Part shown: in pieces, positions 1 to 64,000 of the stretch | Layout: each line of letters starts with the position of its first letter | How positions within the stretch are numbered: position 1 is the stretch's first letter | DNA from: a virus | Strand: one strand, 5' to 3' | UHGV virus genome: UHGV-0371537 | Length of the DNA stretch: 64,000 nt | The notes under the pieces: generated by a model | Told to the model about the DNA's origin: nothing | The model's input: only the letters and a program-made list of their open reading frames with translations | Database searches by the model: none | Made by a program: the position numbers and the translations under genes

Positions 1-1
1 C

Positions 2-439
2 AAGGGCTACCTCAATGACGATGAATTTAATCGAGGCGGAATGGAGGCTGGCGATTTGATCATGACTGGCCGAATGGGCACCCAAGGCCGAATGACAGTC
101 AGACAGTGCCGTTCGCTTCCTTCTCCGGCATTACAGAAGGGTGTGCAGATAGGCCGCCGTCACCTGAACCTCATCAACGATGGCAACCAGTGCATCAAAG
201 TATTCGAATACAGCGCTACACAGACCTCTGATCGCGTCCTGAAGAAGGAATGGCGTACTCGCGCTCTTGGTCTCAGAGCCTGGCTGGTTGAGAACGATCA
301 TTATTTTGAGGATCGTGTTCAGAACGGTCTGAAAGACCTGGCCACGAATCTGAGCGTGAACCTTGATGATCCTCGCATGTCGCGCGAACTTCAGCAGACT
401 CGTGTTGACTGCGACAATATGATGAAGGAGAACGAGTGA
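2..439 (+). CDS. hypothetical protein, 3' portion (gene starts upstream of window)
   Basis: Open frame runs from window edge to stop at 437-439; no family recognised. Confidence 0.4.
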   Translation, partial: KGYLNDDEFNRGGMEAGDLIMTGRMGTQGRMTVRQCRSLPSPALQKGVQIGRRHLNLINDGNQCIKVFEYSATQTSDRVLKKEWRTRALGLRAWLVENDHYFEDRVQNGLKDLATNLSVNLDDPRMSRELQQTRVDCDNMMKENE

Positions 440-753
440 TGAAAGGTAAAATCCTACTCCTGCTGTTACTGATGACCGGGTGTGTAAACGCTACACCACC
501 GTCTAAACTGAATACCTGCGCCGCCTGGATGGAGACGTATCAGCAGTTCCACCCAGATGACAAAGATACATCTATCCTCCTGTCTGACTTCGAGGGGGAG
601 CTGAAGCGCCTTGATCTGTTCAGTGTTGATCAGATAGAGAATGCGCTGGATCTTCCCATGATGCTGACTGCGGCTGATAACAGCCCACAGACGAAGAAAG
701 ATCTGATGTATTGCCGGGGGATTGCCCAAGACTTTGTTGGCGTTTCAAAATAG
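439..753 (+). CDS. putative lipoprotein
   Basis: N-terminus MKGKILLLLLLMTGC = signal peptide with lipobox L-x-G-C; ATG overlaps upstream stop (gTGATGa). Confidence 0.5.
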   Translation: MKGKILLLLLLMTGCVNATPPSKLNTCAAWMETYQQFHPDDKDTSILLSDFEGELKRLDLFSVDQIENALDLPMMLTAADNSPQTKKDLMYCRGIAQDFVGVSK

Positions 754-803
754 ATTTCAGGGTAAAATTTAACCCTCCATTGAAATTGAAGGAATACATT
801 GTG

Positions 804-1751
804 ATGCTCCTGACGAAAACAATCGCTGCGGCGATCATCGAAAAGAATAAATCATTCGCTCCAAACTCAGCGCGGGTGATGCTCGTACATGATGACGCCC
901 GTGTCATCTTCGCCGAGAAGTTCGAGCAAGGCTCTACATTCTGGTTCGCTGACACCATGCGTGAAAGCAAACTGCAGGGCATCATCCACAAACTGACTTT
1001 GGTTGCCAAGCGCAATGATCAGGGCGACTGGGTGGGTGTTTCCGACTTCAGTACGAAGATCACACCAAAGGCTCCGCTTTCTCGTCAAGAGCGCATTCTG
1101 GAAGCCCAGGAAAAGCTGCGTGCGGCTCGGAGCACACCGAAGGCGAAACCAGATGCAAGTCCGGTCATAACTCCTGCCACCAAACTGCCTCCCGTGAGCG
1201 AAAAGTCTGTTGAGCAATATGCGGAGAAGCGCAAGGGTGTGGTTGTGGAATCACAACGTCTGGTGAAAACAGAGAATGGTCACGCAGTTGTCAAGACCGA
1301 AAAGACTGTAGAACCCTTTAAGGATTCTTCAAAATCAGCTGTTGAAGTCGTGTCCGCAGTAACTGAAGTTGTCAGTAAAGTTCGCGAAGACATGATCGCC
1401 TTGGGTGCCTTGAGCGAACCCTCTGAATTCATTTCCCTGCGCGAACTTGAACCGCCTGCCCGCCGCCGGGTTGCCAATGAGATGTTTGTATCATTCAGGC
1501 CGGATGGAAAGATCATTCTGTGTAAAGCCCTGCGCGATGCACTCCCTTGGACAACTCTGAACATGATGGTGACCCGCGACTTCAAACGTTTCGGTGTCTG
1601 TGCTGGAAAGGACTACAACGTCAACCAGAGCGGGACTTATGTCAACCGCGCCATGTGCTCCAAGCTGACCTTCCCAGAAGATTCCGGAACTATCCGTGTC
1701 GTCGTAGAGTGGGATGACAAGCTGAACATGTATGTTGGCGATTTCCAATAA
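804..1751 (+). CDS. hypothetical protein
   Basis: ORF track 711-1751; ATG 804 preceded by aagga; Lys/Glu-rich central region. Confidence 0.5.
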   Translation: MLLTKTIAAAIIEKNKSFAPNSARVMLVHDDARVIFAEKFEQGSTFWFADTMRESKLQGIIHKLTLVAKRNDQGDWVGVSDFSTKITPKAPLSRQERILEAQEKLRAARSTPKAKPDASPVITPATKLPPVSEKSVEQYAEKRKGVVVESQRLVKTENGHAVVKTEKTVEPFKDSSKSAVEVVSAVTEVVSKVREDMIALGALSEPSEFISLRELEPPARRRVANEMFVSFRPDGKIILCKALRDALPWTTLNMMVTRDFKRFGVCAGKDYNVNQSGTYVNRAMCSKLTFPEDSGTIRVVVEWDDKLNMYVGDFQ

Positions 1752-1807
1752 TCAATAACCTCGGGCGGCTTATCATAAAGTCGCCCTTTCATTTGAGAGA
1801 CTATATC

Positions 1808-2470
1808 ATGGAAAAACTTTATTCTATTATCGTCGGTCCTGATCCCGACGGATTATTCTTCGCCCCGTTGTCCTATGTCGCCCACGCCCGTATCGGCAGT
1901 CATTACGCGTATTGCACACATGGTCACGACGGTTCCAATGTGCTCCATTATAGTCGCCTGAACGATTTCCTGGCACTTCAACCAGAAGACGTTGTGCTGG
2001 CGCGTCGCGTGTTCATTGATTTCAACGCGATGCACAACAACGAAATCGACGCTCGCTACCATGCCATGCGTTCTATGGAAGGGCGAGACTGCATTTATCG
2101 TATCGACCATTTTGGTGAGTTTACCCAATCGATCGATTGGTTCGTTTCGGACAAGACATTGGGCGAAAGAATTGTCACGACTCCGTGGGTGCATGCGGAA
2201 CAACTTCGTGTGTCTACCGATGCGTACAAAGAAGTCGACAATCTGTGCAACAAGTTCCGCATCTCGGTGACCTGTAATCAAGACCTGGGAGAAGAGATCC
2301 AATGGACAGCTGAGTCTCCTCATTTCAGTGACCTGGTGATGACAGCAGAAACCCGTTCCCGCGCTGTCGTTCAGTTGGTTCTATGGGCGTTCTACCAGCG
2401 CACCCCGTTCTCCTACATGGGGCAGAAAGCGATTGACGAACTCCTGAAGTCTCACGCGGTGGAGGTATAA
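1808..2470 (+). CDS. hypothetical protein
   Basis: ORF track 1793-2470; ATG 1808 in context ctatatcATG. Confidence 0.5.
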   Translation: MEKLYSIIVGPDPDGLFFAPLSYVAHARIGSHYAYCTHGHDGSNVLHYSRLNDFLALQPEDVVLARRVFIDFNAMHNNEIDARYHAMRSMEGRDCIYRIDHFGEFTQSIDWFVSDKTLGERIVTTPWVHAEQLRVSTDAYKEVDNLCNKFRISVTCNQDLGEEIQWTAESPHFSDLVMTAETRSRAVVQLVLWAFYQRTPFSYMGQKAIDELLKSHAVEV

Positions 2471-2471
2471 C

Positions 2472-2759
2472 ATGGCTGGCGTATGGTGTGATGTCTTGCT
2501 GGTTCGATACAGCGTAAATGGGTGCGCCCAAGTGCGTTCCACCTTCTATCCGGTTCCATTCTCTTCCGGCGGCCTGACAATTCAAAGAGTTCTCGACATA
2601 GAGTCAGAACTGAACAAACGATCTTGGGGTGTGCGTGGTGTACAAGTCCTGGGGTACGATCTTCTGAATGAAATGATGGTTGAAGAAGACAAAGTTGAGA
2701 CTGTCATTGGTCGCCCGGAGATGGAATTGTTAATCTCCAAATCGGAGGTCAAATCATGA
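2472..2759 (+). CDS. hypothetical protein
   Basis: ATG 2472 preceded by ggagg (2461-2465). Confidence 0.45.
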   Translation: MAGVWCDVLLVRYSVNGCAQVRSTFYPVPFSSGGLTIQRVLDIESELNKRSWGVRGVQVLGYDLLNEMMVEEDKVETVIGRPEMELLISKSEVKS

Positions 2760-3004
2760 GTCCCAACATGGCAATAATCTGGGTTGGTGAATCGTCAATA
2801 CGTTGTCTTCACAAGACGATCACCTTCTTGGATGATGAGCGCCTGGCCGAACAACGGGTTGAAGTCCGCGAAATGCAGGTTTCTTCAAAGGCGGTGAACG
2901 TTCCTGTGTCTAATGTTCAGACTTTTAAGCCTTGCGTCAGAGTGATTTGTGAACGCTGTGGATGTTATGGCACGATGACGACTGAAGACGTGGCGAAAGG
3001 CTAA
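2756..3004 (+). CDS. hypothetical protein
   Basis: ATGA overlap with upstream gene; Cys-containing C-terminus. Confidence 0.4.
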   Translation: MSPNMAIIWVGESSIRCLHKTITFLDDERLAEQRVEVREMQVSSKAVNVPVSNVQTFKPCVRVICERCGCYGTMTTEDVAKG

Positions 3005-3097
3005 TAATTTCGCTTTATTCAATATGTTTTGTTAGGTAAGCTGTAGTCCTCTTGTAGTGAACATGAAAGTAAACATTAACCCAACGGAGAAATCCAG

Positions 3098-3376
3098 ATG
3101 AATCGTACTGAATTTGTTGCCCACATTGCTTCGACCCAGAACATCACCAAAGGCGAAGCGGAGAAAGTAGTGGCATCCTTTATCGACGGCGTTAAAACTG
3201 CAGTTGCTGCAGGTGCGTCTGTACAGCTGGTCGGCTTCGGCGCGTTCGAAGTTAAAGCGCAAGAAGCGCGTGAAGGTCGCAACCCTCTGAACGGCCAGAC
3301 CATTCAGATCGCGGCGAAAAACGTTGTGAAATTCAAAGTGGGCGAAGGTCTGAAGAACGCTGCCAACGGCAAGTAA
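3098..3376 (+). CDS. HU/IHF-family DNA-binding protein
   Basis: 92 aa; MNRTEFVAHIA...VQLVGFGAFEV...EGRNPLNGQTIQIAA matches the HU signature (GFGxF, RNPxTG-like arm). Confidence 0.9.
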   Translation: MNRTEFVAHIASTQNITKGEAEKVVASFIDGVKTAVAAGASVQLVGFGAFEVKAQEAREGRNPLNGQTIQIAAKNVVKFKVGEGLKNAANGK

Positions 3377-3427
3377 TTCTATCTGACGCGCGGCCTGGCT
3401 CTGCGACGCAGGGTATGGCAAAAGAGA

Positions 3428-3454
3428 AAGCCGGGGCAAACGCTCCGGCTTTTT
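3428..3454 (+). terminator. rho-independent terminator after HU-like gene
   Basis: 10-bp GC-rich stem, loop aaac, then TTTTT. Confidence 0.7.
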
Positions 3455-3504
3455 CGTTCCTGGGAATCGGTTAAACTAAAGGCGAATCCCATAGGAGGAA
3501 GCAA

Positions 3505-5223
3505 GTGACAGCATTCAATCAATATACCAAGGCGCTTGATGGCGTCGGACCAGTTAGCATAGACCGCATCAAGTCTCTTGCCACTGAGTTCTTCCCATAC
3601 GACACCGCCAACCCCGGCCAGATGGAGTGCATCGTTGAAGCCGTTGATGCCCTTGTGAATAAGAAATTCAAACACGTGATCATCGAGGCTCCAACTGGTG
3701 TGGGCAAATCCCTCATTGGCACGACCATCCATAACGTGCTTCGCCATCTGGTTCTTGAGCGCAACCCATATGGTCAGTTCCGCACGTCTATCACGACGCC
3801 GACCAAAGGGCTACAGGATCAGTATGCGGCGGAGAAAGCCGTGGCGATAGACATCCTGAAGGGTAAGAAAAACTATCGTTGCCATATCAGTCCCGACCTG
3901 TACTACAACGCCATTCAGTGTCGTATGGCATGCCGTGACGGCCACTGTAGTAAGAATCGTTGCCCATATGTTCAGGCTCGTCGTCTTTGGACGGATATCT
4001 CCTCCCTGCGCTGCACCAACGCCGCCATGATGGTGGAGATGTGCACGACGATCTGTATGAAGCCCGAAAACCGCGCCGATATGCTGATCCTTGACGAGTG
4101 CCATAAGATGCCCTCTACGCTCCTAGAGCACACGATCATGGAATACAGTATAAATGCTGTAAGAGGGTTGCTTACAATCCCCGAGGGAGTGCCTATCGTG
4201 GAGACCATCACGGATATCATCAGGCGCACAGAAAACTATGAGCTGGGCAAGCTGTACTCACTAACAGGTGAGATGCATGCGATCTTTGACGACCTGCATG
4301 ACAAGGTTGAAGCCCTCTTAGAAACCCTTGAGGAACTGGTAGAAGACGAGCGCCTGACGGAAGCTCAGGTGATGAAGCTGTCTGACATCATTGACACCCT
4401 TCACAACCTCAGCGACTACTGTGGCATCATGGGTCAGACCAACGCCAGCACCTTCATCGTTCAGGAAAAAGACAAGGGTATGATCCAGTTCAAGCCTGTC
4501 ATCGCATCTGATGTGTCTCAGTTCGGCCTGTTCCGCAAGGGCGATTACCATGTTCACATGTCAGCGACCATCTGCGGGATTGAGTCCTATGCTCGTTCTC
4601 TGGGTATCCGTGAGGGCGAATATCACAAGATTCAAATCGGCAACCCCATCCCGATTGAGAATCGTAAGGTCAACTACATGCCCGTCATGAAGATGTCGGC
4701 CAACATGGGCGACTACGAGATGAAGAAGCTGGCCGAGTACGTGGATGAGATCATTGCATTCCATCCAGGACAGTCTGGCATCATTCACACAGTCAGTTAT
4801 GACCGCGCTCTGGCTCTACAGAAGTTCAGCAAGTACCGGAATATGATTCACGTTCCTCGTACTCGTAAGGCTCTGATGGATATCATGGAGCAGGCGTTCA
4901 GGACGAAGACGCCTTGTGTCATCGCCAGTCCGGCTATGGAAGAGGGGTATGACTTCAAAGGCGATTACAGCCGCTTCCAGATCCTGATCAAGGTTCCATA
5001 CGATTACCTTGGTGACCCGCTTGTGGCTCATGTAAACAGTGTAGACCCTTCGGCATACTTCAGGATGGCGGTACTGCGTATCGTGCAGATGTGCGGGCGC
5101 TCGGTCAGGGGTGTGAATGACTGGGCTGCGACATACATCCTTGATTCTTCATTTGAATCATTAATGATGCGCAACCCAGAGTTCTTCCCCGCATGGTTCA
5201 CCGATGCTGTGTTCGAGGTTTAG
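3505..5223 (+). CDS. SF2 helicase with DinG/XPD-like features (possible Fe-S helicase)
   Basis: GTG start after aggagg; Q-motif PGQM, Walker A EAPTGVGKS, DECH box, cluster of Cys (RCH..QC..AC..HC..RC) between Walker A and B as in XPD/DinG Fe-S domains. Confidence 0.7.
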   Translation: MTAFNQYTKALDGVGPVSIDRIKSLATEFFPYDTANPGQMECIVEAVDALVNKKFKHVIIEAPTGVGKSLIGTTIHNVLRHLVLERNPYGQFRTSITTPTKGLQDQYAAEKAVAIDILKGKKNYRCHISPDLYYNAIQCRMACRDGHCSKNRCPYVQARRLWTDISSLRCTNAAMMVEMCTTICMKPENRADMLILDECHKMPSTLLEHTIMEYSINAVRGLLTIPEGVPIVETITDIIRRTENYELGKLYSLTGEMHAIFDDLHDKVEALLETLEELVEDERLTEAQVMKLSDIIDTLHNLSDYCGIMGQTNASTFIVQEKDKGMIQFKPVIASDVSQFGLFRKGDYHVHMSATICGIESYARSLGIREGEYHKIQIGNPIPIENRKVNYMPVMKMSANMGDYEMKKLAEYVDEIIAFHPGQSGIIHTVSYDRALALQKFSKYRNMIHVPRTRKALMDIMEQAFRTKTPCVIASPAMEEGYDFKGDYSRFQILIKVPYDYLGDPLVAHVNSVDPSAYFRMAVLRIVQMCGRSVRGVNDWAATYILDSSFESLMMRNPEFFPAWFTDAVFEV

Positions 5224-5987
5224 TAACCCGCCACGAAGGACAGATGGCATTTGACATTAGGTTCCAATGATGTCACTGAAATTGTCATGCTGTCCGAATC
5301 TTGGCTGAAACTAATGTTGGCGAGAGGTTTGGTCTGTATGTGATTGTAGATGCTGTAGAACAGATCCTCGCCACGATACCCGACCTTGCCATCGGTGTCC
5401 TGCCAATGCCCCAGGGTTTCATCGTATACATGCACACGAAACTCGATCATGTGGAAGAGTGCCTTGGGGATGTCTTTGAGTATACTGGTGCCAACCACCG
5501 GAATCTCAATAGCTGAATCATTAGAATTCCCTTCATAGACCGAAGCCCATGCGAAGGTAGGATCACCGCCTGCAACAGGTGTACGCTTCCAGTATTGGAA
5601 CTCAGGGTTGCCTGAAGTGTTCTTCTGAAGTAGAATGACTTCGCCACCTGTGAAGTTCGTGGTGTCAATGTCATCTCTCTCAAGTACATCGGCCGGAGAC
5701 CCAATAAATTTCCAGCCTTCGCGATCCAGAAGAGACTTATAATAGTCGGTGAACACGTTGCTATCGCCAGCGGAGTTGATGGCGTCTTTGAGGCCTTGGC
5801 CTGTCACCATCTCATTCAGGCGAAGCCACATGTCCTTGACGGCAGACGCAGCTGCGACCTGCCCGACAGTCCCACCTGCAGTGTAATCATAGATGATATC
5901 TTCGAACTTGATAGCATCATTGATGGACAAGAGCAGTTGCTCAATCTGCGGTGCGGTGAGACTGAAACGATATGCGCGGGGTGCCAT
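5220..5987 (-). CDS. late-expressed protein, probable virion component (unassigned)
   Basis: ATG at 5987 with AGAGGA RBS; TATAAATA late-promoter box 35 nt upstream on minus strand; no family recognised. Confidence 0.55.
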   Translation of the reverse strand: MAPRAYRFSLTAPQIEQLLLSINDAIKFEDIIYDYTAGGTVGQVAAASAVKDMWLRLNEMVTGQGLKDAINSAGDSNVFTDYYKSLLDREGWKFIGSPADVLERDDIDTTNFTGGEVILLQKNTSGNPEFQYWKRTPVAGGDPTFAWASVYEGNSNDSAIEIPVVGTSILKDIPKALFHMIEFRVHVYDETLGHWQDTDGKVGYRGEDLFYSIYNHIQTKPLANISFSQDSDSMTISVTSLEPNVKCHLSFVAGY

Positions 5988-6022
5988 AGTTTCATTCCTC
6001 TTTCTATAAAACCAGTTTGGGA

Positions 6023-6030
6023 TATTTATA
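6023..6030 (-). promoter_or_regulatory. T4-type late promoter box TATAAATA
   Basis: Plus-strand tatttata 6023-6030; 35 nt upstream of minus-strand ATG 5987. Confidence 0.5.
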
Positions 6031-6032
6031 TC

Positions 6033-6560
6033 ATGATAGAAATTTATTCTGACGGGGGTTCTAACCCGAAGACCAACCAGGCCGCAGGCTGGGCATTTGC
6101 CATTAAGCCGATGTCGGGTATGCAATGGAAAGTGTTCTTTGGGCACCTTCCGCCGCCATCGACGAATAATATCGCCGAGTTGTTGGGAGTCACGAACGCA
6201 TTGAAATTACTGTGGGCATTCTCTAGAAAGGGTGAGCGCAGCATACCGGACGTCCGCATCTGGTCCGACAGCCAATACACCATCAATAGCGTACTGGAGT
6301 GGCGAGCGAAGTGGGAGTATCAGGGGTTCCCGGAAAAGAACGTTGAACTCATAAAAGATCTGTTCAGGATCTATGATCTCGTTAGTTCAATTTGTGAAGT
6401 TGAACTAAAATGGGTCAAAGGTCATGCGGGTGTTGAAGGTAACGAACTCGCAGACACGTGGGCTACTGCAGCCAAGAATGACAGCAACTTCCTGATTGAG
6501 AACGACAAGATCTCTGTGAAGAAAGTTGTTGGATCTTTTGATGAATTTATCGGTATCTGA
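6033..6560 (+). CDS. rnhA: ribonuclease HI
   Basis: MIEIYSDGGS...AELLG...KWVKGHAGVEGNELADTWA = RNase H type 1 catalytic motifs; start at internal ATG 6033 of ORF 5796-6560. Confidence 0.85.
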   Translation: MIEIYSDGGSNPKTNQAAGWAFAIKPMSGMQWKVFFGHLPPPSTNNIAELLGVTNALKLLWAFSRKGERSIPDVRIWSDSQYTINSVLEWRAKWEYQGFPEKNVELIKDLFRIYDLVSSICEVELKWVKGHAGVEGNELADTWATAAKNDSNFLIENDKISVKKVVGSFDEFIGI

Positions 6561-6571
6561 GGGTTCCCACA

Positions 6572-7300
6572 ATGGGTATGAATTATGTTGATCGTGGCGA
6601 GAATGTCGTCAAATATTTTACGGACGAAGATAACGAGCGTGTCATCAGTATCCTTCGTGACTGGATCCCCGCCCGTAAGAAAGCACTGGCCGAAGGAACA
6701 AGACTTCCAAAGATCCCCAACTATGTTGCTGTCCAAGTCCAGCGCATCATCACCAAGATGAGCACCCGCTACAATTATCGTGACTATCCCTTCCGTGAGG
6801 ACATGGTCTCTGAAGCCGTCGTGAACATCCTTCGTTACCTCCACACGTTTGACGTCGGCCATGTGGGCAAGAAAGGCAAAATCAATTTCTTTTCCTGGGT
6901 GACCATGTGTGCTGATCGTTCCTTCGCTCGCAAACTGAACATTGAAGAAGAACACACTTACATCAAGTTGCGCTCCTTTGAAGAGGCAGGCGGTTTCGCA
7001 GGGCTGGCTGATGACCCAGATTTCCAACAAGAGGTCTTCGTTGATGCTACTGGGATTGGTATGGACTTCCGCGAGCGCATCGGTAACTTCGAAAACAAGA
7101 AGGACGCCCAAAGACAGCGGGAACGCGAAAAGGTAGAGACCGCCCGAGCCGCTGAATCGAACAAAAAGATAGCGAAAGGCATACTTCAATACATGTCTCA
7201 GGGTAAGAATACCCCAACAGCGCAGGCCGAAGACGATTCAGATCAGGACTTCGGTAATACCCAATTCGATCTGGAAGAAAACGAAGGAGAAACAGAATAA
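6572..7300 (+). CDS. 55: late-transcription sigma factor gp55-like
   Basis: DW..., RYNY, LHTFD, CADRSF align with T4 gp55 (DWK, RFNF, LHNFD, CFNAF); directly upstream of gp47/gp46 as in T4; acidic C-terminal tail. Confidence 0.75.
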   Translation: MGMNYVDRGENVVKYFTDEDNERVISILRDWIPARKKALAEGTRLPKIPNYVAVQVQRIITKMSTRYNYRDYPFREDMVSEAVVNILRYLHTFDVGHVGKKGKINFFSWVTMCADRSFARKLNIEEEHTYIKLRSFEEAGGFAGLADDPDFQQEVFVDATGIGMDFRERIGNFENKKDAQRQREREKVETARAAESNKKIAKGILQYMSQGKNTPTAQAEDDSDQDFGNTQFDLEENEGETE

Positions 7301-8415
7301 TGGCGATTGCTAAAATCGGCGATCTGCATATCGGGAGCCGTAATGGTTCCCGTTACGTTCGCGACTTCATTAAGAACTATCTCATCAATTATTTCATCCC
7401 CGAGCTGGTCGCCTCCGACATCTATGAGGTGTGGCAGTTCGGTGATACGTTTGATGTCCGTAAATTCATGTACGGGCGTGACAAAGACTGGATGAAGGAT
7501 GAACTCACCCCTGCGTTGAAAGCGGCTGGTATCAAGTGGAATGGTATCGTGGGCAACCATGACATCACCCTGGAAGAGTCCAACCGCATCAACTGGCCAT
7601 CCTACCTGAACGAACTCGACCCTGACGTCTACCACTACTACAGTGAACCGACCGAAGTGATGATTGAGGGTGTTAAGACCCTGCTACTGCCGTGGATCAA
7701 CAAGGAGAACTATGATGCGTCTATTAAGGCGATACAAAATACAGACGCCAAGTACTGTTTTGCGCATTTGGAGTTGGCAGGGTTCAAAATGTACCAGTCC
7801 TCTACTTGTGATCACGGTCAGATCGACGTTACTCTCCTTTCCAAGTTTGACCGGGTCGATACGGGGCATTTCCATACCCGTTCGATGGAAGGTAACATTC
7901 AGTATATTGGGACTCCGTATCACCTGAACTGGGAAGACTACAAAGACGGCACCAACCGTGGCTTCTATGTAGACGACATGCGTGGCGGTGAAGTCTTCAT
8001 CCCTAATGCCGAGCACCAGACGCTGTTCCGCTACGTGGAATATGACTACACCAAATTGTCCTCCGATGACGAAGGCAATTGGATCGACCCGGAATGGCTG
8101 AACACAGGCTTGGGTATTGAAGGACAGATCGTTAAGGTAATCGTACAGAACCGCGACAACGCCAAGCATTATGAGAAGTTCTGTGATGCGATGAAGCGTT
8201 GCAAGTGTATTGACTACAACTTCATCGACCGGACGATTACCGTGGCGGCCGAGAAGGTTGAGGTCACCGAAGAGATGGTGGCAACCGATGCGGTGGAAGT
8301 CCTGAAGAAGGATATCCGCGCCGGGAACAACATCCAGCGCCCAGAAAATGTCTGCAAGCTGGCTGAGTACTTCTACAACGCTGCCCAACAACGCCTGAAC
8401 AAACTGGACGCATAA
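7300..8415 (+). CDS. 47: recombination endonuclease subunit gp47 (Mre11/SbcD-like)
   Basis: Calcineurin-like phosphoesterase motifs GDLHIG, GNHD, GHFH; immediately upstream of the Rad50-like gene. Confidence 0.85.
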   Translation: MAIAKIGDLHIGSRNGSRYVRDFIKNYLINYFIPELVASDIYEVWQFGDTFDVRKFMYGRDKDWMKDELTPALKAAGIKWNGIVGNHDITLEESNRINWPSYLNELDPDVYHYYSEPTEVMIEGVKTLLLPWINKENYDASIKAIQNTDAKYCFAHLELAGFKMYQSSTCDHGQIDVTLLSKFDRVDTGHFHTRSMEGNIQYIGTPYHLNWEDYKDGTNRGFYVDDMRGGEVFIPNAEHQTLFRYVEYDYTKLSSDDEGNWIDPEWLNTGLGIEGQIVKVIVQNRDNAKHYEKFCDAMKRCKCIDYNFIDRTITVAAEKVEVTEEMVATDAVEVLKKDIRAGNNIQRPENVCKLAEYFYNAAQQRLNKLDA

Positions 8416-8416
8416 C

Positions 8417-10753
8417 ATGACCCAAAGTACAGATATCCTGGCCAAATTTGGCAATCTTCTGAAGGAAGCTGACACCCCGGTAGAGGTGGAAGTCCCATTC
8501 GAAGTGCGTGATAACATTACGCACAAACTGACCTTCCGCAAAGGCCGCGCCAAGAACTTCCGCTCCATCGGCAATCAGTTCATGGAGATTGATTACCAGC
8601 GCAACCCGGCTACCCTCGTCACGTCCGATGACAACGGCGCGGGTAAATCCACGATGCTGGTGTGGCTGTTGTTCTTCGTATTGTACAACGACACGTACAG
8701 CAAGAAGGAGAAGAAGGCAGGTCTGGTGAACTCACAGAGCCGCAAGGAATGTGTGGGCGAGGTGGAGTTTGCCTGTCGCGGCAGCGAATGGAAGGTTCGC
8801 CGTGGCATTAAACCTGACTTTGTTGAAGTCTACCAGATGGCGGACGGCAAATGGATGCAGATCGATAATGAAGCAGCCAAGGCCGACATGAACAAGTACA
8901 TCGTGAACCTCATCGGCGTGGACCAGAAGATGTTTGAGAACTCTCTGGTTCTGGGTAAAGAGAAGTTCATTCCGTTTACGGAGATGTACACTGCCGACCG
9001 CCGCGCCATGGTGGAGACGATTTGGGACTTGGGCTTCTTCAGCCTGATGAACGAAGATGTCAAGGCCGCCATCAAGAAAGCAAACGAAAAGCTGGACACA
9101 ATCGCAAATGAATGTGCTTTGAAGGTTGTTGACCACACCAACAAGAAGACGCAGCTGCAGCAGATAGAGCAGTCCAATGCCCTTATCCAACAGCAGTCGG
9201 CTGATATTCTTGTGCAGCAACAGGAAGCACTGACTTCCCTGGACGCTGACATCGCCACCCAGAATGAAGAGCGCACCCGCCTCACAGCTGTGGAGTTTGA
9301 AGCCACCCAGGAAATGAAGACGGTGGAAAGCCGCCTGCATGATGAATCCATGGTTGAGATCGAGGCTGTGAAGAAAGACTTTGAAGCCAAGATCCAAACC
9401 GTGAAGAATGCTGCTCAGGACAAGGCTGACGATTATGAACGCATCGAAGTGTCTACCGCCGAGCATGATCTTCAGGTCTTGCGTGACCGCGCCTTTACAG
9501 TGGCCGAAAGCAAGAACACTCTACTCACCGAGCGCAATGCAAACCTGGATGCCCTGAACGCTGCTATCCAACGCCGCCAGCAGGGTGAGAACTTCCGCAT
9601 CAAGTTCCAGACCGAAATGGACGGACATCAGTCGGCCATCAAGCGCTTCCACGACATGGGGACTTGCCCTACCTGTACCCAACTGGTCTCCGATGACACC
9701 AAGGCGCGGATTGAGAGTGAGTACAATCCTCAGATCCAGGAACTGCAGTCGAAGTTAGATCAACTGGACAAAGTTACCGCCGATATCAATGTCCTGATCG
9801 ATGACCACAAGGCTCAGGACGATAAGTTGGTTGCCGATATTGCTGTGTTGGACGCTGAACTGGATGCAATGCGCAAGCAGGCCGACGAAATCGTTGACAA
9901 CATCAAACAGCTGCGCCGTGACATTCAGGGGTTCCATGACGCCGCCACGATCGAGTGTAACTCTCTGAACCGTGAATGTCAGCAGAAGATCCTTGACATC
10001 CGTAAGGCGTTGAACGTTCGTTTTGAAGACATCACTGCATCGCTGCAACAGACGCGGGAGAACGCCGTTAGCGGGATTAAAGCCGTCGATGATAAGATCG
10101 CCGAGCTGAAAGCCCGTCGTGCTCCTCTCGTGGCGTCGATTGCCGATCTGGAGCGTAAACTGTCTATACAGCCGACACCCACAGCCGACCTGGAGAATGC
10201 CATCTCCTCGATTGAGGGTGAACTGGAAGATCTATACCAGCGCCGCGAGGATGCTGACCAGGAACTTCAAGACTTACAGCACCTGTTGTTCTTCCTGAAG
10301 GATGACCAGACCAAGGCGCGCATCATCGCCCTGTACCTGCCATTCCTCAATAGCAAGATCAACGAGTATCTTGAAGCCCTTAACATGTTCCTGGACATCG
10401 TTGTTGACGATACCTTTGAGATCACCATGAGTGCAGCAGGTCGCAAGGGGCAGAGCATCTTTTCCTTGTCTACTGGCCAACGCAGTCGTCTGAACCTGGC
10501 TGTGACATTAGCCCTGCGTGATGTGGCTAACCTCAAGGCATCAGTGCAGTGCAACCTGTTCGTGCTGGATGAAATCCTTGAGAACATGAGCGAGCGCGGG
10601 GTGCAGGAATCGGTTGAGATGCTGAAGCATAAGTTCGGCGGGAACAACCTGTTTGTCATCAGTCAGCGTGAGCAGGAGTTCCAGGAATACTTCCAACACA
10701 ACATCCGTTATGGCCTGCGAAACGGCCTGACCGAAGTTATCAAGAAGGATTGA
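8417..10753 (+). CDS. 46: recombination ATPase gp46 (Rad50/SbcC-like)
   Basis: Walker A GAGKST, long coiled-coil, CPTC zinc-hook motif, ABC signature SGQRSR, Walker B LFVLDE. Confidence 0.85.
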   Translation: MTQSTDILAKFGNLLKEADTPVEVEVPFEVRDNITHKLTFRKGRAKNFRSIGNQFMEIDYQRNPATLVTSDDNGAGKSTMLVWLLFFVLYNDTYSKKEKKAGLVNSQSRKECVGEVEFACRGSEWKVRRGIKPDFVEVYQMADGKWMQIDNEAAKADMNKYIVNLIGVDQKMFENSLVLGKEKFIPFTEMYTADRRAMVETIWDLGFFSLMNEDVKAAIKKANEKLDTIANECALKVVDHTNKKTQLQQIEQSNALIQQQSADILVQQQEALTSLDADIATQNEERTRLTAVEFEATQEMKTVESRLHDESMVEIEAVKKDFEAKIQTVKNAAQDKADDYERIEVSTAEHDLQVLRDRAFTVAESKNTLLTERNANLDALNAAIQRRQQGENFRIKFQTEMDGHQSAIKRFHDMGTCPTCTQLVSDDTKARIESEYNPQIQELQSKLDQLDKVTADINVLIDDHKAQDDKLVADIAVLDAELDAMRKQADEIVDNIKQLRRDIQGFHDAATIECNSLNRECQQKILDIRKALNVRFEDITASLQQTRENAVSGIKAVDDKIAELKARRAPLVASIADLERKLSIQPTPTADLENAISSIEGELEDLYQRREDADQELQDLQHLLFFLKDDQTKARIIALYLPFLNSKINEYLEALNMFLDIVVDDTFEITMSAAGRKGQSIFSLSTGQRSRLNLAVTLALRDVANLKASVQCNLFVLDEILENMSERGVQESVEMLKHKFGGNNLFVISQREQEFQEYFQHNIRYGLRNGLTEVIKKD

Positions 10754-10755
10754 TT

Positions 10756-10920
10756 ATGAACTACGAACAAATTAAACTGGCTATTCTGATCTTTGCATGC
10801 ATCATTGACATCATTGCATTTTCTCGTGAAACCGAAAGGAAAAACTACCTGAAAGCACTGGGGTATCTCGGGTTCTCTGCCTGGTTCTGTTATCTACTTG
10901 CAGGTCAAATCCTGAAATGA
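10756..10920 (+). CDS. small hydrophobic protein (54 aa)
   Basis: Unlisted ORF MNYEQIKLAILIFACIIDIIAF...; two hydrophobic segments; stop overlaps next ATG. Confidence 0.3.
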   Translation: MNYEQIKLAILIFACIIDIIAFSRETERKNYLKALGYLGFSAWFCYLLAGQILK

Positions 10921-11246
10921 AAGTCGTCCACTTCAAGAAGGAGCCATATGACGTCTACATCGGGCGTCCCGGGAAATGGGGAAACCCGTTCGAGGTCAAA
11001 GACCACGGGCGGGGGAACTGCATCGAGTTGTTTGAAGACTACTTGTATGTGCGCCTGATTGAAGGGGATATCACCGAGGATGAACTCCTTGAGCTTGATG
11101 GGAAGATCTTGGGGTGTTGGTGTAAGCCGCGCCCCTGTCACGGAGATGTTTACGTCAAAGTCATTGGTCGTATTAAACTATTCCGCAAGCTGGGTAAATC
11201 CTTTACTGAACACCTGAGACAAACATATGTCAGAATCAAAAGATGA
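10917..11246 (+). CDS. DUF4326-like protein
   Basis: YDVYIGRPGKWGNPF ... GKILGCWCKPRPCHGDV pattern as I recall for DUF4326. Confidence 0.55.
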   Translation: MKVVHFKKEPYDVYIGRPGKWGNPFEVKDHGRGNCIELFEDYLYVRLIEGDITEDELLELDGKILGCWCKPRPCHGDVYVKVIGRIKLFRKLGKSFTEHLRQTYVRIKR

Positions 11247-11511
11247 AATCCAAGACTCCTGTGACATTGCGGTTGAAATCTGGAACCGTCGGAACCCGCA
11301 TTACCAGGTGACCGTCACGCCAAATCGCTACCTTGAGCAGGGTGGTTTGATTGTTGTTGATGCTGTGGTTGCGTTCAACAAGTACGCCGACATGCAAATC
11401 CTGGACGGCAACTTCACTGTCGCGACCAAGACGGCTTGGGATGACCCGATGGAGTTTGTCTACGGCTGGCTGGAGTGTATCGAAGAATCCTACCACCTCA
11501 TCTACGAATGA
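11227..11511 (+). CDS. hypothetical protein
   Basis: ORF track; followed by hairpin gggcac...gtgccc plus T-run. Confidence 0.4.
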   Translation: MSESKDEIQDSCDIAVEIWNRRNPHYQVTVTPNRYLEQGGLIVVDAVVAFNKYADMQILDGNFTVATKTAWDDPMEFVYGWLECIEESYHLIYE

Positions 11512-11610
11512 GGCTGAAGGGCACTAAATATCACGTGCCCTTTATCTTTTAACCCCTGTCAGGAGGCTCAATCGAGCTGCAAGTCGACAAACCACATAAG
11601 GAACGCCATC

Positions 11611-12225
11611 ATGACGATGACAACGTTGAAGGCCATGGCCTTGTCCGTGACCTTTACCATTGCCAGCGGGAATGTGCACGCTTCCCAAAATACAAGTCAA
11701 TGTGTTTATGATTTCTCTGAGCAACAACTTAATACGCTGGCAACTGCCTATCACATAGGCAAGACACAAGATCTTGGTTACACTCTGGCCGCCATATCTT
11801 GGCGAGAGAGCCGCGCTGGTGAAGATGTAGTGTCAATGCGCTATGGACTCAAGGCGGCCAACATGGGAGCCTTTCAGAACAAGGTGAAGACAGTTGGTGA
11901 TCGCGAAGGTTGTAAGAATCGCAAGTGCTATGCCAATGTCGCCATAAAGTTGCTGACCGACCAAGAATATGCCGCGCAAGCCGCCCTCGAAGAGATGCAG
12001 TTCTGGCTGACCTATCACAAGCAGAATGTACGCAAATCCCTCTCCTCTTACAATGCTGGCTTCGCCCGTAATCCCGCATCGAACGCTTATGCCGCTGACG
12101 TCGTGAAGAAAGCTAAATATCTTCAGAAATGTGTGTCCTTCAAAGGCCGGACCATCTCCGAGGTAGATCCTCAGGTGATCGCCATGAACAAGCGCACGAT
12201 AGAGAAACTGAAGAGGACAAGATAA
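11611..12225 (+). CDS. secreted lytic transglycosylase-like protein (SLT domain)
   Basis: N-terminal signal-peptide-like MTMTTLKAMALSVTFTIASGNVHA; AISWRESRAGE...GAFQ...YNAG resemble SLT catalytic motifs (E-S, GLMQ, AYNAG). Confidence 0.55.
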   Translation: MTMTTLKAMALSVTFTIASGNVHASQNTSQCVYDFSEQQLNTLATAYHIGKTQDLGYTLAAISWRESRAGEDVVSMRYGLKAANMGAFQNKVKTVGDREGCKNRKCYANVAIKLLTDQEYAAQAALEEMQFWLTYHKQNVRKSLSSYNAGFARNPASNAYAADVVKKAKYLQKCVSFKGRTISEVDPQVIAMNKRTIEKLKRTR

Positions 12226-12863
12226 TGAACATCACTCCATCTCAGACCGGATATGAACATATCTTGGTCTTCATCGCTCTACAGGGCGCGAAGGAAGGCA
12301 TCATCGTATCCGAGTACTCGGGGACTGTGCGCCTTGCCGATTACGTCGCACCCGAGGCGTTCATTAAGAAGTGTATTGATGCGTGGTGCCTCTATGCCCT
12401 CGGCACGTATCCTGCCCCTCCTGAGGGCGAGCTGTTGTTTACTGTACCGACTCCGGCTGCTGGCGATACGGACGCGATCTTTGCCGATATGCTGGCCAAG
12501 GGGTATCTGGTGTATGATATCACTCACGATGTCTACTCCTTCACCTCGCTGAACACCGTGTTTGGGTTCACCATCACGTCTGAAGCCAACATCCCTGACT
12601 GGGGCATCTTGGCGTGGGGCGTTGACGGCCTGGGCGCAACCTATGCATCGTCCGATGTCGGTCCTGTGTTGATTGATGAGGGTGTAACCATGGAGCAGTA
12701 CCTTGCTCAGTTCCCTCAGCACAATATCACAGGCAGCGACATCATTTTAGTTCAGCCTGGTGCTATCGCTCTCCCCCGTTTGGTGGATGGATGGAAGCCT
12801 CAGCTGAAGGATATCATCGCCGGGATCAGATTCCATATTCCTGTGGTGAACCCAACGCCGTAA
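12225..12863 (+). CDS. hypothetical protein
   Basis: ATG 12225 with gaagagga RBS; TAATG overlap with upstream gene. Confidence 0.45.
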   Translation: MNITPSQTGYEHILVFIALQGAKEGIIVSEYSGTVRLADYVAPEAFIKKCIDAWCLYALGTYPAPPEGELLFTVPTPAAGDTDAIFADMLAKGYLVYDITHDVYSFTSLNTVFGFTITSEANIPDWGILAWGVDGLGATYASSDVGPVLIDEGVTMEQYLAQFPQHNITGSDIILVQPGAIALPRLVDGWKPQLKDIIAGIRFHIPVVNPTP

Positions 12864-12879
12864 AAATAATTCAATAAAA

Positions 12880-12899
12880 GGGGCTTTCGCCCCTTTACT
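12880..12899 (+). terminator. rho-independent terminator (hairpin ggggc-tttc-gcccc plus T-run)
   Basis: Read directly; T-run overlaps the -35 of the following promoter. Confidence 0.5.
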
Positions 12900-12922
12900 T
12901 CTTCAATATCCTTCCCTATACT
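12894..12922 (+). promoter_or_regulatory. early-type promoter TTTACT-N17-TATACT
   Basis: Immediately follows terminator hairpin; identical architecture at 26635-26663. Confidence 0.5.
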
Positions 12923-12970
12923 TCATTCCATAAGCAGTACGACACCAACTTGAAACGAAGGAACTATATT

Positions 12971-13330
12971 ATGGCTATCACCACAAAAACTGAATTGAAC
13001 GCGATCCTGAAAGAAGCTGGCTTCGGTAGTATCAAACGCCAGGGCAAGGTTTTACGCGATGGCGGTAAAATCGTAAAGGGCATCATGTTGGGAAGTACTG
13101 GCCCGTTGAGCATCAGCTCCCCTCAGTATGACAATCTTCGTAAACTGGCGCGTGAACTTCTCCAAGAAGACCTCCATATCACGACGCAAGAAACCAATTA
13201 TGTGGTTTTGGAATGCAACAAATTCATCGTCAGCCTTTACATCTGCAGCACCCGCTCATATCCGGTGTCTGAAGGTTATGACCCAATGTATCTGACCCAT
13301 TATGCTCAGGTTACTGTCAAAGCAAAATAA
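12971..13330 (+). CDS. hypothetical protein
   Basis: ATG 12971 in context ggaactatattATG downstream of promoter cassette; terminator follows. Confidence 0.5.
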   Translation: MAITTKTELNAILKEAGFGSIKRQGKVLRDGGKIVKGIMLGSTGPLSISSPQYDNLRKLARELLQEDLHITTQETNYVVLECNKFIVSLYICSTRSYPVSEGYDPMYLTHYAQVTVKAK

Positions 13331-13341
13331 TCAAATTCAAC

Positions 13342-13368
13342 GGGGAGCTTCGGCTCCTCTTTTGTTTT
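13342..13368 (+). terminator. rho-independent terminator
   Basis: Stem with ttcg loop followed by ttttgtttt. Confidence 0.6.
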
Positions 13369-13414
13369 CGCTAATTAAGGAAAACCGCACCGATTTATTA
13401 TCAGGAGAATTACA

Positions 13415-15403
13415 ATGGCCACCCCATCTTTCTTAAATTTCCTTGAAGAGTCTAAACAATTAGACGAAGCGTTCAACTCCGCTCCGTATGAGCTGACCAT
13501 GGGTAAGAAGAACGCAGGCGATGTGTTCTTCACCTTCATCGACGAAGATGAAAAGGAATACCGTATTCAGTTCTATACCCCACAGGGGCTGGGCAAGAAC
13601 GTTCGTCAGGTCTTCATCGGCCAGAAGCGCGGCTCCGTCTACCCTGATGCCATCGCTCGCTTCAAAAACCCAATGCGCGTCATCGCCTCCATGATCGAAG
13701 CGACCAAGCAGTTCCTGGCGACCCCTCTGGGCAAGACCATCGATGGTTATGCTGTCAACTTCTCTAAGAAAGCGCTGGAACGCGGGATGACCCTGATTCC
13801 TAAGATCATCCGCCAGTCCGGCCTGAAGCAGAAACTGAACGTCATGGACCTGACTTACGCGCCTGTCCCTGACCGTGGTTATGTGTGGTTGGTCCGCAAG
13901 GGCAAAGATCCGGCTCAGGTATTCGACGGTCCGAAGATGCAGGGCATCACCTGGGATGATCCAGACAAGGTCGGTGACGTTCCGGTTCAGAACAATACCC
14001 CAGATGTGGGGACTTCATCTTCTGTTGATGATTCCAACGGATGGAAATTAACTTCAAACGGGGATCAGCCTATGTTGATCTGGGTTGGCAAAGAGAGAGG
14101 CCGCATGAACACGGCAAATATCGCTCCCCACTACAATGAGCCAGGCGTGTATGTTGGCGCATACATGAATGAGAAATCTGTGCGTGGGCAAAGTGCTGAT
14201 TTCATTGCTCGTCAGTTGAAATTACCGCAAGTCCCTATCAGTATCCTGAATGATTTCACCACGGCGTCCACAAAATTTTGGAAAGGTTCTCAGCAGAAGT
14301 CTGCGCCAGCTGACTCCAACACCACTATTGGTGCTCGGGGTGTGGGAACTGGGTCTGGTTCTTCTGAAATCGAAATCAACCGCGACTGGTACAACAGCTC
14401 AGACACTGGTCTGGTGTTGAAGAGCGGGCGCGACCCGATTCGCGGAAACTACACCCGCTTGATGAGCGGTTCGAGAGAAGTAGCCACATTCTATGGCTAT
14501 GATTTTGACAAATACCCAGACGGAACTGAAGTATCTTGGAATATGAAGCGCGGCTTCACCAACCAAGACTTGGTCGGTGCGTCCATGACCAAACAGAAGA
14601 AAGGCATGTACGATCAGTACACTTTCAAGAAAGGTGCTCAGTTAATTCTGGTGGTGGACGTTGATACCAGCAACAATACCAACACCCTCAGTTCTAACGA
14701 CCTAAAAATCCCGCGCAACGCCGAAGTATTCGGTGAAACTGGTAGTGGTTTCTCCGTTCGGTGGGCTGTCAATTTCCCCGAAACGGGAAAATATGCCGGT
14801 ACTTCTATGATAACCAACGTAACCTATTATCATGACAAAGGCAAAGTTGCATTCACCCCAATTGTCTCTCAGAAAGGGCGTACCCTGAACAATCCGAAGA
14901 CATATGAACTTCCTTTGAACAAAGATTTGGTCCAGAGTGTGATTGATGAGATTTCATCAAAAATGGTATATCTTTCCAGAAACCTCCAACAGTTGAAAAG
15001 TCAGACATACAACCCAAACCAGGTTTTCTTGAATGATATAACCATCACGGATAAAGGTGAAGTGATTTGGAACGATTACAACTTGTCTGACGGCAAAGTT
15101 ACACAAATTATGCTGTCCATGATAAGCGCAGAAAATAAACGCTTGGAGAAAGTGACAAACAGGCCGGATATCACATTACCAAAGAAACAAGCCGAAGTAG
15201 TAGAATTTATAAACCGGATGATTGATATTGATCTCGGACCTTATTTGAGAGAACCCAAAAAACGTGATGTGGTATTATTCGACTCTTCTGAATTGTCGAT
15301 AAACCAACTCAACAACATAGAACGCCTGGGAAGAGAAACAGGAAAATGGTCTCTTCAGTCAAACGGCGGTATGGGTCATGCACTATTTCTGAATGTTTGG
15401 TGA
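13415..15403 (+). CDS. large protein with capsid-targeting-like N-terminus (candidate encapsidated effector)
   Basis: aggag RBS; N-terminus MATPSFLNFLEE resembles T4 internal-protein/Alt targeting sequence; 3' part markedly A+T-richer. Confidence 0.65.
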   Translation: MATPSFLNFLEESKQLDEAFNSAPYELTMGKKNAGDVFFTFIDEDEKEYRIQFYTPQGLGKNVRQVFIGQKRGSVYPDAIARFKNPMRVIASMIEATKQFLATPLGKTIDGYAVNFSKKALERGMTLIPKIIRQSGLKQKLNVMDLTYAPVPDRGYVWLVRKGKDPAQVFDGPKMQGITWDDPDKVGDVPVQNNTPDVGTSSSVDDSNGWKLTSNGDQPMLIWVGKERGRMNTANIAPHYNEPGVYVGAYMNEKSVRGQSADFIARQLKLPQVPISILNDFTTASTKFWKGSQQKSAPADSNTTIGARGVGTGSGSSEIEINRDWYNSSDTGLVLKSGRDPIRGNYTRLMSGSREVATFYGYDFDKYPDGTEVSWNMKRGFTNQDLVGASMTKQKKGMYDQYTFKKGAQLILVVDVDTSNNTNTLSSNDLKIPRNAEVFGETGSGFSVRWAVNFPETGKYAGTSMITNVTYYHDKGKVAFTPIVSQKGRTLNNPKTYELPLNKDLVQSVIDEISSKMVYLSRNLQQLKSQTYNPNQVFLNDITITDKGEVIWNDYNLSDGKVTQIMLSMISAENKRLEKVTNRPDITLPKKQAEVVEFINRMIDIDLGPYLREPKKRDVVLFDSSELSINQLNNIERLGRETGKWSLQSNGGMGHALFLNVW

Positions 15404-15475
15404 AACAAGCTGAACTTGAACAGAATAAAGCCCCTCCGGGGGCTAATTACATCTAAATCCCCGAGGAGAGATCCA

Positions 15476-16048
15476 ATGAAACCTTTTATCGAATATTTTA
15501 AAGAGCAAGCTGCACAGCCTCAGACCCATGCTGGTGTCCAGGGTAAGACCGTATCCATCACCAAGCAAGCTGACGGCACCCAGTGGTGTTCCGGCGCTAC
15601 CGTGACCCAGATCACTCCTGACAATCAGGCGGATGTCTACAACCTGGAGTTAACCAACGGCAACACCATCAAGGTGAAGCTGACCCCAGACCAGACTCAC
15701 GGTATCTCCCAAGGTCAGGAAGTTGTTGCTGTCCACGATGGCTTCGAATTCTTCTTCTTCGGCAAGTCCGCCGACAAAGGCCAGGTGACTGAAGCCTATG
15801 CCCAGGAACTGGCGAACATGGACAAGATGATCGGTAAAGCACTGGGTGTTGGCAAGTCCCGCAAGAGTGGTCGCACTGAGTTCGAATACTCTGGCATCCC
15901 TGGCATCGGCAAGGCGATCACCGTGAACTTCGGCGGCGAAGATGACCCATATGTGATCGTCACCTGCAACGGCAAAGAGCAGGACATCAGCAAGGGTAAA
16001 AACCTGGCTGCTGACATTGCCAAGTTCCTCGGTGTTAAGCCTGTGTAG
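15476..16048 (+). CDS. internal-protein-like (capsid-targeting N-terminus)
   Basis: gaggag RBS; N-terminus MKPFIEYFKE resembles T4 CTS MKTYQEFIAE. Confidence 0.6.
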   Translation: MKPFIEYFKEQAAQPQTHAGVQGKTVSITKQADGTQWCSGATVTQITPDNQADVYNLELTNGNTIKVKLTPDQTHGISQGQEVVAVHDGFEFFFFGKSADKGQVTEAYAQELANMDKMIGKALGVGKSRKSGRTEFEYSGIPGIGKAITVNFGGEDDPYVIVTCNGKEQDISKGKNLAADIAKFLGVKPV

Positions 16049-16083
16049 AAGGGTGAACTTTGCAACCGGGTGAGTCGTAAAAT

Positions 16084-16108
16084 AAACCCCGCTTTTCGCG
16101 GGGTTTTG
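16084..16108. terminator. bidirectional rho-independent terminator between convergent internal-protein genes
   Basis: aaaccccgc-ttttc-gcggggttt: 9-bp stem flanked by A-run and T-run. Confidence 0.7.
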
Positions 16109-16714
16109 TTATTTCACATACATACTGACTTGTACTTTCTTACCTTTTTCGTTTTTGACGTCCATCAGCTTGGATGCACCATTCAGTTTCATGACGGTTC
16201 CGCGTTCTTTGCCGCCATTCGGTAACTCGTATTCAATATCTTCCCCAGGAGATGGCATACCCGCATGAGGTCCCATAACCATGGCGATCTTATAACGAGC
16301 CAAGCCGGGGCGACCGCCTTTATACGCATACCAACCACCTTCAGTCATTTCTTTCCATTGCTTGTTACCGTCAATGGAGATAAAGGAATTGCCCATACCT
16401 GATTTGACATCCAACAAGTCAATATATTTGCCTGATTTGTTGTACTTGACAGCGGTGTCAGTATCAACCTTGTCAATCATCTGGGCGCTGGCAAACTGTC
16501 CATCTTTCAATCCAGATGCTGAGATGATGTCTTTGGCATTGGCCAGGATTATCTTGCGACCGTCAGGGGTTTCAAAGGTGGCTTTGTCGCCACTAACACT
16601 AACTCGCAAGAAAGTGCCGATATTGTCTTCGGTGGACTTGCCGATCTTGTCTGACTTGATATGAACAGACATCGGTGGCGCGGCTTCGGTCAAAAAGTCT
16701 TGAAAAGTTTTCAT
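16109..16714 (-). CDS. internal-protein-like (capsid-targeting N-terminus)
   Basis: N-terminus MKTFQDFLTEA nearly identical in pattern to T4 CTS MKTYQEFIAEA; GGAGAA RBS. Confidence 0.65.
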   Translation of the reverse strand: MKTFQDFLTEAAPPMSVHIKSDKIGKSTEDNIGTFLRVSVSGDKATFETPDGRKIILANAKDIISASGLKDGQFASAQMIDKVDTDTAVKYNKSGKYIDLLDVKSGMGNSFISIDGNKQWKEMTEGGWYAYKGGRPGLARYKIAMVMGPHAGMPSPGEDIEYELPNGGKERGTVMKLNGASKLMDVKNEKGKKVQVSMYVK

Positions 16715-16803
16715 TTTCGTTCTCCAGTTATATTATTCTATATAGTACCTCATGGACCCATTAACACTAAATACTAGATGGTTCACAATACAGGAAACAA
16801 ATC

Positions 16804-17157
16804 ATGGTTAACGCGAGTATTTTCATCAACCGTGGACTGCTTGCTATAGCCCACTCTCATGCCCTGCACTTCGTTACAACGTCCTATGCCAAGCACAAAG
16901 CTCTCGGGGAGTTCTACGGGGAACTGGAGGACTTGCTGGACACGTTTACCGAAGCATACATCGGTGCGGGTGGCCAGTACGTTCCGTCGTTTGAGAACAT
17001 CAAGCTCTATAACCCAGACCCTATCTCCTATGTCAACAGCGTGGTGATAGACGTCGATGGCATCTACAGGCAGTGCGACTCCCACCTTCAGAACACGCTT
17101 GATGAAATCAAGACGCTGTGCTATCAGACGATCTACAAACTGAAGCAGCTGTCGTAA
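16804..17157 (+). CDS. hypothetical protein
   Basis: ORF track; divergent from 16109-16714. Confidence 0.45.
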   Translation: MVNASIFINRGLLAIAHSHALHFVTTSYAKHKALGEFYGELEDLLDTFTEAYIGAGGQYVPSFENIKLYNPDPISYVNSVVIDVDGIYRQCDSHLQNTLDEIKTLCYQTIYKLKQLS

Positions 17158-17214
17158 GTCAATACGAAATAAAGGCATATAATTTTGCTCATTATTCACC
17201 GAAAGGAAAGGACA

Positions 17215-17826
17215 ATGAGCAAAATCTTTACCCCGACACATCGTGAAGGATGTGAGATCGCGGCCAACTACCTGCGCGGTCGCATGAACTGCGGCGCAGT
17301 CTTCATCGAACCAAACTCCTTCGACAACAAAGAATCGCCAGATGCCATCGGGTTTCGTTCAGGCGGGTGCTCTGTCCTGATGGAAGTGAAGGTGTCCCGC
17401 GCCGACTTCCTCACCGACAAGAAGAAGCCCCATCGGATGGACCCCACAACAGGGATGGGCGCATACCGCTTTTATGTCTGCCCTCAGGATGTGATCAGGG
17501 TTGAAGACCTGCCACCAAAGTGGGGGTTGTTCTACTTCACACCTCGCAAGTCCCTGATGCCCGTTCATGTGCCGGACATGCAATACTCCTCGTTGTCATC
17601 ACCAGAGCATTATCAGAAGTATCTTGATGAACAGATCAAGAGAGGAAGAACCGTCACCCGGCATATGCGCAGCTACATGGAACTTCTCGACGGCTTCGCC
17701 CACTTTGAGCGCAACACGGCTGGAGAACAGAATATCCTGTATGGGGCTTGGCGGCAACTGTGTATAGCTCAAAGTCGTGGTGTAGACTATACTGTGACCG
17801 AAGTGTTCCAGAGGCCGAAGATCTAA
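17215..17826 (+). CDS. PD-(D/E)xK nuclease-like protein
   Basis: ESPDAIGF...VLMEVKVSRADF matches D...E-x-K restriction-endonuclease-fold core; start at internal ATG 17215. Confidence 0.45.
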   Translation: MSKIFTPTHREGCEIAANYLRGRMNCGAVFIEPNSFDNKESPDAIGFRSGGCSVLMEVKVSRADFLTDKKKPHRMDPTTGMGAYRFYVCPQDVIRVEDLPPKWGLFYFTPRKSLMPVHVPDMQYSSLSSPEHYQKYLDEQIKRGRTVTRHMRSYMELLDGFAHFERNTAGEQNILYGAWRQLCIAQSRGVDYTVTEVFQRPKI

Positions 17827-18884
17827 TGAAATTTCTTGACGAGCAATTTATCAACAACGTGTCGCCCCGCCTTGACAAGTTCAAGTGGGAGCGCGTTGGT
17901 ACTGTCGCAAACTTCCGTTGTCCCCTGTGTGGTGACTCCACGAAGTCTGCCAACAAGCGCCGTGGATACTTCTTCTATGATCGGGATCATGACTGCTTCC
18001 GGTTCAAGTGCCACAACTGCAACCAGATGAATGGCTGGTCATTTGAGTTCTGGCTGAAGAAGTTCGATGAGCGCCTCTCAACCGAATACAACATGGAGAA
18101 GTTCCGTCTGCTGGGCGATACATCAGGCAGACCGCTTCCTTCCCTGAAGCCGTTACCAAAGCTGACACAGACCGCCCGTATTGGATCAGTGGCGGCGAAA
18201 CGCGACGAGAGCCTCCTCGGCAATATGCTGCGCCTTGATCTGCTACCGCCTGACCATAAGGCTCGACAGTACGTACAGTGGCGAGGACTACCGGAGAGCA
18301 CGTGGTCTTTGCTGTATTACACGCAGCACTTCCGACAGGATCTAAAACAGTTCGAAACAGATCCTGAAAAGCAGCTGAAGATCCCTGATGATGAACGGCT
18401 GGTGATTCCATTCTGGACGCAAGACGGGCGCATGAAGATCGTCCAGGGGCGCGCATTCGACGAAACAGCCACATTGCGTTATGCAACAGTCAAACCCAAG
18501 GACGAAGACACGAAGGTGTACGGTGAAGACCGGGTTAACTTTCACAAGACCAAGCTGGTCGTGGAAGGTCCGATTGACAGCCTCTTCCTACCCAATTGCA
18601 TGGCATCAGCTGATGCGGATTTGCTGAGTGTGAAGGGTGACATCTATATCCCTGATAACCAGTACCGGAACCCGCAGGTGTGTGACGGCATTCAGAAGAT
18701 GATAGATAAAGGTGTCAAGGTCGTGTTGTTCCCGCCGAGTATGCCATGGAAAGATATCAACGACATGGTCATGCCATCGAAGGGTAACATGGCCATACGA
18801 GACCTCCTGAAGCTGATTGCCCAGAACGTCTACCAGGGGATGGCCGCATCACTGCAATTTGCCGAACTGAGGAAAGTGAAATGA
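17826..18884 (+). CDS. 61: DNA primase gp61
   Basis: Zinc-binding CPLCGDS...RRGYF...CHNC and VVEGPIDSLF match the T4 gp61 pattern. Confidence 0.8.
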   Translation: MKFLDEQFINNVSPRLDKFKWERVGTVANFRCPLCGDSTKSANKRRGYFFYDRDHDCFRFKCHNCNQMNGWSFEFWLKKFDERLSTEYNMEKFRLLGDTSGRPLPSLKPLPKLTQTARIGSVAAKRDESLLGNMLRLDLLPPDHKARQYVQWRGLPESTWSLLYYTQHFRQDLKQFETDPEKQLKIPDDERLVIPFWTQDGRMKIVQGRAFDETATLRYATVKPKDEDTKVYGEDRVNFHKTKLVVEGPIDSLFLPNCMASADADLLSVKGDIYIPDNQYRNPQVCDGIQKMIDKGVKVVLFPPSMPWKDINDMVMPSKGNMAIRDLLKLIAQNVYQGMAASLQFAELRKVK

Positions 18885-19087
18885 CGTTAGAAGAACTGAA
18901 CAAGCTGGACGACGGGGAGATCGTGCGGGGGTACTTGAAATCCCGTGAGGGTTATGTCCTATCTGGGGAAGAGTCTCCGAGTTTCATCCACGGCTGGAAG
19001 AATGGTCAGGTGGACTTCCATGGTGTTCCCATCAGTCCTGAGCAGGCCGAATTGGCTCGCGAGTTTGTAAGATTTCGCCCGAGCTAA
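18881..19087 (+). CDS. hypothetical protein
   Basis: ORF track; overlaps primase stop; terminator follows. Confidence 0.4.
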   Translation: MTLEELNKLDDGEIVRGYLKSREGYVLSGEESPSFIHGWKNGQVDFHGVPISPEQAELAREFVRFRPS

Positions 19088-19116
19088 AACTTTTTACTTC
19101 ACATCACCCTCCCTCC

Positions 19117-19140
19117 AGGCCTCGTCGAATGAGGCCTTTT
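19117..19140 (+). terminator. rho-independent terminator
   Basis: aggcctc-gtcgaat-gaggcct then TTT. Confidence 0.5.
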
Positions 19141-19181
19141 AAAATACTTCAAAAATATTTTAAAAATTTATTGAAAAAGAC

Positions 19182-19210
19182 TTTACTCTTCAATAATGAT
19201 GCACTATTAT
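19182..19210 (+). promoter_or_regulatory. early-type promoter TTTACT-N17-TATTAT followed by stem-loop 19222-19238
   Basis: Read directly; TTCAATAA lies in the spacer. Confidence 0.5.
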
Positions 19211-19283
19211 AGTTCACATAGGGCGGTAACACACCGCCGAATGAAAAGTGAAACGAACCAACTACATTATGAGGAATTACATC

Positions 19284-19772
19284 ATGGCTACTACCAAAAC
19301 TCTGATCACCAACGGCACCATCTCTTTCGAACTGAACACCGAAGTTGCTAAAGTTGAAATGTTCCGCATCGCTCAGGCAGCTGGCTTCACTGGTGGCAAA
19401 ACTTCCTTCATGAACCTGCTGAACGGCAAAGTGGAAGCGACTAACGGCTTCACCCTGGTAGAGCAGACTGTGGTTGACAAAGCCGTGGTTGCTAAGGCTG
19501 CTGACAAAGTTGGCATGCTGAAAGACCTGGGTCACGACATCCACGTTGTCGAAGCGAATACCGAAACTTACGGCACCATCGTAGTCGGTAAAGGTCGCAT
19601 CCAGCTGAACCCACTGAACAACGGTTCCTTCTCTGTGATGGTCTTCCCTAAGAAGGGCTATGACAACACAGACATCGTGAAAGCTGCTGGCGGCGAAGCG
19701 AAAGCTCAGTATGTCAAAATGGGTAAACTGAGCGCCAAAGACGTTCAGACCCTGGTGAGCAAACTGGCTTAA
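19284..19772 (+). CDS. hypothetical protein
   Basis: gagga RBS; sits behind promoter plus stem-loop cassette and before a terminator. Confidence 0.5.
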   Translation: MATTKTLITNGTISFELNTEVAKVEMFRIAQAAGFTGGKTSFMNLLNGKVEATNGFTLVEQTVVDKAVVAKAADKVGMLKDLGHDIHVVEANTETYGTIVVGKGRIQLNPLNNGSFSVMVFPKKGYDNTDIVKAAGGEAKAQYVKMGKLSAKDVQTLVSKLA

Positions 19773-19826
19773 TCGAAAGGGGGAGGAAACTCCCCTCCTT
19801 ATTCAGATTTTTGGTAGGAGACCATC

Positions 19827-20015
19827 ATGTCCCGCGCTGTCATTCAAGCCTCTCCAGGCGCTCTCTGGGTTGTCAACCGCATTCCGAACAAAGTCTTTCC
19901 TCAGTTTCAAGAGGAACTCGAGCAGGCGATGTTAGCAGTCCTGGAAAAATACGGGTACGACACTGAAGTTCGTACGTCCTTCAACGAAGTCATGCCAGTG
20001 GTGGTAGCAAGATGA
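19827..20015 (+). CDS. hypothetical protein
   Basis: ORF track only. Confidence 0.35.
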   Translation: MSRAVIQASPGALWVVNRIPNKVFPQFQEELEQAMLAVLEKYGYDTEVRTSFNEVMPVVVAR

Positions 20016-20311
20016 AACTGAGCAGCTCAGAAGCGACCAAGATTGCGGAAGAATCAGCACAACTGCTGGCTTCACATACTTCAAAACCCTGGGTAATAGA
20101 CACATGTTCTTTCTCCCAAGTTATCCTTTCTTGCGGGGATGTTTACGTTCAGCATCTACTAACCACGGGATCTTGGTTTGCTGGTTTTAAAGAATATGAT
20201 GATAGTATTACCAGTCGTTATGTTGGTTCTGCAATAATGGCATATGAAGGTTTAAAGTCCGCTGTCGAAGATTACATTACCCAGTTGAAAGAAATCCACG
20301 ATAATATGTGA
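20012..20311 (+). CDS. hypothetical protein
   Basis: ORF track; A+T-rich. Confidence 0.35.
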   Translation: MKLSSSEATKIAEESAQLLASHTSKPWVIDTCSFSQVILSCGDVYVQHLLTTGSWFAGFKEYDDSITSRYVGSAIMAYEGLKSAVEDYITQLKEIHDNM

Positions 20312-20380
20312 CACGGCAGTTCCTCAAGTAGTTCACTTTCACTTTAAATACCTTCGCATTCATTGCGGAGGTATTTTCTT

Positions 20381-21175
20381 ATGGCCATTCTAAAACTTGG
20401 CAACCGTGGCACTGAAGTGAAGGCACTTCAGGATAGCCTCAACAAAATCGGCTTCACCCTCGTCGCCGACGGCATCTTTGGTAAGGCAACAGAGAACGCT
20501 GTCAAGACTGTTCAGGCGGGTGCGGGGCTTGTCATCGACGGTATCGTGGGTCCAAAGACCTCCTATGCTATTCGCAACGCTGGAGACGCCCATCAAGATC
20601 ACCTGACCGAGGCTGACCTTATCGATGCGGCTAATCAGCTTGGAGTTGATCTCGCCTCTGTAAAGGCGGTCAACCAGGTGGAATCCCGTGGCACTGGCTT
20701 CACCAAGTCAGGTAAGATCAAGACATTGTTCGAACGCCACATCATGTACAAGAAGCTCATGGCGAAGTTCGGCCAGGCTCGGGCGAATGCTATAGGGCAG
20801 ATGTACCCGACGTTGGTCAGTCCTTCTGCAGGTGGGTACACGGGCGGCGATGCAGAACTGGATCGACTTCATGCGGCCATCAACATCGACGAGGATTGTG
20901 CGTACGAGAGTGCCTCATACGGTCTCTTCCAGATCATGGGCTTCAACTGCCAGGTCTGTGGGTATGCCAATGCCAAGGAGATGTTCAATGACTTCCTGAC
21001 AGGCGAACGTGCTCATCTGATGGCATTCGTGAAGTTCATCAAGGCCGATGCCAAGCTCTGGCAGGCTCTGAAGGACAAGAACTGGGCTGAGTTTGCGCGG
21101 CGCTATAATGGTCCGGCGTATGCCAAGAACCAGTACGACACGAAGCTCGCTGCTGCATACAAGAGTTTCAGTTAA
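20381..21175 (+). CDS. endolysin: peptidoglycan-binding domain plus N-acetylmuramidase-like domain
   Basis: N-terminus LKLGNRGTEVKALQDSLNKIGF...DGIFGKAT...GIVGPKT = PG_binding_1-like; C-terminus WAEFARRYNGPAYAKNQYDTKL typical of the DUF3380/muramidase family; ggagg RBS. Confidence 0.8.
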   Translation: MAILKLGNRGTEVKALQDSLNKIGFTLVADGIFGKATENAVKTVQAGAGLVIDGIVGPKTSYAIRNAGDAHQDHLTEADLIDAANQLGVDLASVKAVNQVESRGTGFTKSGKIKTLFERHIMYKKLMAKFGQARANAIGQMYPTLVSPSAGGYTGGDAELDRLHAAINIDEDCAYESASYGLFQIMGFNCQVCGYANAKEMFNDFLTGERAHLMAFVKFIKADAKLWQALKDKNWAEFARRYNGPAYAKNQYDTKLAAAYKSFS

Positions 21176-21178
21176 CTC

Positions 21179-21204
21179 AAAGGCCGGAAACGGCCTTTTT
21201 CTTT
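21179..21204 (+). terminator. rho-independent terminator after endolysin
   Basis: aggccg-gaaa-cggcct followed by tttttcttt. Confidence 0.75.
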
Positions 21205-21279
21205 ATCCGCCCCTCGGGTATGCTGGGTGTGTCGCCTTAATTAAGGTTGATGACACCCCTGAGATATAGGAAGGTTCCC

Positions 21280-22122
21280 ATGCAATCTGCCACCAAAGTT
21301 GTAAGTATGAAGCCAGCGGGCAAGACCAAGTCAGCACGTAAGAAGGAGACTGTTCAGAAAGAAGATGACTGGATGAAGTTCTCCAAAGGCGACTTTAGAA
21401 TCGCTCCGTTCAATGGCCTCTCAGAGAATCAGAACCTCGCATATCAATCTGCTCTTGAAGAAAACCTCACCATCGCGATTGGTCCGGCAGGCACGGGTAA
21501 ATCGTACTGCGGTGCCTCAGCCGCCGCCAAGCTCCTGATCGATAAAGTTGTCAGTAAGATCGTCATCACACGCTCTCCGCTGCCAACAGGCCAGACAGCA
21601 GGCTTCCGTCCTGGCGACACTTACGAAAAGCTCATGCCATACCTGATGCCCCTGATTCAGACGCTGAAAAAGGTGCTGAAGACCGATACTGGCAGCGACG
21701 GGTTCTTCAACTATCTGTGGGAGAAACGGATCATCGAGATCCAGGATCTGGAGACCATCAAGGGGATGACCTTTGACGACACCTTCCTGATTATCGAAGA
21801 AGCGCAGGAATGCGATATGGAGCAGCTGAAGAACCTGCTGACCCGCGCATCCGACTCGACTTACATCTTTGTCAACGGTGACATCAAGCAATCCAACAAG
21901 CGCCTGCGCGACAGCGCTCTGGAAAAGTACGTCGGTTCCTTCCGCGACTTCAACGCCAAGCTGGAGGCCGGAACTCTGAAGATCGATGGTGTTGGAGTCG
22001 GTGATGAATACCCTGAATGGGTACAACCGTTCAGTATCATCGAATTCAACAAGACCGACCGCAACGGGCGCGGCGACTTCACTCGCCTGATGCTGGAAGT
22101 CAACGATCTGTACGACATTTAA
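21280..22122 (+). CDS. phoH: PhoH-like ATPase
   Basis: Walker A GPAGTGKSY and PhoH-like Walker B region FLIIEEAQ. Confidence 0.8.
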   Translation: MQSATKVVSMKPAGKTKSARKKETVQKEDDWMKFSKGDFRIAPFNGLSENQNLAYQSALEENLTIAIGPAGTGKSYCGASAAAKLLIDKVVSKIVITRSPLPTGQTAGFRPGDTYEKLMPYLMPLIQTLKKVLKTDTGSDGFFNYLWEKRIIEIQDLETIKGMTFDDTFLIIEEAQECDMEQLKNLLTRASDSTYIFVNGDIKQSNKRLRDSALEKYVGSFRDFNAKLEAGTLKIDGVGVGDEYPEWVQPFSIIEFNKTDRNGRGDFTRLMLEVNDLYDI

Positions 22123-22191
22123 GTAACTCACCAACACTCCCCGCCGCCTTCAATCTACGAGGGCGGCGTATAATATGTTCCGAGACTAATC

Positions 22192-22851
22192 ATGAATTAT
22201 CAAAATATCTATGACTCTCTGATACAAAGAGCCAAGACCCGTTCATTGGTTGGTTATTCTGAAACCCACCATATTATCCCTAGATGTATGGGAGGGAAAG
22301 ATGACAAACATAATCTGGTGGAGTTGACACCAGAAGAACATTATTTAGCACATCAATTGTTAGTCAAAATATATCCCAAAAATTTCAAATTAGCATTTGC
22401 AGCTAATGCTATGTGCGTAAACAATGAATTCTCCGGTAGATCTTGTAACAAATTATTCGGTTGGTTGCGGAGAAAACTTTCTCATTCCAATAAACAGATG
22501 TACAAAGACAACCCTAATTTGAGGAAAATTCGTTCCGATCAAATGAAACAGACACATGTAAAGTATTCTCATTTGCGGGAAATACAGTCTAAACGTTTGA
22601 AGGAAAACAATATATGCGTGATAAAACAACCTTGGGAAAGTAACCATGCCACCAAAGAGTCTTTGGATATATGGAAACGCGCCGACGAATATTATGATTG
22701 GTGGTTGTGCAACCAAAAAGGTTGCACGTTCATGGCGAAAGCGTTTGGGTTCAAAAACAAGACGACTCCGCATTTCACAATGATTAATAAATTTAAATCT
22801 GGGTGGAATCCCAAAGCCGACCCAGAGTGGTTAGAGTTTGTAAGTCAATAA
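22192..22851 (+). CDS. HNH homing endonuclease (free-standing)
   Basis: ETHHIIPRCMGGKDDKHNLVELTPEEHYLAH = HNH motif; A+T-rich island between phoH and nrdA. Confidence 0.75.
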   Translation: MNYQNIYDSLIQRAKTRSLVGYSETHHIIPRCMGGKDDKHNLVELTPEEHYLAHQLLVKIYPKNFKLAFAANAMCVNNEFSGRSCNKLFGWLRRKLSHSNKQMYKDNPNLRKIRSDQMKQTHVKYSHLREIQSKRLKENNICVIKQPWESNHATKESLDIWKRADEYYDWWLCNQKGCTFMAKAFGFKNKTTPHFTMINKFKSGWNPKADPEWLEFVSQ

Positions 22852-22910
22852 GCCCCGAAGAGTTTATTATTGGGGTGGAGTTCATTCACCAATAAATCCA
22901 GGAAATATAA

Positions 22911-25199
22911 ATGAGCGAAATTAACGTCATTAAGCGGGACGGATCTTCTGTCCCCTTTGATATTGAGAAACTACACGCAGTCGTAGACCGCGCATGTGAC
23001 GGCCTGCCTGGTGTATCAATGTCAGAGGTGATCGCTGCATCGAAGATTCAGTTCACCGACAACATGAGAACAGATCGCATTCAGGATATCCTCATCCAGG
23101 CTGCGGCTTCGCTGATCTCTGTAGACAAACCCAATTACCAGTATGTGGCTGCTCGCCTGAAGTCATATGATCTGCGCAAGGCTGTCTATGGCCAGTACAA
23201 GCCGCCTCACCTGCTGGATATCTTCGTCAAGAACATCAAACAGCGTGTGTATGATCGTGAGTTCCTTGATCTCTACACGACCGAAGAGTTCAACGAGCTG
23301 AACGATGTTATCAACCACAAACGTGACAAGAACTTCACCTGGGCGGCCATGGGTCAGCTGACAGAGAAGTATCTGCTGCGTGACCGTTCCAAGAAGGACA
23401 GCAAGATCTTCTATGAAACCCCACAGGTCATGTACATGGGCATCGCCATGGCGTTGTTCTCCAACTGGGACAAAGACAGCCGCCTGGATATGGTGAAGAA
23501 GTTCTATGAATATGCCAGCACAGGCAAGTTCAGTCTTCCAACCCCGATTATGGCAGGCGTTCGTACTCCTACCCGTCAGTTCAGTTCCTGCGTGTTGATC
23601 AAAACTGGTGACACCCTGGACTCTATCAACGCAACAGCCAAGACCATCGTTGACTATGTGTCCAAACGTGCGGGTATCGGCTTCGACATCGGGGCGATAC
23701 GTGGGATTGGTAGTCCTATTCGCGGCGGAGAGATGGTTCACACAGGCCTGATCCCATTCATCAAGTATCTCACTGGGGCGCTCAAGTCTTGCTCCCAGGG
23801 CGGCATTCGTGGTGGTGCAGCAACAGCTTATATCCCTCTGTGGCATTACCAGTTCGATGACGTCGTTGTACTGAAGAATAACCGTGGCACTGAAGAAAAC
23901 CGCGAACGCCGTATCGACTACGGTATTCAGATCAACCGCGTGATGTTTGAGCGCCTGGTTGCCAAGCAGCCTCTGTATCTGTTCGACCCGAAAGACAACC
24001 GCGAAATGTACGAAGCATACTTCTCCGACGTCGACAAGTTCCGTACTCTGTATGAGAACATGATCAAGGCCGCCGATGCTGGTCTGGTACGTTCTAAGAA
24101 GCTGCAGGCTGAAGAAGTGTTCCAGATGCTGTTAGACCAGCGTTCAGACACAGGCCGCATCTACATCGCATTTGTCGATCACATGAATGAATACAGCCCA
24201 TTCAACCTCGACACGATCTACAGCTCCAACCTGTGTCTTGAAATCGCCCTGCCGACCCGTGAGTTTGAGCAGTACAACGATGAAAACGGGCGCGTGGCTC
24301 TGTGCACCCTGGCTTCCTTTAACCTGACGGCGTTCGAAGACCCGACTGAGATGGAAGACGTGGCGTTTGTGTTGGTGTCTGCGCTGGACATGCTGTTGGA
24401 ATATCAGGACTATCCGGCAATCCAGGCTCGTAAGGCTGTTGAGGATTATCGCCCTCTGGGTGTTGGTATCGTGAACGTGGCTCACTTCTTGGCCAAGAAC
24501 TTCACAGGCTATGGTTCTCCGGCTGGTCTTGAGATGTTGGATGCGTGGATGGCACACCTGCACTACTATCTGGTCAAGGCATCCAACCGTCTGGCGATGA
24601 AGTTCGGTGCATGCAAACGTGGAACCATCCACAATAATGGGCAGGTCACTGCCGATCTTCAGCCGCTTCCACTTGATATCCTGCCGAATGGTAAGAAACC
24701 GGAAGGCATGGCATACGGCCTGGATTGGGAAGAACTGAAGGATGATCTGAAGACCTATGGTATCCGCAATGCCACCCTGCTGGCAGTAGCCCCTACCGAA
24801 AGCTCCTCACAAGTCCTCAACGCAACGAACGGCATTGAGCCACCGAAGGGCTTGGTAAGCATTAAGGGCAGCAAGGACGGCACGTACAAGCAGGTCGTTC
24901 CGGATGTAGAGACCCTTGGACCGCTGTATGACCTGAAGTGGGACCTGGAATGCATCGAGTACCTGAAGACCGCTGCTGTCATCCAGCGCTGGGTTGACCA
25001 GTCCATCAGTACCAACACATGGTATGACCCAGAGAAGTACCCTGACGGCAAGATCCCTCGTGCTAAGATGATGCAGGATATCCTGTCGTTCTATATGTGG
25101 GGTGGTAAGACTCTGTATTACAACACGAACAAGGACGCCAAGGAAGACGAAGAGCTGAAACAGGCTGATGCCGTGGAATGTGAAAGTTGTATCGTGTAG
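22911..25199 (+). CDS. nrdA: ribonucleotide reductase class Ia alpha subunit
   Basis: 762 aa; N-terminal ATP-cone VIKRDGSSVPFDIEKL; active-site region NLCLEIALP; C-terminal CESC redox pair. Confidence 0.95.
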   Translation: MSEINVIKRDGSSVPFDIEKLHAVVDRACDGLPGVSMSEVIAASKIQFTDNMRTDRIQDILIQAAASLISVDKPNYQYVAARLKSYDLRKAVYGQYKPPHLLDIFVKNIKQRVYDREFLDLYTTEEFNELNDVINHKRDKNFTWAAMGQLTEKYLLRDRSKKDSKIFYETPQVMYMGIAMALFSNWDKDSRLDMVKKFYEYASTGKFSLPTPIMAGVRTPTRQFSSCVLIKTGDTLDSINATAKTIVDYVSKRAGIGFDIGAIRGIGSPIRGGEMVHTGLIPFIKYLTGALKSCSQGGIRGGAATAYIPLWHYQFDDVVVLKNNRGTEENRERRIDYGIQINRVMFERLVAKQPLYLFDPKDNREMYEAYFSDVDKFRTLYENMIKAADAGLVRSKKLQAEEVFQMLLDQRSDTGRIYIAFVDHMNEYSPFNLDTIYSSNLCLEIALPTREFEQYNDENGRVALCTLASFNLTAFEDPTEMEDVAFVLVSALDMLLEYQDYPAIQARKAVEDYRPLGVGIVNVAHFLAKNFTGYGSPAGLEMLDAWMAHLHYYLVKASNRLAMKFGACKRGTIHNNGQVTADLQPLPLDILPNGKKPEGMAYGLDWEELKDDLKTYGIRNATLLAVAPTESSSQVLNATNGIEPPKGLVSIKGSKDGTYKQVVPDVETLGPLYDLKWDLECIEYLKTAAVIQRWVDQSISTNTWYDPEKYPDGKIPRAKMMQDILSFYMWGGKTLYYNTNKDAKEDEELKQADAVECESCIV

Positions 25200-25270
25200 G
25201 TTAGGTCTAAACCTGCTACCGTTATATCATCAGGGGTGAGAGATCACCCCTTATTCATCAGGAAAGAAAC

Positions 25271-26374
25271 ATGAGCGAACAGAAACAATTTTCCGTATTC
25301 GACCCAAGCTCGGACAACACTGGCCTGCCGTTCTTCGGCGACCCAGTGAGCATCCAGCGCTATGACATCGTGGCTTGGCCATTCGTACAGAAGTGGTATG
25401 AGAAAGGCCTCAGCCAGTTCTGGCGTCCGGAAGAAGTAGACATCACCAAGGACAAGGCCGACTATGCCACCCTCACACCTGCTGAAAAGCGCATCTATGA
25501 GAGCAACCTGAAGCGCCAGACCATGCTGGATTCTATCCAGGGCGCGGCTCCGTTCGAGGCGTTTGGTCCATGGGCGTCTACCCCTGAAATGCAGTTCGCC
25601 GTCCTTGAGTGGACGCGCCAGGAAGCCATTCACTCCCTGTCGTACACCCACATCCTGCGAAACACTGTGAACGATCCTGGTATCGTGTTTGACCACGTGT
25701 TGGACGTTGCAGAGATCGTGGATTGTGCTCATCAGATTAGTACTCACTATGACGATATGGTTCGTTACAGTGGCATGCGTATGGCTGGTCGCGCCTTTAC
25801 CCGTGAAGACATGATGAATGCCAAACGTGCATTCTGGCGTGCTCTGTTTGCTGCCAACACACTGGAAGGCATCCGCTTCTACGTGTCCTTTGCATGCTCT
25901 TGGGCGTTCACGCAGTTCCAGAAGAAGATGGAAGGTAATGCTAAAATCATTCGCCAGATCGCCCGTGATGAGCAAGATCACCTGATCCTGACTCAGACGC
26001 TGCTGAACCGTCTGCCTGGCATGGACCCTGACTTCGAAATCATCCGTGAGGAACTGCGTGGTGAGATGACCCAGATGTTCTTGGACGTGGGTAATCAGGA
26101 GAAGCAATGGGCTGACTATCTGTTCCAGGACGGCTCCATGCTTGGCCTGAACGCGAAGATCCTACACCATATGGTAGACTGGTTGCTCACCCACCGCATG
26201 GGCGCTATCGGACACCCATATCCTGGGGAACCACGTAAGGAATGCCCAGTGCCATGGATCAACGAGTGGCTAAATAATAAGACAATGCAGTACGCGTTGC
26301 AGGAAGCTGAAGCTCCTGATTATCTTATGGGTGTACTGACTGGTTCAGTATCCGACGGCCTCAAATTCGCTTAA
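25271..26374 (+). CDS. nrdB: ribonucleotide reductase class Ia beta subunit
   Basis: 367 aa; ferritin-like di-iron motifs (EAIHSLSY, EGIRFYVSF); adjacent to nrdA. Confidence 0.9.
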   Translation: MSEQKQFSVFDPSSDNTGLPFFGDPVSIQRYDIVAWPFVQKWYEKGLSQFWRPEEVDITKDKADYATLTPAEKRIYESNLKRQTMLDSIQGAAPFEAFGPWASTPEMQFAVLEWTRQEAIHSLSYTHILRNTVNDPGIVFDHVLDVAEIVDCAHQISTHYDDMVRYSGMRMAGRAFTREDMMNAKRAFWRALFAANTLEGIRFYVSFACSWAFTQFQKKMEGNAKIIRQIARDEQDHLILTQTLLNRLPGMDPDFEIIREELRGEMTQMFLDVGNQEKQWADYLFQDGSMLGLNAKILHHMVDWLLTHRMGAIGHPYPGEPRKECPVPWINEWLNNKTMQYALQEAEAPDYLMGVLTGSVSDGLKFA

Positions 26375-26383
26375 AGGTGAGAA

Positions 26384-26608
26384 ATGATTACGATCTATTC
26401 CAAACAAGGTTGCGCTCAGTGTGTTACAGCTGAAAATCTGTGTAAGATGAAAGGGCTGGAACACAAGATCCTCAAGCTGGACAAAGACTACCAGCTGGAA
26501 GAACTTCAGAAGTTGACGGGTAAGCAGCGCATGTCTATGCCTGTAATCGTCCTCGCTGACCAGACCGTGACCGACGTTACTGGACTCGCCGCCAGCCTCA
26601 AGCGCTGA
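26384..26608 (+). CDS. glutaredoxin-like redoxin (NrdC/NrdH-like)
   Basis: 74 aa; CAQC active-site motif near N-terminus; immediately downstream of nrdB. Confidence 0.7.
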   Translation: MITIYSKQGCAQCVTAENLCKMKGLEHKILKLDKDYQLEELQKLTGKQRMSMPVIVLADQTVTDVTGLAASLKR

Positions 26609-26616
26609 TCTGTCAA

Positions 26617-26640
26617 AGCCCCTCAATGAGGGGCTTTACT
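26617..26640 (+). terminator. rho-independent terminator after nrdC-like gene
   Basis: agcccctc-aatg-gaggggct then tttactttt. Confidence 0.55.
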
Positions 26641-26663
26641 TTTGAAACACCCTCCCCTATACT
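26635..26663 (+). promoter_or_regulatory. early-type promoter TTTACT-N17-TATACT
   Basis: Overlaps 3' arm of the nrdC terminator hairpin; paralogous to 12894-12922. Confidence 0.5.
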
Positions 26664-26713
26664 TCCCAATAATTCATTGGCATTCGCCACAAATTGAAAG
26701 CGGGAACTATATC

Positions 26714-27175
26714 ATGACAAACAAAGTGCTCACCAACCCACTGCACAACTTCGGTTACATTCAGCTTCCTCTGGTGATTGATACCCTATACGCTGATGAC
26801 AAAGAGGAGATCTGTTGGTCTCCAACCGCTCTGATTGAACGCGAAATCTTCAAGTCTGTTGTTGATGTTATGTTCCGTATCGGTCGCAATGCACCTCTGG
26901 TCTACCTCGGCAAAGCAACTGAACTGAAGACAAGCCACAACGAACGCTTCCTGCGCATTGATACTACCGGGTGCTCCCAGCAAGACTTCAACACACTGCG
27001 CAATTATGTTCTGGTCAACCGCCCGGTATCCCAGCATCGTCCTTACCTGACGTCAATGCACATAGACAGTTTCATCACTGACGTACACCTGCAGGCTGAA
27101 ACCCTCCATGAAGAGGAAACAGGCCGAGCTATCGACACTGTCTTAAATATGGTTGTGATCACCCTCGCGGAGTAG
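26714..27175 (+). CDS. hypothetical protein
   Basis: ATG 26714 in context ggaactatatcATG behind promoter cassette. Confidence 0.5.
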   Translation: MTNKVLTNPLHNFGYIQLPLVIDTLYADDKEEICWSPTALIEREIFKSVVDVMFRIGRNAPLVYLGKATELKTSHNERFLRIDTTGCSQQDFNTLRNYVLVNRPVSQHRPYLTSMHIDSFITDVHLQAETLHEEETGRAIDTVLNMVVITLAE

Positions 27176-27180
27176 CCATC

Positions 27181-27570
27181 ATGAACTATCCTCTTGACGC
27201 GAAATTTATTCTTCCAAGGAAGGAACTAGACACCTTCCGGGTTCTGCATCAACTTTTGGCCGCCGGGGAAACAATCCCGCTATACGAAGGTGGAAAGAAG
27301 GTAGGAAAAGGAATTTCGTGTGCGATCGATGACAGTGAATACTGGGCATTTGATTTCAATCGCACCGAGAATTTCAAGCCAAGGGATTCATCAATGATGA
27401 TGAGGTTCATGATTGACAAACCAATTGACCTACAGAAGTATGATCTGTTCTTGGACGCGATCCCATACGAATTCAGGGAGGAGGGTCTGAAGTACAGATT
27501 TGCGTTGTTGGTGTGCTTCAAAATGACTATCGTCCTGAAGCCTATGTTCACACCGCCCAACGCAAGTTAA
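27181..27570 (+). CDS. hypothetical protein
   Basis: ORF track. Confidence 0.45.
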   Translation: MNYPLDAKFILPRKELDTFRVLHQLLAAGETIPLYEGGKKVGKGISCAIDDSEYWAFDFNRTENFKPRDSSMMMRFMIDKPIDLQKYDLFLDAIPYEFREEGLKYRFALLVCFKMTIVLKPMFTPPNAS

Positions 27571-27951
27571 TCAGTTCGTCCTTTTCAACCACACGGTGTC
27601 TGTTATTGGATCTGGGTTGTTGACCACATAGAAAGTGATGGTCACGCCCAGAGAGTGGTAATCTTCCGACAGACTGACCGTGACTTCCTCCACCTCGGCT
27701 CGTGGTTCATACAGAGCAATAGCATCTTCAACTTTGTTCTTCACATCTACCTGAATCGTCGGGTTCGTGTTCTCCCCGAGTAGATTGTAAAGCCCCGCTC
27801 CGATCCCAGGGTATGTCGGCCAATCTCCAACCGACGACATGACGATATTCCTCACAGATTGTAGGACAGCGTAAATCCCAGATTTCATGGTGACATCTTT
27901 GGTCACAGGGTGCATGCCGAACTTCAGATCGACATCTTTGTATTCTTTCAT
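27571..27951 (-). CDS. 25: baseplate wedge protein gp25-like
   Basis: 126 aa; size and YEPR-containing central segment as in T4 gp25; adjacent to gp5-like gene; gagaggag RBS. Confidence 0.65.
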   Translation of the reverse strand: MKEYKDVDLKFGMHPVTKDVTMKSGIYAVLQSVRNIVMSSVGDWPTYPGIGAGLYNLLGENTNPTIQVDVKNKVEDAIALYEPRAEVEEVTVSLSEDYHSLGVTITFYVVNNPDPITDTVWLKRTN

Positions 27952-28025
27952 TACAACACTCCTCTCAGGGTGCCTAGAAGGAGCAGAGAGGAGCGTTGCC
28001 CCTCTGCCACTAAACTTATACCAAC

Positions 28026-29636
28026 TTACTCTTCGGTGCCGAAATTACCACCATTGTCTTTTAATTCTGCCTTGATATCAATCTCACCTGGACCCGTAGG
28101 GGATGCAGGGGTTGCACCTGACAGAGAAGAGGCGCGACCAGCACCTTCCGCATATTTGATGTTGCCATTAATCGTCTGGGCCACAGTCAGTTTGTCGGCG
28201 ATGATCTCTGTTGCCAGAATCTTAGGAACCTTCAACGTCCCGCCGACCTCCAGAGTCTCACAGATAATACGCAAAATATTCTGCGCCTGCAACTCAGCCA
28301 GGTTGCTGAATTTCATCAACGCTGTGCCAGCAACAACATTAGAATAGTTGTTGGAATGCAAATGATAGACTTCACCAGTCTTGCGCTGCACTTCCGTTCC
28401 TTTGATCGTCAGGTTGTGATCGCCGCCAACATAATAACGTTTGTTGAACATCGTCAGATCATAATGATCTTTCACAGACTTGTTCACAACGTCACCGTCT
28501 GGCAGCATTTGTTTGTACGACCCGGACATGTGCATCCAGTGAAGACGTTCGCCCCCCGGTGTGTCATCCACTTCCATGATGTGGCCAGCCCGAGAAGCCA
28601 TGACGTTGTTGTACGGATACTTGGACCCACCCGCAGCCGGAACCATAGTTTCGCCAGTGTTGTCAATGTCCTGAACACGGCCTGTTGGTGCTGGCGTTGC
28701 CTGCTCTTTCGGAGTCCGATCTGGAATTGGTTCTGACCATTTACCGTTCTGTTGGGCGGGGGCAGCCGCAGCTGTGTTTGCAGGTCCAGGCCAGCGATAG
28801 CCCAAGACCGAAGAACGGCTGAAACGACTGACCTTCACTGAATCGGATTGGTTGCCCCCGATACACCAGACATAGTTGGCATCGAACTTCTGCACGAACG
28901 CCACATGGCCGAATGTCGGGTTGTTACCGCGCCGGAAGACCACGATAGCGCCATACTGAGGTGCCGACAATGGACTACCCCACGTCAGGTAAGATCGGGC
29001 AAGAGCGGAGCGTGTGGAAGTGTATCCGGCCTTTAACATAACCCAACCAACAAACGCAGCGCACCAGGATACTTCATCTTCAGATGCACCAAGCGAGGTT
29101 GTCTTGTGATACTCAACGATGCGGGGGTTGTTGTTGAACTTGCCAGCATATTCTTTGACGCCAAGTTCACCACGGGCGATAGTCATCCATTTTTCAGGAT
29201 CATACCCACCCACAGGAGGCTGAGGGTCTGGCTGAGGTTCGTCTTCTTGCTTTACAGGTACATCAGTGACAGCATTGTACGCCTGACGTTCAACAGACAT
29301 GACGACCTGCCCCAGAGCCAGGGGGTTTGTGTCCGCCCCATCAGTCGGGGTCGCACCCGGCCAGGTCCATGCGATTCTGAGATTCTGGTATGCGTCATCC
29401 AGCGCGAACCCCATGACTTCCGTGCCGACAATGATACCCGTAGGGGACCAACCTAAACCTGCCGAGGAGGCATTCGACGCAGGCATCATCACTTTTGCCC
29501 ATGGGAGTTTATCCGTAGGCAAGAGGACGGGATCATCTGTATGTATGCCGTGTATGCGAACGGCCACGCGCCCGTTTTCATCAGGATCATTGACGTCTTC
29601 AACGGTGCCATAAAACCATCTCATTTTGTCTAACAT
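28026..29636 (-). CDS. 5: baseplate central spike/hub protein gp5-like carrying a CHAP peptidase domain
   Basis: N-terminal OB-like RWFYGTVEDVNDPDENGRVAVRIHG; central Cys/His pair SWCAAFVGW...GHVAFV (CHAP-like); C-terminal repetitive region. Confidence 0.65.
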   Translation of the reverse strand: MLDKMRWFYGTVEDVNDPDENGRVAVRIHGIHTDDPVLLPTDKLPWAKVMMPASNASSAGLGWSPTGIIVGTEVMGFALDDAYQNLRIAWTWPGATPTDGADTNPLALGQVVMSVERQAYNAVTDVPVKQEDEPQPDPQPPVGGYDPEKWMTIARGELGVKEYAGKFNNNPRIVEYHKTTSLGASEDEVSWCAAFVGWVMLKAGYTSTRSALARSYLTWGSPLSAPQYGAIVVFRRGNNPTFGHVAFVQKFDANYVWCIGGNQSDSVKVSRFSRSSVLGYRWPGPANTAAAAPAQQNGKWSEPIPDRTPKEQATPAPTGRVQDIDNTGETMVPAAGGSKYPYNNVMASRAGHIMEVDDTPGGERLHWMHMSGSYKQMLPDGDVVNKSVKDHYDLTMFNKRYYVGGDHNLTIKGTEVQRKTGEVYHLHSNNYSNVVAGTALMKFSNLAELQAQNILRIICETLEVGGTLKVPKILATEIIADKLTVAQTINGNIKYAEGAGRASSLSGATPASPTGPGEIDIKAELKDNGGNFGTEE

Positions 29637-29670
29637 ATTGAGTTCCGGTTGTCAAACAAGGATTTGAAGG

Positions 29671-29678
29671 TATTTATG
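29671..29678 (-). promoter_or_regulatory. late-promoter-like box CATAAATA upstream of gp5-like gene
   Basis: One mismatch to TATAAATA; 35 nt upstream of ATG 29636. Confidence 0.3.
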
Positions 29679-29972
29679 CGCAGCGGATTTTGCCTTATAT
29701 ACTATAGGAAGCTCTGCTTCCGTTCAGTTATTGTCTTATTCGATCTTATTCGCTTCGCTCATCACACCGCCTTATGCAGGCAGCACCATTCCAATGCCAT
29801 GGAGGCATAAGGGCGAGGCAATAACTGTACACCTCAGAACATCCCTTGAAAAATGGTTTTTAATTGACAATCTGATTCAAAATAGACGATCCCCAACAAT
29901 GACTCAGGAACAAGCCCATTATAACAATTTCAGGTAAAGAGAGCGCGTGTTAACCTGTTTTGCAGTTAAGCC

Positions 29973-29997
29973 AATAAAAATCCCGCCGAAGCGGGAT
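29973..29997 (-). terminator. rho-independent terminator on minus strand
   Basis: atcccgc-cgaa-gcgggat; on minus strand the hairpin is followed by TTTTTATT. Confidence 0.6.
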
Positions 29998-30145
29998 TAT
30001 GGTTTCTTAGACAACCTGACCTTGAGGGCTTCAGTTAACAAGTCAAGGTGCCATGGCATCGATTCATTGATTTCAAATATGTTATAGCCGTGTAACTTCA
30101 ATTCATCACACATCACGAAATAGGATAATAAATCAGTTTCAAACA

Positions 30146-30952
30146 TTAAATGAAAATTTCATTAATGCTATTGAACTCAATAGGATGCTCTTTACCACAT
30201 TTAGGGCATTTGATTTTGTTCTTGTAGTGGATGCGAGGAATTTTATGGAAGAAGTTCTTCGTAATATCCTCGATAACATCCGATTCAAGATTGTCTTTTA
30301 CCCATTCAATGAAAGCGTCTTTGACACGACGACGCTCAATAGATTCTTCGGGCGTGATGCCCGGTTCATCCGGGTTCTCTACACGCCATACTTGTCCATC
30401 GTCATCATACAGACAATCAATGAAAGTCGCCAGCATTTCTTCAATGCTAGATGATTCAGACAGAGCCGTGGCATCGGCAAAGGAGGGCTGGCGCATCTTC
30501 AGATGATAACCACCCGGCAGGTCAAAGATTTCTTTAAACCCTTCCTTCGCTACACACTTGACATTCAGTAGAGGGATAGGCAGCACCAGTTCCTGCTTAC
30601 AAGGAACCATGGTTTTCTTCTCGATTCCTTCCCCGACGTCTGTCGTTTCTTCGATTTGGTTGTTGCATTCATAGCGGATTTTCATCAATTCGCCAATAGC
30701 GATGCTACGCATGCGGATGAACACTTCTTCAACAACACCGATCGGCAGTTTGTTAAACGGTGCCCCGGCTTCAACACAATCTGCAAACAGGCTTTCCATA
30801 ATCGCAGCACGCTCTTCAACCGGAGTCTGAGGATCCGCGACCTGTAGCATGAGAGTTTGTTGCCCGGCAGTGAAAGCGCGATATCTGATGACACTCGGCC
30901 AAAAATCGCTTTTGAATGTCTTTTCTGTTCTGGGCAATGAAGGTAATTTCAT
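30146..30952 (-). CDS. late protein with C-terminal zinc ribbon (baseplate-associated?)
   Basis: ATG 30952 with GGAG RBS; TATAAATA late-promoter box at 30981-30988 (minus); C-terminal CPKCGKEH. Confidence 0.5.
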   Translation of the reverse strand: MKLPSLPRTEKTFKSDFWPSVIRYRAFTAGQQTLMLQVADPQTPVEERAAIMESLFADCVEAGAPFNKLPIGVVEEVFIRMRSIAIGELMKIRYECNNQIEETTDVGEGIEKKTMVPCKQELVLPIPLLNVKCVAKEGFKEIFDLPGGYHLKMRQPSFADATALSESSSIEEMLATFIDCLYDDDGQVWRVENPDEPGITPEESIERRRVKDAFIEWVKDNLESDVIEDITKNFFHKIPRIHYKNKIKCPKCGKEHPIEFNSINEIFI

Positions 30953-30980
30953 AATGTATCTCCATGGTATATTGTAAGGA

Positions 30981-30988
30981 TATTTATA
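30981..30988 (-). promoter_or_regulatory. T4-type late promoter box TATAAATA
   Basis: Plus-strand tatttata 30981-30988; 29 nt upstream of minus-strand ATG 30952. Confidence 0.5.
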
Positions 30989-31001
30989 ACGAGGAATGAA
31001 A

Positions 31002-31526
31002 ATGCGCGGATTCTGTTTTAGCGAAATTGGCAAAGAACTGTCGATACAATATCCAGACCCCAATACAGACTTCTTTATTTTCTTGTCTGACTATGCCCAG
31101 AAAGAGAATATTAGTCACATTGCGATGAAGTACGAAGATTATAAATTTTGTCGATTGGGTGTTAAGGATCTCTTGCGCTTCGGACTGTGTGTCATTATCG
31201 TAGATCAAACCTATAGCCCCATTGATGATGAAGAAGTCCTTCCTGTTTTCGTACATCGCAATATCAACACTCTGGATACACATTTTCCTGGGTGTGTGGT
31301 CGTTGGTGAGCTGGTTCCTTATTTCCACCGTTTGCGGAAGTTGGAACAAATTAAAAGTTATTTTCAAGATGGCGTGGGTCAATATAAGATGAACGTCCTC
31401 GGTAGTGGATGGAAAGTGTTGTCAACAGCTGGTGGCACCGACTATATCAAAATGCGGGTCTATGGTTATGACGTGGACCGCGATTATGAACTGGAGAAAA
31501 GTAATGCAAAAAGAAAACGCCGTTGA
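31002..31526 (+). CDS. hypothetical protein
   Basis: Second ATG chosen for RBS spacing (gagga); divergent from 30146-30952. Confidence 0.45.
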   Translation: MRGFCFSEIGKELSIQYPDPNTDFFIFLSDYAQKENISHIAMKYEDYKFCRLGVKDLLRFGLCVIIVDQTYSPIDDEEVLPVFVHRNINTLDTHFPGCVVVGELVPYFHRLRKLEQIKSYFQDGVGQYKMNVLGSGWKVLSTAGGTDYIKMRVYGYDVDRDYELEKSNAKRKRR

Positions 31527-31995
31527 ACGTACTCCTATTGAGGAAGTACAACAATATGTGTTGGATCTGTTGAAACACACCGTATCCGACGCCGACGGTA
31601 AAGTACCGGATGAGTTTGTCGGTGCATTCGAAGAAGTCGCTCACGATACCGAAGGTGTTCCTCTGATCCAGACGATTGGTGGCCTGTTAATGTTTGATGA
31701 AAAAGCACTGGCTGATGGCGCTGTGCTGTACTCTGCAAACATTGGGGTTGATGGTGAGTCATTGTCTATCGAAGTGTGTAACCTCGCCAAGTACCTGCTG
31801 CAATGCGGCTATGATCTGCGTGTCGTTACAGCTCATTACATCGATCCTCAGGGGCAGATCTCATATGGCGATGAAGGTCGCAAAGTAAAACGTCATATCG
31901 AAACGTCGTTCATTTTGCAGAACATTCAGCAAATGCAGAAGAATTTGGACCACCCGGCGTTGATCCTGCCTGAAGGCAAAATCATCACCCGTTAA
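31504..31995 (+). CDS. hypothetical protein
   Basis: Internal ATG 31504 preceded by ggag. Confidence 0.45.
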   Translation: MQKENAVERTPIEEVQQYVLDLLKHTVSDADGKVPDEFVGAFEEVAHDTEGVPLIQTIGGLLMFDEKALADGAVLYSANIGVDGESLSIEVCNLAKYLLQCGYDLRVVTAHYIDPQGQISYGDEGRKVKRHIETSFILQNIQQMQKNLDHPALILPEGKIITR

Positions 31996-32046
31996 TCCGG
32001 CGTAAATAGCCCATACACCAATGAAACTTCGTTATGGGCTATTTAC

Positions 32047-32637
32047 ATGAAATATTGCGGAATCGACTACTCATATGGTTGTCCATCCCTGTGCTTCTGG
32101 GATGACAAAGACCCTCTTGATTTTGACCACCTGCGCTTCTACGCATATTACACTGTGGAGAAGTACTGCTCTCAAATCCGTCAGAACATCCTTATCATGA
32201 AACAGCCGAAGTGGGAGACTCCAGAAGAGCGCTTCTACAACATCTGTAAATGGGCTGAGGCTGTCCTGTTGACCGAGAAACCGGATGTGATCACTCTTGA
32301 GGGGTATGCTATGGGCAACTCCAAGAACTCCAACAACATCTGCCAGACAGCAGAGAACACTTCTCTATTGAAGCAAGTTCTGCGTCGCCATAACCTGGAG
32401 TTTCAGATTGTGACACCTTCTCATGTTAAGAAGATGTTTACAGACAAAGGCAACGCCGATAAGATCGCCATGATCGCCCACTTCGAAACCCTGTTCAATG
32501 TTAATATGCGCGGTATAATGGATATGTTGGAAGTTAAGGATCCCAAGCCTATCGATGACCTCGTGGATTCGTTTGCAATCATGTCTTGCGGTTCTTACTT
32601 CATTGAGAATAATCCAGACTTCAACAGAGGTGTATGA
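32047..32637 (+). CDS. RuvC-like (RNase H-fold) nuclease, candidate Holliday junction resolvase
   Basis: N-terminal MKYCGIDYSYG (GID catalytic Asp), ITLEGY, DDLVDSFAIM resemble RuvC/YqgF catalytic arrangement. Confidence 0.45.
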   Translation: MKYCGIDYSYGCPSLCFWDDKDPLDFDHLRFYAYYTVEKYCSQIRQNILIMKQPKWETPEERFYNICKWAEAVLLTEKPDVITLEGYAMGNSKNSNNICQTAENTSLLKQVLRRHNLEFQIVTPSHVKKMFTDKGNADKIAMIAHFETLFNVNMRGIMDMLEVKDPKPIDDLVDSFAIMSCGSYFIENNPDFNRGV

Positions 32638-32948
32638 TGGTCGATTACTGGTTGTTGGCGAATTTCTTCACATTCGCTTTGTTGTTGGTGTTTGTACTGA
32701 TATGGGTGAAGTCATTGTTGACTCTCGTCCATGCGTACATGTATCAGATCAACTTCTATACGTTGTCTCCCCACCGGGACACAAACGTCCGTGCGGATCA
32801 ACAGGCCGAAGCCATCATTTCATACCAGTTCATTCACATTCGCGATAAAATGATCAAGCGAGTTGTGTTTTCTACAGCAGTGTTACTGGCTATCATTATG
32901 GTTCGTTTTGTGCTGACAACTGTGGGGGTGTTCCATGCCGCTGTATGA
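32634..32948 (+). CDS. small membrane protein
   Basis: Hydrophobic segments LLANFFTFALLLVFVLIW and VVFSTAVLLAIIMV. Confidence 0.4.
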   Translation: MMVDYWLLANFFTFALLLVFVLIWVKSLLTLVHAYMYQINFYTLSPHRDTNVRADQQAEAIISYQFIHIRDKMIKRVVFSTAVLLAIIMVRFVLTTVGVFHAAV

Positions 32949-33180
32949 TTATCAGTGCGGGGAATGCGGGAATGCGATGACGCTGCGGAAATCAATTGCA
33001 GACCGCCATGAACCAGAATCTAACCCTTGCGCTGAGTGCGGAGGGGAGATTAAAATGGTGGTGGGCGCTCCTAAGATCGTGTCTGGGGTTAAGGGACCAC
33101 AATCTGCACCGGATGGTTTCAAGGACGTTCTGCGCACGATTAAGAAAGGCTCTGGTAAGGGGAACACAATCGATGTCTGA
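32935..33180 (+). CDS. FmdB-family zinc-ribbon protein
   Basis: MPLYDYQCGECG...CAECGG: two CxxC pairs with the MP(L/I)YEY start typical of the family. Confidence 0.5.
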   Translation: MPLYDYQCGECGNAMTLRKSIADRHEPESNPCAECGGEIKMVVGAPKIVSGVKGPQSAPDGFKDVLRTIKKGSGKGNTIDV

Positions 33181-33418
33181 TGATAAATCACCCACACAGG
33201 TGCTGACTGCAGACTCCTTCTCAGAAGCCGTTCTGCTCCGCGCCGCCCGTACCAGAGAAACTATCCTTGAGACACTCGTGGCTGTCTGTGAAGAAAACGA
33301 CATAGATGAAACGAAGGTCAGAAAAATGATCACAGCACCTCTACTGTCCCGACTAACAGCAGAGTGCTCCGATGCGCGTCTTATCAAAGACGTTCTGAAG
33401 TCGAAGAAATTAGTGTAG
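33173..33418 (+). CDS. hypothetical protein
   Basis: Internal ATG 33173 of ORF 32996-33418. Confidence 0.4.
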   Translation: MSDDKSPTQVLTADSFSEAVLLRAARTRETILETLVAVCEENDIDETKVRKMITAPLLSRLTAECSDARLIKDVLKSKKLV

Positions 33419-33425
33419 GTCTATT

Positions 33426-33665
33426 ATGAGCAAAGAATCAATTTACAGTGCAATGAAAGCCCAAGAGTTTCTGCCAGGCTCAATGCGCTGGCGTGTGGGT
33501 AGTCTGAACGAACATGCCGATCAGACGGATCGTATTCGTTATGTCACCCCTGATGGTCGCTCATATGTTGTTGAGTACCACACCCACGTAGAGAGCAAGA
33601 AGACGTTCTCCGACGTGTACGATATTATTGAAATTGACCCAGCATTACAAATGCTTAAAGGTTAA
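33426..33665 (+). CDS. hypothetical protein
   Basis: ORF track. Confidence 0.4.
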   Translation: MSKESIYSAMKAQEFLPGSMRWRVGSLNEHADQTDRIRYVTPDGRSYVVEYHTHVESKKTFSDVYDIIEIDPALQMLKG

Positions 33666-33762
33666 TTCAGTGCAGTAACGGGGTATAATTACCCCGCTTT
33701 AAAGTAAATCGATAATACATGCAACAGAATAGCCCTGAGGGGCGGAAACAGAGGAATTAGAA

Positions 33763-34800
33763 ATGGGTAATTTATTTGATCGTCTGAAGCAGTCCCGTGG
33801 TCAACAGGCCGACGCAATGCAGGCGCGTCTGGCACAGCAAGGCCAGAAGTCCGGCTTCCAGAAGGATCCTCGCATCTGGAAATGGACTTGGAATAAGGAA
33901 GGTATTTCTCAGAACACCATCCGCTTCCTGCCAGTTCCGCTGGTAGACGTCAAGGCACAAGAAGAAGGAACGATCGATAAAGATCAGATCCTGACTCCTT
34001 GCGCCATGATCATGAAGCATCAGTTCCAGGGACCTGGTGGTTGGTACATCGAAAACTCACCTCAGACGTTCGGCAACGACGACCCGGTGCGTGACCATGA
34101 CCGTCCGCTGTGGGCGCAACAGAAAGAAACGAACGACGAAAAGCTGAAGGACGTGCTGAAGAAACGTCTGCCAGACACCAAATACTACGCCAACATCCTG
34201 GTGATCGAAGATGTCAACGTACCGGAAAACAACGGCAAGGTCTTCCTGCTGGAGTTTGGTAACGCCATCAAGAAAATCTTGGACCAGGCGCAGAATCCTA
34301 AGTTCCCGACCGACCCTAAATTCGACCCGTTCGATCTGTGGGAAGGTGCCAACCTGAACCTCAAGCTCTTCGGTGAGCAGAAGAAGTTCGGCAACTGGGA
34401 AGGTCTGGTGGCTAACTTCTCCAACGTCAGCTGGGCGGCTCCGGCTCCGCTGAGCGAAGACGAAGCCTACATGGAAGACGTGTGGTCTCGTGAACATAGC
34501 CTGTTTGAATTCTTCAACCCGGCGAATTTCAAGAGCTACGATGACCTGGAGAAACGCCTGCGCAAAGTGCTGGCGATTCCTGATGGTCAGCCTCTGGTTG
34601 AAGGTGGTGCGGCTACTATGGCGCATGCCCCTACGAACCAGGCTCCAGCACAACAGCCTGTTAAACAACAGCCAACTGCTCAAGACAGCCTGAACCAACA
34701 GCAATCACAACCTTCGCAGTCTGCTGTTAATCATCAGACGCCGGATCCTAAAGCAACAGGGTCTATCGAAGACTTTGAGCAGTTCCTCAAAGATAACTGA
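33763..34800 (+). CDS. 32: single-stranded DNA-binding protein gp32
   Basis: IRFLP, YYANILVIEDVNVPENNGKVF, LWEGANLNLK match T4 gp32 (VIRFLP, YWANILVV...PENEGKVF, PWEGANF); acidic/Gln-rich C-terminus. Confidence 0.9.
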   Translation: MGNLFDRLKQSRGQQADAMQARLAQQGQKSGFQKDPRIWKWTWNKEGISQNTIRFLPVPLVDVKAQEEGTIDKDQILTPCAMIMKHQFQGPGGWYIENSPQTFGNDDPVRDHDRPLWAQQKETNDEKLKDVLKKRLPDTKYYANILVIEDVNVPENNGKVFLLEFGNAIKKILDQAQNPKFPTDPKFDPFDLWEGANLNLKLFGEQKKFGNWEGLVANFSNVSWAAPAPLSEDEAYMEDVWSREHSLFEFFNPANFKSYDDLEKRLRKVLAIPDGQPLVEGGAATMAHAPTNQAPAQQPVKQQPTAQDSLNQQQSQPSQSAVNHQTPDPKATGSIEDFEQFLKDN

Positions 34801-34804
34801 TTCA

Positions 34805-34828
34805 AAAGCCCTCTTCGGAGGGCTTTTT
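34805..34828. terminator. bidirectional terminator between gene 32 and convergent minus-strand gene
   Basis: aaagccctc-ttcg-gagggcttt: 9-bp stem with A-run and T-run. Confidence 0.7.
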
Positions 34829-35771
34829 ATTTCCCCATCACGTCGCGCAAAATGCCGAGCAGATTTGTCTTTTCGGCTGCTGTCAAATTGTCATTTCCCA
34901 TGATGTCTCGTGAGATACCAACTGAGATGCGCTCGAAGTCCTGGAGACTGATTCCAGCAAGGTTGTTCACCAATTGGTCCAGTTGTTTGTAAGCCAGGAG
35001 AGCCTCTCCTGTGAAGTTCCCTTCCTTCACCTTGCGATAAAGCTGTCCGGCTTTGGAGGCCGCAGTTTCCCAGTCACCACTGGCAAGAGCATCAGCAATC
35101 CCAAGAGGAAGAAAATCGCTGGCAAGGCTGCGTGTTTCATATTCTGTCTCCGATAAGACTTTGTTGTAAGAGAATGTGATGTTGTATTGGTTGAACTGGT
35201 CTGTGGCTCCCTTGTCCAGTTCGATTGTACTGAAGTTGATCGGATGCGCTTCAACGATGTAGACGCGATGGACAACCTGATCTTCCGTATCCATCTGCTC
35301 GATACAGATATCGGTTACGAAATCTTCGTAATAACCCATCTTGGTCGTGTACGGATCAAAGATCAGATTCTTCCACTTGTCCATCACAGACTTTTCATAA
35401 TAATCGTTTGCCAAGAGGAATGTCAGATCCAAGTCCACGTTGGACTTGTTGTTCGGCATCTTGATGTGGTTGCCGTTGTTGGTCATTGGAGTCGTGTCGA
35501 TACCAACCCCTGGCATTCCAGCAACCATACACATCATTTGCAAGGAACGGGACGTTTGGTTTGTCCCTCCAAAGAAAGCGTTTACAATACGGGCTGTCTG
35601 TTTGAACAAATCACCAAACGAAGATCCGGTTGCATATGCCTTCCCGTCGTTGGCGAGAGTGGCATTGCTGTCGAATATGCCTGGTGGCAGGGGGATGGTG
35701 ACCCGGAATCGGTTCTTCCGTGATATCCCGCGCTGTAATAATTCGGTGATGAAATTGCGATAGTCTTCCAC
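34827..35771 (-). CDS. putative virion structural protein (tail/baseplate-associated, unassigned)
   Basis: GTG start with GGAG RBS; shares bidirectional terminator with gene 32; weak resemblance to tail-tube-family N-termini. Confidence 0.4.
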   Translation of the reverse strand: MEDYRNFITELLQRGISRKNRFRVTIPLPPGIFDSNATLANDGKAYATGSSFGDLFKQTARIVNAFFGGTNQTSRSLQMMCMVAGMPGVGIDTTPMTNNGNHIKMPNNKSNVDLDLTFLLANDYYEKSVMDKWKNLIFDPYTTKMGYYEDFVTDICIEQMDTEDQVVHRVYIVEAHPINFSTIELDKGATDQFNQYNITFSYNKVLSETEYETRSLASDFLPLGIADALASGDWETAASKAGQLYRKVKEGNFTGEALLAYKQLDQLVNNLAGISLQDFERISVGISRDIMGNDNLTAAEKTNLLGILRDVMGK

Positions 35772-35825
35772 GATGAGGACTCCACTTAAATATGATATCT
35801 GTTGTTACTTATAAGGAGTTGACAA

Positions 35826-36527
35826 ATGGCAAAGAACACAGCTGGTGAAGAAGATCCGTTGCTGTTCCCGGCCGAGATGGACGCCCCCGAGCTGGTCAAG
35901 CGTTACATCCGCAAGTACCGTCAACACTTCGGTCCAGAGGCGAAGCGTAACATTCGTCGTTCCCATACGTGGTTCATGGAGCGTGTGTCCAAAGACGCCA
36001 ACTTGTCTCCGAACCATATGAAGCAGGCGTTTGCCGACCATAAACGCCCGGTACAGGGTGTGAGATATGTGGTGGGGCGTATGTTCTATTTCAAATATGA
36101 CGCCCTGACCAAGAATGAACTTCCGTACTGGGATATGTACCCTCTTGTGTTCTTCTTCAACTTTGCCAAGGGTGATGGTATTACATTCGGGGAGAAGGGT
36201 GTAACTTATCTGTGGGGATTGAACATGCATTACTTGCCACCGAAGCTCAGGCTGCTGGTGTTCGAAGATCTGATTAAGTTACGTAACGAAAGAGCGTATC
36301 GTTCAAAGACGCGCCTGAAACTCACTTGGGCTGCTCTGAAGCGTTTCGCCAACCACCCATTGTACAATCACTGCGTGAAGTTGTACCGTGCTGACCAGTT
36401 CCGTTCACAGTTGTATGAGATCGAACCACAGTACTGGGAAATCGTTCTCTTCATGCGCACTGCCCGCTTCCAGAAACAGAGTCAGATGTCTGTCTGGAAA
36501 GATGCCCGCCGAGTACACAAGAAATAG
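35826..36527 (+). CDS. hypothetical protein
   Basis: aaggag RBS; basic protein. Confidence 0.5.
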   Translation: MAKNTAGEEDPLLFPAEMDAPELVKRYIRKYRQHFGPEAKRNIRRSHTWFMERVSKDANLSPNHMKQAFADHKRPVQGVRYVVGRMFYFKYDALTKNELPYWDMYPLVFFFNFAKGDGITFGEKGVTYLWGLNMHYLPPKLRLLVFEDLIKLRNERAYRSKTRLKLTWAALKRFANHPLYNHCVKLYRADQFRSQLYEIEPQYWEIVLFMRTARFQKQSQMSVWKDARRVHKK

Positions 36528-36591
36528 TTCTATAACCCGTTCCGGGTGATAATTCGCGAACGGGTAATTCCTTCAACAATGAGGCTATATC

Positions 36592-37335
36592 ATGTCACAA
36601 ATCTATCGTCTGTTTGGGCTGGATTTCACACCAGCTCGTCTTGATGTGAAACTGACCACCTTCGAACCAACCGGATTTGAAGTGGGGTGCGCTCTGGGGT
36701 TTAATCGCCAGGGTAAATCTGTCCGTGAACAAAACATCTTGGATGTCTTGGGCGTTGAGTGGGATAGCCCTACCGCCTTGGATTTAGAAGATCAGGTCAA
36801 GTATGGGAATCAAGAAATCGCAGACTTCTTGCGTGATGTCTTGGCTGGCTACGAACACGCAAAATCCCATGTGAAAATGGCACAAGAAGCGTGTCTCAGA
36901 CTATCACATTGCCTGTATTACCTTGGCCGCCACCGCAGTGATATGCAAATCGATTTCCCTGTCAATGTTCTGGAGCAATTCTCCAAGACTGAGTTTTACC
37001 TGGCGCAGGCTGATGGTGTGGTCATGAAAGCGAGTGATGTGTTCAAGCACACCGCGAACGTGTCCAACGGGCATTTGCTGGTTGGGTGTGATCAGGTTGA
37101 ACTGAAGATTGACCCAGACATGGAATATGACCAGAACACCTGTCGGGCGATTCACAATTACATCAGCGTGATTGTTGAAACTCTGTACAGTGCGATTGAA
37201 GAAGTCATGGCCACTGAACAAAGGGAAGAAGTGATTCGCAGAGTTCGGGAAAACGTCGAAGCCAGAGTGAAACTGCAGTTCACACCATCTGAATATTCAG
37301 AAGACATCCCCAACTTCTACTTGCTGGATAAGTGA
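36592..37335 (+). CDS. hypothetical protein
   Basis: ATG in context ctatatcATG. Confidence 0.5.
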   Translation: MSQIYRLFGLDFTPARLDVKLTTFEPTGFEVGCALGFNRQGKSVREQNILDVLGVEWDSPTALDLEDQVKYGNQEIADFLRDVLAGYEHAKSHVKMAQEACLRLSHCLYYLGRHRSDMQIDFPVNVLEQFSKTEFYLAQADGVVMKASDVFKHTANVSNGHLLVGCDQVELKIDPDMEYDQNTCRAIHNYISVIVETLYSAIEEVMATEQREEVIRRVRENVEARVKLQFTPSEYSEDIPNFYLLDK

Positions 37336-37448
37336 ATAAAACTTGTTTTCAATACTGACGTTGAAAGTTAATATTCACGCAAGTTCGCGCTCCGCTTGGC
37401 GGGGCGCTGTTTAACATGAAGGTGTTAACTTCTTTTCAATAAAAAGTG

Positions 37449-37477
37449 GTTTACATCTATGAAAAATGCAGTATATT
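37449..37477 (+). promoter_or_regulatory. T4-early/sigma70-type promoter GTTTAC-N17-TATATT
   Basis: Read directly: GTTTAC 37449-37454, 17-nt spacer, TATATT 37472-37477; about 70 nt upstream of ATG 37548. Confidence 0.55.
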
Positions 37478-37547
37478 ATGTTCTCACTACACAGTCAGAA
37501 CAGCAATATGCCGCGAAGACGGTCTTAATAACGAAAGGGTTTTTATT

Positions 37548-38444
37548 ATGTCATATATTCTTCATGTAGAATCTGGTTCTAAATTTGATATTGAAGGCAA
37601 AGACGTTGCGGCTATCCAGGCCGAGATCAAGGCCGCAGGCCTGCTGATTGGCAACGTTACCCTGCGCCGTATGGTTGAAGGTGCTCTTGAATCTGCTAAC
37701 GGCTTCGAACTCATCGAAGGTCTGAGCGAAGAAGAGCGACAGGAAACTCAGGAAGCTCTGGCGCAAGCACAAGAGCAGGCTGAAGCCGTGGAAGCACTGA
37801 ACGTAGCCGACACCGTAGCCGATGAAGCGCCGATTTCTGCTGACGCCACTTCTGGTATCGTTGTCGATTCTCAGGACGTGAAACCTGCCGAAGGTGATCA
37901 GGCGGCTGACACTGGCGCAACCACCGCATCCTCCGATGCTATCAAAGATGCCGTTGCCGAAGCCCTGAAAGAAGGCGATCAACCGTCCGACGCGAAAGTG
38001 AGTTCCCTGGCGTCTTCTATGCTGAAAGAAGCGGCGAAGGGTAAAACCCTGACACCTATGGCATCACAGGAAGAGCGTAAGCGCCGTCACACCAAACGCG
38101 AAGAAATGGTAGAAGCCGCTCGTGCGTCCAACCACGGTCCAATCCTGGCTGCCATTGAAGCAGGCGTCGTGCCGGGTGTGTTCCTCAGCTATGTTAACCC
38201 TGATATGCGCTGGTTCCAATTCCCAGTCACAGAACTGGCAGACCCAGAGAACCTGCATGCCCGCACTAACACATACGTTGACGTCGCGCCTATCGTTTCC
38301 GGCGGCTGGGGCTTCAGTCTGTACGTGAACGGCAAATCCTTCACTAAGCGTCAGAAAATCAAAGAGGCCGATGCCGAGTCTCTGGTGAACGCAATCAATG
38401 CCTGGTTGCCTCAGGCGCTGGCCGAAGCGAAAGCTGCTGCTTAA
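37548..38444 (+). CDS. acidic early protein (unknown function)
   Basis: Behind strong promoter GTTTAC-N17-TATATT; long Asp/Glu/Ala-rich low-complexity linker; terminator follows. Confidence 0.55.
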   Translation: MSYILHVESGSKFDIEGKDVAAIQAEIKAAGLLIGNVTLRRMVEGALESANGFELIEGLSEEERQETQEALAQAQEQAEAVEALNVADTVADEAPISADATSGIVVDSQDVKPAEGDQAADTGATTASSDAIKDAVAEALKEGDQPSDAKVSSLASSMLKEAAKGKTLTPMASQEERKRRHTKREEMVEAARASNHGPILAAIEAGVVPGVFLSYVNPDMRWFQFPVTELADPENLHARTNTYVDVAPIVSGGWGFSLYVNGKSFTKRQKIKEADAESLVNAINAWLPQALAEAKAAA

Positions 38445-38474
38445 TTTAAGTTCAGAATCTGTTCAATAGATGAA

Positions 38475-38505
38475 GGGGCTGCTATAATAGCAGCTCCTTT
38501 TGTTT
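38475..38505 (+). terminator. rho-independent terminator whose loop contains TATAAT
   Basis: 8-bp stem (one G-U), loop tataata, then ttttgtttatt. Confidence 0.6.
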
Positions 38506-38518
38506 ATTGGAGCAGTCT

Positions 38519-39184
38519 ATGTCCTACTCCCTCAAGGGGTTGCTCAAGCGCCCCGTCCACACATTCATTAAACCGCCTGTCGTAAAGGGGATATACCCGG
38601 CACGAGGGCAAATCTATTACGTCAAAGGCTCGAATGGTAGCGGTAAATCTACCGTGCCTTCCCAGCTGGCGGAGAGGGATCCTCAGGCGTATGTCGTGAC
38701 GCATGATAGCAAGATCATGCTGACGGTCTGTCCGTCATTCAACGTGGTCTGCATTGGCAAATATGATAAGTCAAAGTCCAAGGGGGTTGATTCTCTGAAG
38801 GATACTGAACAAATGCTATTCGCCCTGAGCATCGCCGATCTACCTGAATATCAGGTATACGATGTGATCTTTGAAGGCATCATCCCGTCAACACTGCTGA
38901 GTTCCTGGATTCCCCGCCTGACGCGCCCACCGCGCGAACTGGTTGTCCTCTTCATGGACACCCCTCTTGAAACCTGCATCGCCCGTGTTAAATCACGTAA
39001 CGGCGGTGCGGACTTCAATGAGAGCCTCGTGGTAGAGAAGTGGGGGCGCGTTCAAGACCACCGCCAGCGCCATAAGGGCTTGTTCCCTACGGTGGCCGCA
39101 GGTATGATGAAGTCTCACGGTCTAACAGTAGACCAGGCTGTAATGGCATTCCTCTGTCGTGATTTTGGGGATATTGATGACTAA
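38519..39184 (+). CDS. P-loop NTPase, kinase-like
   Basis: Walker A YVKGSNGSGKST (close to polynucleotide-kinase-type GxxGSGKST); ggag RBS. Confidence 0.55.
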   Translation: MSYSLKGLLKRPVHTFIKPPVVKGIYPARGQIYYVKGSNGSGKSTVPSQLAERDPQAYVVTHDSKIMLTVCPSFNVVCIGKYDKSKSKGVDSLKDTEQMLFALSIADLPEYQVYDVIFEGIIPSTLLSSWIPRLTRPPRELVVLFMDTPLETCIARVKSRNGGADFNESLVVEKWGRVQDHRQRHKGLFPTVAAGMMKSHGLTVDQAVMAFLCRDFGDIDD

Positions 39185-39749
39185 GAAATTGGTCTATGGG
39201 GTTGGTCACAACGACATGCCCTATGGCACAGCTACGGTAAATGGAAAGGCAACCGACGAATATTCTGCTTGGTCGGGGTTGTTACAAAGGGCGTATGATC
39301 CAAAATACCATGCCAGAAATCCGACTTATGTTGGTTGCTCTGTCGTGGAAGAGTGGCATTTTCGATCGAAATTCGTTAAGTGGTTTGGTGTGAACTACGT
39401 TAAAGGATGGTGTCTAGACAAGGATATTTTGAATCCTGGAAACAAAGTTTATGGCCCAGACACATGCATCTATGTGCCCGTTTGGATCAATACATTTGCC
39501 AATGATAGCGGCGCAATAAGGGGTGGTCTCCCAATAGGAGTTTCATTAAACAAGACAACCGGAAAATATCTTTCTCAGTGTAAATCCGGTGGTAAAGTGA
39601 TAAATCTGGGTTATTACGACGACCCCAAAGAAGCGCACGAGGTTTGGTTGAGATTTAAGCTAAACCTGGTTTTGGAAAGGAAGAAAGACATGGATAGTAT
39701 AGACCATCGTATTTATCCAAATCTGGTTCATATTTTGCAAAGTAAATGA
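39177..39749 (+). CDS. homing-endonuclease-like protein with AP2-like DNA-binding motif
   Basis: A+T-rich gene; KVINLGYYDDPKEAHEVWL resembles AP2/HNH_3-associated DNA-binding motif. Confidence 0.4.
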   Translation: MTKKLVYGVGHNDMPYGTATVNGKATDEYSAWSGLLQRAYDPKYHARNPTYVGCSVVEEWHFRSKFVKWFGVNYVKGWCLDKDILNPGNKVYGPDTCIYVPVWINTFANDSGAIRGGLPIGVSLNKTTGKYLSQCKSGGKVINLGYYDDPKEAHEVWLRFKLNLVLERKKDMDSIDHRIYPNLVHILQSK

Positions 39750-39765
39750 TTATTGGAGACCAATT

Positions 39766-40812
39766 ATGGAAATCAAAGCAATTAACAACAATGACATGCT
39801 GAAAAAGGCTGTCTTGGCTATCCGCGAATACGGGATTGAGTCAGACCCTGGCAACGCGGAGATTAACACGGACGGCACCCGCTTCCTTGATGGTGTGACG
39901 ATTACCGTGGATGATATCCGTGACCGCTGGCTGTCTGTTGAAGGTCGTAACTCATCGGCTATCGCTGCCATCGGCGAGACCTTCTGGGTTCTGTCCGGGC
40001 GCGATGACGTTCGCTTCCTGTCCCGTGTGTTGCCCCGCGCCGCCAACTTTTCCGACAACGGCCACACATGGCGAGCCGCTTATGGTCCGCGTCTGTACGC
40101 CCATGGCCAGCTGGATAGCGTCATCAACCGCCTGCGTAAGAACCCAAACACTCGCCAGGCGTACCTCACCATCTATGACCCGGCTCTGGATTCAGATGCT
40201 GGCCTGGCGAAGTTCAGCGAGAGTGGCGAAGCGAAGACTAAAGACATGGTGTGTAACCTGGCTCTGTTGTTCGCCATCGTTGAAGGTCGTCTGAACCTGA
40301 CGGTCATCAACCGCTCGCAAGATGTTCTGTGGGGTATGAGTTCAATCAATTTCATTGAGTTCTCTATCCTTCAGGAAGTGATTGCTCAGGTGCTGGATGT
40401 TGATGTCGGTCAGTACAAGCTCTTCTCCAACAATCTTCATTACTACAACAATGAAGTCAGCCAGAAGCAGCTGGGCAAGATCACGAAGGACACCAAAGTA
40501 GAAGCTGGGTTCATCAACTCCATGATTCACTTCAAGAACGTGACCAACCAGAACCATATCCGGAATCTGTTCACTGGTGTGCTTCATCATTGTGATATCG
40601 GTAGCCCTTGGGAAACTGTGGTCGCCCACCTGAAGGAATATGATGCTGATCGCGGCCTGATTGTACAGATGGCATACTGCCTGTATTGTAAGCTGAACGA
40701 CAAGCTCATCAACATGAACCTGATTCAGGATCATGGTCTGAACATCGCGCTCACCCATTCCCCGGTTGACCGCAAGATCGTTGATCCTAAGTTCCTGGAA
40801 GGTGCAGCATGA
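39766..40812 (+). CDS. thymidylate-synthase-superfamily enzyme, probable pyrimidine-nucleotide hydroxymethylase (gene-42 position)
   Basis: TDGTRF, catalytic-Cys region DMVCNLALLF, INRSQDVLWGMSSINF align to TS motifs (PCH..., YQRSxDVFLGxPFNIASY) but lack the PCH His; about 80-aa C-terminal extension. Confidence 0.65.
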   Translation: MEIKAINNNDMLKKAVLAIREYGIESDPGNAEINTDGTRFLDGVTITVDDIRDRWLSVEGRNSSAIAAIGETFWVLSGRDDVRFLSRVLPRAANFSDNGHTWRAAYGPRLYAHGQLDSVINRLRKNPNTRQAYLTIYDPALDSDAGLAKFSESGEAKTKDMVCNLALLFAIVEGRLNLTVINRSQDVLWGMSSINFIEFSILQEVIAQVLDVDVGQYKLFSNNLHYYNNEVSQKQLGKITKDTKVEAGFINSMIHFKNVTNQNHIRNLFTGVLHHCDIGSPWETVVAHLKEYDADRGLIVQMAYCLYCKLNDKLINMNLIQDHGLNIALTHSPVDRKIVDPKFLEGAA

Positions 40813-41378
40813 TGTACCCAAACCTTGAATTCTTTACGGGGCGCAAGCGCTCTGGTAAGGACTTCTGTTTGGAGTCCCTCATCAGCTATCACCATCTACA
40901 GGGCGATATGGATATCCAACGCCTTTCGTTCTCGGACGAACTGCGCCGGGTTGCCAACTACATCTACCCATGGCTGCCAGCGGAGGTAGAGGATGCCGTG
41001 AAGGACGTTCCTTACGTCCACCCTGATAACCCCAAGGGCTTAACCCCAAGGCAGATCTGGCTCCATCTCGGCAGCGATACGGGCTTGCGTTACGTACAGC
41101 CTGATCTGTTCCTGGCGTTCTTCAAGCGCTTCCAGCTTCCTCTGGTAGAGCAGAACCCTCACGTCCATTATATCGTGAGTGATCTGCGCACCCCTCAGGA
41201 ATATGAATGGGCGCTGAGTACGAAATGTCCTATCACCCGCATTTCAAAGGCCGACCGCGCTGGTATCATAGAGGACGATATAGAGGCTTTCATTGACAAG
41301 ATGGAAGTCGACTACGAATTCCTCAATCCATTTGATGGTTGGGCACCGTTCGTTAAATTCTACGGAGAACGTAAATGA
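40809..41378 (+). CDS. 1: deoxynucleoside monophosphate kinase (gp1-like)
   Basis: N-terminal FFTGRKRSGKD matches T4 gp1 FLSGVKRSGKD. Confidence 0.7.
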   Translation: MMYPNLEFFTGRKRSGKDFCLESLISYHHLQGDMDIQRLSFSDELRRVANYIYPWLPAEVEDAVKDVPYVHPDNPKGLTPRQIWLHLGSDTGLRYVQPDLFLAFFKRFQLPLVEQNPHVHYIVSDLRTPQEYEWALSTKCPITRISKADRAGIIEDDIEAFIDKMEVDYEFLNPFDGWAPFVKFYGERK

Positions 41379-41914
41379 TCACAGCAGGGCATATCAAAAG
41401 CCTGCTCGAACTCCAAAAGGCCACTAATGTGGCCTACTTTGGCGACGAGTGGCGAAACCACTGGACTGAAGTCGCGGTGGTGAACTCTGTATACCGCGAG
41501 TGGGCTGAGTTCCTTGACGAAGTATCCAGCAGCTGGAAGATATATGGCAGCGACCAGAAATGGCACCAGGTGAACGCGATTTACGAATTGGTGGACGTTG
41601 TTCACTTCATGCTGTCGCGTTTGCTACTGTCCAATCAGGCCATAGAAATTGAAATGCGTGACGAATACTTTGGTGTGGAAATTACTAAAGTCAATAACTT
41701 CAATGTCGTCACCACTATGTTCACAACGTTCATGACAGCACCGACCTGTCAGAATCTGGCGTACTTTATTGCGTATGCTTGTCCCTATTTGGGTATCGAC
41801 TTTGAAACCTACATGCTGGCACACAAGCGCAAGAACGATCGCAATCGTCTGCGTGCTGCTGGCGGTGCGGATTACGATAAGTCCGCCGAAACCCCTCTGA
41901 CCCTGGAGTTCTAA
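41375..41914 (+). CDS. 56: dCTP/dUTP pyrophosphatase gp56-like (all-alpha NTP-PPase)
   Basis: AIYELVDVVHFMLSRL resembles T4 gp56 FELVDIFHFVLNMF. Confidence 0.6.
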   Translation: MITAGHIKSLLELQKATNVAYFGDEWRNHWTEVAVVNSVYREWAEFLDEVSSSWKIYGSDQKWHQVNAIYELVDVVHFMLSRLLLSNQAIEIEMRDEYFGVEITKVNNFNVVTTMFTTFMTAPTCQNLAYFIAYACPYLGIDFETYMLAHKRKNDRNRLRAAGGADYDKSAETPLTLEF

Positions 41915-42456
41915 TGTTTACAGTCGTCGTTTCATATCATGCAGACAACGCGGCGAACGCATCCGCTAATTTCACCGAGCACATCATCGGCGGCGGCCAT
42001 AATGTATTCCTCACCGAATACACCAGGCCTGTTAAACCGGGCGACGGTCTTTCGGCGACTGTTACACACAAGATCGCCAGCGAAGAACCTGAATCTCTGT
42101 TCCGGATGATCGAAGAGTATGCAGGCGGCGGGGTAGAAATACCCGAAGCGCTGCTGGACGTGTACTTCGAAGGAGCGATCTATTACATCCACGCCATACC
42201 GAAGGATGTATCTACGGAGCAGTTGATGTATATCCTGAACATTGCGCTGAATTGTGCCTGCATCAACCGCACGAACTACAACAATCTGCGCAATATGTAC
42301 CTAACCGACCGACATAATGAAGCGGCTTCGCCTGTTGAGATGATGTCTCTGAAGAGCATCCAAGAGGCGGTCAACATTTTGTCCCAGAAGGTTATGGGTG
42401 TAGAATTATTAACGACGATCAACAATAAAGAGGAAGTGAAATGGCCAGTTCATTAA
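41914..42456 (+). CDS. hypothetical protein (occupies the position of beta-glucosyltransferase in T4)
   Basis: 180 aa; no recognisable motif; too short for a GT-B glycosyltransferase. Confidence 0.5.
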   Translation: MFTVVVSYHADNAANASANFTEHIIGGGHNVFLTEYTRPVKPGDGLSATVTHKIASEEPESLFRMIEEYAGGGVEIPEALLDVYFEGAIYYIHAIPKDVSTEQLMYILNIALNCACINRTNYNNLRNMYLTDRHNEAASPVEMMSLKSIQEAVNILSQKVMGVELLTTINNKEEVKWPVH

Positions 42457-43526
42457 TGGACCGCATGCTGAAGGTTGCCAAGAAACATGACGACCAGGCT
42501 TCAGTGCTGTCTCAATCCGAAGCCCTGGAACCAAAGATCATTTGTTCAACTGGTATTCCCCTGATTGACATCGCCTGGTCTGGACGCGTCGATGGTGGGC
42601 TGATCTCCGGCATCAAGATGATGGTGGGCGACTCCCGTACATTTAAAACGATGTTTGGTCTGGTAGACGTCAAGGCGTATATGGACAAGTTCTCTGATGC
42701 CCTGTGTATCTTCGCGGACTCCGAGAAGGGTGCCAACGCCGACTACTGGACGTCCATGGGGATCGATATGGACCGCGTACTGTACGTGCCGATTGACAAC
42801 GTTGAGCAGACCAAGATCCGCCTGCTGCAAATCCTTCAAGAAGTTAAGAAGGGTGACCATGTCATCATCTTTATTGACTCTATCAGTCAGCTTCCCTCCA
42901 CCAAGGAAGTTGAAGATGCGATCAAAGGCAATGACACCCAAGACATGACCCGCGCCCGTGCCCTCAACAGCTTCTGGCGCGTTATGACTCCTGAAATCAA
43001 CAGCAAAGAACTCGTGTGTGTTTGGATCAACTCATATTACGACGAGATCGGAAACCAGTATGCCGAGCCTAACATCAAAGGCGGCAAGCAGGGCTTCTTA
43101 TCCTCCAACCTGATCTGGTTCATCACCCGTTCGCAGGTGAAGGAAGACAAAGATCTGCTAGGTTGGAACTTCAACATCGGCATCATGAAAGGCCGCCATG
43201 TGAAAGAGAAAGCCAAGCTCCCTGTGACAGTGCTGTACGACGGTGGTATCGACCGTTGGAGTGGCTTGCTTGAGATCGCTCGTGCTCTGGGTTACGTTGA
43301 TATGCCGTCTTCCGGCTGGTATGTGCGTACAGCCAAGGGTGGCTTCGATCCTGAGAAGGAAAAGAAATACCAGAAGCGTCAGATGGATGATGATTTCTGG
43401 TATCCACTTCTGGAGAATGCCGACTTCGCCGATGACGTGAAGAAGATGTTTGGTGTTTCTAACGGTACTGTTATGCCTGCAAACATGCTGGAGCAGATGG
43501 ACCATGTTATCAACACATCCGAGTGA
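42441..43526 (+). CDS. uvsX: recombinase UvsX (RecA-like)
   Basis: IPLIDIAWSGRVDGGL, FIDSISQLPSTKEVEDA, DMTRARALNSFWRV, LYDGGIDRWSGLLEIA match T4 UvsX segments. Confidence 0.9.
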   Translation: MASSLMDRMLKVAKKHDDQASVLSQSEALEPKIICSTGIPLIDIAWSGRVDGGLISGIKMMVGDSRTFKTMFGLVDVKAYMDKFSDALCIFADSEKGANADYWTSMGIDMDRVLYVPIDNVEQTKIRLLQILQEVKKGDHVIIFIDSISQLPSTKEVEDAIKGNDTQDMTRARALNSFWRVMTPEINSKELVCVWINSYYDEIGNQYAEPNIKGGKQGFLSSNLIWFITRSQVKEDKDLLGWNFNIGIMKGRHVKEKAKLPVTVLYDGGIDRWSGLLEIARALGYVDMPSSGWYVRTAKGGFDPEKEKKYQKRQMDDDFWYPLLENADFADDVKKMFGVSNGTVMPANMLEQMDHVINTSE

Positions 43527-43528
43527 CA

Positions 43529-43833
43529 ATGGAGGGGGAGGCAACTCCCCCAATAACTACACACTCATCGACCTTGGTCCTGATCAGCTGGCGATCGTCA
43601 AGATCACTTCTGGCAAATTCCGTGGTGTTCAATTCCGGTTCGGCAAGGTTGCCATCAACGAAGTGGACGGTGAACCCCGTTTGTCTTTCGTGACTGATAT
43701 ATTGAAGAAACCATTGCGTCTGATGTTTGTGAATTTGAAAGAAAATGACTTGTTCACTGAGGTGTCAGGGGATATCCTTGTAGACCTTATGCAGCGTAAT
43801 GCTCAGGAATACAATAAATTTTTGGTGGGGTAG
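43529..43833 (+). CDS. hypothetical protein in gene-40 position; start/frame unresolved
   Basis: ATG 43529 two nt after UvsX stop is in a different frame from the long coding frame that ends at 43833; G5 and C5 runs in between. Confidence 0.3.
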
Positions 43834-43838
43834 TGCCA

Positions 43839-45263
43839 ATGTTACTCGAATCTGTCGTGCTTTCACAGTTGATTTACAATGAAGATTACCAAAGAAAGAT
43901 CCTGCCGTATCTGAAAGCCGATTATTTTGACAACGAAGGCGAAAAGGTCATATTTGGCCTGATTGACAGTTATGCCGCAGAGTACAATGCCCGCCCGTCT
44001 ATCGAAGCGCTGTCTATCATTCTTGAACGGACAAAGCTGAACGAATATGTGTTTGACCAGGCAGTATCTGCCCTGGAGAACATCAACGACAACACCTTCA
44101 ATGAAGAGTGGCTGGCGAAGGAAACGGAGACCTGGGCGCGGCAAAAGGCCGTACACAATGCTATCAAGACCGCCGTCAACATCTATGGGGACGAAAAGCG
44201 CAAGGATGAGATGAACAACATCCCGACCTTGTTGCAGGAAGCCCTGGCTATCCGGTTCGATTCATACCTCGGACACATCTATTGGGAGATGGCGGCTGAG
44301 CAGTATGACCATATGAACTCCAACGAGGCCAAGATCCCGTTTGCTGTTGAGATATTCAACAAGGCGACCCGTGGTGGTGTTGGCAAGAAGACCCTGAACA
44401 TCGTGACAGGTGCGATCAACGCAGGTAAGACAACAACTCTGATCGACCTGACTGCAGGATATGCTGAGCAGGGTTTAAACGTCTTTGTATTCACGCTCGA
44501 AGTGGCCGAGAACGTCTGGCGTCATCGCCTTGATGCCCGTATCATGCGCAGAGACTTTGAGTCCTTGGAGAAGCTCCCAAGGCACGAGTACATCGCCACG
44601 ATAGAGAAGCTCCGACACAAACAGGACGGCTCTCCCAAGGGTGATATCGTCATCAAGGAATATCCGTCTGGCGCAGGCCATACAGGTTTGTTCCGCCGCG
44701 ACATCCTTGAGTACATTCAGGCAACCGGGCGCTCCCCAGATGTTATCGTTATCGACTATCTTGGTGAAGCTGCTTCCTCGCGCTTGCCTGCTCACCTGAT
44801 GCAGAACACGAACGTCTATTACACGTCTGTGGCTCGTGAGTTTCGCGCTCTGGGTTTCGAATTTGACGTTCCTGTTTGGACTGGTATGCAGTTCAATCGC
44901 GAGAACCAGAACACAACAGATGGTAGTATCAGTGACCTGGCAGATGCTATCGGTATCCCAAAGGTCGCAGATTTCATCATGGCATTTTATGCTCCTGATG
45001 AATTGGCGGCGGTCAAGAAAGCCCGAGCCTCAATCCTCAAGAACCGTTATGCCAACAAGCAGAAGCTCAAGTCATTCCTGTTTGGTATGGACCAAGACAA
45101 GCAGATCCTGTTTGATCTTGACTGGAACGAAGTGAAGAAGGACCTGACTGAAACCGAGGCGAAGTATGTTGAGAATGTCCATATCAAACATGACCTCAAC
45201 AAGTCCGGGTCCACTGTCAGTGATGAGCAGAAAGCCCAAACAGTTAATAACTGGAAATTCTAA
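43839..45263 (+). CDS. 41: replicative DNA helicase gp41 (DnaB-like)
   Basis: 475 aa; Walker A GAINAGKTT; T4-like order uvsX-40-41. Confidence 0.85.
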   Translation: MLLESVVLSQLIYNEDYQRKILPYLKADYFDNEGEKVIFGLIDSYAAEYNARPSIEALSIILERTKLNEYVFDQAVSALENINDNTFNEEWLAKETETWARQKAVHNAIKTAVNIYGDEKRKDEMNNIPTLLQEALAIRFDSYLGHIYWEMAAEQYDHMNSNEAKIPFAVEIFNKATRGGVGKKTLNIVTGAINAGKTTTLIDLTAGYAEQGLNVFVFTLEVAENVWRHRLDARIMRRDFESLEKLPRHEYIATIEKLRHKQDGSPKGDIVIKEYPSGAGHTGLFRRDILEYIQATGRSPDVIVIDYLGEAASSRLPAHLMQNTNVYYTSVAREFRALGFEFDVPVWTGMQFNRENQNTTDGSISDLADAIGIPKVADFIMAFYAPDELAAVKKARASILKNRYANKQKLKSFLFGMDQDKQILFDLDWNEVKKDLTETEAKYVENVHIKHDLNKSGSTVSDEQKAQTVNNWKF

Positions 45264-45277
45264 GTAATTCAATAAAG

Positions 45278-45306
45278 CAGATCATAGGGTATAATTCTAT
45301 GATCTG
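45278..45306 (+). promoter_or_regulatory. perfect 10-bp stem-loop with TATAAT in the loop
   Basis: cagatcatag / ctatgatctg; loop ggtataatt; not followed by a T-run. Confidence 0.4.
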
Positions 45307-45328
45307 AATGTTAAACCAGGAGCACATC

Positions 45329-45664
45329 ATGTTACACAATGATTTTATGGCTGGCCTGGTGCAGGCCGCCAAACAGGTGTGCCACACCAAACAAGCGATT
45401 GAGCTGAGTCCGGAGCAGACTCTGGAGTTCTTTGACAATCGTAAAATCTGGGAGGAATATGGCATCGGCATGATCTGCCAAGAGGGTGAACTCGTACAGC
45501 TGGATCTGCCGTCATTCCCCCTTCCAGTGCGCACCAACACAGTGGAATGGTATACGACGGAAGACGGTGTTGAGATCATCCCGAAGTTCCAGTATCACTC
45601 CATCGTAAACTTCTTTTTACGCCGTCGTGGGGCTAATCTGATCCCACAAGGCATGAGATCTTAA
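45329..45664 (+). CDS. hypothetical protein
   Basis: ATG 45329 with aggag RBS (ATG 45308 lies just after a hairpin and lacks an RBS). Confidence 0.45.
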   Translation: MLHNDFMAGLVQAAKQVCHTKQAIELSPEQTLEFFDNRKIWEEYGIGMICQEGELVQLDLPSFPLPVRTNTVEWYTTEDGVEIIPKFQYHSIVNFFLRRRGANLIPQGMRS

Positions 45665-45679
45665 CAAGAGGAACAACAA

Positions 45680-46000
45680 ATGTCTGTAGAACAAATCGGC
45701 TTTTATGCACTACCGTCTGATCCTGAGTCTCGCCGCAAGCTGATGGGCGCGATTGAAAACTGCCGCGCCGCCCAGGTCCGCATCAAATCGGAACAGACCT
45801 TCATTACAGAAACCCTGGCCGAACTGGCGAAAGATACTGGCATCAAAGCCTCCGACCTGCGCAAGGTTGTGTCTGACCGTGCCAATGGCACCTACCAGAA
45901 AACGATCGAAACGAGCGAGAAGTATCAGGATCTTTACGAATCCCTGTTCCCGAACGCCAAGCCTGATCGTGATCCAAACGTTACAACGTCTGACGAATAA
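45680..46000 (+). CDS. hypothetical protein
   Basis: agagga RBS; terminator follows. Confidence 0.45.
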   Translation: MSVEQIGFYALPSDPESRRKLMGAIENCRAAQVRIKSEQTFITETLAELAKDTGIKASDLRKVVSDRANGTYQKTIETSEKYQDLYESLFPNAKPDRDPNVTTSDE

Positions 46001-46017
46001 GTTGACCAAACACCAAG

Positions 46018-46045
46018 AAGCCCAGTCAAGTACTGGGCTTTTTAA
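46018..46045 (+). terminator. rho-independent terminator
   Basis: aagcccagt-caagt-actgggctt then tttaattt. Confidence 0.6.
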
Positions 46046-46055
46046 TTTCAATAAC

Positions 46056-46084
46056 TTTACTTTCAAGAATAAAGCGCCTATTAT
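46056..46084 (+). promoter_or_regulatory. early-type promoter TTTACT-N17-TATTAT
   Basis: Flanked by TTCAATAA (46047-46054) and TATTGAAG (46093-46100). Confidence 0.5.
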
Positions 46085-46115
46085 TTAATCTCTATTGAAG
46101 AGTTGTTACTAAATC

Positions 46116-47321
46116 ATGAGGCTGGAAATGAACGCCAAAACATTCAACATTCCGATCGACAATGAAGGGCTAGTGGTTGAGCGACTGAAAAAGCTCGAGC
46201 GCACTGCTGTCCGTCTGGGTGTACCATTCCCGACTGTGACTTATGGTGAACCCTTCAAGACCCACACCCGTGACTTCACTGGTGAGATCCTCACTCACTG
46301 GTGGAAGCCCGTCACCCTCGAAGGTGAAGGCATTGACCGCCCGGTGTCATACGGTGGTTGGAAAATCATTGGTCAGTTCAATCACGAATACCCAAAGGTC
46401 ATTCTGAACCGACTGTCCGACAATATCAATGCTGACTTCATCCGTCGCTTCGAGACAGAGAATGTCTCTTGGTGCCAGCATTGCAACCTGCTCATCAATC
46501 GCAAGAACACATATGTGATTGAAAACGAGGAAACGCACACTCAGATGCTGATCGGCAGCACCTGCATGCATCATTATGTGCCTCATCAGAAGTCCCTTGA
46601 CGCGATCATGTCTTACTATCTGGGAATCCAGGAGTTCTTCATGCCGGATGAAGATGATCCAGAGGGCATCTATCGCGTTCGTAACGAACAATTCACAGAT
46701 ACCCACAATTACCTGCGTGCGTGCTTCCAGGTGATGCTGTCTGGCGTAGACATCAAGTCTGAACTATTTGACAAAGTCCTGGGCTATGTCCGGTCTTATC
46801 AGAAACCAAAAGCAGGTTCCGATGAAGAGCATTTCGTATACAAGGCACACGAGTACCGTGAAGACGCCGAGTCAGAAATGTACCACATGAAGCTCTTCAT
46901 CAGTGCGCTGTCTGAATCCAATGAATTCAACGTTCGCCTGAAACGCATGTGTGAACCGGGCTACCACCTGATCAAGGACGATAACACAGTCCGCTGGGGT
47001 GCCAAGAAGTATTACGATTACATCCATCGCCCTCGCGCCGACCGCAAGACAGAGAACAAATGGGTGGGCGAAGTCGGGGAGATGCTGGAAGTACAAGTCA
47101 GGTTCGACAAGCGCGTCTTCCTCTTCTCCAATGAATACGGTGACAGCTACCTGTTTACTTTCAAAACAGTAGAAGGCAATACAATTACCTGGAAGACCTC
47201 TTGTATGGATACAGAGTTCTTGCAGGGCGATATGATCATCCGTGGTCGTGTCAAAGAACTGACTGAGTACAACGGTGTTAAACAAACTCAGGTCACCCGA
47301 GCCAAATTGAGGAAATTATGA
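46116..47321 (+). CDS. hypothetical protein with Cys/His cluster and C-terminal OB-fold-like domain
   Basis: WCQHC...STCMHH cluster; C-terminal VGEVGEMLEVQV...ITWKT...GDMIIRGRVKE resembles OB-fold; alternative start 46128. Confidence 0.5.
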   Translation: MRLEMNAKTFNIPIDNEGLVVERLKKLERTAVRLGVPFPTVTYGEPFKTHTRDFTGEILTHWWKPVTLEGEGIDRPVSYGGWKIIGQFNHEYPKVILNRLSDNINADFIRRFETENVSWCQHCNLLINRKNTYVIENEETHTQMLIGSTCMHHYVPHQKSLDAIMSYYLGIQEFFMPDEDDPEGIYRVRNEQFTDTHNYLRACFQVMLSGVDIKSELFDKVLGYVRSYQKPKAGSDEEHFVYKAHEYREDAESEMYHMKLFISALSESNEFNVRLKRMCEPGYHLIKDDNTVRWGAKKYYDYIHRPRADRKTENKWVGEVGEMLEVQVRFDKRVFLFSNEYGDSYLFTFKTVEGNTITWKTSCMDTEFLQGDMIIRGRVKELTEYNGVKQTQVTRAKLRKL

Positions 47322-47431
47322 ATTTGATTGAGTTTGTTCTGAAGTCGTTCGCCTTTGGTCTGATAGCATGCGGAGTGATTACAGCTATGCTTGTCATCAT
47401 AGCTCTGATCATCCCCTTTAAGAGGAAATAG
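47318..47431 (+). CDS. small hydrophobic peptide (37 aa)
   Basis: Unlisted ORF MNLIEFVLKSFAFGLIACGVITAMLVIIALIIPFKRK; ATGA overlap with upstream stop. Confidence 0.3.
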   Translation: MNLIEFVLKSFAFGLIACGVITAMLVIIALIIPFKRK

Positions 47432-47433
47432 AG

Positions 47434-47595
47434 ATGAAACGTGAAATCATGGATGTGTATGATCCAGGGTCTTGTTGTCCCGGTCATGACAAGTATCCAT
47501 CCGATACTTACAAGAATCGACGTTCCAAAGCGCAACGCTCCAAGAGTATTAAGAAGGAGCATCGCCACGCTCGTCGTGTAAGCGTCTGGGGCTGA
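47434..47595 (+). CDS. small basic protein (53 aa)
   Basis: Unlisted ORF MKREIMDVYDPGSCCPGHDKY...; aagagga RBS; Arg/Lys-rich C-terminus. Confidence 0.35.
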   Translation: MKREIMDVYDPGSCCPGHDKYPSDTYKNRRSKAQRSKSIKKEHRHARRVSVWG

Positions 47596-47632
47596 AAGCT
47601 GGCCTGAATACCATTACGTGGGAGGACTTTTG

Positions 47633-47845
47633 ATGGAATGTTCATGCGGAGGGCAGGGCACAAGTGCTTACCTGCCATTTACCACCGTGAAGGAAGCCGA
47701 AGCCGCCGGGTTTGCCGTGGACAAGGCTCCCTGTGTAATCGCCACGAAGGATTGCCCGTGCTGTAAGAGGCACTCTCAGGACGTCTTCTACGCCCCTGAC
47801 GCGCGCCCAGCTACGGTCAACCTGCTTTCACTGATGAGGAAGTGA
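47633..47845 (+). CDS. small Cys-rich protein (70 aa)
   Basis: MECSCGGQG...CVIATKDCPCCKRH; gggagga RBS. Confidence 0.4.
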   Translation: MECSCGGQGTSAYLPFTTVKEAEAAGFAVDKAPCVIATKDCPCCKRHSQDVFYAPDARPATVNLLSLMRK

Positions 47846-47907
47846 AATGCGCAAGTATTTCAACTGGTTGTTGGCAAGATCCCGCAGCCAATAATCTATT
47901 GAAGTCC

Positions 47908-47940
47908 CCAGGGTTATAATAGCAACACATATAACCCTGG
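47908..47940 (+). promoter_or_regulatory. stem-loop with embedded TATAAT that pairs the ligase Shine-Dalgarno
   Basis: 11-bp stem ccagggttata/tataaccctgg; TATAAT 47915-47920; GGAG 47939-47942 half inside the 3' arm; ATG 47950. Confidence 0.45.
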
Positions 47941-47949
47941 AGACATTAC

Positions 47950-49374
47950 ATGATCCCTATCCTTGCAACAGTTCACCGACTTCGAGAAGCCAAAGGCAGC
48001 AATGCGAAGAAATCTGTGTTGACCGAAGCGTTCAAGAATTGTCCAGACATGGCAGACTTCCTGCAATACGTCTATGACCCAATGACGTCGTTCTATCGGA
48101 CCGAGTTGAAGCTCAGCGCGTATCCTCGCATGCTCGTCCGTGAGAAGACTGATGACATCAGCGAAGTCTATGACGTCCTCGATCAGATGGCGCAGCGTCT
48201 TGTCGGTGGTCAAAAGGCTGATGCCCTGCTGGCCTCTGTTGCTCTGAAGATGGACCCACAGTACCACGAACTCATTCAGATGATCCTGGACCGTGATATC
48301 AAGGCGGGTATTGCTGAGAAGGGCATCAACGCTGCATTCAACGCTGCTGGGGGTACAGGTCGCCTGATCAACATTCTTCCGTATCATCGTTATGACAACA
48401 TGACGATTGACCTGCTGAAGAAGATGGACTTCAAGCGCGGTGTCTACAGCCAGCTGAAGTCAGACGGTATGTTCGCCAACATCATCTGTCGGTACAACAA
48501 AGAGCCTGAGATTCGCTCACGCTCCGGTTCCCTTATCGCAGGCGGTTCGGTCGACAATCTGTCACTGGTGTTCAAGGACATCATCTATGATACGGGGATT
48601 GGTGAGAGTGTATTCCATGGTGAACTGCTCGTTGTTGACCTCAAGTCGAATTCTATCCTACCTCGCGCTGTCGGCAACGGTAAACTCAATAGCGTGATTC
48701 AGACTGGCGAACCCCTGGAAGATCGTTATCAGGTGATCTACCGGGTGTGGGATGTCGTACCTTATGAGAAGTGGTTCAACGCCGAGCGCGTGGGCACCCC
48801 GTATGAGCGCCGCTTCGATATCATCCAGCAACTGTTTTACGAAGACGATGGTCTGGTGCAGGTGCAGGAAACTCGTGTTGTTCACTCATTTGCCGAAGCC
48901 GTCGACCACTTCAAAGACGCGCTGGCTCGTAAAGAAGAAGGCACGATCTGTAAGGCTGCTGACATGCCGTGGGAAGACGGGACTTCCTCGGAAGGTCTGA
49001 AGCTGAAGATGGAAGTGGAGTGCGACCTTGAAATTGTTGGTTTCAACGAGGCCGACAAGAAAGGCAAACACGCCAAGACCTTTGGCTCACTGCTTTGTAA
49101 GACTTCCGATGGCTTGCTTGTTGTTGGCGTCTCAGGGATCTCAGATGAGCTGAGACTCCGTATGTGGGAGAACCAAGGCGACTACATTGGCAAGATCGCC
49201 GCAGTGCTCTCCAATGGCGTGCAGGATAAGACAGACGATGCACTGAAGTCGCTGTTCCTGCCTCGCCTTGCTGAAATTCGTATTGACAAGAAAGTGGCCA
49301 ACACGCTGGATGAAGTCTATGCGATTCAGAAAGCATACATCGAAAACATCGTATTCCTGTTGGAGTCTGCATAA
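47950..49374 (+). CDS. 30: ATP-dependent DNA ligase (gp30-like)
   Basis: 474 aa; adenylation motif I YSQLKSDGMF (KxDG); size as T4 ligase. Confidence 0.85.
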   Translation: MIPILATVHRLREAKGSNAKKSVLTEAFKNCPDMADFLQYVYDPMTSFYRTELKLSAYPRMLVREKTDDISEVYDVLDQMAQRLVGGQKADALLASVALKMDPQYHELIQMILDRDIKAGIAEKGINAAFNAAGGTGRLINILPYHRYDNMTIDLLKKMDFKRGVYSQLKSDGMFANIICRYNKEPEIRSRSGSLIAGGSVDNLSLVFKDIIYDTGIGESVFHGELLVVDLKSNSILPRAVGNGKLNSVIQTGEPLEDRYQVIYRVWDVVPYEKWFNAERVGTPYERRFDIIQQLFYEDDGLVQVQETRVVHSFAEAVDHFKDALARKEEGTICKAADMPWEDGTSSEGLKLKMEVECDLEIVGFNEADKKGKHAKTFGSLLCKTSDGLLVVGVSGISDELRLRMWENQGDYIGKIAAVLSNGVQDKTDDALKSLFLPRLAEIRIDKKVANTLDEVYAIQKAYIENIVFLLESA

Positions 49375-49589
49375 TGAAAGTGTATTTGCTGCAGTATCAT
49401 GATGGGTGTGACGGTCTACAGGTTCAATCCGTGTCCGGGACGCCAGAGGCCGCCCAAAACTCCTTTCTTGAGAAAGCAGAGGCCTGGGGATTTACCCCAA
49501 AAGTGGCGACCCAGCATTTCAGTATTGAGATCTGGGACACAGAGACGGGTTGTTATGTTGATGACCTGAAAATCGAACTGAAGGGGTGA
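49374..49589 (+). CDS. hypothetical protein
   Basis: ORF track; ATGA overlap with ligase stop. Confidence 0.4.
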   Translation: MKVYLLQYHDGCDGLQVQSVSGTPEAAQNSFLEKAEAWGFTPKVATQHFSIEIWDTETGCYVDDLKIELKG

Positions 49590-49593
49590 TCTG

Positions 49594-49851
49594 ATGGACG
49601 AGCTATTCGCATTGGTGTGGTCATTAACGTTCTTGCTGTCCCTGGTTGTCAGCTCGCTTGTGATGGTGCTGGTGTGGATAGCTATTCCCGACATTAAGAA
49701 CCACAGGGTGCTCATTGCCGTGATGATCCTCGGCCTGAGCACTTCCCTTACTCTTCACTATTCCAAACAGGAGTATAATCCTGACAAACATTACAAGACA
49801 TTAGCGGAACGATATCATGATTTCAAAACTTCGAGAAGTCAAGGAAAATAA
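49594..49851 (+). CDS. small membrane protein
   Basis: Two hydrophobic segments (LVWSLTFLLSLVVSSLVMVLVWIAI; VLIAVMILGLSTSL); aagggg RBS. Confidence 0.4.
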   Translation: MDELFALVWSLTFLLSLVVSSLVMVLVWIAIPDIKNHRVLIAVMILGLSTSLTLHYSKQEYNPDKHYKTLAERYHDFKTSRSQGK

Positions 49852-50158
49852 TGACTCTCTGTTCCTATTGAAATTCTTGAAGATGATGGGGATGAACCAG
49901 AGCGCATTGACCAGGGCGTTGTCGTGCTCTAACGTGGTGAACCATTGGGCGATGGGTTATCGCCAGATTCCTGTTTCCTTCAAGCGGTTCATGCTGGTGT
50001 TGCGGTTTATTCACGAACTGGACCTCATGCCAGAGTTGATGAAATACATCAAACACCATGAATCCGAGGGCTGGGGGTCTTCTGATATCAAGGAGACCAA
50101 CTGGCTGAAACTAAACGATGTAGACACTGGGCGAAATAAGAGGAAGCGCGAATGCTGA
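49817..50158 (+). CDS. helix-turn-helix (XRE-like) DNA-binding protein
   Basis: GMNQSALTRALSCSNVVNHWAMGYRQIP resembles Cro/CI-type HTH; overlaps upstream gene. Confidence 0.45.
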   Translation: MISKLREVKENNDSLFLLKFLKMMGMNQSALTRALSCSNVVNHWAMGYRQIPVSFKRFMLVLRFIHELDLMPELMKYIKHHESEGWGSSDIKETNWLKLNDVDTGRNKRKREC

Positions 50159-50811
50159 CAGAGTGGCAGAAGATGGAATATGAACGGGCATTCAACGTTT
50201 ACTGCGTCTTCATGGCGATCAAGCTACACTTCACCACCAAGGACTTCGACTACAGCTTGTATGGACCGATGAACTACAAGTTCGAGACGTTCTTGGCGAA
50301 GGAAGCCGTGTGCAAACAGTTTGCTCGCCTTGCCCGTCGGTTCGAGTCATCACAGGGTGAGGTGGTGGAGAACTACATCATTGCCAACTTCATCAAATCA
50401 CCCAAGACCTGGGTCACGACATTGCTTACCCGCCAGGCGCAATCGAATTATGATGAATACCGCAAGTTGTATGAAAACTTCACGTATAACTTCCTTGAGG
50501 AGTTCGAGCGGGAGATGATCCCGGCTATCAAAGAGCGCAACCTGACGTTCATTGATTATGTAAAGGGTACAGGCCAGGGGCACCCGGCGCTGCTAACAGA
50601 CATCATCACCAAGCGATTCCCGATGTGGTTCCTGGTAGGGCTGAATAAGATCGTGGGGTTCATCCATCTGTATGACACAAATCTGCGGGAGGATATCTAC
50701 TGGAACTCTAAGGCATTCCTGCTCAGGAAGACTAATGCTGTGGTTCCTGATGATGACACAACATACTCGAAAGTGAAACTCCGTGAGCTAATCCAAGCCC
50801 ACGGAATCTAA
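50152..50811 (+). CDS. 59: helicase loader gp59-like
   Basis: N-terminal VYCVFMAIKLHFTTKDFD and IIANFIKSPKTW resemble T4 gp59 (VYKLYLMIKQHMNGKYD; ISNLVANQDAW). Confidence 0.5.
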   Translation: MLTEWQKMEYERAFNVYCVFMAIKLHFTTKDFDYSLYGPMNYKFETFLAKEAVCKQFARLARRFESSQGEVVENYIIANFIKSPKTWVTTLLTRQAQSNYDEYRKLYENFTYNFLEEFEREMIPAIKERNLTFIDYVKGTGQGHPALLTDIITKRFPMWFLVGLNKIVGFIHLYDTNLREDIYWNSKAFLLRKTNAVVPDDDTTYSKVKLRELIQAHGI

Positions 50812-52764
50812 TCACCATTCCCAGAGGATTCGACCAGTGTCTGTCTTATTGGTCGGCTCCAGGCTGTTGCTGTTGAAGTTGTTTGTCGTGCTGACCTTCT
50901 TGGATGCATCGACGTTCTGTTGCACAGGCATGACAACGCTTGCCGGAGGCGGAGCGTATCCACCCTGAACCTGCTCAATGTTGGATAGCGCTCTGCCTTG
51001 TGTTGGCATGGCCGCCCCCAGGGAACCCCCGCCGATGGACCCATACGCTTCTTTCAACTGCGAGGTGCGATCATCAGTCACATTCTTGTAATCTGAGGAC
51101 ACAACAGATGGCATCGGGGTCAGCGTTTGTGGATCGATGTTTGGCTGAGGCGGAATTTGCGGCTGGCTCTCAGCAGGTGTGTTCGGTGAAGGATTTTCAT
51201 CCACACCAATCTGCATCGACTTGCGCGCTTCATCCATCTTCTGCTTCGCCGCCTGGCCGCCGAGAGCGTCTGGAATAATACCGACAAACTTGTCCACTAT
51301 GTCAAACATGGCGTTTGTGATAGCATTCAGCATATTGAAGAACGGTTTCTTCACGTTCTCGGCGAATCCTTTTTTGATATCATCAATCACTTTGTTGGCG
51401 ACACCGATACCTTCGTCAACAAAAGAACTGATACCTCCAGATATCCAATCCACGAGTTTCATCAGTTCTGATTGAAGATTGTCCGCCAGTTTACCAGGAA
51501 TATCCGTGAGCGACGTATTCCTGGTAATACCCGCAAAGAGATCGTTACTAATCCAGTCTACAATACCATTCAGCCAGCGAGCGGGAGCCTCAGTAAGCAT
51601 GAGAGTGTATTTCCGCAGGGTTTCTCCAGCCTCTGTGTCGAAGCCAAAGATCTTGGACACCCAATCAAATAGGTCACCAAATCCGCCCACCAGTTCTGAT
51701 ATCCCAGCCCGGACGCGGTCAACTATGGTCACAGCACCCTTACCCAAGATCTCTTTAGCATTGATGAACCCTTTGCCGAAGTCCCAGATCATAGAGAGTA
51801 GAGCTAATGGACCAACTTTCAGGAATTTGAACACCTTCCCAAATGGACCCAGCAGTTTGGTGATACCTTCTCCCAGCTTGCCAAACATGCCGAAGAACAC
51901 TCCGAGAACTTTGCCGATAGCCGAGAATGGCTTTAGCAGAAATCCTTTCAGAGCGTTCAGGCCGAGCATTGCGGCCACTGCCGCGCCAATCCCGGAAGAA
52001 TCATCTTTCTGGTCATCATCTTTCGGGATGACGGATCCAGCCTGTGGATGCCCGCCAATCTCTTTATCTGTTTCACCCCGGCGCATTTCTTCTTTTTCTC
52101 GTGACTTCTCATCACCTTCAAAAATGCGAGTCAGAGCGCTAACGATGTGACCGCCGACGCGACCGATTTTACTCTCAATGCTGGATAAGCGGACGAGACT
52201 CTCTTCAGAATTCTTCTTGACATCGGCAGTGTCATCTCGTATCTCTATGAGTACGCCGTCCATCATATTCAAGAATGAACCCACACGTACCAAAGACAAC
52301 CCCTGTTCATCCATACGCTTCAAAGAATCGTCATTCGCCGACTTGAGCTGGTCTGAAATCAGGTTCAGGTATTCCAGAGACGTGTCATCCGTAGGCATGC
52401 GTGTGATATCACCCAGGCGATCAATCTTGCCTGCAATGTTCTCCAGTTCGCGATTACCTTCGGCACTGAGGTCTGTGGTGTCTTTCATCCACACACCGAA
52501 GTCCCTGGTGAAGATAGGAGACATGCGCGAGAAACCCGACACAATCTCAGCGACAGTCGGGATACGGATCTCAAACGGTTTTTCAGCCGCTTTCTTATCC
52601 TGTTTGGAGGCCGACTCCAGCTTGGAGAGATTCTTGTTCATCCTCTCCAGTTGTTTGTTGGTCTCGTTCTGAGCACGGAGTTGCTTGCGCTGCATCATCT
52701 CCGTTTTGATTTTGTCCAGAACTTTGACCACATCGGCCTGTGAGTTCTCTGCCGGATCTGCCAT
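50812..52764 (-). CDS. tail tape-measure / hub protein gp29-like
   Basis: 650 aa; coiled-coil N-terminus; Gly-rich repeats GKVLGVFFGMFGKLGEGITKLLGPFGKVFKFL typical of tape-measure proteins. Confidence 0.5.
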   Translation of the reverse strand: MADPAENSQADVVKVLDKIKTEMMQRKQLRAQNETNKQLERMNKNLSKLESASKQDKKAAEKPFEIRIPTVAEIVSGFSRMSPIFTRDFGVWMKDTTDLSAEGNRELENIAGKIDRLGDITRMPTDDTSLEYLNLISDQLKSANDDSLKRMDEQGLSLVRVGSFLNMMDGVLIEIRDDTADVKKNSEESLVRLSSIESKIGRVGGHIVSALTRIFEGDEKSREKEEMRRGETDKEIGGHPQAGSVIPKDDDQKDDSSGIGAAVAAMLGLNALKGFLLKPFSAIGKVLGVFFGMFGKLGEGITKLLGPFGKVFKFLKVGPLALLSMIWDFGKGFINAKEILGKGAVTIVDRVRAGISELVGGFGDLFDWVSKIFGFDTEAGETLRKYTLMLTEAPARWLNGIVDWISNDLFAGITRNTSLTDIPGKLADNLQSELMKLVDWISGGISSFVDEGIGVANKVIDDIKKGFAENVKKPFFNMLNAITNAMFDIVDKFVGIIPDALGGQAAKQKMDEARKSMQIGVDENPSPNTPAESQPQIPPQPNIDPQTLTPMPSVVSSDYKNVTDDRTSQLKEAYGSIGGGSLGAAMPTQGRALSNIEQVQGGYAPPPASVVMPVQQNVDASKKVSTTNNFNSNSLEPTNKTDTGRILWEW

Positions 52765-52777
52765 GATTCACCTCATA

Positions 52778-54166
52778 TTAAACTTTCTGAGACTGCCCTT
52801 TTTCAATCGGCTTGGGAGTCGTTGTTGAAGCGGTGGTCTGATTTGTTTGTGGTGGTAGCACCTGCTCCAACATACTGTCTTTGGCGATTTCAGCGATGCA
52901 CTGATAATCTTTGGTCAGTCTAGATATCTTGTGACGAACCTTGGTCACGATATAATGACCTGTCGATAGCTTACTTAACTCTGCCAGGTTTTCATTCTTC
53001 TTGGGGCGATTAGACTGGTCTTCGATATAGAATACACGACCAACATTCAGGCGGTTGTCTCCCACTAACAACAGACGCATCGCAGTACTGCCAAGGCTGA
53101 AGTTTATCACCCGGCGCGCATAATCAATCTGCTCTGCGCCGTCCGGTTGGGCTTCAATATAACGAACGTTTTGGCGATCAAATTCGTCAGAGAACATTGG
53201 ATATGGGTCCAGGTGGGCTGTCTCTGCAAACCACTCAGTGTAGATGCGCTGTGTCGGCGTTACTGTCTTGGTCTCAAAATCATAGACGCGTTCGTTTACC
53301 GCCAAGATGTCGCGGTAGTTGGCCATGTACTGGTCACGCGCCAGCTTCTTCTCTGCCTTGATGATCGTGCGCATGAAGCGCTCAGAGTTGAAGTTGTTAT
53401 CCTGCATGAGTGGGGCGTCTTGAGGATCACGGAATAATTTGTTCTGTTGAGCCAGCTCTTGCTTCTCTTCGGCCGTCAATGACTGGCTGCCCTGATTGAA
53501 CAGAGTGGTCAGGCTCTTGAAGTGGTAGCCGTTGAAGTCTTCATAGAACACAAATGGCATGAACAACTCATCATAGGAACGGCTGGCCATGTAGTCGATA
53601 GAACGTAGCACAGGCCAGAGAGGGGTTGCGAATCTCTCTTGAATACCATATGTTGGGTCTATGTCTTCGAACTTCGTGCGCGACTCCAGCTGATTGAAGA
53701 TGGTGAGCGCCATCTCGGAGTAGGAACCACTCAGCCCAATAGAACAACGGATCATGCTGTCCTTGTAGGCATCAGTTGTCACGAGGTGAAGCCAGAATGC
53801 CTTCTTGGACGAACTGTTGGATTCATCGGCCACGCGCCCTACCCGGCTGACTCGCAGGGAGAGAGTAGTGTACTCGGAAGCTGCTGGGCTCTTGAACGAC
53901 ACCACAACTTCTTCCCCACCCAGGATAGGCATTGTGTCCAGGATATCCCAACCTTCTTTGATCAGAATGTTGGCTGTCAGAGAAGGAGAGGCCTGACCCT
54001 CAAGACCCAGATCCTGGAAGACGTTGAATTCTTCAAACAGCGCCGTCAGGTCATACGGCGTGGGTGTGCCGCCCTGTGGGGTGTGAGGAAGGATCGCCAT
54101 GTACTTCAGGTCAAATGTTGTCGACGGTGTTACGATACCGTCTTGGGTCTCTCTGTTTTCGATCAT
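52778..54166 (-). CDS. baseplate hub subunit, gp27-like (tentative)
   Basis: 462 aa; weak segment similarity to T4 gp27 as I recall it (FVFYEDFNGYHFKSL vs FVFVWQDIMGVNMMDY); context in hub block. Confidence 0.4.
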   Translation of the reverse strand: MIENRETQDGIVTPSTTFDLKYMAILPHTPQGGTPTPYDLTALFEEFNVFQDLGLEGQASPSLTANILIKEGWDILDTMPILGGEEVVVSFKSPAASEYTTLSLRVSRVGRVADESNSSSKKAFWLHLVTTDAYKDSMIRCSIGLSGSYSEMALTIFNQLESRTKFEDIDPTYGIQERFATPLWPVLRSIDYMASRSYDELFMPFVFYEDFNGYHFKSLTTLFNQGSQSLTAEEKQELAQQNKLFRDPQDAPLMQDNNFNSERFMRTIIKAEKKLARDQYMANYRDILAVNERVYDFETKTVTPTQRIYTEWFAETAHLDPYPMFSDEFDRQNVRYIEAQPDGAEQIDYARRVINFSLGSTAMRLLLVGDNRLNVGRVFYIEDQSNRPKKNENLAELSKLSTGHYIVTKVRHKISRLTKDYQCIAEIAKDSMLEQVLPPQTNQTTASTTTPKPIEKGQSQKV

Positions 54167-54717
54167 TTCGCCAACTCCTGCTCAAGCTGATTCACGAAGC
54201 TGGATACATAATCCGGATCCAGAACTTTGATGGATCTCTTGGCTTCGTTCTTGCTGATTGCGTCATCATGATATGAAACTGCCGTCAGACCATAGTTAGC
54301 AATGATGGACGGCTCATCCAGATCAAGTCCATATGCGAATTTGATCGCTCGAGCGTCAGTTACGTTGTTGAACTGGTCTACATAATAGGCAGTATCCCAC
54401 ATTCCATCAATGCCATAATCTGCCATCAATTCTTCAACGATGCGCTGTTCTGGTTTTGGCCAATCCTTGTTGATATCCATAATGCCATTGATCAGGCATG
54501 GTATCCAAAACAGCTCGAAGGAACCGTAGACACGCTCTGCAAATGACCTTGGGGTTTCCCCCTCTTGGACAGTATAAGGCAGGAGAAGTCCTTCGATGTC
54601 CTTAATTTTCTGTATGATCATGACCCGCCGAGTTAAGTTCTGCAGCAGTATAGTGTCTTGTTTCTGTGCATCCACCAACTGATGCCATACGAGCGGGAAT
54701 TTCTCAAAATATTTCAT
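54163..54717 (-). CDS. baseplate-associated protein (unassigned)
   Basis: ORF track; within late hub block. Confidence 0.35.
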   Translation of the reverse strand: MKYFEKFPLVWHQLVDAQKQDTILLQNLTRRVMIIQKIKDIEGLLLPYTVQEGETPRSFAERVYGSFELFWIPCLINGIMDINKDWPKPEQRIVEELMADYGIDGMWDTAYYVDQFNNVTDARAIKFAYGLDLDEPSIIANYGLTAVSYHDDAISKNEAKRSIKVLDPDYVSSFVNQLEQELAK

Positions 54718-54728
54718 GGCATCCTCTC

Positions 54729-55697
54729 TTAGAAGCTATCACCTTCGGTGTCAAAGCGCCCTTTGTGCAGAGGCTCCAGTTCGATGAACGTCATGTCAAC
54801 CTGTGTGGACACGATTCCATCGTCCTTGTGAACGGCGTATGAACTGTCTGGTGTTTCGTTCACAAACATGTTCGACAGAACGCAGGTAGAAATGCGATGC
54901 AGCCATTGGTTACGTTCGCCATTGACCATGAAGGTGATGTCAAATGTCGATGGGTGCAGATAGAACGCGCTGGAGTTCTTGTTGTACTTGTACTCTGGGT
55001 ACATGTGCATCTTGAACAACCGGATGATCTCACGGACCATCTTGGCTTCCTTTTGAGAGCGCGGTGTGAATTTAAACGTGAATGGGATCTCACGGTTGCG
55101 AACCCCCTGGAAGATCATCTCAACATAGGGGTTGGTCATCGTGCCCGTGAACAACTCAAGGGTGTCATGGGCGTTAATGGTCGGTAGGAACGGGATAGAC
55201 TCCGAAGCGGACTGGATTGCCTTGGTTGCCGCGAATCGACCCATCTCCTTTCCGACGTTCAGAGCATCACCCAGCTTGAACTGAGTCATGTCCTGGGCGG
55301 CACGTGAAAGGAATTGTGCTCCCATACCAGCCAGTCCCAGCTCGCTGCCGTTCCAGCCAACACCATAGTTGGTTGTAATAGACTCTGGCATACACAGGAC
55401 TATGGATTCGTTTGAACGAACGTGACGCGCCCAGGCATACTTGGTGATAGAACCGGACTTGGCTCCATAGACCACAGGAGTGTTCCCAATCGGGTTCTTG
55501 ATCGGGTTCTCAACAGTCTGGGTAGCCGTGTCACCGTAAGATGAACCGGAGATGCGGTTGATGTTGAATAGGACATAGTGTCCGAGCGTTTTACCGCCCG
55601 TGACGTCCAGGGGATAAGCCAATTGCTTCTGAGCCTGGGACAATCCCTTCGTGTTCAGAACTTTGATCTTATCGATTGTCTTCTTGAAGTCGGCCAT
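54729..55697 (-). CDS. virion structural protein, tail-tube-family-like (tentative)
   Basis: 322 aa; first gene of the minus-strand hub block. Confidence 0.4.
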   Translation of the reverse strand: MADFKKTIDKIKVLNTKGLSQAQKQLAYPLDVTGGKTLGHYVLFNINRISGSSYGDTATQTVENPIKNPIGNTPVVYGAKSGSITKYAWARHVRSNESIVLCMPESITTNYGVGWNGSELGLAGMGAQFLSRAAQDMTQFKLGDALNVGKEMGRFAATKAIQSASESIPFLPTINAHDTLELFTGTMTNPYVEMIFQGVRNREIPFTFKFTPRSQKEAKMVREIIRLFKMHMYPEYKYNKNSSAFYLHPSTFDITFMVNGERNQWLHRISTCVLSNMFVNETPDSSYAVHKDDGIVSTQVDMTFIELEPLHKGRFDTEGDSF

Positions 55698-55747
55698 GGT
55701 CTCAGCCCTTAAATAGATAGAGTGTTATGGCTATTTAGGACTAAATT

Positions 55748-56362
55748 ATGAGCAACTATCTTCAGGGGAAATACACCCCGGTTAATCCCAAGAAGTACCA
55801 GGGGAATGTGAACAACATCATCTTCCGCTCTTCGCTGGAGTTGGTGGCTTTCAAGTTCTGTGATATGAACTCCGCGATAGTGAAGTGGTCGTCTGAAGAG
55901 ACTGTAATCCCTTACGTGTCTCCGGTTGACGGTCGGACCCATCGTTACTTCATGGACCTCAAGGTGTGGACACACCGTGAAGGACAGGAAGAACTCCAGG
56001 TCACCCTCATTGAGATCAAGCCCAAAGACCAGATTAAGCAGCCGAAGAAGACTCCGTCTATGAAGGAATCAACCTTCAACAATGCGATGCGAACCTGGCT
56101 GGTCAACTCCGCCAAATGGGAAGCCACCCGCGAACTGTGTGCCAAGAAGAACTGGAAGTTCATTATCTGGACTGAAGAGCATCTTGTCCCAGGCGAAGAT
56201 CCCGATGTTCGCAAACAGTTCGAACTGAAGTCGAAGAAGAAACGGGATATGGAGATGGAAGACCGCCGTCGTGCCGAACGCGTCAGATTCTTGAAAGAAC
56301 AGATGCGGAAGGAGATTCATCCCGCCCCAACGGAACGGGATGATGGGCTGTTGCTTCCCTAA
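55748..56362 (+). CDS. 4: head completion protein gp4-like
   Basis: FRSSLELVAFKFCD...VKWSSEETVIPYVSPVDGRTHRYFMD...IEIKP matches the gp4 family pattern (YRSSWEL...WSSEE.VIPY...RYF.DF...EIKP) as recalled. Confidence 0.55.
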   Translation: MSNYLQGKYTPVNPKKYQGNVNNIIFRSSLELVAFKFCDMNSAIVKWSSEETVIPYVSPVDGRTHRYFMDLKVWTHREGQEELQVTLIEIKPKDQIKQPKKTPSMKESTFNNAMRTWLVNSAKWEATRELCAKKNWKFIIWTEEHLVPGEDPDVRKQFELKSKKKRDMEMEDRRRAERVRFLKEQMRKEIHPAPTERDDGLLLP

Positions 56363-56571
56363 CTTCTTTTGTGCCCAGGGGCGTAACAGGTATGTCTGTC
56401 GCGCCCAATTTGCCAACCATCAGCCCGAGCCAATCTGACACACTCACCCCAAGTCTCACCAGTGTACTGTTTGAATCCACATTTGGGGTGATGCTCTTCC
56501 CAAGCCCAACTGCATGATTTACAGTCAGAGCATTCACAATACAGGTCGATGGTGTAGCCTGAAGTAATCAT
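56359..56571 (-). CDS. small Cys-rich protein
   Basis: CECSDCKSC...HPKCG...CYAPGH. Confidence 0.4.
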   Translation of the reverse strand: MITSGYTIDLYCECSDCKSCSWAWEEHHPKCGFKQYTGETWGECVRLARADGWQIGRDRHTCYAPGHKRS

Positions 56572-56573
56572 GA

Positions 56574-56933
56574 TCAGTCACCAACCAAATGAAGGTCCGG
56601 GGGTAATTTCTTCAACATGGACTCCACATCTTCCACTTTAAAGAAATCCGTTTTCTCTCCATCTTGAATTCTTATCATTTCCCCTCTGATGTTGGGCACA
56701 TTGATATAAACATCAGATCCTTCTATTTTGAAAGCCACGGTGTAGAATATAGCATCTGCATCGAATCTGGCTCCGGTGATGATGCCCTTCAACCACACGT
56801 CTTCTTCAGAATCGGAGGTTGGGTCACCCAATTTCAGTTTGATGGCGTCACCAGGGTTAAATTGGGTGCTTGGGACTTCGTTCCGGCGTCTGGCTTCCAT
56901 TTCCGTGAGGAATGTTCTATTTTGCCAGCTCAT
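56574..56933 (-). CDS. hypothetical protein
   Basis: ORF track. Confidence 0.45.
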   Translation of the reverse strand: MSWQNRTFLTEMEARRRNEVPSTQFNPGDAIKLKLGDPTSDSEEDVWLKGIITGARFDADAIFYTVAFKIEGSDVYINVPNIRGEMIRIQDGEKTDFFKVEDVESMLKKLPPDLHLVGD

Positions 56934-56935
56934 GA

Positions 56936-57343
56936 TCAGTCGTCCAGGTGGTCGTAGATCTTCTGACGGAATGCATTACCGCCAGCACAGCCCGTGGCCA
57001 GCAGGCGAGTGCCGCCTGTACCGATGACACTGATGGTAGAGAAGCCCAGGATGCGGCCTGTGATGGACTGGTCGACCTTCACTGTTTCCACCTTGCCGAT
57101 GCGCAACTCATCAGCATCACGACGGATGAATCCGCGCTTGACGATGACACGTTTGTTGGTCACAGCGAATTCAGTGGTCAACACGTTCAGCACAGTCGGG
57201 ATCAGGAACAACAGACTGACACCGAAGGTCGGAACAAACAGCAGTACAACCAGCACATACATCCAGAAACCACTCCACCAGGTCGGGCGGGTGAAGGCAA
57301 TAACGTGCTCGTCTTTGCCGAGCATACGATCTACATAACGCAT
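56936..57343 (-). CDS. membrane protein with bacterial PH-like (bPH_2) domain
   Basis: Two N-terminal TM helices then NKRVIVKRGFIRRDADELRIGKVETVKV pattern. Confidence 0.5.
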   Translation of the reverse strand: MRYVDRMLGKDEHVIAFTRPTWWSGFWMYVLVVLLFVPTFGVSLLFLIPTVLNVLTTEFAVTNKRVIVKRGFIRRDADELRIGKVETVKVDQSITGRILGFSTISVIGTGGTRLLATGCAGGNAFRQKIYDHLDD

Positions 57344-57353
57344 GATAAATTCC

Positions 57354-57863
57354 TTACTTGTCAGGGTTCACTAAAACAGGGTTAGATACCAGTTCGCCGT
57401 TCTTCACAGAATGCTGAACCACAGCAAACTGATCGACCATGCGATACACTTCAATCCCAGCAGCCAACATTTCAATAATACCGTCTGTGATCCGGTACGG
57501 TACATTGTATATGACCTTACCAATCTTGCCACTGTCGATAATACGACGGGTGCATTCCGGACACGGACTGTGGGTGACAAACATCACCAGACCACACCAG
57601 TCTTCAGCCCACTGGGGGAGTTTGTTTAAGGCATTCTCCTCAGCGTGGATAACGCCCACCGATACCAGTTGACCGTCCACTTCTTTCTCGCAAACATTTG
57701 GAGCGCCGGGGGCTGTCCCGTTCCAGCCGATAGATAGGGGCTGGTCAACACGTGGGTCAACGATAACACAGCCGACCTTCAGGCGCTGGGCATAGCTGGA
57801 CAGAGCGTATGCATGAGCAGAGCGCATATGCGCAAACATCATACGGGGTTTGATAGCCATCAC
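57354..57863 (-). CDS. cd: dCMP deaminase
   Basis: Zinc-binding HAEENAL and PCPEC motifs of cytidine/deoxycytidylate deaminases. Confidence 0.85.
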   Translation of the reverse strand: MMAIKPRMMFAHMRSAHAYALSSYAQRLKVGCVIVDPRVDQPLSIGWNGTAPGAPNVCEKEVDGQLVSVGVIHAEENALNKLPQWAEDWCGLVMFVTHSPCPECTRRIIDSGKIGKVIYNVPYRITDGIIEMLAAGIEVYRMVDQFAVVQHSVKNGELVSNPVLVNPDK

Positions 57864-58174
57864 ATCACCAGTTTCTTTTCAAGGAGGAAGATCATGTCGT
57901 CCTGGTCTGCGCGACCGAAGATCTGACCCATGGCGACCATCTGGTGAACTTCTCTGGTAATGATTTCTTTGCCAGGAGTAACTTCATCCAGGTCCATGAT
58001 AGTGCTGACGCGGTCTACCATGCGCGGCGGGTGATTAATGTAGCGCTGCAGGTACTTCTCACGAGTGGCAATCAGGTTGTTCAGCTCGGCGATTTCAGAC
58101 TCTTCTTCTGAGAAGCGCTTTTCCTTCGCCTGTAGTTCAGCCAGACGCTCATACATTTCTTTTAATGGGGTCAT
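57860..58174 (-). CDS. hypothetical protein
   Basis: ORF track; AAGAGGAA RBS. Confidence 0.45.
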   Translation of the reverse strand: MTPLKEMYERLAELQAKEKRFSEEESEIAELNNLIATREKYLQRYINHPPRMVDRVSTIMDLDEVTPGKEIITREVHQMVAMGQIFGRADQDDMIFLLEKKLVM

Positions 58175-58244
58175 TTCCGGTTCCTCTTAATAAACTAAGG
58201 GGAAGTATATACTCCCCCTTCTTCAATAACCGCTGAATCTTTAT

Positions 58245-58583
58245 TCAGAGATAAGATTTACCGAGTTCGGTCAGGCGATAGAACGTCACCTCAGTGTTCG
58301 GCCAGTTCACGTAAGAACCGTCATGAACCATTGAGCCAGCTGGTTCGATCAACCCCTTGGCGAGCAGGGAAGCCCCTGTGCGGGTGTCCCATGGGTCGCC
58401 TTTGACGGAGGTGAAACCACCAGCGTTCGGGCATACCTGGAACGTCCAGACGGTGTTGCCCTTGTCATTTGTCCAGGATTTGGGTTGCAAGTACCGTTCA
58501 CCATAACGGCAATGACCTTTCTCAAAGTTCTCTATCCCGTAGAGAACTAAGAGTTGGTGTCCTGTAATACGCGGCTTTTTCAT
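58245..58583 (-). CDS. hypothetical protein
   Basis: Internal ATG 58583 with AAGGAG RBS; ATGA overlap with upstream gene. Confidence 0.4.
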   Translation of the reverse strand: MKKPRITGHQLLVLYGIENFEKGHCRYGERYLQPKSWTNDKGNTVWTFQVCPNAGGFTSVKGDPWDTRTGASLLAKGLIEPAGSMVHDGSYVNWPNTEVTFYRLTELGKSYL

Positions 58584-58897
58584 GACAATACTCCTTTCAG
58601 AGCTAAAACGGAAAGCACACCAATAATCAACCATGTCGGGATAATCGGCTTGCAGTTCATGTGGGTTTCTCCACCTTCGATGTTTGGACTTCCTTGTATA
58701 AGAACGTGTTCACAGGAAGCTCTGAACGTCATTACACAGCCCATCAACACAATCGGCCTGATATAATAACCCGTTTTAGTTTGCTTCACGATACATGGAG
58801 AGGAGAAGCGCAGATATGGATCCCCTTTCCGGTAGCCTGTGATTGTGACCTTCTGCACTTCAGAAGGCACCTTTTGGCCAGGAAAATAAATTTTCAT
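58580..58897 (-). CDS. hypothetical protein with C-terminal hydrophobic segment
   Basis: ORF track; C-terminal TM-like [20 protein letters not shown]. Confidence 0.4.
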
Positions 58898-59454
58898 ATT
58901 TCAATCCCCAGATTGGTGTATAACAACTCAGACAGGGTTACAGGACGCTTGAATTGTTCCCAACTACAGTTCAGGTATTCACGTTCTTCACGCATTTCAC
59001 TGTGAAGATGACCATGGATATTATACGCCCAGCGGTCCAATTGATAAGGAACGTGAGTGGTCAGCACACGACCAACCGGAGTATCACGCTCATACATCGC
59101 ACCAAAGGAGCTAATCCATCCCTCTTGATACAGCTGCATCAACATCTTGAATCTGTCATGGTTGCCTTGCGCCACCCTGATGATAAAGTTCGGTCGCCAG
59201 TCATCGGGAACCGGGCGGCGCTTGAACTCATCAATATTCCTCTTGGCACCCTCGCGCATCAGGCGAATGAACCCCTCAGCCCCGATGAAGCAGATGTCCC
59301 CAGCCAGTTCAAGGACGTCTCGGGACTTCAGCCCCTGAAAGATACTGTCGATAACTGCAGCATCATGCGCCTCTTGGGTATCGAACCCACGGGGCTTGAA
59401 GACCTTCTTGTGTCCGAGGTGGGTGTCGCCCAGATATTTTACAATTCCTGCCAT
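58894..59454 (-). CDS. calcineurin-like metallophosphoesterase
   Basis: GDTHLGH, GNHD, GHLH metal-ligand motifs; ATG 59454 with GAGGAG RBS. Confidence 0.6.
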
Positions 59455-59882
59455 TATGGTCTCCTCAACCATTCTAAAATCGATACGTTCACAAACCCCT
59501 TATGCCAGCGATGGGGTTTATGGCCTCTGTTGTGTTCGAGCAAACACGTGTCCGGTGGGACACTGAAGTGGATGCCGTCGATGTCGTAGTAATGCCCATC
59601 AATCAGAGTATACACATGACCTTCGGTCTGACTGTAATGGATCTCTGCTTGAGGGTACACGTGCTTCAACAACAGAGCGACCTGGTAACACTTCCCGTTC
59701 TTCCCCACGTACTCGACATCCACCTGTTGTGGAAACACATCTTTGACAAGGTTTATCAATCTCGTGATGTCATTTACAACAACCGAACGTTTCATATCGC
59801 CTCTCCCGAGGATTCGTTGGTGAACCAATGATACTCTATCCCGGATATAGAAAAGCCCCTCACGGGGCTTGATCATCTTCAT
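59454..59882 (-). CDS. hypothetical protein
   Basis: ORF track. Confidence 0.45.
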
Positions 59883-60162
59883 CAGGGAATATACGCCATC
59901 GACCTATTCCATACCACTCACCGATAGAGTTCCATGTCCTTTCCCCAGGCCAGCCACCGACCGAGTAGTAATGCGCCACCAGCCGCCAGTAAGGAAGAGA
60001 GGCCGTGTTCACGCCGCCGTCGGCCTTTAGGCAGGCCAAGTACCAATTCGTGAGACTGAACGCCTGAAATAACGGATGAAGGAACATGAAGTACAGGTAG
60101 CCCAATATGGCTGTGAACACCCCAGCTGTTACGATCACACCGATGACAGTGAATACAATCAT
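59860..60162 (-). CDS. small membrane protein
   Basis: N-terminal TM MIVFTVIGVIVTAGVFTAILGYLYFMF. Confidence 0.4.
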   Translation of the reverse strand: MIVFTVIGVIVTAGVFTAILGYLYFMFLHPLFQAFSLTNWYLACLKADGGVNTASLPYWRLVAHYYSVGGWPGERTWNSIGEWYGIGRWRIFPDEDDQAP

Positions 60163-60791
60163 CCCACAACCTCCAGCCCCATCAGATCTTCCATGGTCTT
60201 CTGAATACGCAGCCAGTCAAGCGCAGCGTCATAACGAGGGTCATGATAGACCATACCTTCCAGTTCCCACGCCTTGATACCAGCATACCGATCCTGCTGT
60301 CCAACACCCTTCAGCCAACTCACGATGTCGAAGGTGTGGTGGTAATCCCAAGGCTCGTTGGAATCCTGCTTACACGTCACCTCAATGATGTGCTGAGCCT
60401 TGCGCAGATCGAACAGGTTGCGATCACACCAGTCAACCGAGCGCGGGTCTACCCCAAGACGATGACAACCCTTGCGGATTTCATCGGCCAGCTGGAAGAT
60501 AGAGATGTCATCTTCCTTGGGGTACAGACTGACTGCGCGAGCCGCATCACACGGGTTACGTTTACCCGCCCCCAACCACCATTCTACCGTCCCAGCGTCC
60601 TTCACGCGACCAAGTTCGAGCTGCTCTTTGACATTCAGCTTAATGAACGTCGTGTGCTCCTCAACCAGCTGCTGAAGAGTATAACGCTTGGTCAGGTCGG
60701 CGATGGTGTGCGCCCAAGACAGCATGACTGCATCATCCCAGCGCCCCAAGGTTTCACTGTCGGCCACAGCCAAAAAATTTGATTTATACAT
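60159..60791 (-). CDS. 3'-5' exonuclease-like protein (DexA-like, tentative)
   Basis: N-terminal FLAVADSETLG (D-x-E) suggests DEDD-type exonuclease. Confidence 0.45.
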   Translation of the reverse strand: MYKSNFLAVADSETLGRWDDAVMLSWAHTIADLTKRYTLQQLVEEHTTFIKLNVKEQLELGRVKDAGTVEWWLGAGKRNPCDAARAVSLYPKEDDISIFQLADEIRKGCHRLGVDPRSVDWCDRNLFDLRKAQHIIEVTCKQDSNEPWDYHHTFDIVSWLKGVGQQDRYAGIKAWELEGMVYHDPRYDAALDWLRIQKTMEDLMGLEVVG

Positions 60792-61035
60792 GCTTATTCT
60801 CCCAACACTTTATTTTGGCTTTTACTGTATAATAATTTTCATCAATGAACTTTTTGTTGACGCGCTTAATTTCTATCTCTGGGCAAAGTAACCCTATAGT
60901 TTCCCTCAAAATCTGGCTCACCCTGGCCTGTGAAATACAATAAATTTCTGATACTTCTTTCGAACTAGTTCCAGACATGACAAGTTTTAGAATATTGACC
61001 TTTTTATAAAATTCTTGATCAAACGCGCATATCAT
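60784..61035 (-). CDS. small HTH protein (sigma-70 region-4-like)
   Basis: SKEVSEIYCISQARVSQILRE resembles region-4/LuxR-type HTH; strongly A+T-rich gene. Confidence 0.45.
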   Translation of the reverse strand: MICAFDQEFYKKVNILKLVMSGTSSKEVSEIYCISQARVSQILRETIGLLCPEIEIKRVNKKFIDENYYTVKAKIKCWENKHV

Positions 61036-61038
61036 TAT

Positions 61039-61638
61039 TCACCCCTCCTCGTCGATGATTTCTTGCTCATCTTCGACAATCATGATACCTTCTGTGTCCA
61101 GATGAGAAAGTTCCATCAGATCATCATCGAATCCGTCTCCTTCCCTGATATAGAAGACTGGGACGACACGACGGCGGGTCTCTTCATACACGCTTTCAGA
61201 GATTCGATTGATATGGCGCACTACACTGTAGAGGTTCAGGCCACCAATACCACAGCCGATAGCAGGCAGGCCGACATAGACAGTTTCGTCTTTAGTTGCT
61301 TCCACAATTTCATGCACCTGCTCAAACAGGGTCTGAACAGAACTGATGACTGACGGCATGCGAGCGTTCGGACCTGGATAAAACTGAGTGTAGAGATTCG
61401 CACCCCAAACGCCCTTGCTGTGGTCAAATGCATAGGACATACCACCCAGGCGTTGCTCTGGACCACGAGGGTCGTTCGCATCGACTTCGCGCAGCGCTGG
61501 GAAGTTGTTGCCGATGTGCAGGGCAATACCCGCGCCCATGGTGGACCAGCAGTTGGCACCGTGGGCAAAGATGTTTATCAGATTGAAGCTGCAGGCGGCT
61601 TTCAGTAAATCACCGCCATTGATTACATAAGTGGTCAT
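61039..61638 (-). CDS. macro-domain-like protein (ADP-ribose binding/processing)
   Basis: VINGGDLL...INIFAHGANCWSTMGAGIALHI...GLPAIGCGIGGL parallels macro domain motifs (GDIT...NAAN...GGGV..AI...FPAISTG); internal ATG with GGAG RBS. Confidence 0.55.
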   Translation of the reverse strand: MTTYVINGGDLLKAACSFNLINIFAHGANCWSTMGAGIALHIGNNFPALREVDANDPRGPEQRLGGMSYAFDHSKGVWGANLYTQFYPGPNARMPSVISSVQTLFEQVHEIVEATKDETVYVGLPAIGCGIGGLNLYSVVRHINRISESVYEETRRRVVPVFYIREGDGFDDDLMELSHLDTEGIMIVEDEQEIIDEEG

Positions 61639-61877
61639 GCGTACTGTCTCCATTCAATAATGCTGTTGTCAACACACAACACCTGAAAGATGCCCGTGCG
61701 GTGGCGATAATCGGTTATCTGCAGGATAAAGTTGTTCCCATTGCGGATAATGGTGTTGACAACGATACCCTTGGCAGCAAGGCGTGTTACTATCTCAGTG
61801 CAAAGGCGGTCCATATAACCGGACACAGAACCTGGTTCAAAGCAGCGCTCGAACAGATTTTCAAATTCTGGATTCAT
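61635..61877 (-). CDS. hypothetical protein
   Basis: ORF track; candidate promoter hairpin upstream. Confidence 0.4.
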   Translation of the reverse strand: MNPEFENLFERCFEPGSVSGYMDRLCTEIVTRLAAKGIVVNTIIRNGNNFILQITDYRHRTGIFQVLCVDNSIIEWRQYA

Positions 61878-61927
61878 TTGTTGTTACCAAACAAGGGGTC
61901 GAGGCGGTAATAATACCGCCTTTTTCT

Positions 61928-62311
61928 TCAATAGAGGTCTTCGGAAAAGAGTTCACGGAAAGGATTGGTTTTGAGGCGGACCTGGTTGATCTGTCCGGCT
62001 TCACGGGCTACGACGCAAGCCTCTTCACGAGTGAGGAAGTTCCCCTGATTGTCGATGAAGCCCTGCTCACGAGTATGAGTAGATTTAATGACGCCAGCCT
62101 CCTTCAGAATCTTGAGCTGGCTGTTCATGAATCGGCTATGGTGTCGGTCAGCAACAACGATTACATCACCATATTTGTTTGCAGCAGCGACCACACGGCG
62201 CTCCCAAGCCCCTTCCGCAGGGAGGTCACGGGTGTACAGGGGAATCACAGTATCACCGATGGAGTCGCCATTCACCTGGGAGAATAATTTACCATCAGTG
62301 CCTGTTGGCAT
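61928..62311 (-). CDS. hypothetical protein
   Basis: ORF track. Confidence 0.45.
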   Translation of the reverse strand: MPTGTDGKLFSQVNGDSIGDTVIPLYTRDLPAEGAWERRVVAAANKYGDVIVVADRHHSRFMNSQLKILKEAGVIKSTHTREQGFIDNQGNFLTREEACVVAREAGQINQVRLKTNPFRELFSEDLY

Positions 62312-62340
62312 TCACGAAAATAACCAAGTAATTTCATAAT

Positions 62341-62661
62341 CTAGTCAATCCATATTTCAGGTTCAGGAATGTCGACCATATCCACTGTCTGGTTCTTCAG
62401 ATCATGGAAACAGTCGCCGAGGAATTGTATTTTGCCGTCGGTCAGGAACAGATGGCAACGTGACGCTGGGTCAGATGCATTCACAAGCAGGCTCGGCGTG
62501 AACGTAGGCTCAACAACATTGTTGTTCCACGTCCACACTGGACCTTGTTCTGGAGATCCCTTCACGCGGTATGGGTGAAGCATATCACACCCAGGACAAT
62601 GAAAATACAGGGAATCACCCATGGACAGAAGTTTAGGACTCAGAAGATGCGACATGATCAA
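62341..62661 (-). CDS. hypothetical Cys-containing protein
   Basis: FHCPGC...WTWN...PTFTPS...CHLFLTDGKIQFLGDC conserved-looking pattern, family not named. Confidence 0.45.
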   Translation of the reverse strand: MIMSHLLSPKLLSMGDSLYFHCPGCDMLHPYRVKGSPEQGPVWTWNNNVVEPTFTPSLLVNASDPASRCHLFLTDGKIQFLGDCFHDLKNQTVDMVDIPEPEIWID

Positions 62662-62945
62662 CCCTCCACGCTTGCTTCAGGATCGTATGGGCGCAGTTCA
62701 CCAATCAGTTTCGGGAAAAGAGCGAACCCAAACAAGTTGAAAGAACGCATGGTGCCGACCATTGCAACATCTTCCCCTTCCTCGATATCTTTCAGGGCGC
62801 ACATTGGGTAATATTCATCGACCTCCGGGTCTTCGGTTTCACCATAGAGGCCAAACGCCACCTCTTCTTTGATAAAGCGAGGAACCAGGAAATCAAATAG
62901 GAAAATGATGAATACCACAGGCGCTGCAGAACGGAGATAGAACAT
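62658..62945 (-). CDS. small membrane protein
   Basis: N-terminal hydrophobic APVVFIIFLFDFLV. Confidence 0.4.
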   Translation of the reverse strand: MFYLRSAAPVVFIIFLFDFLVPRFIKEEVAFGLYGETEDPEVDEYYPMCALKDIEEGEDVAMVGTMRSFNLFGFALFPKLIGELRPYDPEASVEG

Positions 62946-62987
62946 AGCACAATCCTCGCAGGTGAGGAGGGGCGAACCCCTCCGATG

Positions 62988-64000
62988 TTATAGGCCAAGA
63001 GCCTTTTCAAGGTCATCAAGATCTTCAGCGTACAGATCAATGTCCTCTTTCTTACTTAATTCCTTGTGTTGTGCTTCAAGGTTCTCAATCTGCTTGAGTA
63101 GGCGCTCACGGGCATCCAAGGTGATGGATGATAGAGGCATCTTGAACAATTCGTCAAGGTCACCATCAAAGTCTGGGTAGTCTGTCTGGAACAATGCCTT
63201 CAGCTCATCAAGACTGCGTCGTAGGTCAGTCACCACAGCCCATGCAATAAACAGGGCACGATTGTTCAGCTTACGAATTCTGTCGGCCATATCCTTCAAC
63301 AGATACTGGCGACGGTCTTCATACCGTGACAGGCGATAGTTGAAGAACGGCAACAACATATCCTGCCAACCAGCATAACGATGGATTACCCCGTCTTCAT
63401 CCCATGCTGTCCAAACAGGCTTGTTGGCAGAGTACAACTTGAACATCTGCTCAACCTGTTCATCACTCAGCTTAGAGAGTTCACCCCGCTTGAATACAAC
63501 CGTGATATCCCAGCCGTCTTCGGTCGTGTCGTTGGCGTACTCGGTCAGGATACCAGCCTTGTACAGAGGCAGCAACACCTTGGTCTCATAGGTCTTGGCA
63601 AACCAACCCACTGGGACTTCGGTGATATGCAGGGTGGTGGCATTGACGCGACGGAAGATGCCGCGACTGTATGCCCTTCCTTCCTCAGTATAGCCTGTCT
63701 CCCCTTTGTAGCCGTTCCAGTACGGTTTTAAGTCTTTCGGGTCTTCGCCACGGAGAAGCGCTCTCAGGGCACTGAGCACGGACTTAACGCAATGACAAGG
63801 GGTGTCGGTGGAATATCCGGTGCCGATACCATTGATCCCATTCACCAGGAACATGGGTAGGATGGGCAGGAAGAACTTCGGCTCCAGTCTTTCTTCACCA
63901 AGGTAATTGTATTCTAAAATACCCTCATCCTCCTTACGGAAGATCTTGCGGATAACATCAGACACAGCCACCGAAATGTAACGTGCCGACGACGCGTCGC
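62988..64000 (-). CDS. 52: DNA topoisomerase II GyrA-like subunit (gp52-like), partial; N-terminus beyond window
   Basis: FLVNGINGIGTGYSTDTP matches GyrA/ParC motif [21 protein letters not shown]; frame open to window end. Confidence 0.6.
   Translation of the reverse strand, partial: DASSARYISVAVSDVIRKIFRKEDEGILEYNYLGEERLEPKFFLPILPMFLVNGINGIGTGYSTDTPCHCVKSVLSALRALLRGEDPKDLKPYWNGYKGETGYTEEGRAYSRGIFRRVNATTLHITEVPVGWFAKTYETKVLLPLYKAGILTEYANDTTEDGWDITVVFKRGELSKLSDEQVEQMFKLYSANKPVWTAWDEDGVIHRYAGWQDMLLPFFNYRLSRYEDRRQYLLKDMADRIRKLNNRALFIAWAVVTDLRRSLDELKALFQTDYPDFDGDLDELFKMPLSSITLDARERLLKQIENLEAQHKELSKKEDIDLYAEDLDDLEKALGL

What the first reader, a model, noticed from the sequence alone, without database searches (positions are those of the whole stretch)
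38519..42456. Nucleotide-modification module without recognisable glycosyltransferases
A TS-superfamily enzyme (39766-40812) sits where T4 has dCMP hydroxymethylase gp42. It keeps a catalytic-Cys region (DMVCNLALLF) and the RSQD...INF core, lacks the thymidylate-synthase PCH histidine, and carries about 80 extra C-terminal residues. It is followed by a gp1-like dNMP kinase, a gp56-like dCTPase and an unassignable 180-aa protein in the beta-glucosyltransferase slot, and preceded by a P-loop kinase (38519-39184). gp55 abuts gp47 with no alpha-glucosyltransferase between. This points to cytosine (or uracil) replacement by a hydroxymethyl-pyrimidine, with any further decoration done by unknown enzymes.
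Basis: partly seen in the sequence, partly recalled or inferred. Interest (0 to 1): 0.6.

Follow-up and report, generated by a model that had tools for sequence, protein, structure and literature searches.

The report
Known ViI-type thymidine hypermodification gene module
This is the already described gene cluster with which ViI-like (Ackermannviridae) phages replace thymine by 5-hydroxymethyluracil and then phosphorylate it in DNA on the way to the hypermodified base 5-NeOmdU, so it is ordinary for this phage family.

Summary
The module is not enigmatic. The window comes from an Ackermannviridae phage, 88-93% identical in DNA to Agtrevirus, Limestonevirus and Yersinia phage CAU_YEP3. Region 38519-42456 is colinear with Salmonella phage ViI orf67-orf62.

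- **The "P-loop kinase"** is the 5-hmdU DNA kinase (Pfam PF18748, E=1.7e-106). It is 86% identical to ViI gp67, whose activity has been shown biochemically.
- **The TS-like enzyme** is the dUMP hydroxymethylase, acting on uracil rather than cytosine. It has Asn195 in the E. coli TS Asn177 column, where T4 gp42 has Asp. It matches SPO1 gp29 at 1e-28 and does not match gp42.
- **The downstream genes** are a dNMP kinase, a dimeric-dUTPase-family pyrophosphatase and a small ACT-like protein of unknown role that does not have a glycosyltransferase fold.
an HNH homing-endonuclease gene (39177-39749) sits between the kinase and the TS homolog.
- **Also in the window:** a dCMP deaminase at 57354-57863(-).
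- **Later steps:** the serine transferase and PLP decarboxylase lie outside the window. They are conserved at about 90% in all close relatives.

Verdict: already known, low interest. It is wrong in favouring cytosine and in calling the decorating enzymes unknown.

The parts
38519..39184 (+). 5-hydroxymethyl-dU DNA kinase (5-HMUDK), the ortholog of ViI gp67. It phosphorylates 5-hmdU residues in replicated DNA to 5-PmdU.
   Evidence: Pfam PF18748 HMUDK_HMUD1, E=1.7e-106, 354 bits, profile positions 1-195 of 196. 86% identity over 220 aa to ViI YP_004327432, which is shown to be a 5-hmdU DNA kinase in PMC8989533. Walker A GSNGSGKST at residues 37-45, read from the sequence. GenBank labels such as 'terminase small subunit' or 'thymidylate kinase' are misannotations.
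39177..39749 (+). Free-standing HNH/AP2-type homing-endonuclease gene inserted exactly at the kinase/TS-homolog junction. It is a mobile passenger, not a pathway enzyme.
   Evidence: PHROG 953 'HNH endonuclease', E=2.9e-79, with only a weak AP2 match in Pfam. Absent from ViI and ChubbyThor, where the kinase stop codon overlaps the TS-homolog start (alignment A3). Present in CAU_YEP3 and pSal-SNUABM-02. The inserted DNA is 98.5-100% identical to the CAU_YEP3 copy, while the flanks are 70-96% identical.
39766..40812 (+). dUMP hydroxymethylase (thymidylate-synthase homolog). It makes 5-hmdUMP from dUMP and methylene-tetrahydrofolate.
   Evidence: Pfam Thymidylat_synt, E=4.1e-16. PHROG 3676, E=4.8e-185. 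77% identity to ViI orf66 and 98.8% to the ChubbyThor homolog. SPO1 gp29, the deoxyuridylate hydroxymethylase, hits this ORF at 1.2e-28, while T4 gp42 and E. coli ThyA give no hit at E<=10. Cys163, Arg183, Ser184, Asp186, His225 and Tyr227 are conserved. Asn195 sits in the TS Asn177 column, where gp42 has Asp. Asn164 replaces TS His147, as in SPO1 gp29. It scores far below every NCBIfam thymidylate-synthase equivalog cut-off, at most 57.6 bits against cut-offs of 108-427.
40809..41378 (+). Deoxynucleoside monophosphate kinase. It is inferred to phosphorylate 5-hmdUMP to the diphosphate.
   Evidence: PHROG 139 'deoxynucleoside monophosphate kinase', E=5.7e-47. 92% identity to ViI 'dnk' orf65. 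Only P-loop-level similarity to T4 gp1 by BLASTP. Its start overlaps the TS-homolog stop by 4 nt.
41375..41914 (+). All-alpha NTP pyrophosphatase of the dimeric dUTPase family. It is inferred to clear dUTP, and possibly dTTP, from the pool.
   Evidence: Pfam PF08761 dUTPase_2, E=3.7e-9, 37.5 bits against a cut-off of 22.9. PHROG 173, E=2.8e-37. 71% identity to ViI orf63. The closest solved structure is the Campylobacter jejuni dimeric dUTPase 1w2y, E=2.3e-4. Only a short metal-site motif is shared with T4 gp56.
41914..42456 (+). ACT-like small protein (PF24021), conserved in this position in Ackermannviridae. Its function is unknown; it is not a glycosyltransferase.
57354..57863 (-). dCMP deaminase. 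It supplies dUMP for the hydroxymethylase.
   Evidence: Pfam PF00383 dCMP_cyt_deam_1, E=6.4e-16. The role is taken from the hmU-phage pathway as summarised in PMC8989533.
6572..8415 (+). The gp55-type late sigma factor gene (6572-7300) directly abutting the gp47-type SbcD nuclease gene (7300-8415). This is context showing that there is no alpha-glucosyltransferase slot.
   Evidence: tblastn of ViI orf122 (annotated late sigma factor) gives 77% identity, E=9e-120. tblastn of ViI orf121 (annotated SbcD-like) gives 90% identity, E=0.

Best explanation
The region is the front end of the Ackermannviridae (ViI-type) thymidine-hypermodification pathway.

**Before replication:**
- dCMP deaminase (57354-57863, minus strand) supplies dUMP.
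- The TS homolog (39766-40812) uses its catalytic Cys163 and methylene-tetrahydrofolate to hydroxymethylate dUMP at C5. The product is 5-hmdUMP, not dTMP.
- The dNMP kinase (40809-41378) makes the diphosphate, and host NDP kinase makes 5-hmdUTP.
- The dimeric-dUTPase-family pyrophosphatase (41375-41914) keeps competing dUTP, and possibly dTTP, low.
- The phage polymerase then incorporates 5-hmdU opposite A.

**After replication:**
- The 5-hmdU DNA kinase (38519-39184) transfers the gamma-phosphate of ATP to the hydroxymethyl group in DNA, giving 5-PmdU.
- Enzymes encoded elsewhere in the genome finish the job. These are an aGPT-Pplase2 serine:DNA transferase and a PLP-dependent decarboxylase, homologs of ViI gp247 and gp226. 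Together they convert 5-PmdU to O-serinyl-thymidine and then to 5-(2-aminoethoxy)methyl-dU (5-NeOmdU) at a fraction of T positions. The remaining positions end up as thymine.
- The modified DNA resists many restriction endonucleases.

**Other genes in the region:**
- The ACT-like protein (41914-42456) is a co-transcribed accessory of unknown role, possibly a small-ligand-binding regulator.
- The HNH gene (39177-39749) is a selfish insertion.

**What is shown here:** family membership, orthology to ViI, the active-site residues, the gene order and the overlaps.

**What is taken from the literature:** the kinase, transferase and decarboxylase activities of the ViI orthologs, and the presence of 5-NeOmdU in ViI, CBA120 and phiHS2 DNA.

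**What is inferred:** the product of the TS homolog, the substrates of the dNMP kinase and the pyrophosphatase, and the presence of the later enzymes in this particular genome.
For: **Source of the window:** it is an Ackermannviridae genome, 88-93% identical in DNA to Agtrevirus, Limestonevirus and CAU_YEP3.

**Colinearity with ViI orf67-orf62, by protein identity:**
- kinase 86%
- TS homolog 77%
- dNMP kinase 92%
- pyrophosphatase 71%
- ACT-like protein 58%

**Kinase:** PF18748 5-hmdU DNA kinase, E=1.7e-106. ViI gp67 (YP_004327432) is a demonstrated 5-hmdU DNA kinase (PMC8989533).

**TS homolog:**
- Asn195 aligns with TS Asn177 and the SPO1 gp29 Asn. T4 gp42 has Asp in that column.
- SPO1 dUMP hydroxymethylase hits at 1.2e-28. 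gp42 and ThyA give nothing.

**Other pathway genes:** dCMP deaminase is present in the window.

**Translational coupling:** TS homolog to dNMP kinase overlaps by 4 nt, dNMP kinase to dUTPase by 4 nt, dUTPase to ACT-like by 1 nt, and ACT-like to uvsX by 16 nt.

**Later enzymes in relatives:**
- gp247 homologs at 88-92% in Agtrevirus and Limestonevirus.
- gp226 homologs at 91-92% in CAU_YEP3 and SKML-39.

**Literature:**
- 5-NeOmdU replaces about 40% of T in ViI and CBA120, and the genes are conserved across the family (PMC5889632; PMC11721090).
- It was confirmed by HPLC-MS in a Taipeivirus (bioRxiv 10.64898/2026.05.19.726188).
Against: - The transferase, decarboxylase, second kinase and aGPT-Pplase1 genes are not in this 64-kb window (tblastn). 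Their presence in this genome rests on synteny with relatives.
- I found no direct enzymatic assay of the ViI-type TS homolog in the papers read. Its product is inferred from residues, from homology to SPO1 gp29 and from the chemistry of the family's DNA.
- The substrate range of the dUTPase-family enzyme is unknown. About 60% of T positions are plain thymine in ViI, so complete dTTP exclusion is not proven.
- The role of the ACT-like protein is unexplained.
Confidence: 0.9

Rival explanations
1. The TS homolog is a dCMP hydroxymethylase in the gp42 position, the pyrophosphatase is a dCTPase, and cytosine is replaced by 5-hydroxymethylcytosine that stays unglucosylated or is decorated by unknown enzymes.
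For: - The position is analogous to T4 uvsX-beta-gt-42.
- The best PDB sequence matches are CMP 5-hydroxymethylases of the MilA type (5b6d, E=4e-17).
- The TS histidine is lost.
Against: - Asn195, not Asp, occupies the base-discriminating column. In the HMMER alignment the MilA CMP hydroxymethylase also shows Asp at the corresponding spot, as does T4 gp42 in alignment A1.
- T4 gp42 gives no tblastn hit at E<=10, while SPO1 dUMP hydroxymethylase hits at 1e-28.
- The adjacent gene is a 5-hmdU-specific DNA kinase.
- A dCMP deaminase that feeds dUMP is encoded in the window.
- The pyrophosphatase belongs to the dUTPase_2 family.
- Measured DNA of family members carries modified T, not modified C.
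Confidence: 0.02
2. The genes are what most GenBank records call them: an ordinary thymidylate synthase plus a thymidylate kinase or small terminase subunit. They would simply boost dTTP supply, with no base modification.
For: Annotations of relatives read 'thymidylate synthase', 'putative thymidylate kinase' and 'terminase small subunit'. The Pfam TS domain match passes its gathering threshold.
Against: - The score is far below every NCBIfam thymidylate-synthase equivalog cut-off, at most 57.6 bits against cut-offs of 108-427.
- His147 is replaced by Asn and the C-terminus is different.
- E. coli ThyA gives no tblastn hit.
- The 'kinase/terminase' is a full-length PF18748 member, 86% identical to an enzyme shown to phosphorylate 5-hmdU in DNA.
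- ViI has a separate small terminase gene next to its large terminase gene.
Confidence: 0.02
3. The front end is the same (5-hmdU synthesis and phosphorylation in DNA), but this phage finishes with a different group from 5-NeOmdU. The downstream transferase or tailoring genes, which are not visible in the window, would differ.
For: - The later genes are outside the window.
- The exact ACT-like protein and a 50-mer taken from its gene are not on record in the collections searched, so the rest of the genome could not be retrieved.
- Thymidine-hypermodification clusters are combinatorially diverse in metaviromes (PMC8989533).
Against: - Every close relative examined keeps gp247 and gp226 homologs at about 88-92% identity.
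- The counts of records per host genus for the module and for gp247/gp226 are nearly the same.
- The review states that the genes are conserved family-wide.
Confidence: 0.05

Closest known systems
Salmonella phage ViI (Vi01) 5-NeOmdU pathway: orf67 (5-HMUDK gp67), orf66 (TS homolog), orf65 (dnk), orf63 (dUTPase family), orf62, together with the distant gp160, gp226, gp243 and gp247
   Same: The gene order and orientation relative to uvsX and gp41 are the same. Protein identities are 86, 77, 92, 71 and 58%. The kinase family (PF18748) and the type of TS homolog are the same.
   Different: An HNH homing-endonuclease gene is inserted between the kinase and the TS homolog here. The later pathway genes cannot be seen in this window. 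The genome belongs to the Aglimvirinae-like branch rather than to Kuttervirus.
Bacillus phage SPO1 gp29 deoxyuridylate hydroxymethylase and the hmU-phage pre-replicative pathway
   Same: Both are TS-fold enzymes with the catalytic Cys followed by Asn (CNL), Asn in the Asn177 column and a long C-terminal extension. Identity is 34% with E=1e-28. Both phages also use a dNMP kinase, a pyrophosphatase and a dCMP deaminase.
   Different: SPO1 keeps 5-hmdU as the final base. It is known to carry no hypermodified thymidine, which implies no 5-HMUDK step; this was not tested here. The phage in the window goes on to phosphorylate and substitute the hydroxymethyl group.
T4 hydroxymethylcytosine/glucosylation system (gp42, gp1, gp56, alpha-gt and beta-gt)
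   Same: The logic is the same: a TS-family hydroxymethylase, a dNMP kinase and an NTP pyrophosphatase remodel the pool, and decoration follows replication. The chromosomal neighbourhood next to uvsX and gp41 is analogous.
   Different: The base is uracil/thymine, not cytosine (Asn195 against Asp179). There is no significant similarity to gp42 or beta-gt, and only motif-level similarity to gp1 and gp56. Decoration goes by phosphorylation and amino-acid transfer rather than by glucosyl transfer.
Streptomyces MilA CMP 5-hydroxymethylase (PDB 5b6d, 5jnh)
   Same: It is the best solved-structure sequence match (E=4e-17). It is a TS-fold hydroxymethylase with a C-terminal extension.
   Different: MilA acts on a cytosine ribonucleotide. 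In the HMMER alignment it shows Asp, not Asn, at the position corresponding to Asn195.

Membership tests
5-hmdU DNA kinase (5-HMUDK, Pfam PF18748) | Full-length match to the family profile above the curated cut-off | tested here: met
   354.5 bits against a cut-off of 27, E=1.7e-106, profile positions 1-195 of 196
5-hmdU DNA kinase (5-HMUDK, Pfam PF18748) | P-loop (Walker A) NTP-binding motif | tested here: met
   GSNGSGKST at residues 37-45 of the ATG-start protein, read from the translation and aligned with ViI gp67
5-hmdU DNA kinase (5-HMUDK, Pfam PF18748) | Close orthology to a biochemically validated member | tested here: met
   86% identity over 220 aa to ViI gp67 YP_004327432. The activity is reported in PMC8989533.
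5-hmdU DNA kinase (5-HMUDK, Pfam PF18748) | ATP-dependent phosphorylation of 5-hmdU within DNA | not testable with these tools
   Needs an enzyme assay on SP8-type 5-hmdU DNA
dUMP hydroxymethylase (TS superfamily, SPO1 gp29 type) | TS fold with the catalytic Cys and the dUMP phosphate/ribose ligands | tested here: met
   Pfam TS match, E=4.1e-16. Cys163, Arg130, Arg183, Ser184, Asp186, His225 and Tyr227 are invariant in alignment A1.
dUMP hydroxymethylase (TS superfamily, SPO1 gp29 type) | Asn (uracil-specific) rather than Asp (cytosine-specific) at the TS Asn177 / gp42 Asp179 position | tested here: met
   Asn195 aligns with E. coli N177 and the SPO1 Asn. T4 gp42 has Asp there.
dUMP hydroxymethylase (TS superfamily, SPO1 gp29 type) | Closer to a proven dUMP hydroxymethylase than to thymidylate synthases or dCMP hydroxymethylase | tested here: met
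   SPO1 gp29 hits by tblastn at 1.2e-28. E. coli ThyA and T4 gp42 give no hit in this ORF at E<=10.
dUMP hydroxymethylase (TS superfamily, SPO1 gp29 type) | The product is 5-hmdUMP (water addition instead of hydride transfer) | not testable with these tools
   Inferred from the His147-to-Asn164 change shared with SPO1 gp29 and from the 5-hmdU-derived base found in DNA of family members
Canonical thymidylate synthase ThyA | Score above the curated equivalog cut-offs, and the Pro-Cys-His active-site motif | tested here: not met
   The best NCBIfam score is 57.6 bits, and all seven matches fall below their cut-offs of 108-427 bits. The motif is Val-Cys-Asn.
T4 gp42 dCMP hydroxymethylase | Asp at position 179, and detectable similarity to gp42 | tested here: not met
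   Asn is at that column. There is no gp42 tblastn hit in the ORF at E<=10.
T4-type DNA glucosyltransferases (alpha-gt, beta-gt) | A homolog present, or a gene in the 55/47 slot or the uvsX/42 slot with a GT fold | tested here: not met
   No beta-gt hit in the window. gp55 abuts gp47. The slot protein has an ACT-like fold, not a GT-B fold. The alpha-gt sequence itself was not searched.
Dimeric (all-alpha) dUTPase family, Pfam PF08761 | Profile match above the cut-off and similarity to a solved dimeric dUTPase | tested here: met
   37.5 bits against a cut-off of 22.9. C. jejuni dUTPase 1w2y, E=2.3e-4. The substrate specificity cannot be tested here.
Phage ACT-like domain family, Pfam PF24021 | Full-length profile match and a beta-alpha-beta-beta-alpha-beta core | tested here: met
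Complete ViI-type 5-NeOmdU pathway | aGPT-Pplase2 serine:DNA transferase and PLP-dependent decarboxylase encoded by the same genome | tested here: inconclusive
   Neither is in the 64-kb window. From ViI synteny both are expected outside it. Both are present at 88-92% identity in the closest relatives.

The most novel reading that the evidence does not exclude
The ACT-like protein (41914-42456, PF24021) is confined to this phage family. It is always translationally coupled between the pyrophosphatase and uvsX. It might be a functional part of the modification system that nobody has characterised. One possibility is a ligand-sensing regulator that sets the ratio of hypermodified T to plain T. 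Another is a factor in the still unexplained conversion of 5-hmdU/5-PmdU to plain thymine. My evidence does not exclude either, but it does not point to them specifically.
Probability: 0.1. Interest if true: 0.5.

Novelty: already known. Interest (0 to 1): 0.1.

Why it matters
It matters little as a discovery. The pathway was worked out in phage ViI (PNAS 2018, NAR 2021) and is regarded as a hallmark of all Ackermannviridae.

The practical value lies in annotation. In many GenBank relatives these genes are still labelled 'thymidylate synthase', 'thymidylate kinase', 'terminase small subunit' or 'dCTP pyrophosphatase'. The correct reading predicts that this phage's DNA carries 5-NeOmdU. That in turn predicts resistance to many restriction enzymes, with consequences for cloning, sequencing chemistry and therapeutic use.

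Two things remain open:
- the role of the ACT-like protein;
- how the unmodified fraction of T arises.

Tried and rejected
1. **Cytosine pathway.** Rejected on the Asn195 alignment, the lack of gp42 similarity and the 5-hmdU-specific kinase.
2. **Later pathway genes in the window.** I searched the window for ViI gp160, gp226, gp243, gp247 and the MazG-like protein by tblastn. None was found, as expected from synteny.
3. **Recovering the source genome, to check the later genes.** A 50-mer scan of IMG/VR found nothing. An exact-protein look-up of the ACT-like protein found nothing on record.
5. **Direct T4 gp1 and gp56 comparisons.** Only short motif matches came up, so the 'gp1-like' and 'gp56-like' labels are downgraded to superfamily level.
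6. **Promoter and terminator scan.** The counts were no better than in shuffled sequence, apart from one strong hairpin at 38472-38500. No transcription-unit claim is made.
7. **NCBIfam.** It gave no specific name for the kinase, the dNMP kinase or the ACT-like protein.

Full report
**What is there.**
- 38519-39184. The mechanical ORF starts at a TTG at 38507; the ATG at 38519 matches the start of the ViI ortholog.
- 39766-40812
- 40809-41378
- 41375-41914
- 41914-42456

These are followed by uvsX (42441-43526), a small ORF and the gp41-type helicase (43833-45263). Successive genes overlap by 1-16 nt, except for a 16-nt spacer after the extra ORF. That is consistent with translational coupling.

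**Where the window comes from.** Megablast of the module and of 25 kb around it hits about 270-280 phage records, almost all Ackermannviridae. The best are Yersinia phage CAU_YEP3, Salmonella phage pSal-SNUABM-02, the Agtrevirus phages (ChubbyThor, MK-13, SKML-39, Ag3, P46FS4) and the Dickeya Limestonevirus phages, at 88-94% identity. The region is colinear with Salmonella phage Vi01 (ViI) genes orf67 to orf59.

**Identity of each gene.**
- **Kinase.** The "P-loop kinase" is a full-length member of Pfam PF18748, 5-hmdU DNA kinase (E=1.7e-106). It is 86% identical to ViI gp67. ViI gp67 (YP_004327432) was shown to phosphorylate 5-hmdU in DNA (PMC8989533).
- **TS homolog.** It is 77% identical to ViI orf66 and 98.8% identical to the ChubbyThor protein.
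- **dNMP kinase.** The next gene matches PHROG 139, dNMP kinase (E=5.7e-47), and is 92% identical to ViI 'dnk'.
- **Pyrophosphatase.** The next gene belongs to Pfam dUTPase_2 and is 71% identical to ViI orf63. Its closest solved relative is the Campylobacter dimeric dUTPase 1w2y.
- **180-aa protein.** It is a full-length PF24021 'Phage ACT-like domain' protein (E=8.8e-80), 58% identical to ViI orf62.

- HMMER against PDB sequences aligns 'RSQDVLWGMSSINF' with E. coli 'RSCDVFLGLP-FNIA'. That places Asn195 on TS Asn177.
- A MAFFT alignment with ViI orf66, SPO1 gp29, E. coli ThyA and T4 gp42 gives the same column: Asn in the window protein, ViI, SPO1 and ThyA, and Asp in gp42 (residue numbers).
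- Cys163, Arg130, Arg183, Ser184, Asp186, His225 and Tyr227 are invariant.
- TS His147 is Asn164 here, as in SPO1 gp29 (motif CNL).
- By tblastn, SPO1 gp29, deposited as deoxyuridylate hydroxymethylase, hits the ORF at 1.2e-28. T4 gp42 and E. coli ThyA give nothing at E<=10.
- Against NCBIfam, the protein falls far below all thymidylate-synthase equivalog cut-offs.

So the protein is a dUMP hydroxymethylase-type enzyme. It is neither a dCMP hydroxymethylase nor a genuine thymidylate synthase. The C-terminal extension is real: 348 aa against 264 for ThyA. SPO1 gp29 also has one.

**No glucosyltransferases.**
- The ViI late sigma factor (gp55-type) homolog (6572-7300) abuts the SbcD/gp47 homolog (7300-8415).
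- T4 beta-gt has no hit in the window. The alpha-gt sequence was not searched.
- Its homologs form 20 clusters, all carrying PF24021 and 116-181 aa long. The named ones come from phages of Dickeya, Escherichia, Salmonella and Klebsiella.

**Rest of the pathway.**
- A dCMP deaminase is encoded at 57354-57863 on the minus strand. It is the usual dUMP supplier in hmU phages (PMC8989533).
- The ViI enzymes for the later steps have no homolog in the window. These are gp247 (serine:DNA transferase), gp226 (PLP decarboxylase), gp243 (second kinase) and gp160 (aGPT-Pplase1).
- In ViI they lie 50-110 kb away from orf67, so they are expected to fall outside these 64 kb.
- In the closest relatives they are present and well conserved. 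gp247 is at 88-92% in P46FS4, Gloob and Dickeya XF4. gp226 is at 91-92% in CAU_YEP3 and SKML-39.
- I could not recover the source genome itself.

**Mechanism.** The best-supported mechanism is the published one (PMC5889632, PMC8989533):
- dUMP is converted to 5-hmdUMP by the TS homolog.
- 5-hmdUMP goes to the diphosphate (phage dNMP kinase) and then the triphosphate (host NDK).
- The phage polymerase incorporates it into DNA.
- The 5-HMUDK phosphorylates the base in DNA, giving 5-PmdU.
- gp247 transfers serine, giving O-SerT.
- gp226 decarboxylates it, giving 5-NeOmdU.
- The other 5-hmdU positions end up as thymine by an unknown route.

5-NeOmdU replaces about 40% of T in ViI and CBA120 and about 16% in a Taipeivirus. 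It blocks many restriction enzymes.

**Comparison and novelty.** This is the ViI system itself, in a slightly divergent Aglimvirinae-like genome. A 2024 review states that the genes are conserved across the family. Only two things go beyond the literature:
- the HNH insertion, a mobile element that is 98.5-100% identical to the CAU_YEP3 copy in otherwise 70-96% identical surroundings;
- the still uncharacterised ACT-like protein.

The finding is therefore real. It was interpreted partly correctly, and it is already explained. Interest is low.

Noticed in passing
window 39177-39749 (+): An HNH/AP2-type homing-endonuclease gene is inserted precisely at the kinase/TS-homolog junction. In ViI and ChubbyThor the two genes overlap there (…ATTGATTGATGG…). 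The insert is 98.5-100% identical to the copy in Yersinia phage CAU_YEP3. Identity drops to about 80% immediately downstream and is 92-96% upstream. This points to recent horizontal movement and a recombination mosaic. The PHROG match covers only the C-terminal half of the profile (positions 193-385 of 420), so the nuclease domain may be atypical.
   Followed up: partly
window 39766-40812 compared with L007 (CAU_YEP3) and L008 (ChubbyThor): The TS-homolog gene is 98.8% identical in protein to Agtrevirus ChubbyThor. It is only about 71-81% identical in DNA to CAU_YEP3. Yet the HNH gene next door matches CAU_YEP3 almost perfectly. The module is a mosaic of two lineages.
   Followed up: partly
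window 38472-38500 (+): A strong 13-bp-stem hairpin followed by a T-rich tail lies 19 nt upstream of the kinase start codon. No sigma-70-like promoter lies between them. It may be a terminator or processing site separating the module from the upstream gene (37446-38444, PHROG 3905, unknown function).
   Followed up: no
window 57354-57863 (-) and 56936-57343 (-): A dCMP deaminase (PF00383, E=6.4e-16) is followed directly by a bacterial-PH-domain (bPH_2) protein. The deaminase fits the hmdU pathway. The bPH_2 neighbour is unexplained.
   Followed up: no
window 38519-39184, and relatives in GenBank: The 5-hmdU DNA kinase is widely mislabelled in public records and in PHROGs. The labels include 'terminase small subunit' (PHROG 800, RefSeq Vi01, CAU_YEP3) and 'putative thymidylate kinase' (ChubbyThor, Dickeya phages).
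   Followed up: yes
window 43450-43833 (+): A 127-aa ORF sits in the position of T4 gene 40, between uvsX and gp41. Its TTG start overlaps uvsX by 77 nt. It has no Pfam match and no similarity to T4 gp40. The true start is probably further downstream; the ViI and ChubbyThor counterparts are 109 aa.
   Followed up: no
window 62988-63971 (-) and 59454-59882 (-): A topoisomerase IV/gyrase A-type subunit (PF00521, E=4.7e-40) and a phage YunG-like protein (PF24591) lie near the right end of the window. They are ordinary for this family.
   Followed up: no

What the first reader, a model, noticed from the sequence alone, without database searches (positions are those of the whole stretch)
46047..46100. 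Octamer TTCAATAA / TTATTGAA recurs around promoters and hairpins
TTCAATAA occurs at 12870, 19189, 45268, 46047 and 58222, with variants at 12902, 38462 and 22149. Its reverse complement TTATTGAA(G) occurs at 19168, 46093, 47897 and, on the minus strand, in the 58175-58244 and 61878-61927 intergenic regions. At 46047-46100 and 19168-19196 the two orientations form an inverted pair bracketing a promoter. All sites are in intergenic DNA, which is a small fraction of the window, so chance is unlikely. It may be the binding site of a phage regulator (a MotA-box analogue) or a recombination signal.
Basis: seen in the sequence. Interest (0 to 1): 0.45.

Follow-up and report, generated by a model that had tools for sequence, protein, structure and literature searches.

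The report
Conserved promoter box of ViI-like phages
The repeated octamer TTCAATAA is real and is the core of a conserved box sitting where the -35 element should be in the early/middle promoters of ViI-like (Ackermannviridae) phages, a family whose pre-late promoters were reported as unidentifiable; the protein that reads it is unknown.

Summary
TTCAATAA occurs 10 times in the window (2.0 expected); 7 copies lie in the 5.7% that is intergenic, where it is the commonest 8-mer. In the complete genome of the close relative SKML-39, 23 of 28 copies lie in the 7.8% non-coding DNA. The window is an Agtrevirus-like Ackermannviridae phage.

The octamer is the core of TT(C/A)TTCAATAA(A/C). In the main class it ends 12 bp before a near-consensus -10 hexamer. 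It faces the downstream gene (22 forward, 7 reverse), lies 50-115 nt before start codons and avoids structural gene blocks. The -10 often sits in the loop of a covarying, terminator-like hairpin, an arrangement already described for PeSL/PmSL cassettes of T4-type phages. A second class, which includes the focal site 46047-46100, is a T4-early-type promoter (TTTACT-N17-TATTAT) with boxes flanking the -35.

Box and -10 are conserved at orthologous sites in four genera, while site flanks within a genome are unrelated.

The spacing equals that of the T4 MotA box, but the sequence differs and no MotA or AsiA homologue exists. The reader protein is unidentified and a recombination role found no support. 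All evidence is computational. I rate it a new variant of a known kind.

The parts
46047..46054 (+). Focal promoter (class A): upstream box TTCAATAA, 1 nt before the -35
   Evidence: conserved in SKML-39 and LIMEstone1, repositioned in Kuttervirus and Taipeivirus
46056..46084 (+). Focal promoter core: TTTACT (46056-46061), 17-bp spacer, TATTAT (46079-46084). The spacer begins with the degenerate box TTCAAGAA (46062-46069). Drives the gene at 46128-47321
   Evidence: the sigma70 scanner scores it 9/12. The LIMEstone1 ortholog is annotated 'putative middle promoter'
46092..46100 (-). Focal promoter: reverse box CTATTGAAG (one mismatch), starting 8 nt after the -10, in the initial transcribed region
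   Evidence: TTGAA core conserved across genera
46018..46040 (+). Terminator-like hairpin just upstream of the focal promoter (PeSL-type arrangement)
19168..19210 (+). Class A promoter: reverse box TTATTGAA (19168-19175), -35 TTTACT (19182-19187), spacer box TTCAATAA (19189-19196), -10 TATTAT (19205-19210)
   Evidence: same architecture at SKML 69439 and 140215
12870..12922 (+). Class A promoter: box TTCAATAA (12870-12877), terminator hairpin (12880-12893), -35 TTTACT (12894-12899), spacer box TTCAATAT (12902-12909), -10 TATACT (12917-12922)
   Evidence: belongs to the one paralogous cassette family
37435..37477 (+). Class A promoter: box TTCAATAA (37435-37442) upstream of TTTACA (37450-37455) and TATATT (37472-37477)
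   Evidence: 10/12; box conserved in four of the five relatives compared, absent in phage May; equals Porf069 of Ag3
37348..37374 (+). Candidate class B site: TTCAATAC with TAATAT at offset 21
   Evidence: conserved in LIMEstone1; weaker than the other sites
45268..45305 (+). Class B: box TTCAATAA (45268-45275), hairpin 45279-45305 with -10 TATAAT (45290-45295) in its loop. Drives 45329-45664 and the DsbA-like gene
   Evidence: conserved across 10 sequences, 3 of 9 stem pairs compensatory
38462..38500 (+). Class B: box TTCAATAG (38462-38469), terminator-like hairpin 38472-38500 with -10 TATAAT (38483-38488) in its loop, followed by TTTTGTTT
   Evidence: top terminator call; identical layout in the five relatives compared, four genera; equals Porf067 of Ag3
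47896..47944 (+). Class B, reverse box: CTATTGAAG (47896-47904), hairpin 47904-47944 with -10 TATAAT (47915-47920). The 3' arm contains the ligase Shine-Dalgarno GGAG (47939-47942); ATG at 47950
   Evidence: conserved in the five relatives compared, four genera, with G-U-compatible stem changes
58197..58229 (-). Class B, reverse box on the minus strand: TTATTGAAG (58221-58229), hairpin 58197-58220 containing -10 TATACT (58204-58209). Drives 57860-58174
   Evidence: conserved in the five relatives compared, four genera
61903..61934 (-). Class B, reverse box on the minus strand: CTATTGAAG (61926-61934), hairpin 61903-61920 with -10 TATTAT (61910-61915) in its loop. Drives 61635-61877
   Evidence: conserved in SKML-39, aagejoakim and May
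36528..36564 (+). Class B, degenerate box TTCTATAA (36528-36535), hairpin 36536-36564 with GATAAT (36548-36553) in its loop
   Evidence: conserved layout in relatives
33666..33696 (+). Class B upstream of gp32: box diverged in the window (TTCAGTGC; LIMEstone1 has TTCAATAT), hairpin with TATAAT (33684-33689) in its loop
22149..22174 (+). Class B-like: TTCAATCT (22149-22156) with TATAAT (22169-22174) at offset 20, before a homing-endonuclease-like ORF
3018..3042 (+). Class B-like: TTCAATAT (3018-3025) with TAAGCT (3037-3042) at offset 19, before the HU-like gene (3098-3376)
   Evidence: the SKML ortholog has exact TTCAATAA
26635..26663 (+). Class A promoter without a box (TTTACT-N17-TATACT), a paralog of the 12864 cassette; included for contrast
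45680..46000 (+). Gene for a 106-aa putative regulator (phrog_639; sub-threshold Phage_DsbA), immediately upstream of the focal promoter. Candidate reader of the box, unproven

Best explanation
TTCAATAA is the core of an 11-12 bp DNA box, TT(C/A)TTCAATAA(A/C). The box marks the pre-late (early/middle) promoters of Ackermannviridae phages.

Main class (B):
- The octamer occupies about -32 to -25 and ends 12 bp before a near-consensus -10 hexamer. It stands where a canonical -35 would be.
- The -10 commonly lies in the loop of a hairpin. That hairpin forms in read-through RNA from the upstream gene and either terminates it or, at the ligase gene, masks the ribosome-binding site.
- Transcripts started at the internal -10 lack the 5' arm and so escape the hairpin.

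Second class (A):
- This is a T4-early-type promoter, TTTACT-N17-TAYWAT.
- One box lies at variable positions in the spacer. A second box lies 15-32 bp upstream, three times at 21-22 bp.

Most likely mechanism: the box is a protein-recognition site on duplex DNA that supplies the upstream promoter contact in class B. This is the logic of a MotA box. The same reader would occlude the -35 region of class A promoters, giving an early-to-middle switch.

Shown: enrichment, fixed spacing, orientation bias, gene-class bias, cross-genus conservation, hairpin covariation.
Inferred: that the TAnnnT hexamers are used as -10 elements, the start sites, that a trans-acting protein reads the box, and the activator/repressor duality.
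For: - Enrichment: 10 copies against 2.0 expected. It is the top intergenic 8-mer, 7 against 0.4 expected. In SKML-39, 23 non-coding against 5 coding copies, with 7.8% of the genome non-coding.
- Enrichment in other genera: Limestonevirus 9 against 1.3, Kuttervirus 15 against about 3. The T4 control region shows none, 3 against 3.0.
- Fixed spacing: offset 20 for 8 of 30 non-coding boxes and offset 19 for 3. Coding boxes show no peak. The partners are TATAAT, TATTAT or TATACT.
- Orientation 22 forward to 7 reverse, p = 0.008. Boxes lie 50-115 nt before start codons. Only 1 of 30 lies in structural blocks that hold 22% of non-coding DNA.
- Box and -10 are conserved at orthologous sites in Agtrevirus, Limestonevirus, Kuttervirus and Taipeivirus while flanks diverge.
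- Flanks of different sites are unrelated, with median identity 0.27, so paralogy is not the cause.
- Hairpins: 11 of 19 composite sites have z of -3.6 to -7.2 with the -10 at the apex. There are compensatory and G-U changes.
- Class B sites fail a canonical sigma70 scan.
- The spacing equals that of the T4 MotA box (PMC2988021).
- Ag3's authors independently called several of these sites promoters.
Against: - No transcription start sites or expression data exist for this family in the literature I could search. Promoter function is therefore inferred from sequence.
- No reader protein is identified. MotA and AsiA are absent. The neighbouring DsbA-like protein is a sub-threshold match with no fold neighbour.
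- The 11-mer begins exactly in the canonical -35 register, so host sigma70 alone might read TTMTTC.
- A few class B sites carry the box reversed, 1-2 bp closer to the -10. That is awkward for an asymmetric activator site.
- Box positions in class A vary (offsets 14-18).
- Taipeivirus shows only weak enrichment of the exact octamer, 5 against 3.3.
Confidence: 0.6

Rival explanations
1. The box is read by host sigma70 RNA polymerase alone. TT(C/A)TTC would be a family-specific weak -35 hexamer in the normal 17-bp register. The conserved AATAA would be a spacer or DNA-shape feature, as T4 early promoters have their own GTTTAC variant plus extra conserved positions. No phage factor would be involved.
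For: The 11-mer starts 23 nt before the -10, which is the canonical -35 register. T is enriched at the first two positions, 20/30 and 19/30. G is frequent just before the -10 in the listed sites, a partial extended -10 (sequences). T4 early promoters also carry conserved positions beyond the core elements (PMC2988021). Ag3's authors read these sites as sigma70 promoters.
Against: TTMTTC matches TTGACA at only 2 of 6 positions, and class B sites fail a 4-of-6 scan. The most invariant bases, CAATA at about -30 to -26, lie mostly outside the -35 hexamer that sigma region 4 reads (established knowledge, not tested here). The box also occurs reversed, in spacers at variable positions, and upstream at -44 to -59. 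None of these fits a -35 role.
Confidence: 0.25
2. The box is chiefly an operator for a dimeric phage repressor or regulator, for example the DsbA-like or HU-like protein. That protein would shut off or tune promoters. The fixed spacing in class B would reflect packing against the hairpin and not activation.
For: The TTATT-C-AATAA version is a perfect palindrome. Paired boxes 21-22 bp apart flank the -35 at three class A promoters. A third copy overlaps the start region of the focal promoter. A putative regulator gene lies immediately upstream.
Against: Most sites (22 of 29) are single and face one way relative to the gene. The commonest version, TTCTTCAATAA, is not palindromic. There is no evidence that any candidate protein binds it.
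Confidence: 0.1
3. The box is a recombination signal: the conserved part of PeSL-like mobile regulatory cassettes that mediate gene shuffling.
For: The promoter-plus-stem-loop cassettes resemble PeSLs, which are proposed recombination points (PMC2839356, PMC4122927). One family of duplicated cassettes exists. Some Kutterviruses have a 16-nt tandem duplication that includes the box.
Against: Only 4 of about 20 indel breakpoints have a box within 60 nt, and none has boxes at both ends. The 2-kb deletion beside the ligase site ends in coding DNA. Most sites share only the 8-12 bp box, too short for homologous exchange. This role would in any case be additional to a promoter role, not a replacement for it.
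Confidence: 0.04
4. The box acts in RNA, for example as an RNase E or other processing site in the single-stranded stretch just 5' of the hairpins.
For: The box lies 0-5 nt before the stems. The stems show G-U-compatible changes, which points to RNA-level selection on the hairpins.
Against: The box occurs in both orientations on the transcribed strand, giving different RNA sequences. It also occurs inside class A spacers and upstream of -35 elements with no hairpin next to it. Ordinary terminators in the window lack it.
Confidence: 0.01

Closest known systems
T4 middle promoters (MotA box plus -10, sigma appropriation by MotA/AsiA)
   Same: A short box replaces the -35. It ends 12 bp before a strong sigma70-type -10 and is centred near -30. 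The promoters sit in front of replication, recombination and nucleotide-metabolism genes in a T4-related genome.
   Different: The sequences are unrelated (TTCAATAA against TGCTTtA). The family has no MotA or AsiA (PMC3184105). The box also appears reversed, paired, and inside the spacers of early-type promoters. Function is untested.
PeSL / PmSL cassettes of T4-type phages (Arbiol 2010; Comeau 2014)
   Same: Both are intergenic composites of a promoter and a stem-loop. In RB49 the stem-loop most often lies between -35 and -10 or overlaps the -10, and it terminates transcription. PmSLs in phage nt-1 combine a Mot box, a -10 and a stem-loop. Class A promoters here match the T4/PST PeSL consensus TTTACW-N17-TAYWAT.
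   Different: The upstream element is a different, family-specific box. Most copies share no extended (~100 bp) similarity. No association with indel breakpoints was found. Only about half of the hairpins are followed by a T-run.
T4 hairpin masking of ribosome-binding sites with an internal promoter (lysozyme gene e, soc, gene 49, I-TevI). Recalled from my own knowledge of McPheeters et al. 1986 and related work; not checked here
   Same: At the ligase site the 3' arm of the hairpin contains the Shine-Dalgarno GGAG. A start about 7 nt after the -10 would fall in the loop. Read-through RNA would then be masked and promoter-derived RNA would not.
   Different: This applies clearly to one site only. 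Most other hairpins do not include the ribosome-binding site. In T4 the internal promoters are mostly late promoters.
Canonical sigma70 and T4 early promoters
   Same: The -10 hexamers are near consensus. Class A has a T4-type -35 (TTTACT) at 17 bp.
   Different: Class B has no hexamer with 4 of 6 or more matches to TTGACA at 16-18 bp. T4 early promoters in the segment examined carry no such box in their spacers.

Membership tests
T4 middle promoter / MotA box system | Box positioned 12 +/- 1 bp upstream of the -10, centred near -30, replacing the -35 | tested here: met
   Offset peak at 20 (8-nt box plus 12 bp) in non-coding DNA and no peak in coding DNA. Definition taken from PMC2988021.
T4 middle promoter / MotA box system | Box sequence (a/t)(a/t)(a/t)TGCTTtA | tested here: not met
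   The consensus here is TT(C/A)TTCAATAA(A/C).
T4 middle promoter / MotA box system | Phage encodes MotA and AsiA | tested here: not met
   tblastn and phmmer of T4 MotA and AsiA against the whole SKML-39 genome and the window gave best E-values of 0.05-1, which is noise. Kutter 2011 states the same. Only sequence-level homology was tested.
T4 middle promoter / MotA box system | Excellent match to the sigma70 -10 element | tested here: met
   TATAAT, TATTAT or TATACT at most sites.
T4 middle promoter / MotA box system | Transcription depends on a phage-encoded activator bound to the box | not testable with these tools
   Needs in vitro transcription or infection experiments.
PeSL / PmSL regulatory cassettes | Intergenic composite of a promoter and a stable stem-loop, with the stem-loop between -35 and -10 or overlapping the -10 | tested here: met
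   11 of 19 composite sites have hairpins with z of -3.6 to -7.2 and the -10 at the apex. There is covariation. Definition from PMC2839356.
PeSL / PmSL regulatory cassettes | Sigma70-like -35 and -10 spaced 17 bp (PeSL), or Mot box plus -10 (PmSL) | tested here: inconclusive
   Class A meets the PeSL form. Class B has neither a canonical -35 nor a Mot box; it has a different box at the Mot-box position.
PeSL / PmSL regulatory cassettes | Stem-loop acts as a transcription terminator or attenuator | tested here: inconclusive
   About half of the hairpins are followed by T-runs, for example 38472-38500, the top terminator call. The others lack a T-run. No functional test was possible.
PeSL / PmSL regulatory cassettes | Sequence conservation over about 100 bp between copies, and association with indels and ORFan shuffling | tested here: not met
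   Median flank identity is 0.27 and there is only one paralogous family. Of about 20 breakpoints, 4 lie near a box and none has boxes at both ends. Only one genome pair was compared.
Canonical sigma70 -35/-10 promoter | Hexamer with at least 4 of 6 matches to TTGACA, 16-18 bp upstream of a TATAAT-like hexamer | tested here: not met
   The scanner finds class A (37450, 46056) but none of the class B sites. The overall count is 20 against 15.8 expected.

The most novel reading that the evidence does not exclude
Ackermannviridae run a pre-late transcription switch that is functionally analogous to T4 sigma appropriation but built from unrelated parts. An unidentified phage protein, possibly a dimer, would bind TT(C/A)TTCAATAA. 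It would substitute for -35 recognition at the class B promoters and at the same time occlude the -35 of the T4-type early promoters. Recognition might depend on the family's hypermodified thymidines. This would answer the question left open in 2011 of how these phages, which lack MotA, AsiA, Alt and ModA, time their replication genes.
Probability: 0.3. Interest if true: 0.7.

Novelty: new variant of a known kind. Interest (0 to 1): 0.5.

Why it matters
Kutter et al. 2011 wrote that they could not identify early promoters in CBA120, a ViI-like phage, by informatics. [quoted passage not shown] The 2024 review of the family does not mention promoters or transcription (PMC11721090).

This box, with its fixed 12-bp spacing to the -10, gives a concrete, family-wide candidate for the missing promoter class. 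It supplies a short list of testable sites and a bait sequence for finding the factor that reads it.

Ackermannviridae are widely used for biocontrol, diagnostics and engineered reporter phages, so knowing their promoters has practical value for engineering. The case is also one where a MotA-box-like geometry is kept while sequence and proteins differ. That bears on how sigma-appropriation-type control evolves.

The limits are plain. Everything here is sequence inference, and composite promoter/stem-loop cassettes are already known in T4-type phages.

Tried and rejected
1. Whole-window shuffles as the only null. I rejected this as too lenient, because intergenic DNA is 42% GC against 50% overall, and replaced it with an intergenic Markov null and a max-over-all-8-mers test.
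2. Paralogy of whole promoter cassettes as the cause of enrichment. Rejected: flanks are unrelated apart from one family.
3. Recombination signal. No breakpoint association.
4. MotA/AsiA homologues. None found.
5. The neighbouring 'transcriptional regulator' (45680-46000):
   - no Pfam hit at E <= 0.01;
   - Phage_DsbA only at 13 bits, 20.7 bits in a homologue, against a cut-off of 25;
   - no PDB sequence hit;
   - a confident AlphaFold model (pLDDT 86) but no Foldseek PDB neighbour, best E 4.2. Dead end.
6. IMG/VR scan for TTCAATAA-N12-TATAAT. Uninformative.
7. IMG/VR search anchored on the 111-aa protein. It returned only 13 loci, all Agtrevirus- or Kuttervirus-like, so diversity for covariation stayed limited.
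8. Literature search for the octamer itself. Only primers and unrelated hits. One poorly designed query was wasted.
9. Rfam and tRNA scans of the window. Nothing found.
10. Host transcription-factor consensus sequences recalled from memory (IHF, FNR, H-NS, OmpR, ArgR). None is a convincing match. This was not tested with tools.
11. My own earlier reading that the SKML 136301 site is the DNA polymerase promoter was wrong. It lies downstream of the polymerase gene and drives the next gene.

Full report
**Identity of the window.** Megablast places the window in the Ackermannviridae (ViI-like, T4-related phages). It is closest to Agtrevirus members SKML-39, Ag3 and MK-13 at about 93% identity. I transferred the RefSeq annotation of SKML-39 onto the window by tblastn. 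This gave a map of 96 genes with 3,660 nt (5.7%) of intergenic DNA at 42% GC, against about 50% for the window as a whole.

**The observation.**
- Exact TTCAATAA occurs 10 times on both strands, against 2.0 +/- 1.2 in dinucleotide shuffles. None of 100 shuffles reached 10.
- Seven copies are intergenic: 12870, 19168(-), 19189, 37435, 45268, 46047 and 58222. Three are coding: 33625(-), 57471 and 61653.
- AT-rich intergenic DNA inflates AT-rich words, so I used a stricter null. Under a first-order Markov model of the intergenic DNA the octamer is expected 0.40 times. Any 8-mer reaches 7 copies in only 1.1% of simulations. It is the top intergenic 8-mer, and its 7-mer core TTCAATA occurs 13 times.
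The copies at 46093 and 47897 are CTATTGAA(G), one mismatch off. The 'minus-strand' copy in 58175-58244 is the 58222 site counted twice. The exact intergenic copy at 37435 and the three coding copies were missed.

**Genome-wide test.** I assembled the complete SKML-39 genome with its 208 annotated genes. Of 28 copies, 23 lie in the 7.8% of the genome that is non-coding. That is about a 54-fold excess in density. It is by far the commonest non-coding 8-mer, 23 copies against 13 for the runner-up, which overlaps it. The excess also holds in a Limestonevirus (9 against 1.3 expected) and two Kutterviruses (15 against about 3). It is weak for the exact octamer in a Taipeivirus (5 against 3.3) and absent in a T4 control segment (3 against 3.0).

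**Anatomy.** Two promoter architectures carry the box.

*Class B, the commoner:* (C)TTCAATAA, then 12 bp, then a TAnnnT hexamer that is usually TATAAT, TATTAT or TATACT.
- In SKML-39 the distance from the first T of TTCAATA to the first base of the -10 hexamer peaks sharply at 20. This holds for 8 of 30 non-coding boxes, with 3 more at 19. Coding copies show no peak.
- The generic sigma70 scanner finds none of the class B sites, because no TTGACA-like hexamer lies 16-18 bp upstream.

*Class A:* a T4-early-type promoter, TTTACT-N17-TAT(T/A)(A/C)T. This matches the TTTACW-N17-TAYWAT consensus reported for T4/PST PeSLs (PMC4122927).
- One box lies in the spacer at variable offsets of 14-18.
- A second box lies 15-32 bp further upstream, in either orientation. 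Three times it is 21-22 bp away.
- The focal site belongs to class A: box 46047-46054, -35 at 46056-46061, degenerate box 46062-46069, -10 at 46079-46084, and a reverse one-mismatch box at 46092-46100 in the initial transcribed region.
- The 19168/19189 pair flanks the -35 at 19182-19187.

*Other properties:*
- The extended consensus is TT(C/A)TTCAATAA(A/C). Its TTA form, TTATT-C-AATAA, is a perfect palindrome.
- Boxes face the downstream gene 22 times against 7 (p = 0.008) and lie 50-115 nt before start codons.
- Only 1 of 30 lies in the structural/late gene blocks, although these hold 22% of the non-coding DNA.

**Conservation.** I compared orthologous intergenic regions from SKML-39, LIMEstone1, aagejoakim, Vi01 and Klebsiella phage May, plus IMG/VR contigs.
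- Box and -10 are retained at most of the orthologous positions compared, across four genera, while the sequence around them diverges.
- At the focal promoter the box is kept in most relatives (degenerate in Vi01) but moves. It abuts the -35 in Agtrevirus and Limestonevirus. It is fused as TTTAC-TTCAATAA in Kuttervirus and Taipeivirus. It is tandemly duplicated in some Kutterviruses.
- Different sites within one genome share nothing but the box. Median flank identity is 0.27, and only one small family of duplicated cassettes exists. The enrichment therefore reflects selection on the box itself.

**The hairpins.**
- In 11 of 19 composite sites the -10 hexamer sits at the apex of a hairpin that is much more stable than shuffled controls (z of -3.6 to -7.2). 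The box lies 0-5 nt before the stem.
- Stems differ between sites and covary between species. Downstream of gp41, 3 of 9 pairs show compensatory double changes.
- Upstream of the ligase gene the changes run through U-G and G-U pairs, which are tolerated only in sense-strand RNA.
- About half of the hairpins are followed by a T-run. The hairpin at 38472-38500 is the scanner's best terminator call.
- At the ligase gene the 3' arm contains the Shine-Dalgarno GGAG (47939-47942). A start about 7 nt after the -10 would fall in the loop. Read-through RNA would then be masked and promoter-derived RNA would not. This is inference. It resembles what I recall of T4 lysozyme, soc and gene 49.

This architecture is not new in kind. 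Arbiol et al. 2010 report that in RB49/phi1 PeSLs the stem-loop most commonly lies between -35 and -10 or overlaps the -10. They showed that it terminates and that the cassette promotes (PMC2839356). Comeau et al. 2014 describe 'PmSLs' that combine a Mot box, a -10 and a stem-loop.

**Comparison with the MotA box.** Hinton 2010 defines the T4 MotA box as (a/t)(a/t)(a/t)TGCTTtA. It lies 12 +/- 1 bp from the -10, is centred at -30 and replaces the -35. It sits in front of replication, recombination and nucleotide-metabolism genes, with a stringent need for a good -10. The box here meets the positional, -10 and gene-class criteria. It fails on sequence and on the defining proteins. T4 MotA and AsiA have no detectable homologue in the complete SKML-39 genome or the window, in line with Kutter et al. 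2011. It works like a MotA box in layout but is not a member of that system.

**Who reads the box?** This is not resolved.
- The gene immediately upstream of the focal promoter (45680-46000, 106 aa) is called 'transcriptional regulator' through phrog_639.
- It matches Pfam Phage_DsbA only below threshold, at 13 bits, or 20.7 bits in a homologue, against a cut-off of 25.
- It has no PDB sequence match.
- A confident model (pLDDT 86) has no significant Foldseek neighbour.
- An HU-like protein is encoded at 3098-3376.
- A host-only reading also remains open. At the modal spacing the 11-mer begins exactly in the canonical -35 register, with T enriched at its first two positions.
- Against the host-only reading: the most invariant bases (CAATA, about -30 to -26) lie mostly outside the -35 hexamer, and the box also occurs reversed, in spacers and further upstream.

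**Recombination.** About 20 indel or replacement breakpoints separate the window from SKML-39. Four have a box within 60 nt and none has boxes at both ends. The 2,043-bp deletion beside the ligase promoter ends inside coding sequence, 24 nt short of the box. This one-pair test gives the recombination idea no support.

**Prior knowledge.**
- The Ag3 paper found about nine 'early promoters' by sigma70 matching. At least four are box sites described here (Porf067, Porf069, Porf100, Porf237), and Porf138 also carries the box in its spacer. A different piece of the box was forced into the -35 or -10 role each time, and the shared box was not noted (PMC3121705 supplement).
- LIMEstone1's depositors annotated the ortholog of the focal promoter as a 'putative middle promoter', purely by similarity to T4.
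- Kutter et al. 2011 state that early promoters could not be identified by informatics.
- The 2024 family review never mentions promoters or transcription.
- I found no transcriptome or start-site study of the family.
- ViI DNA has about 40% of its thymidines hypermodified (PMC5889632). This may matter for recognition of a box that is seven-eighths A-T.

**Verdict.** The octamer is the core of a conserved promoter-region box of Ackermannviridae pre-late genes, embedded in PeSL/PmSL-like promoter/terminator cassettes.
- The 'MotA-box analogue' reading is supported in geometry but not in membership. The existence of a dedicated phage reader is inferred.
- The recombination reading is unsupported.
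- I rate it a new variant of a known kind, of moderate interest. It offers a concrete handle on a question the field left open, but it rests entirely on sequence analysis.

Noticed in passing
window 20312-20380, 29637-29996, 55698-55747 (both directions), 16715-16803, 11512-11610; SKML-39 genome-wide: A second, independent intergenic motif, CTAAATACC(CC), has 11 non-coding and 0-2 coding copies in SKML-39. TAAATA-type copies also lie in the listed window regions, several of them next to structural (baseplate, head-completion) genes. It is a candidate gp55-type late promoter. Kutter 2011 said the late promoter of ViI-like phages had not been identified.
   Followed up: partly
window 1752-1807, 26609-26713, 36528-36591, variant in 12864-12994: The start-codon context (GGAA)CTATATCATG recurs, with 6 non-coding and 1 coding copies of CTATATCATG in SKML-39. 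It looks like a conserved spacer between the Shine-Dalgarno sequence and the ATG.
   Followed up: no
window 29637-29996; SKML-39 150141-150489: The unusually long 360-nt intergenic region between baseplate genes shares a segment of about 45 nt (GCCTCCATGGC..TGGAATGG..CTGCCTG..AAGGCGGTG) with another long intergenic region elsewhere in the SKML-39 genome. The window has no Rfam match.
   Followed up: no
window 15476-16800: The homologue of SKML-39 gp078 is cut short by a stop at 16048; the tblastn alignment runs through it. The following ~750 nt differ from SKML-39 and carry an opposite-strand ORF of 201 aa at 16109-16714.
   Followed up: no
window 22192-22851, 39159-39749, 47434-47595, 56359-56933, 60784-61035: These ORFs are absent at the corresponding place in SKML-39. 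The first is 41% identical to an SKML-39 homing endonuclease located elsewhere. Conversely, six small SKML-39 genes (about 2 kb) before the ligase gene are missing from the window.
   Followed up: partly
L004 about 21995-22030; L016, L021 (Kuttervirus orthologs of window 46001-46127): Some Kutterviruses carry a 16-nt tandem duplication, CTTTACTTCAATAAAA x2, of the -35 plus box. In aagejoakim a 34-nt 'repeat_region' is annotated at about this position.
   Followed up: partly
window 38519-39184: Annotation conflict for the gene driven by the 38462 promoter. RefSeq calls its SKML-39, aagejoakim (and by name P46FS4-type) orthologs 'terminase small subunit', although SKML-39 has another gene with that name in its packaging module. 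LIMEstone1 calls it thymidylate kinase.
   Followed up: no

What the first reader, a model, noticed from the sequence alone, without database searches (positions are those of the whole stretch)
46116..47845. Orphan Cys/His plus OB-fold protein with three downstream mini-proteins
A 401-aa protein with a Cys/His cluster (WCQHC...STCMHH) and an OB-fold-like C-terminus is followed, translationally coupled, by a 37-aa hydrophobic peptide (47318-47431), a 53-aa basic protein with CC..H (47434-47595) and a 70-aa Cys-rich protein (47633-47845). The group sits between an early promoter cassette and the ligase hairpin and matches no T4 gene I recognise. Two of the three small ORFs are below the ORF-track size cut-off.
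Basis: seen in the sequence. Interest (0 to 1): 0.4.

Follow-up and report, generated by a model that had tools for sequence, protein, structure and literature searches.

The report
Conserved phage genes, not an orphan module
The four reading frames are real, conserved genes of a ViI-like (Ackermannviridae) phage: a zinc-binding protein with an OB fold from a very large uncharacterised phage family, its coupled membrane mini-peptide, a frameshifted optional gene, and a small zinc protein that belongs with the neighbouring DNA ligase.

Summary
All four ORFs exist and evolve under purifying selection (dN/dS 0.02-0.21). The interpretation needs correcting.

- **Host genome.** The window is an Ackermannviridae phage, not a T4 relative.
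- **Large protein.** It starts at 46128 (397 aa, not 401). It is not an orphan: it is a full-length member of phrog_2319, and a profile finds 7,171 cluster representatives.
- **37-aa membrane peptide.** It is coupled to the large gene in all six Ackermannviridae genera sampled.
- **53-aa ORF.** It is a 1-nt-deletion copy of an optional 66-aa gene.
- **70-aa CxC...CxxC protein.** It tracks the DNA ligase. It is fused to the ligase N-terminus in five Serratia phages and sits directly upstream of it in Erwinia phage Bue1.

The run is syntenic, not one module. Functions remain inferred: probably single-stranded nucleic-acid binding, and a detached ligase zinc domain.

The parts
46015..46043 (+). 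Intrinsic-terminator-like hairpin followed by a T-run, ending the upstream DsbA-like regulator gene
   Evidence: RNA fold dG -16.8 kcal/mol, z -5.35. The stem is kept by compensatory changes across genera (GCCCAGT/ACTGGGC versus GCCCAA/TTGGGC). The consensus scan also found it.
46056..46084 (+). Sigma70-like promoter TTTACT-N17-TATTAT for the large gene
   Evidence: Consensus scan gives 9/12. Both hexamer regions are conserved in 7 phages of 4 genera. Function is inferred, not shown.
46092..46100 (+). CTATTGAAG element between the promoter and the start codon; the same element precedes the ligase at 47896-47904
   Evidence: Invariant TATTGAA in the A4 alignment. The motif is enriched in the window, 34 matches against 13 +/- 3.5 expected.
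46128..47321 (+). Sub-part coordinates here are window nucleotides and residues use the 401-aa numbering. N-terminal alpha/beta domain: 46137-46460. C-x-H-C...C-x-H metal site with conserved Arg129: 46467-46574. Helical domain: 46596-47027. Basic linker. OB fold: 47079-47315.
47318..47431 (+). 37-aa single-pass membrane peptide with a basic C-terminal tail (KRK), translationally coupled to the large gene by an ATGA overlap
   Evidence: phrog_6569 E 6.2e-27. Present in all 8 relatives, including unannotated copies in CBA120 and IME250. dN/dS 0.08-0.21. A hydrophobic mini-ORF follows the large gene in all 6 Ackermannviridae genera sampled.
47434..47633 (+). Optional basic gene (phrog_5428, 66 aa in relatives). 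Here it is frameshifted by a 1-nt deletion between 47579 and 47580, so the ORF as it stands ends at 47595 (53 aa).
   Evidence: The alignment shows the single-base gap, and the whole 201-nt gene is cleanly absent in P46FS4, CECAV_050 and XF4. Restoring the base gives 66 aa ending ...ITWEDF*. dN/dS of codons 1-49 is 0.02. Present in 3 of 8 relatives.
47633..47845 (+). 70-aa zinc-ribbon-like protein (invariant C3, C5, C41, C44). It is a ligase-associated module, fused to the ligase N-terminus in Miltonvirus.
   Evidence: phrog_4789 E 1e-44, plus a weak match to positions 1-67 of the ligase family phrog_114. Found in 279 records, all with Ackermannviridae-typical hosts. Invariant Cys. Continuous fusion ORF in phage 3M and in 4 further Serratia phages. 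Directly upstream of the ligase in Bue1. dN/dS 0.03-0.20.
47904..47944 (+). Conserved hairpin without a U-tract. Its 5' arm holds a conserved GGGTTATAATAGC (-10-like) and it ends 5 nt before the ligase ATG.
   Evidence: dG -20.4 kcal/mol, z -5.97. Conserved in 6 of 7 relatives. Exact copies in L001-L003.
47950..49374 (+). ATP-dependent DNA ligase (T4 gp30-like), complete on its own
   Evidence: Pfam DNA_ligase_A_M E 6e-14. Aligns over residues 9-441 with solved 430-440-aa ATP-dependent ligases and over 239-458 with T4 ligase 6DT1.

Best explanation
This stretch is a syntenic run of independent, conserved early-region genes of an Ackermannviridae phage. It is not one functional module.

(1) The 397-aa protein belongs to a very large, uncharacterised phage family (phrog_2319). 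It is most likely a non-enzymatic binder of single-stranded nucleic acid. Binding would use an RPA/SSB-type OB fold at the C-terminus, carrying conserved Trp, Lys, Gln, Thr and Arg. A second surface would be a zinc-ribbon-like C-x-H-C...C site flanked by conserved arginines. These sit on an N-terminal alpha/beta plus helical scaffold that has no known structural relative. The gene is probably transcribed from its own sigma70-like promoter, and in this phage family it lies within the replication/recombination cluster (UvsX, DnaB-like helicase, ligase).

(2) A 30-46-aa single-pass membrane peptide (a longer 105-aa protein in Bue1) is translated by coupling from the end of that gene throughout the Ackermannviridae. 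Its role is unknown.

(3) The basic 66-aa gene is an optional insertion, inactivated or truncated here by a 1-nt deletion.

(4) The 70-aa CxC...CxxC protein is a detached zinc-binding accessory domain of the DNA ligase, made as a separate polypeptide in most genera and as an N-terminal ligase domain in Miltonvirus.

Shown: gene reality, conservation, family size, predicted folds, the frameshift and the fusion. Inferred: metal binding, nucleic-acid binding, promoter use, and any interaction between the 70-aa protein and the ligase.
For: Genome identity and synteny.

Family membership and size:
- phrog_2319 E 3.6e-155 over positions 1-398/399.
- 7,171 representatives at E<=1e-3 and 3,051 at E<=1e-10; most of the best 150 match over the full length.
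- Distant members hit phrog_2319 at 1e-69 to 1e-84.
- 447 phage records, including Schizotequatrovirus, other Straboviridae, Ruegeria and Streptomyces phages.

OB fold:
- Superfamily-conserved W359, K380, Q390, T391, R395.
- One family member carries a second OB-matching stretch.

Metal site: C120, C123 and C150 are 100% conserved, H122 96%, R129 98% and G147 99% across 163 sequences.

No enzyme signature and no Pfam, NCBIfam or PDB sequence match.

Coding and selection: dN/dS values.

Peptide coupling in six genera.

Frameshift.

70-aa protein and ligase: fusion in five Serratia phages, adjacency in Bue1, and invariant four Cys. The ligase is complete without it.
Against: - No biochemical or expression data exist for any member. 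Three literature searches on this phage family and on phrog_2319 found nothing relevant.
- Gene neighbourhoods of distant family members are not conserved. They often consist of small unknown early genes, in one case next to an integrase. This weakens a specific replication or recombination role and is equally compatible with a host-takeover or anti-defence role.
- In the full-length model the domain arrangement is uncertain (pTM 0.42).
- The fourth metal ligand is ambiguous. H122 is D or E in some clade members, while H152 is invariant only within the clade.
- The fusion shows linkage between the 70-aa protein and the ligase but does not prove they interact when separate.
Confidence: 0.55

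Rival explanations
1. The 397-aa protein is a RecT-like single-strand annealing protein (recombinase), as annotated for its homologue in Salmonella phage vB_CECAV_050.
For: GenBank record PQ306799 labels the 94%-identical homologue 'RecT-like ssDNA annealing protein'. The gene lies near UvsX and the replicative helicase. An OB fold could support annealing, as in T7 gp2.5 (background knowledge).
Confidence: 0.05
2. The 397-aa protein is a zinc-dependent His-Me/HNH-type nuclease that uses the Cys/His region as its active site and the OB fold for substrate binding.
For: Weak PADLOC match of residues 108-165 to the Septu HNH nuclease PtuB (E 0.024). H122 is 96% conserved next to a CxxC knuckle, with beta-beta-alpha secondary structure around residues 131-153.
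Confidence: 0.08
3. The 397-aa protein is an early host-takeover or anti-defence factor. It could, for example, sequester a nucleic-acid signal or substrate of a bacterial immune system, rather than acting as a replication or recombination accessory.
For: It has its own early-type promoter. In Straboviridae and in metagenomic or temperate phages it sits in variable regions full of small unknown genes. The family has a very broad but patchy distribution. It is absent from Tequatrovirus-type phages although they have the same replisome.
Against: There is no similarity to any PADLOC model beyond chance. No characterised anti-defence protein was recovered by any sequence or fold search here. Within the Ackermannviridae it is a fixed, strongly constrained gene embedded in the replication cluster. 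That pattern is unusual for accessory counter-defence genes, which tend to be variable (background knowledge).
Confidence: 0.2
4. The four ORFs form one co-functioning module, such as a membrane-anchored nucleic-acid-handling complex.
For: They share strand and order, with tight or overlapping junctions and no terminator between them in the window. Synteny of the large gene, the membrane peptide and the 70-aa gene holds in most genera.
Against: The 66-aa gene is absent in 5 of 8 relatives and frameshifted here. In Bue1 and 3M the 70-aa unit lies 2.1-2.7 kb from the large gene but is adjacent to or fused with the ligase. Distant family members have no such neighbours.
Confidence: 0.1

Closest known systems
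PHROG family phrog_2319 (unknown function), e.g. CBA120 orf061, Vi01, LIMEstone1 and KVP40-like homologues
   Same: End-to-end HMM match (E 3.6e-155). Same length, same C-x-H-C...C motif and same C-terminal OB domain. Homologues 60-96% identical occupy the same genomic position in the Ackermannviridae.
   Different: Nothing essential differs; the window protein is an ordinary member. The family itself has no assigned function or solved structure.
RPA / bacterial SSB / PriB-type OB-fold nucleic-acid-binding domains
   Different: Sequence identity is only 6-17% and there are no Pfam SSB or tRNA_anti hits. There is a single OB domain, preceded by 310 residues of unrelated, apparently novel architecture. 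Oligomeric state and ligand are unknown.
T4 gp32 single-stranded DNA-binding protein
   Same: A phage early protein that combines an OB fold with a Cys3-His-type zinc site (background knowledge of gp32).
Zinc-finger modules of DNA ligases (the N-terminal PARP-like finger of eukaryotic ligase III; the Cys4 finger of NAD-dependent LigA)
   Same: A small Cys4 zinc module attached to a DNA ligase. In Miltonvirus the cys70 homologue is the ligase N-terminal domain.
   Different: No sequence similarity was detected (no Pfam hit at E<=1; PDB profile search gave only chance hits). Here the module is a separate polypeptide.
Small single-pass membrane peptides of large lytic phages (generic class)
   Same: 30-46 aa, one hydrophobic helix, a basic C-terminal tail, and translation by coupling to the upstream gene.
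   Different: No homology outside phrog_6569 and no known function.

Membership tests
phrog_2319 (uncharacterised phage protein family) | Full-length match to the family HMM | tested here: met
   E 3.6e-155, 518 bits, residues 5-400 against profile positions 1-398/399. Distant members found with the window-clade profile hit the same PHROG.
OB-fold nucleic-acid-binding domain (RPA/SSB-like) | Five-stranded closed beta-barrel superposable on known OB domains | tested here: met
OB-fold nucleic-acid-binding domain (RPA/SSB-like) | Actual binding of ssDNA or RNA | not testable with these tools
   Only conserved W359, K380, Q390, T391 and R395 are suggestive.
RecT/Redbeta (Rad52-like) single-strand annealing proteins | Sequence match to the RecT family, or a Rad52-like beta-beta-beta-alpha fold | tested here: not met
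HNH / His-Me finger nucleases | Conserved catalytic His, structural Asn and metal-binding His/Asn on a beta-beta-alpha element, usually with two CxxC-type knuckles | tested here: not met
Zinc ribbon / treble-clef-like metal site in the large protein | Four conserved metal ligands on a knuckle plus the start of a helix | tested here: inconclusive
   C120, C123 and C150 are invariant in 163 sequences. The fourth ligand could be H122, H152 or D153 depending on clade. Metal content is not testable here.
Ligase-associated zinc module (phrog_4789, the 70-aa protein) | Four invariant Cys (CxC...CxxC) and physical linkage to the DNA ligase gene | tested here: met
   C3, C5, C41 and C44 are invariant in 15 sequences spanning 34-96% identity. 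It is always upstream of the ligase on the same strand wherever the ligase lies within the fetched locus. It is fused in frame in 5 Serratia phages.
PARP-like / ligase III zinc finger | Sequence match to zf-PARP | tested here: not met
   No Pfam family at E<=1 for the 70-aa protein.
Single-pass membrane peptide (phrog_6569) | One hydrophobic segment of about 20 residues, conserved as a coding sequence | tested here: met
   Maximum Kyte-Doolittle 17-residue mean of 3.0 in the close homologues from CBA120 and XF4 (86-97% identical) and 2.5-2.6 in the Taipeivirus and Miltonvirus peptides. phrog_6569 E 6.2e-27. dN/dS 0.08 against CBA120.

The most novel reading that the evidence does not exclude
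phrog_2319 would be a previously unrecognised class of phage nucleic-acid-binding protein. Its ~310-residue N-terminal architecture (alpha/beta domain, C-x-H-C...C zinc site, helical domain) would have no structural relative, joined to an OB fold. It would carry out a widespread and still unknown early function, such as a new kind of recombination mediator or a counter-defence factor. Independently, most Ackermannviridae ligases would be 'split' enzymes that use the 70-aa zinc protein as a trans-acting nick- or DNA-sensing subunit.
Probability: 0.25. Interest if true: 0.6.

Novelty: new member of a known kind. Interest (0 to 1): 0.33.

Why it matters
In this window the genes are ordinary. Each has homologues at 90-100% protein identity already deposited as hypothetical proteins, and each falls into an existing PHROG.

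Two points go beyond the window. First, the large protein belongs to one of the bigger phage protein families still without a function, a Pfam entry or a structure (over 7,000 clusters at 50% identity). Most of its chain models confidently yet matches no known fold, so it is a good target for structural and biochemical work. Second, the fusion in Serratia phages gives a testable function for a small Cys-rich protein found in 279 phage records, all from Ackermannviridae-typical hosts: an accessory zinc domain of the DNA ligase.

The analysis also corrects annotations. These are the start codon, a frameshifted gene, unannotated or wrong-strand mini-ORFs in CBA120 and IME250, and an unsupported 'RecT-like' label.

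Tried and rejected
- Sequence searches for the large protein gave nothing significant: Pfam, NCBIfam, PADLOC, and PDB searches with the single sequence and a 60-sequence profile.
- The RecT-like and HNH readings were rejected (see the rival explanations).
- Gene-neighbourhood inference failed. Contexts in Vibrio phi-ST2, Cronobacter S13, Streptomyces Zuko, Ruegeria RpAliso and two metagenomic contig sets share no conserved partner.
- Searching for fused domains failed. Longer members (P0150, P0032 and others) have no Pfam domains in their extra parts, and the third word-indexed homology search added no names.
- Literature searches for expression data or function found nothing relevant. The CBA120 genome paper only states that early promoters could not be identified.
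- Rfam found only chance hits on the terminator hairpin.
- The weak phrog_114 match of the 70-aa protein looked at first like annotation noise, but the Miltonvirus fusion explains it.
- The profile of the 70-aa family against PDB gave only chance CxxC matches, such as PerR at E 0.048.

Full report
**What the window is.** The region is about 90-94% identical in DNA to Agtrevirus and Kuttervirus phages of the family Ackermannviridae (ViI-like). Matches extend at lower identity to Limestonevirus, Taipeivirus and others, 272 records in all. The local + strand gene order is as follows:
- UvsX-like recombinase
- DnaB-like helicase, 43833-45263
- small hypothetical gene, 45308-45664 (phrog_3733)
- DsbA-like transcriptional regulator, 45680-46000 (phrog_639)
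- the four ORFs of the finding
- ATP-dependent DNA ligase, 47950-49374

**Checking the observation.** All four ORFs are present. The junctions are as described:
- The stop of the large gene overlaps the start of the 37-aa ORF (ATGA, 47318-47321), with an invariant GAGGAAA upstream.
- The 53-aa ORF starts 2 nt after the 37-aa stop.
- The 70-aa ORF starts at ATG 47633 behind a GGAGG.

Each ORF matches a PHROG family end to end (E 3.6e-155, 6.2e-27, 4.4e-30 and 1e-44). Pairwise Nei-Gojobori estimates against relatives give dN/dS of 0.06-0.21 (large gene), 0.08-0.21 (37 aa), 0.02 (first 49 codons of the 53-aa ORF) and 0.03-0.20 (70 aa). The ligase gives 0.05-0.07.

Two corrections are needed. First, homologues begin at the second ATG. 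The first ATG (46116) is part of a conserved ATGAGG Shine-Dalgarno region and is out of frame with the gene in XF4 and CBA120. The start is therefore 46128 and the protein has 397 residues. Second, the 53-aa ORF is a damaged copy of a 66-aa gene. Relative to fGh-Ecl02, FEC14 and CBA120, one base is missing between 47579 and 47580. Restoring it yields a 66-aa product ending ...ITWEDF*, like the relatives, and recreates the TGATG overlap with the next gene. That gene is also optional. It is cleanly absent, ATG to ATG, from P46FS4, vB_CECAV_050 and XF4, and it was not found in the two Taipeivirus phages.

**Flanking signals.** Downstream of the regulator gene there is a strong hairpin with a T-run (46015-46043; dG -16.8 kcal/mol, z -5.35). 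Its stem is maintained by compensatory changes across genera. A TTTACT-N17-TATTAT promoter-like site follows at 46056-46084, conserved in seven phages. Before the ligase lies a conserved hairpin (47904-47944; dG -20.4, z -5.97). It has no U-tract and its 5' arm contains a conserved GGGTTATAATAGC. I read it as a regulatory or promoter-associated element, not a terminator, so read-through from the upstream genes into the ligase is likely. No Rfam family matches significantly.

**The large protein is not an orphan.** A first search found only clade members. An exhaustive profile search, however, found 7,171 cluster representatives at E<=1e-3 and 3,051 at E<=1e-10. Most of the best 150 are 370-420 residues long and match over the full length, and all those tested fall in phrog_2319. 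A tblastn with one distant member finds 447 phage records: Ackermannviridae, KVP40-like Schizotequatrovirus, other Straboviridae of Aeromonas and Cronobacter, and Ruegeria, Streptomyces and Cellulophaga phages. Every listed full-length match is annotated as hypothetical. The 'Escherichia' hits number only 29, the same as the E. coli phage count in the Ackermannviridae-wide DNA search, so T4-type phages evidently lack the family. No Pfam, NCBIfam or PDB sequence match exists, even with a 60-sequence profile.

Across 163 family sequences the strictly conserved positions are C120, C123 and C150 (100%), H122 (96%), R129 (98%) and G147 (99%). The motif reads C-[ED]-H-C-N-x-x-R-x-R...Q-V-G-S-S-C-L-[KR]-D-F. 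In the OB domain W359, K380, Q390, T391 and R395 are conserved. The pattern is a metal site plus arginines plus an aromatic/basic OB surface, with no conserved acidic or His catalytic set. This points to a nucleic-acid-binding protein and not an enzyme.

The single GenBank label 'RecT-like ssDNA annealing protein' has no support from any sequence or fold comparison. A marginal PADLOC match to the HNH nuclease PtuB (E 0.024) is not backed by the conservation pattern.

**Context gives no sharper function.** Outside the Ackermannviridae the gene sits in unrelated neighbourhoods. It lies between head genes and accessory genes in Straboviridae, among small unknown early genes in Ruegeria and Streptomyces phages, and next to an integrase on a metagenomic contig. 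A role in replication or recombination is therefore only one possibility. An early host-takeover or counter-defence role is a serious rival.

**The membrane mini-peptide.** The gene that overlaps or immediately follows the stop of the large gene encodes a short protein with one hydrophobic segment. This holds in Agtrevirus, Limestonevirus, Kuttervirus, Taipeivirus, Miltonvirus and Nezavisimistyvirus (30-46 aa, or 105 aa in Bue1). In five of the six genera the peptide ends in a basic tail. Distant family members have no such partner. The copy is unannotated in CBA120. In IME250 an opposite-strand ORF was annotated in its place.

**The 70-aa Cys protein belongs with the ligase.** It occurs in 279 records, all from phages with Ackermannviridae-typical hosts. 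C3, C5, C41 and C44 are invariant (CxC...CxxC). It always lies upstream of the ligase on the same strand, separated by 0 to more than 2 kb of variable genes, including homing endonucleases. In Erwinia phage Bue1 it is 40 nt from the ligase but 2.7 kb from the large gene. In Serratia phage 3M it forms the N-terminus of a continuous 565-aa ligase ORF. The same uninterrupted junction is found in 2050H1, KNP4, phiMAM1 and the more divergent phage Kevin. This explains the weak match of the 70-aa protein to the first 67 positions of the ligase family phrog_114. The window ligase is complete without it. The simplest reading is an accessory zinc domain that is encoded separately in most genera. Whether it binds the ligase in trans is untested.

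**Verdict.** These are ordinary, conserved Ackermannviridae genes. One is frameshifted, one is functionally tied to the ligase, and only the membrane peptide is tied to the large gene. Two aspects have wider interest: the size and structural novelty of the uncharacterised phrog_2319 family, and the split-versus-fused ligase zinc module.

Noticed in passing
window 46092-46100, 47896-47904, 61926-61934 (-), 58221-58228 (-), 12901-12908 (-), 19188-19195 (-): The element (C)TATTGAAG is enriched in the window (34 matches with at most 1 mismatch, against 13 +/- 3.5 in shuffles). In several intergenic regions it is followed by a hairpin and then a start codon. It may mark transcript 5' ends or a phage-specific promoter or leader element. 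The CBA120 genome paper says early promoters of this phage family could not be identified (PMC3184105).
   Followed up: partly
window 47904-47944; L001 5209-5241; L002 4410-4442; L003 6843-6875: The hairpin directly before the ligase start is conserved across genera and embeds a -10-like GGGTTATAATAGC. It has no U-tract, so it is not a typical terminator.
   Followed up: partly
L004 (CBA120) 2493-2606; L007 (IME250) 3191-3331 and 3331-3540: The conserved membrane mini-ORF is unannotated in CBA120. In IME250 an opposite-strand CDS (3161-3343) is annotated in its place, and the conserved 70-aa Cys gene is not annotated at all.
   Followed up: yes
L005 (Dickeya phage XF4) 784-1386; L001 7383-7801; L013 8814-9515: Homing-endonuclease genes are inserted at different points of this cluster in different phages, for example F-LimIV between the regulator and the large gene in XF4. 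The stretch between the 70-aa gene and the ligase is an insertion hot spot holding 0 to more than 2 kb of variable genes.
   Followed up: partly
L001 3020-4213 (PQ306799, cecavS50_042): The 'RecT-like ssDNA annealing protein' annotation of the large protein's homologue is not supported by any sequence or structure comparison made here.
   Followed up: yes
proteins P0032 (486 aa) and P0150 (664 aa): Some family members carry extras: a second OB-matching stretch in P0032, and an unannotated 270-residue N-terminal extension in P0150. These could help assign function.
   Followed up: partly
window 45680-46000 and 45308-45664: Upstream neighbours are a DsbA-like phage transcriptional regulator (phrog_639, E 2.9e-31; weak Pfam Phage_DsbA match) and a conserved 118-aa protein of unknown function (phrog_3733). 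Both are syntenic across the family.
   Followed up: no
L010 (Cronobacter phage S13) 4995-6634; L009 (Vibrio phage phi-ST2) 4944-8210: In Straboviridae the phrog_2319 gene sits in the variable region near the head genes, next to a DprA-like gene (S13) or near a tRNA nucleotidyltransferase gene (phi-ST2).
   Followed up: no
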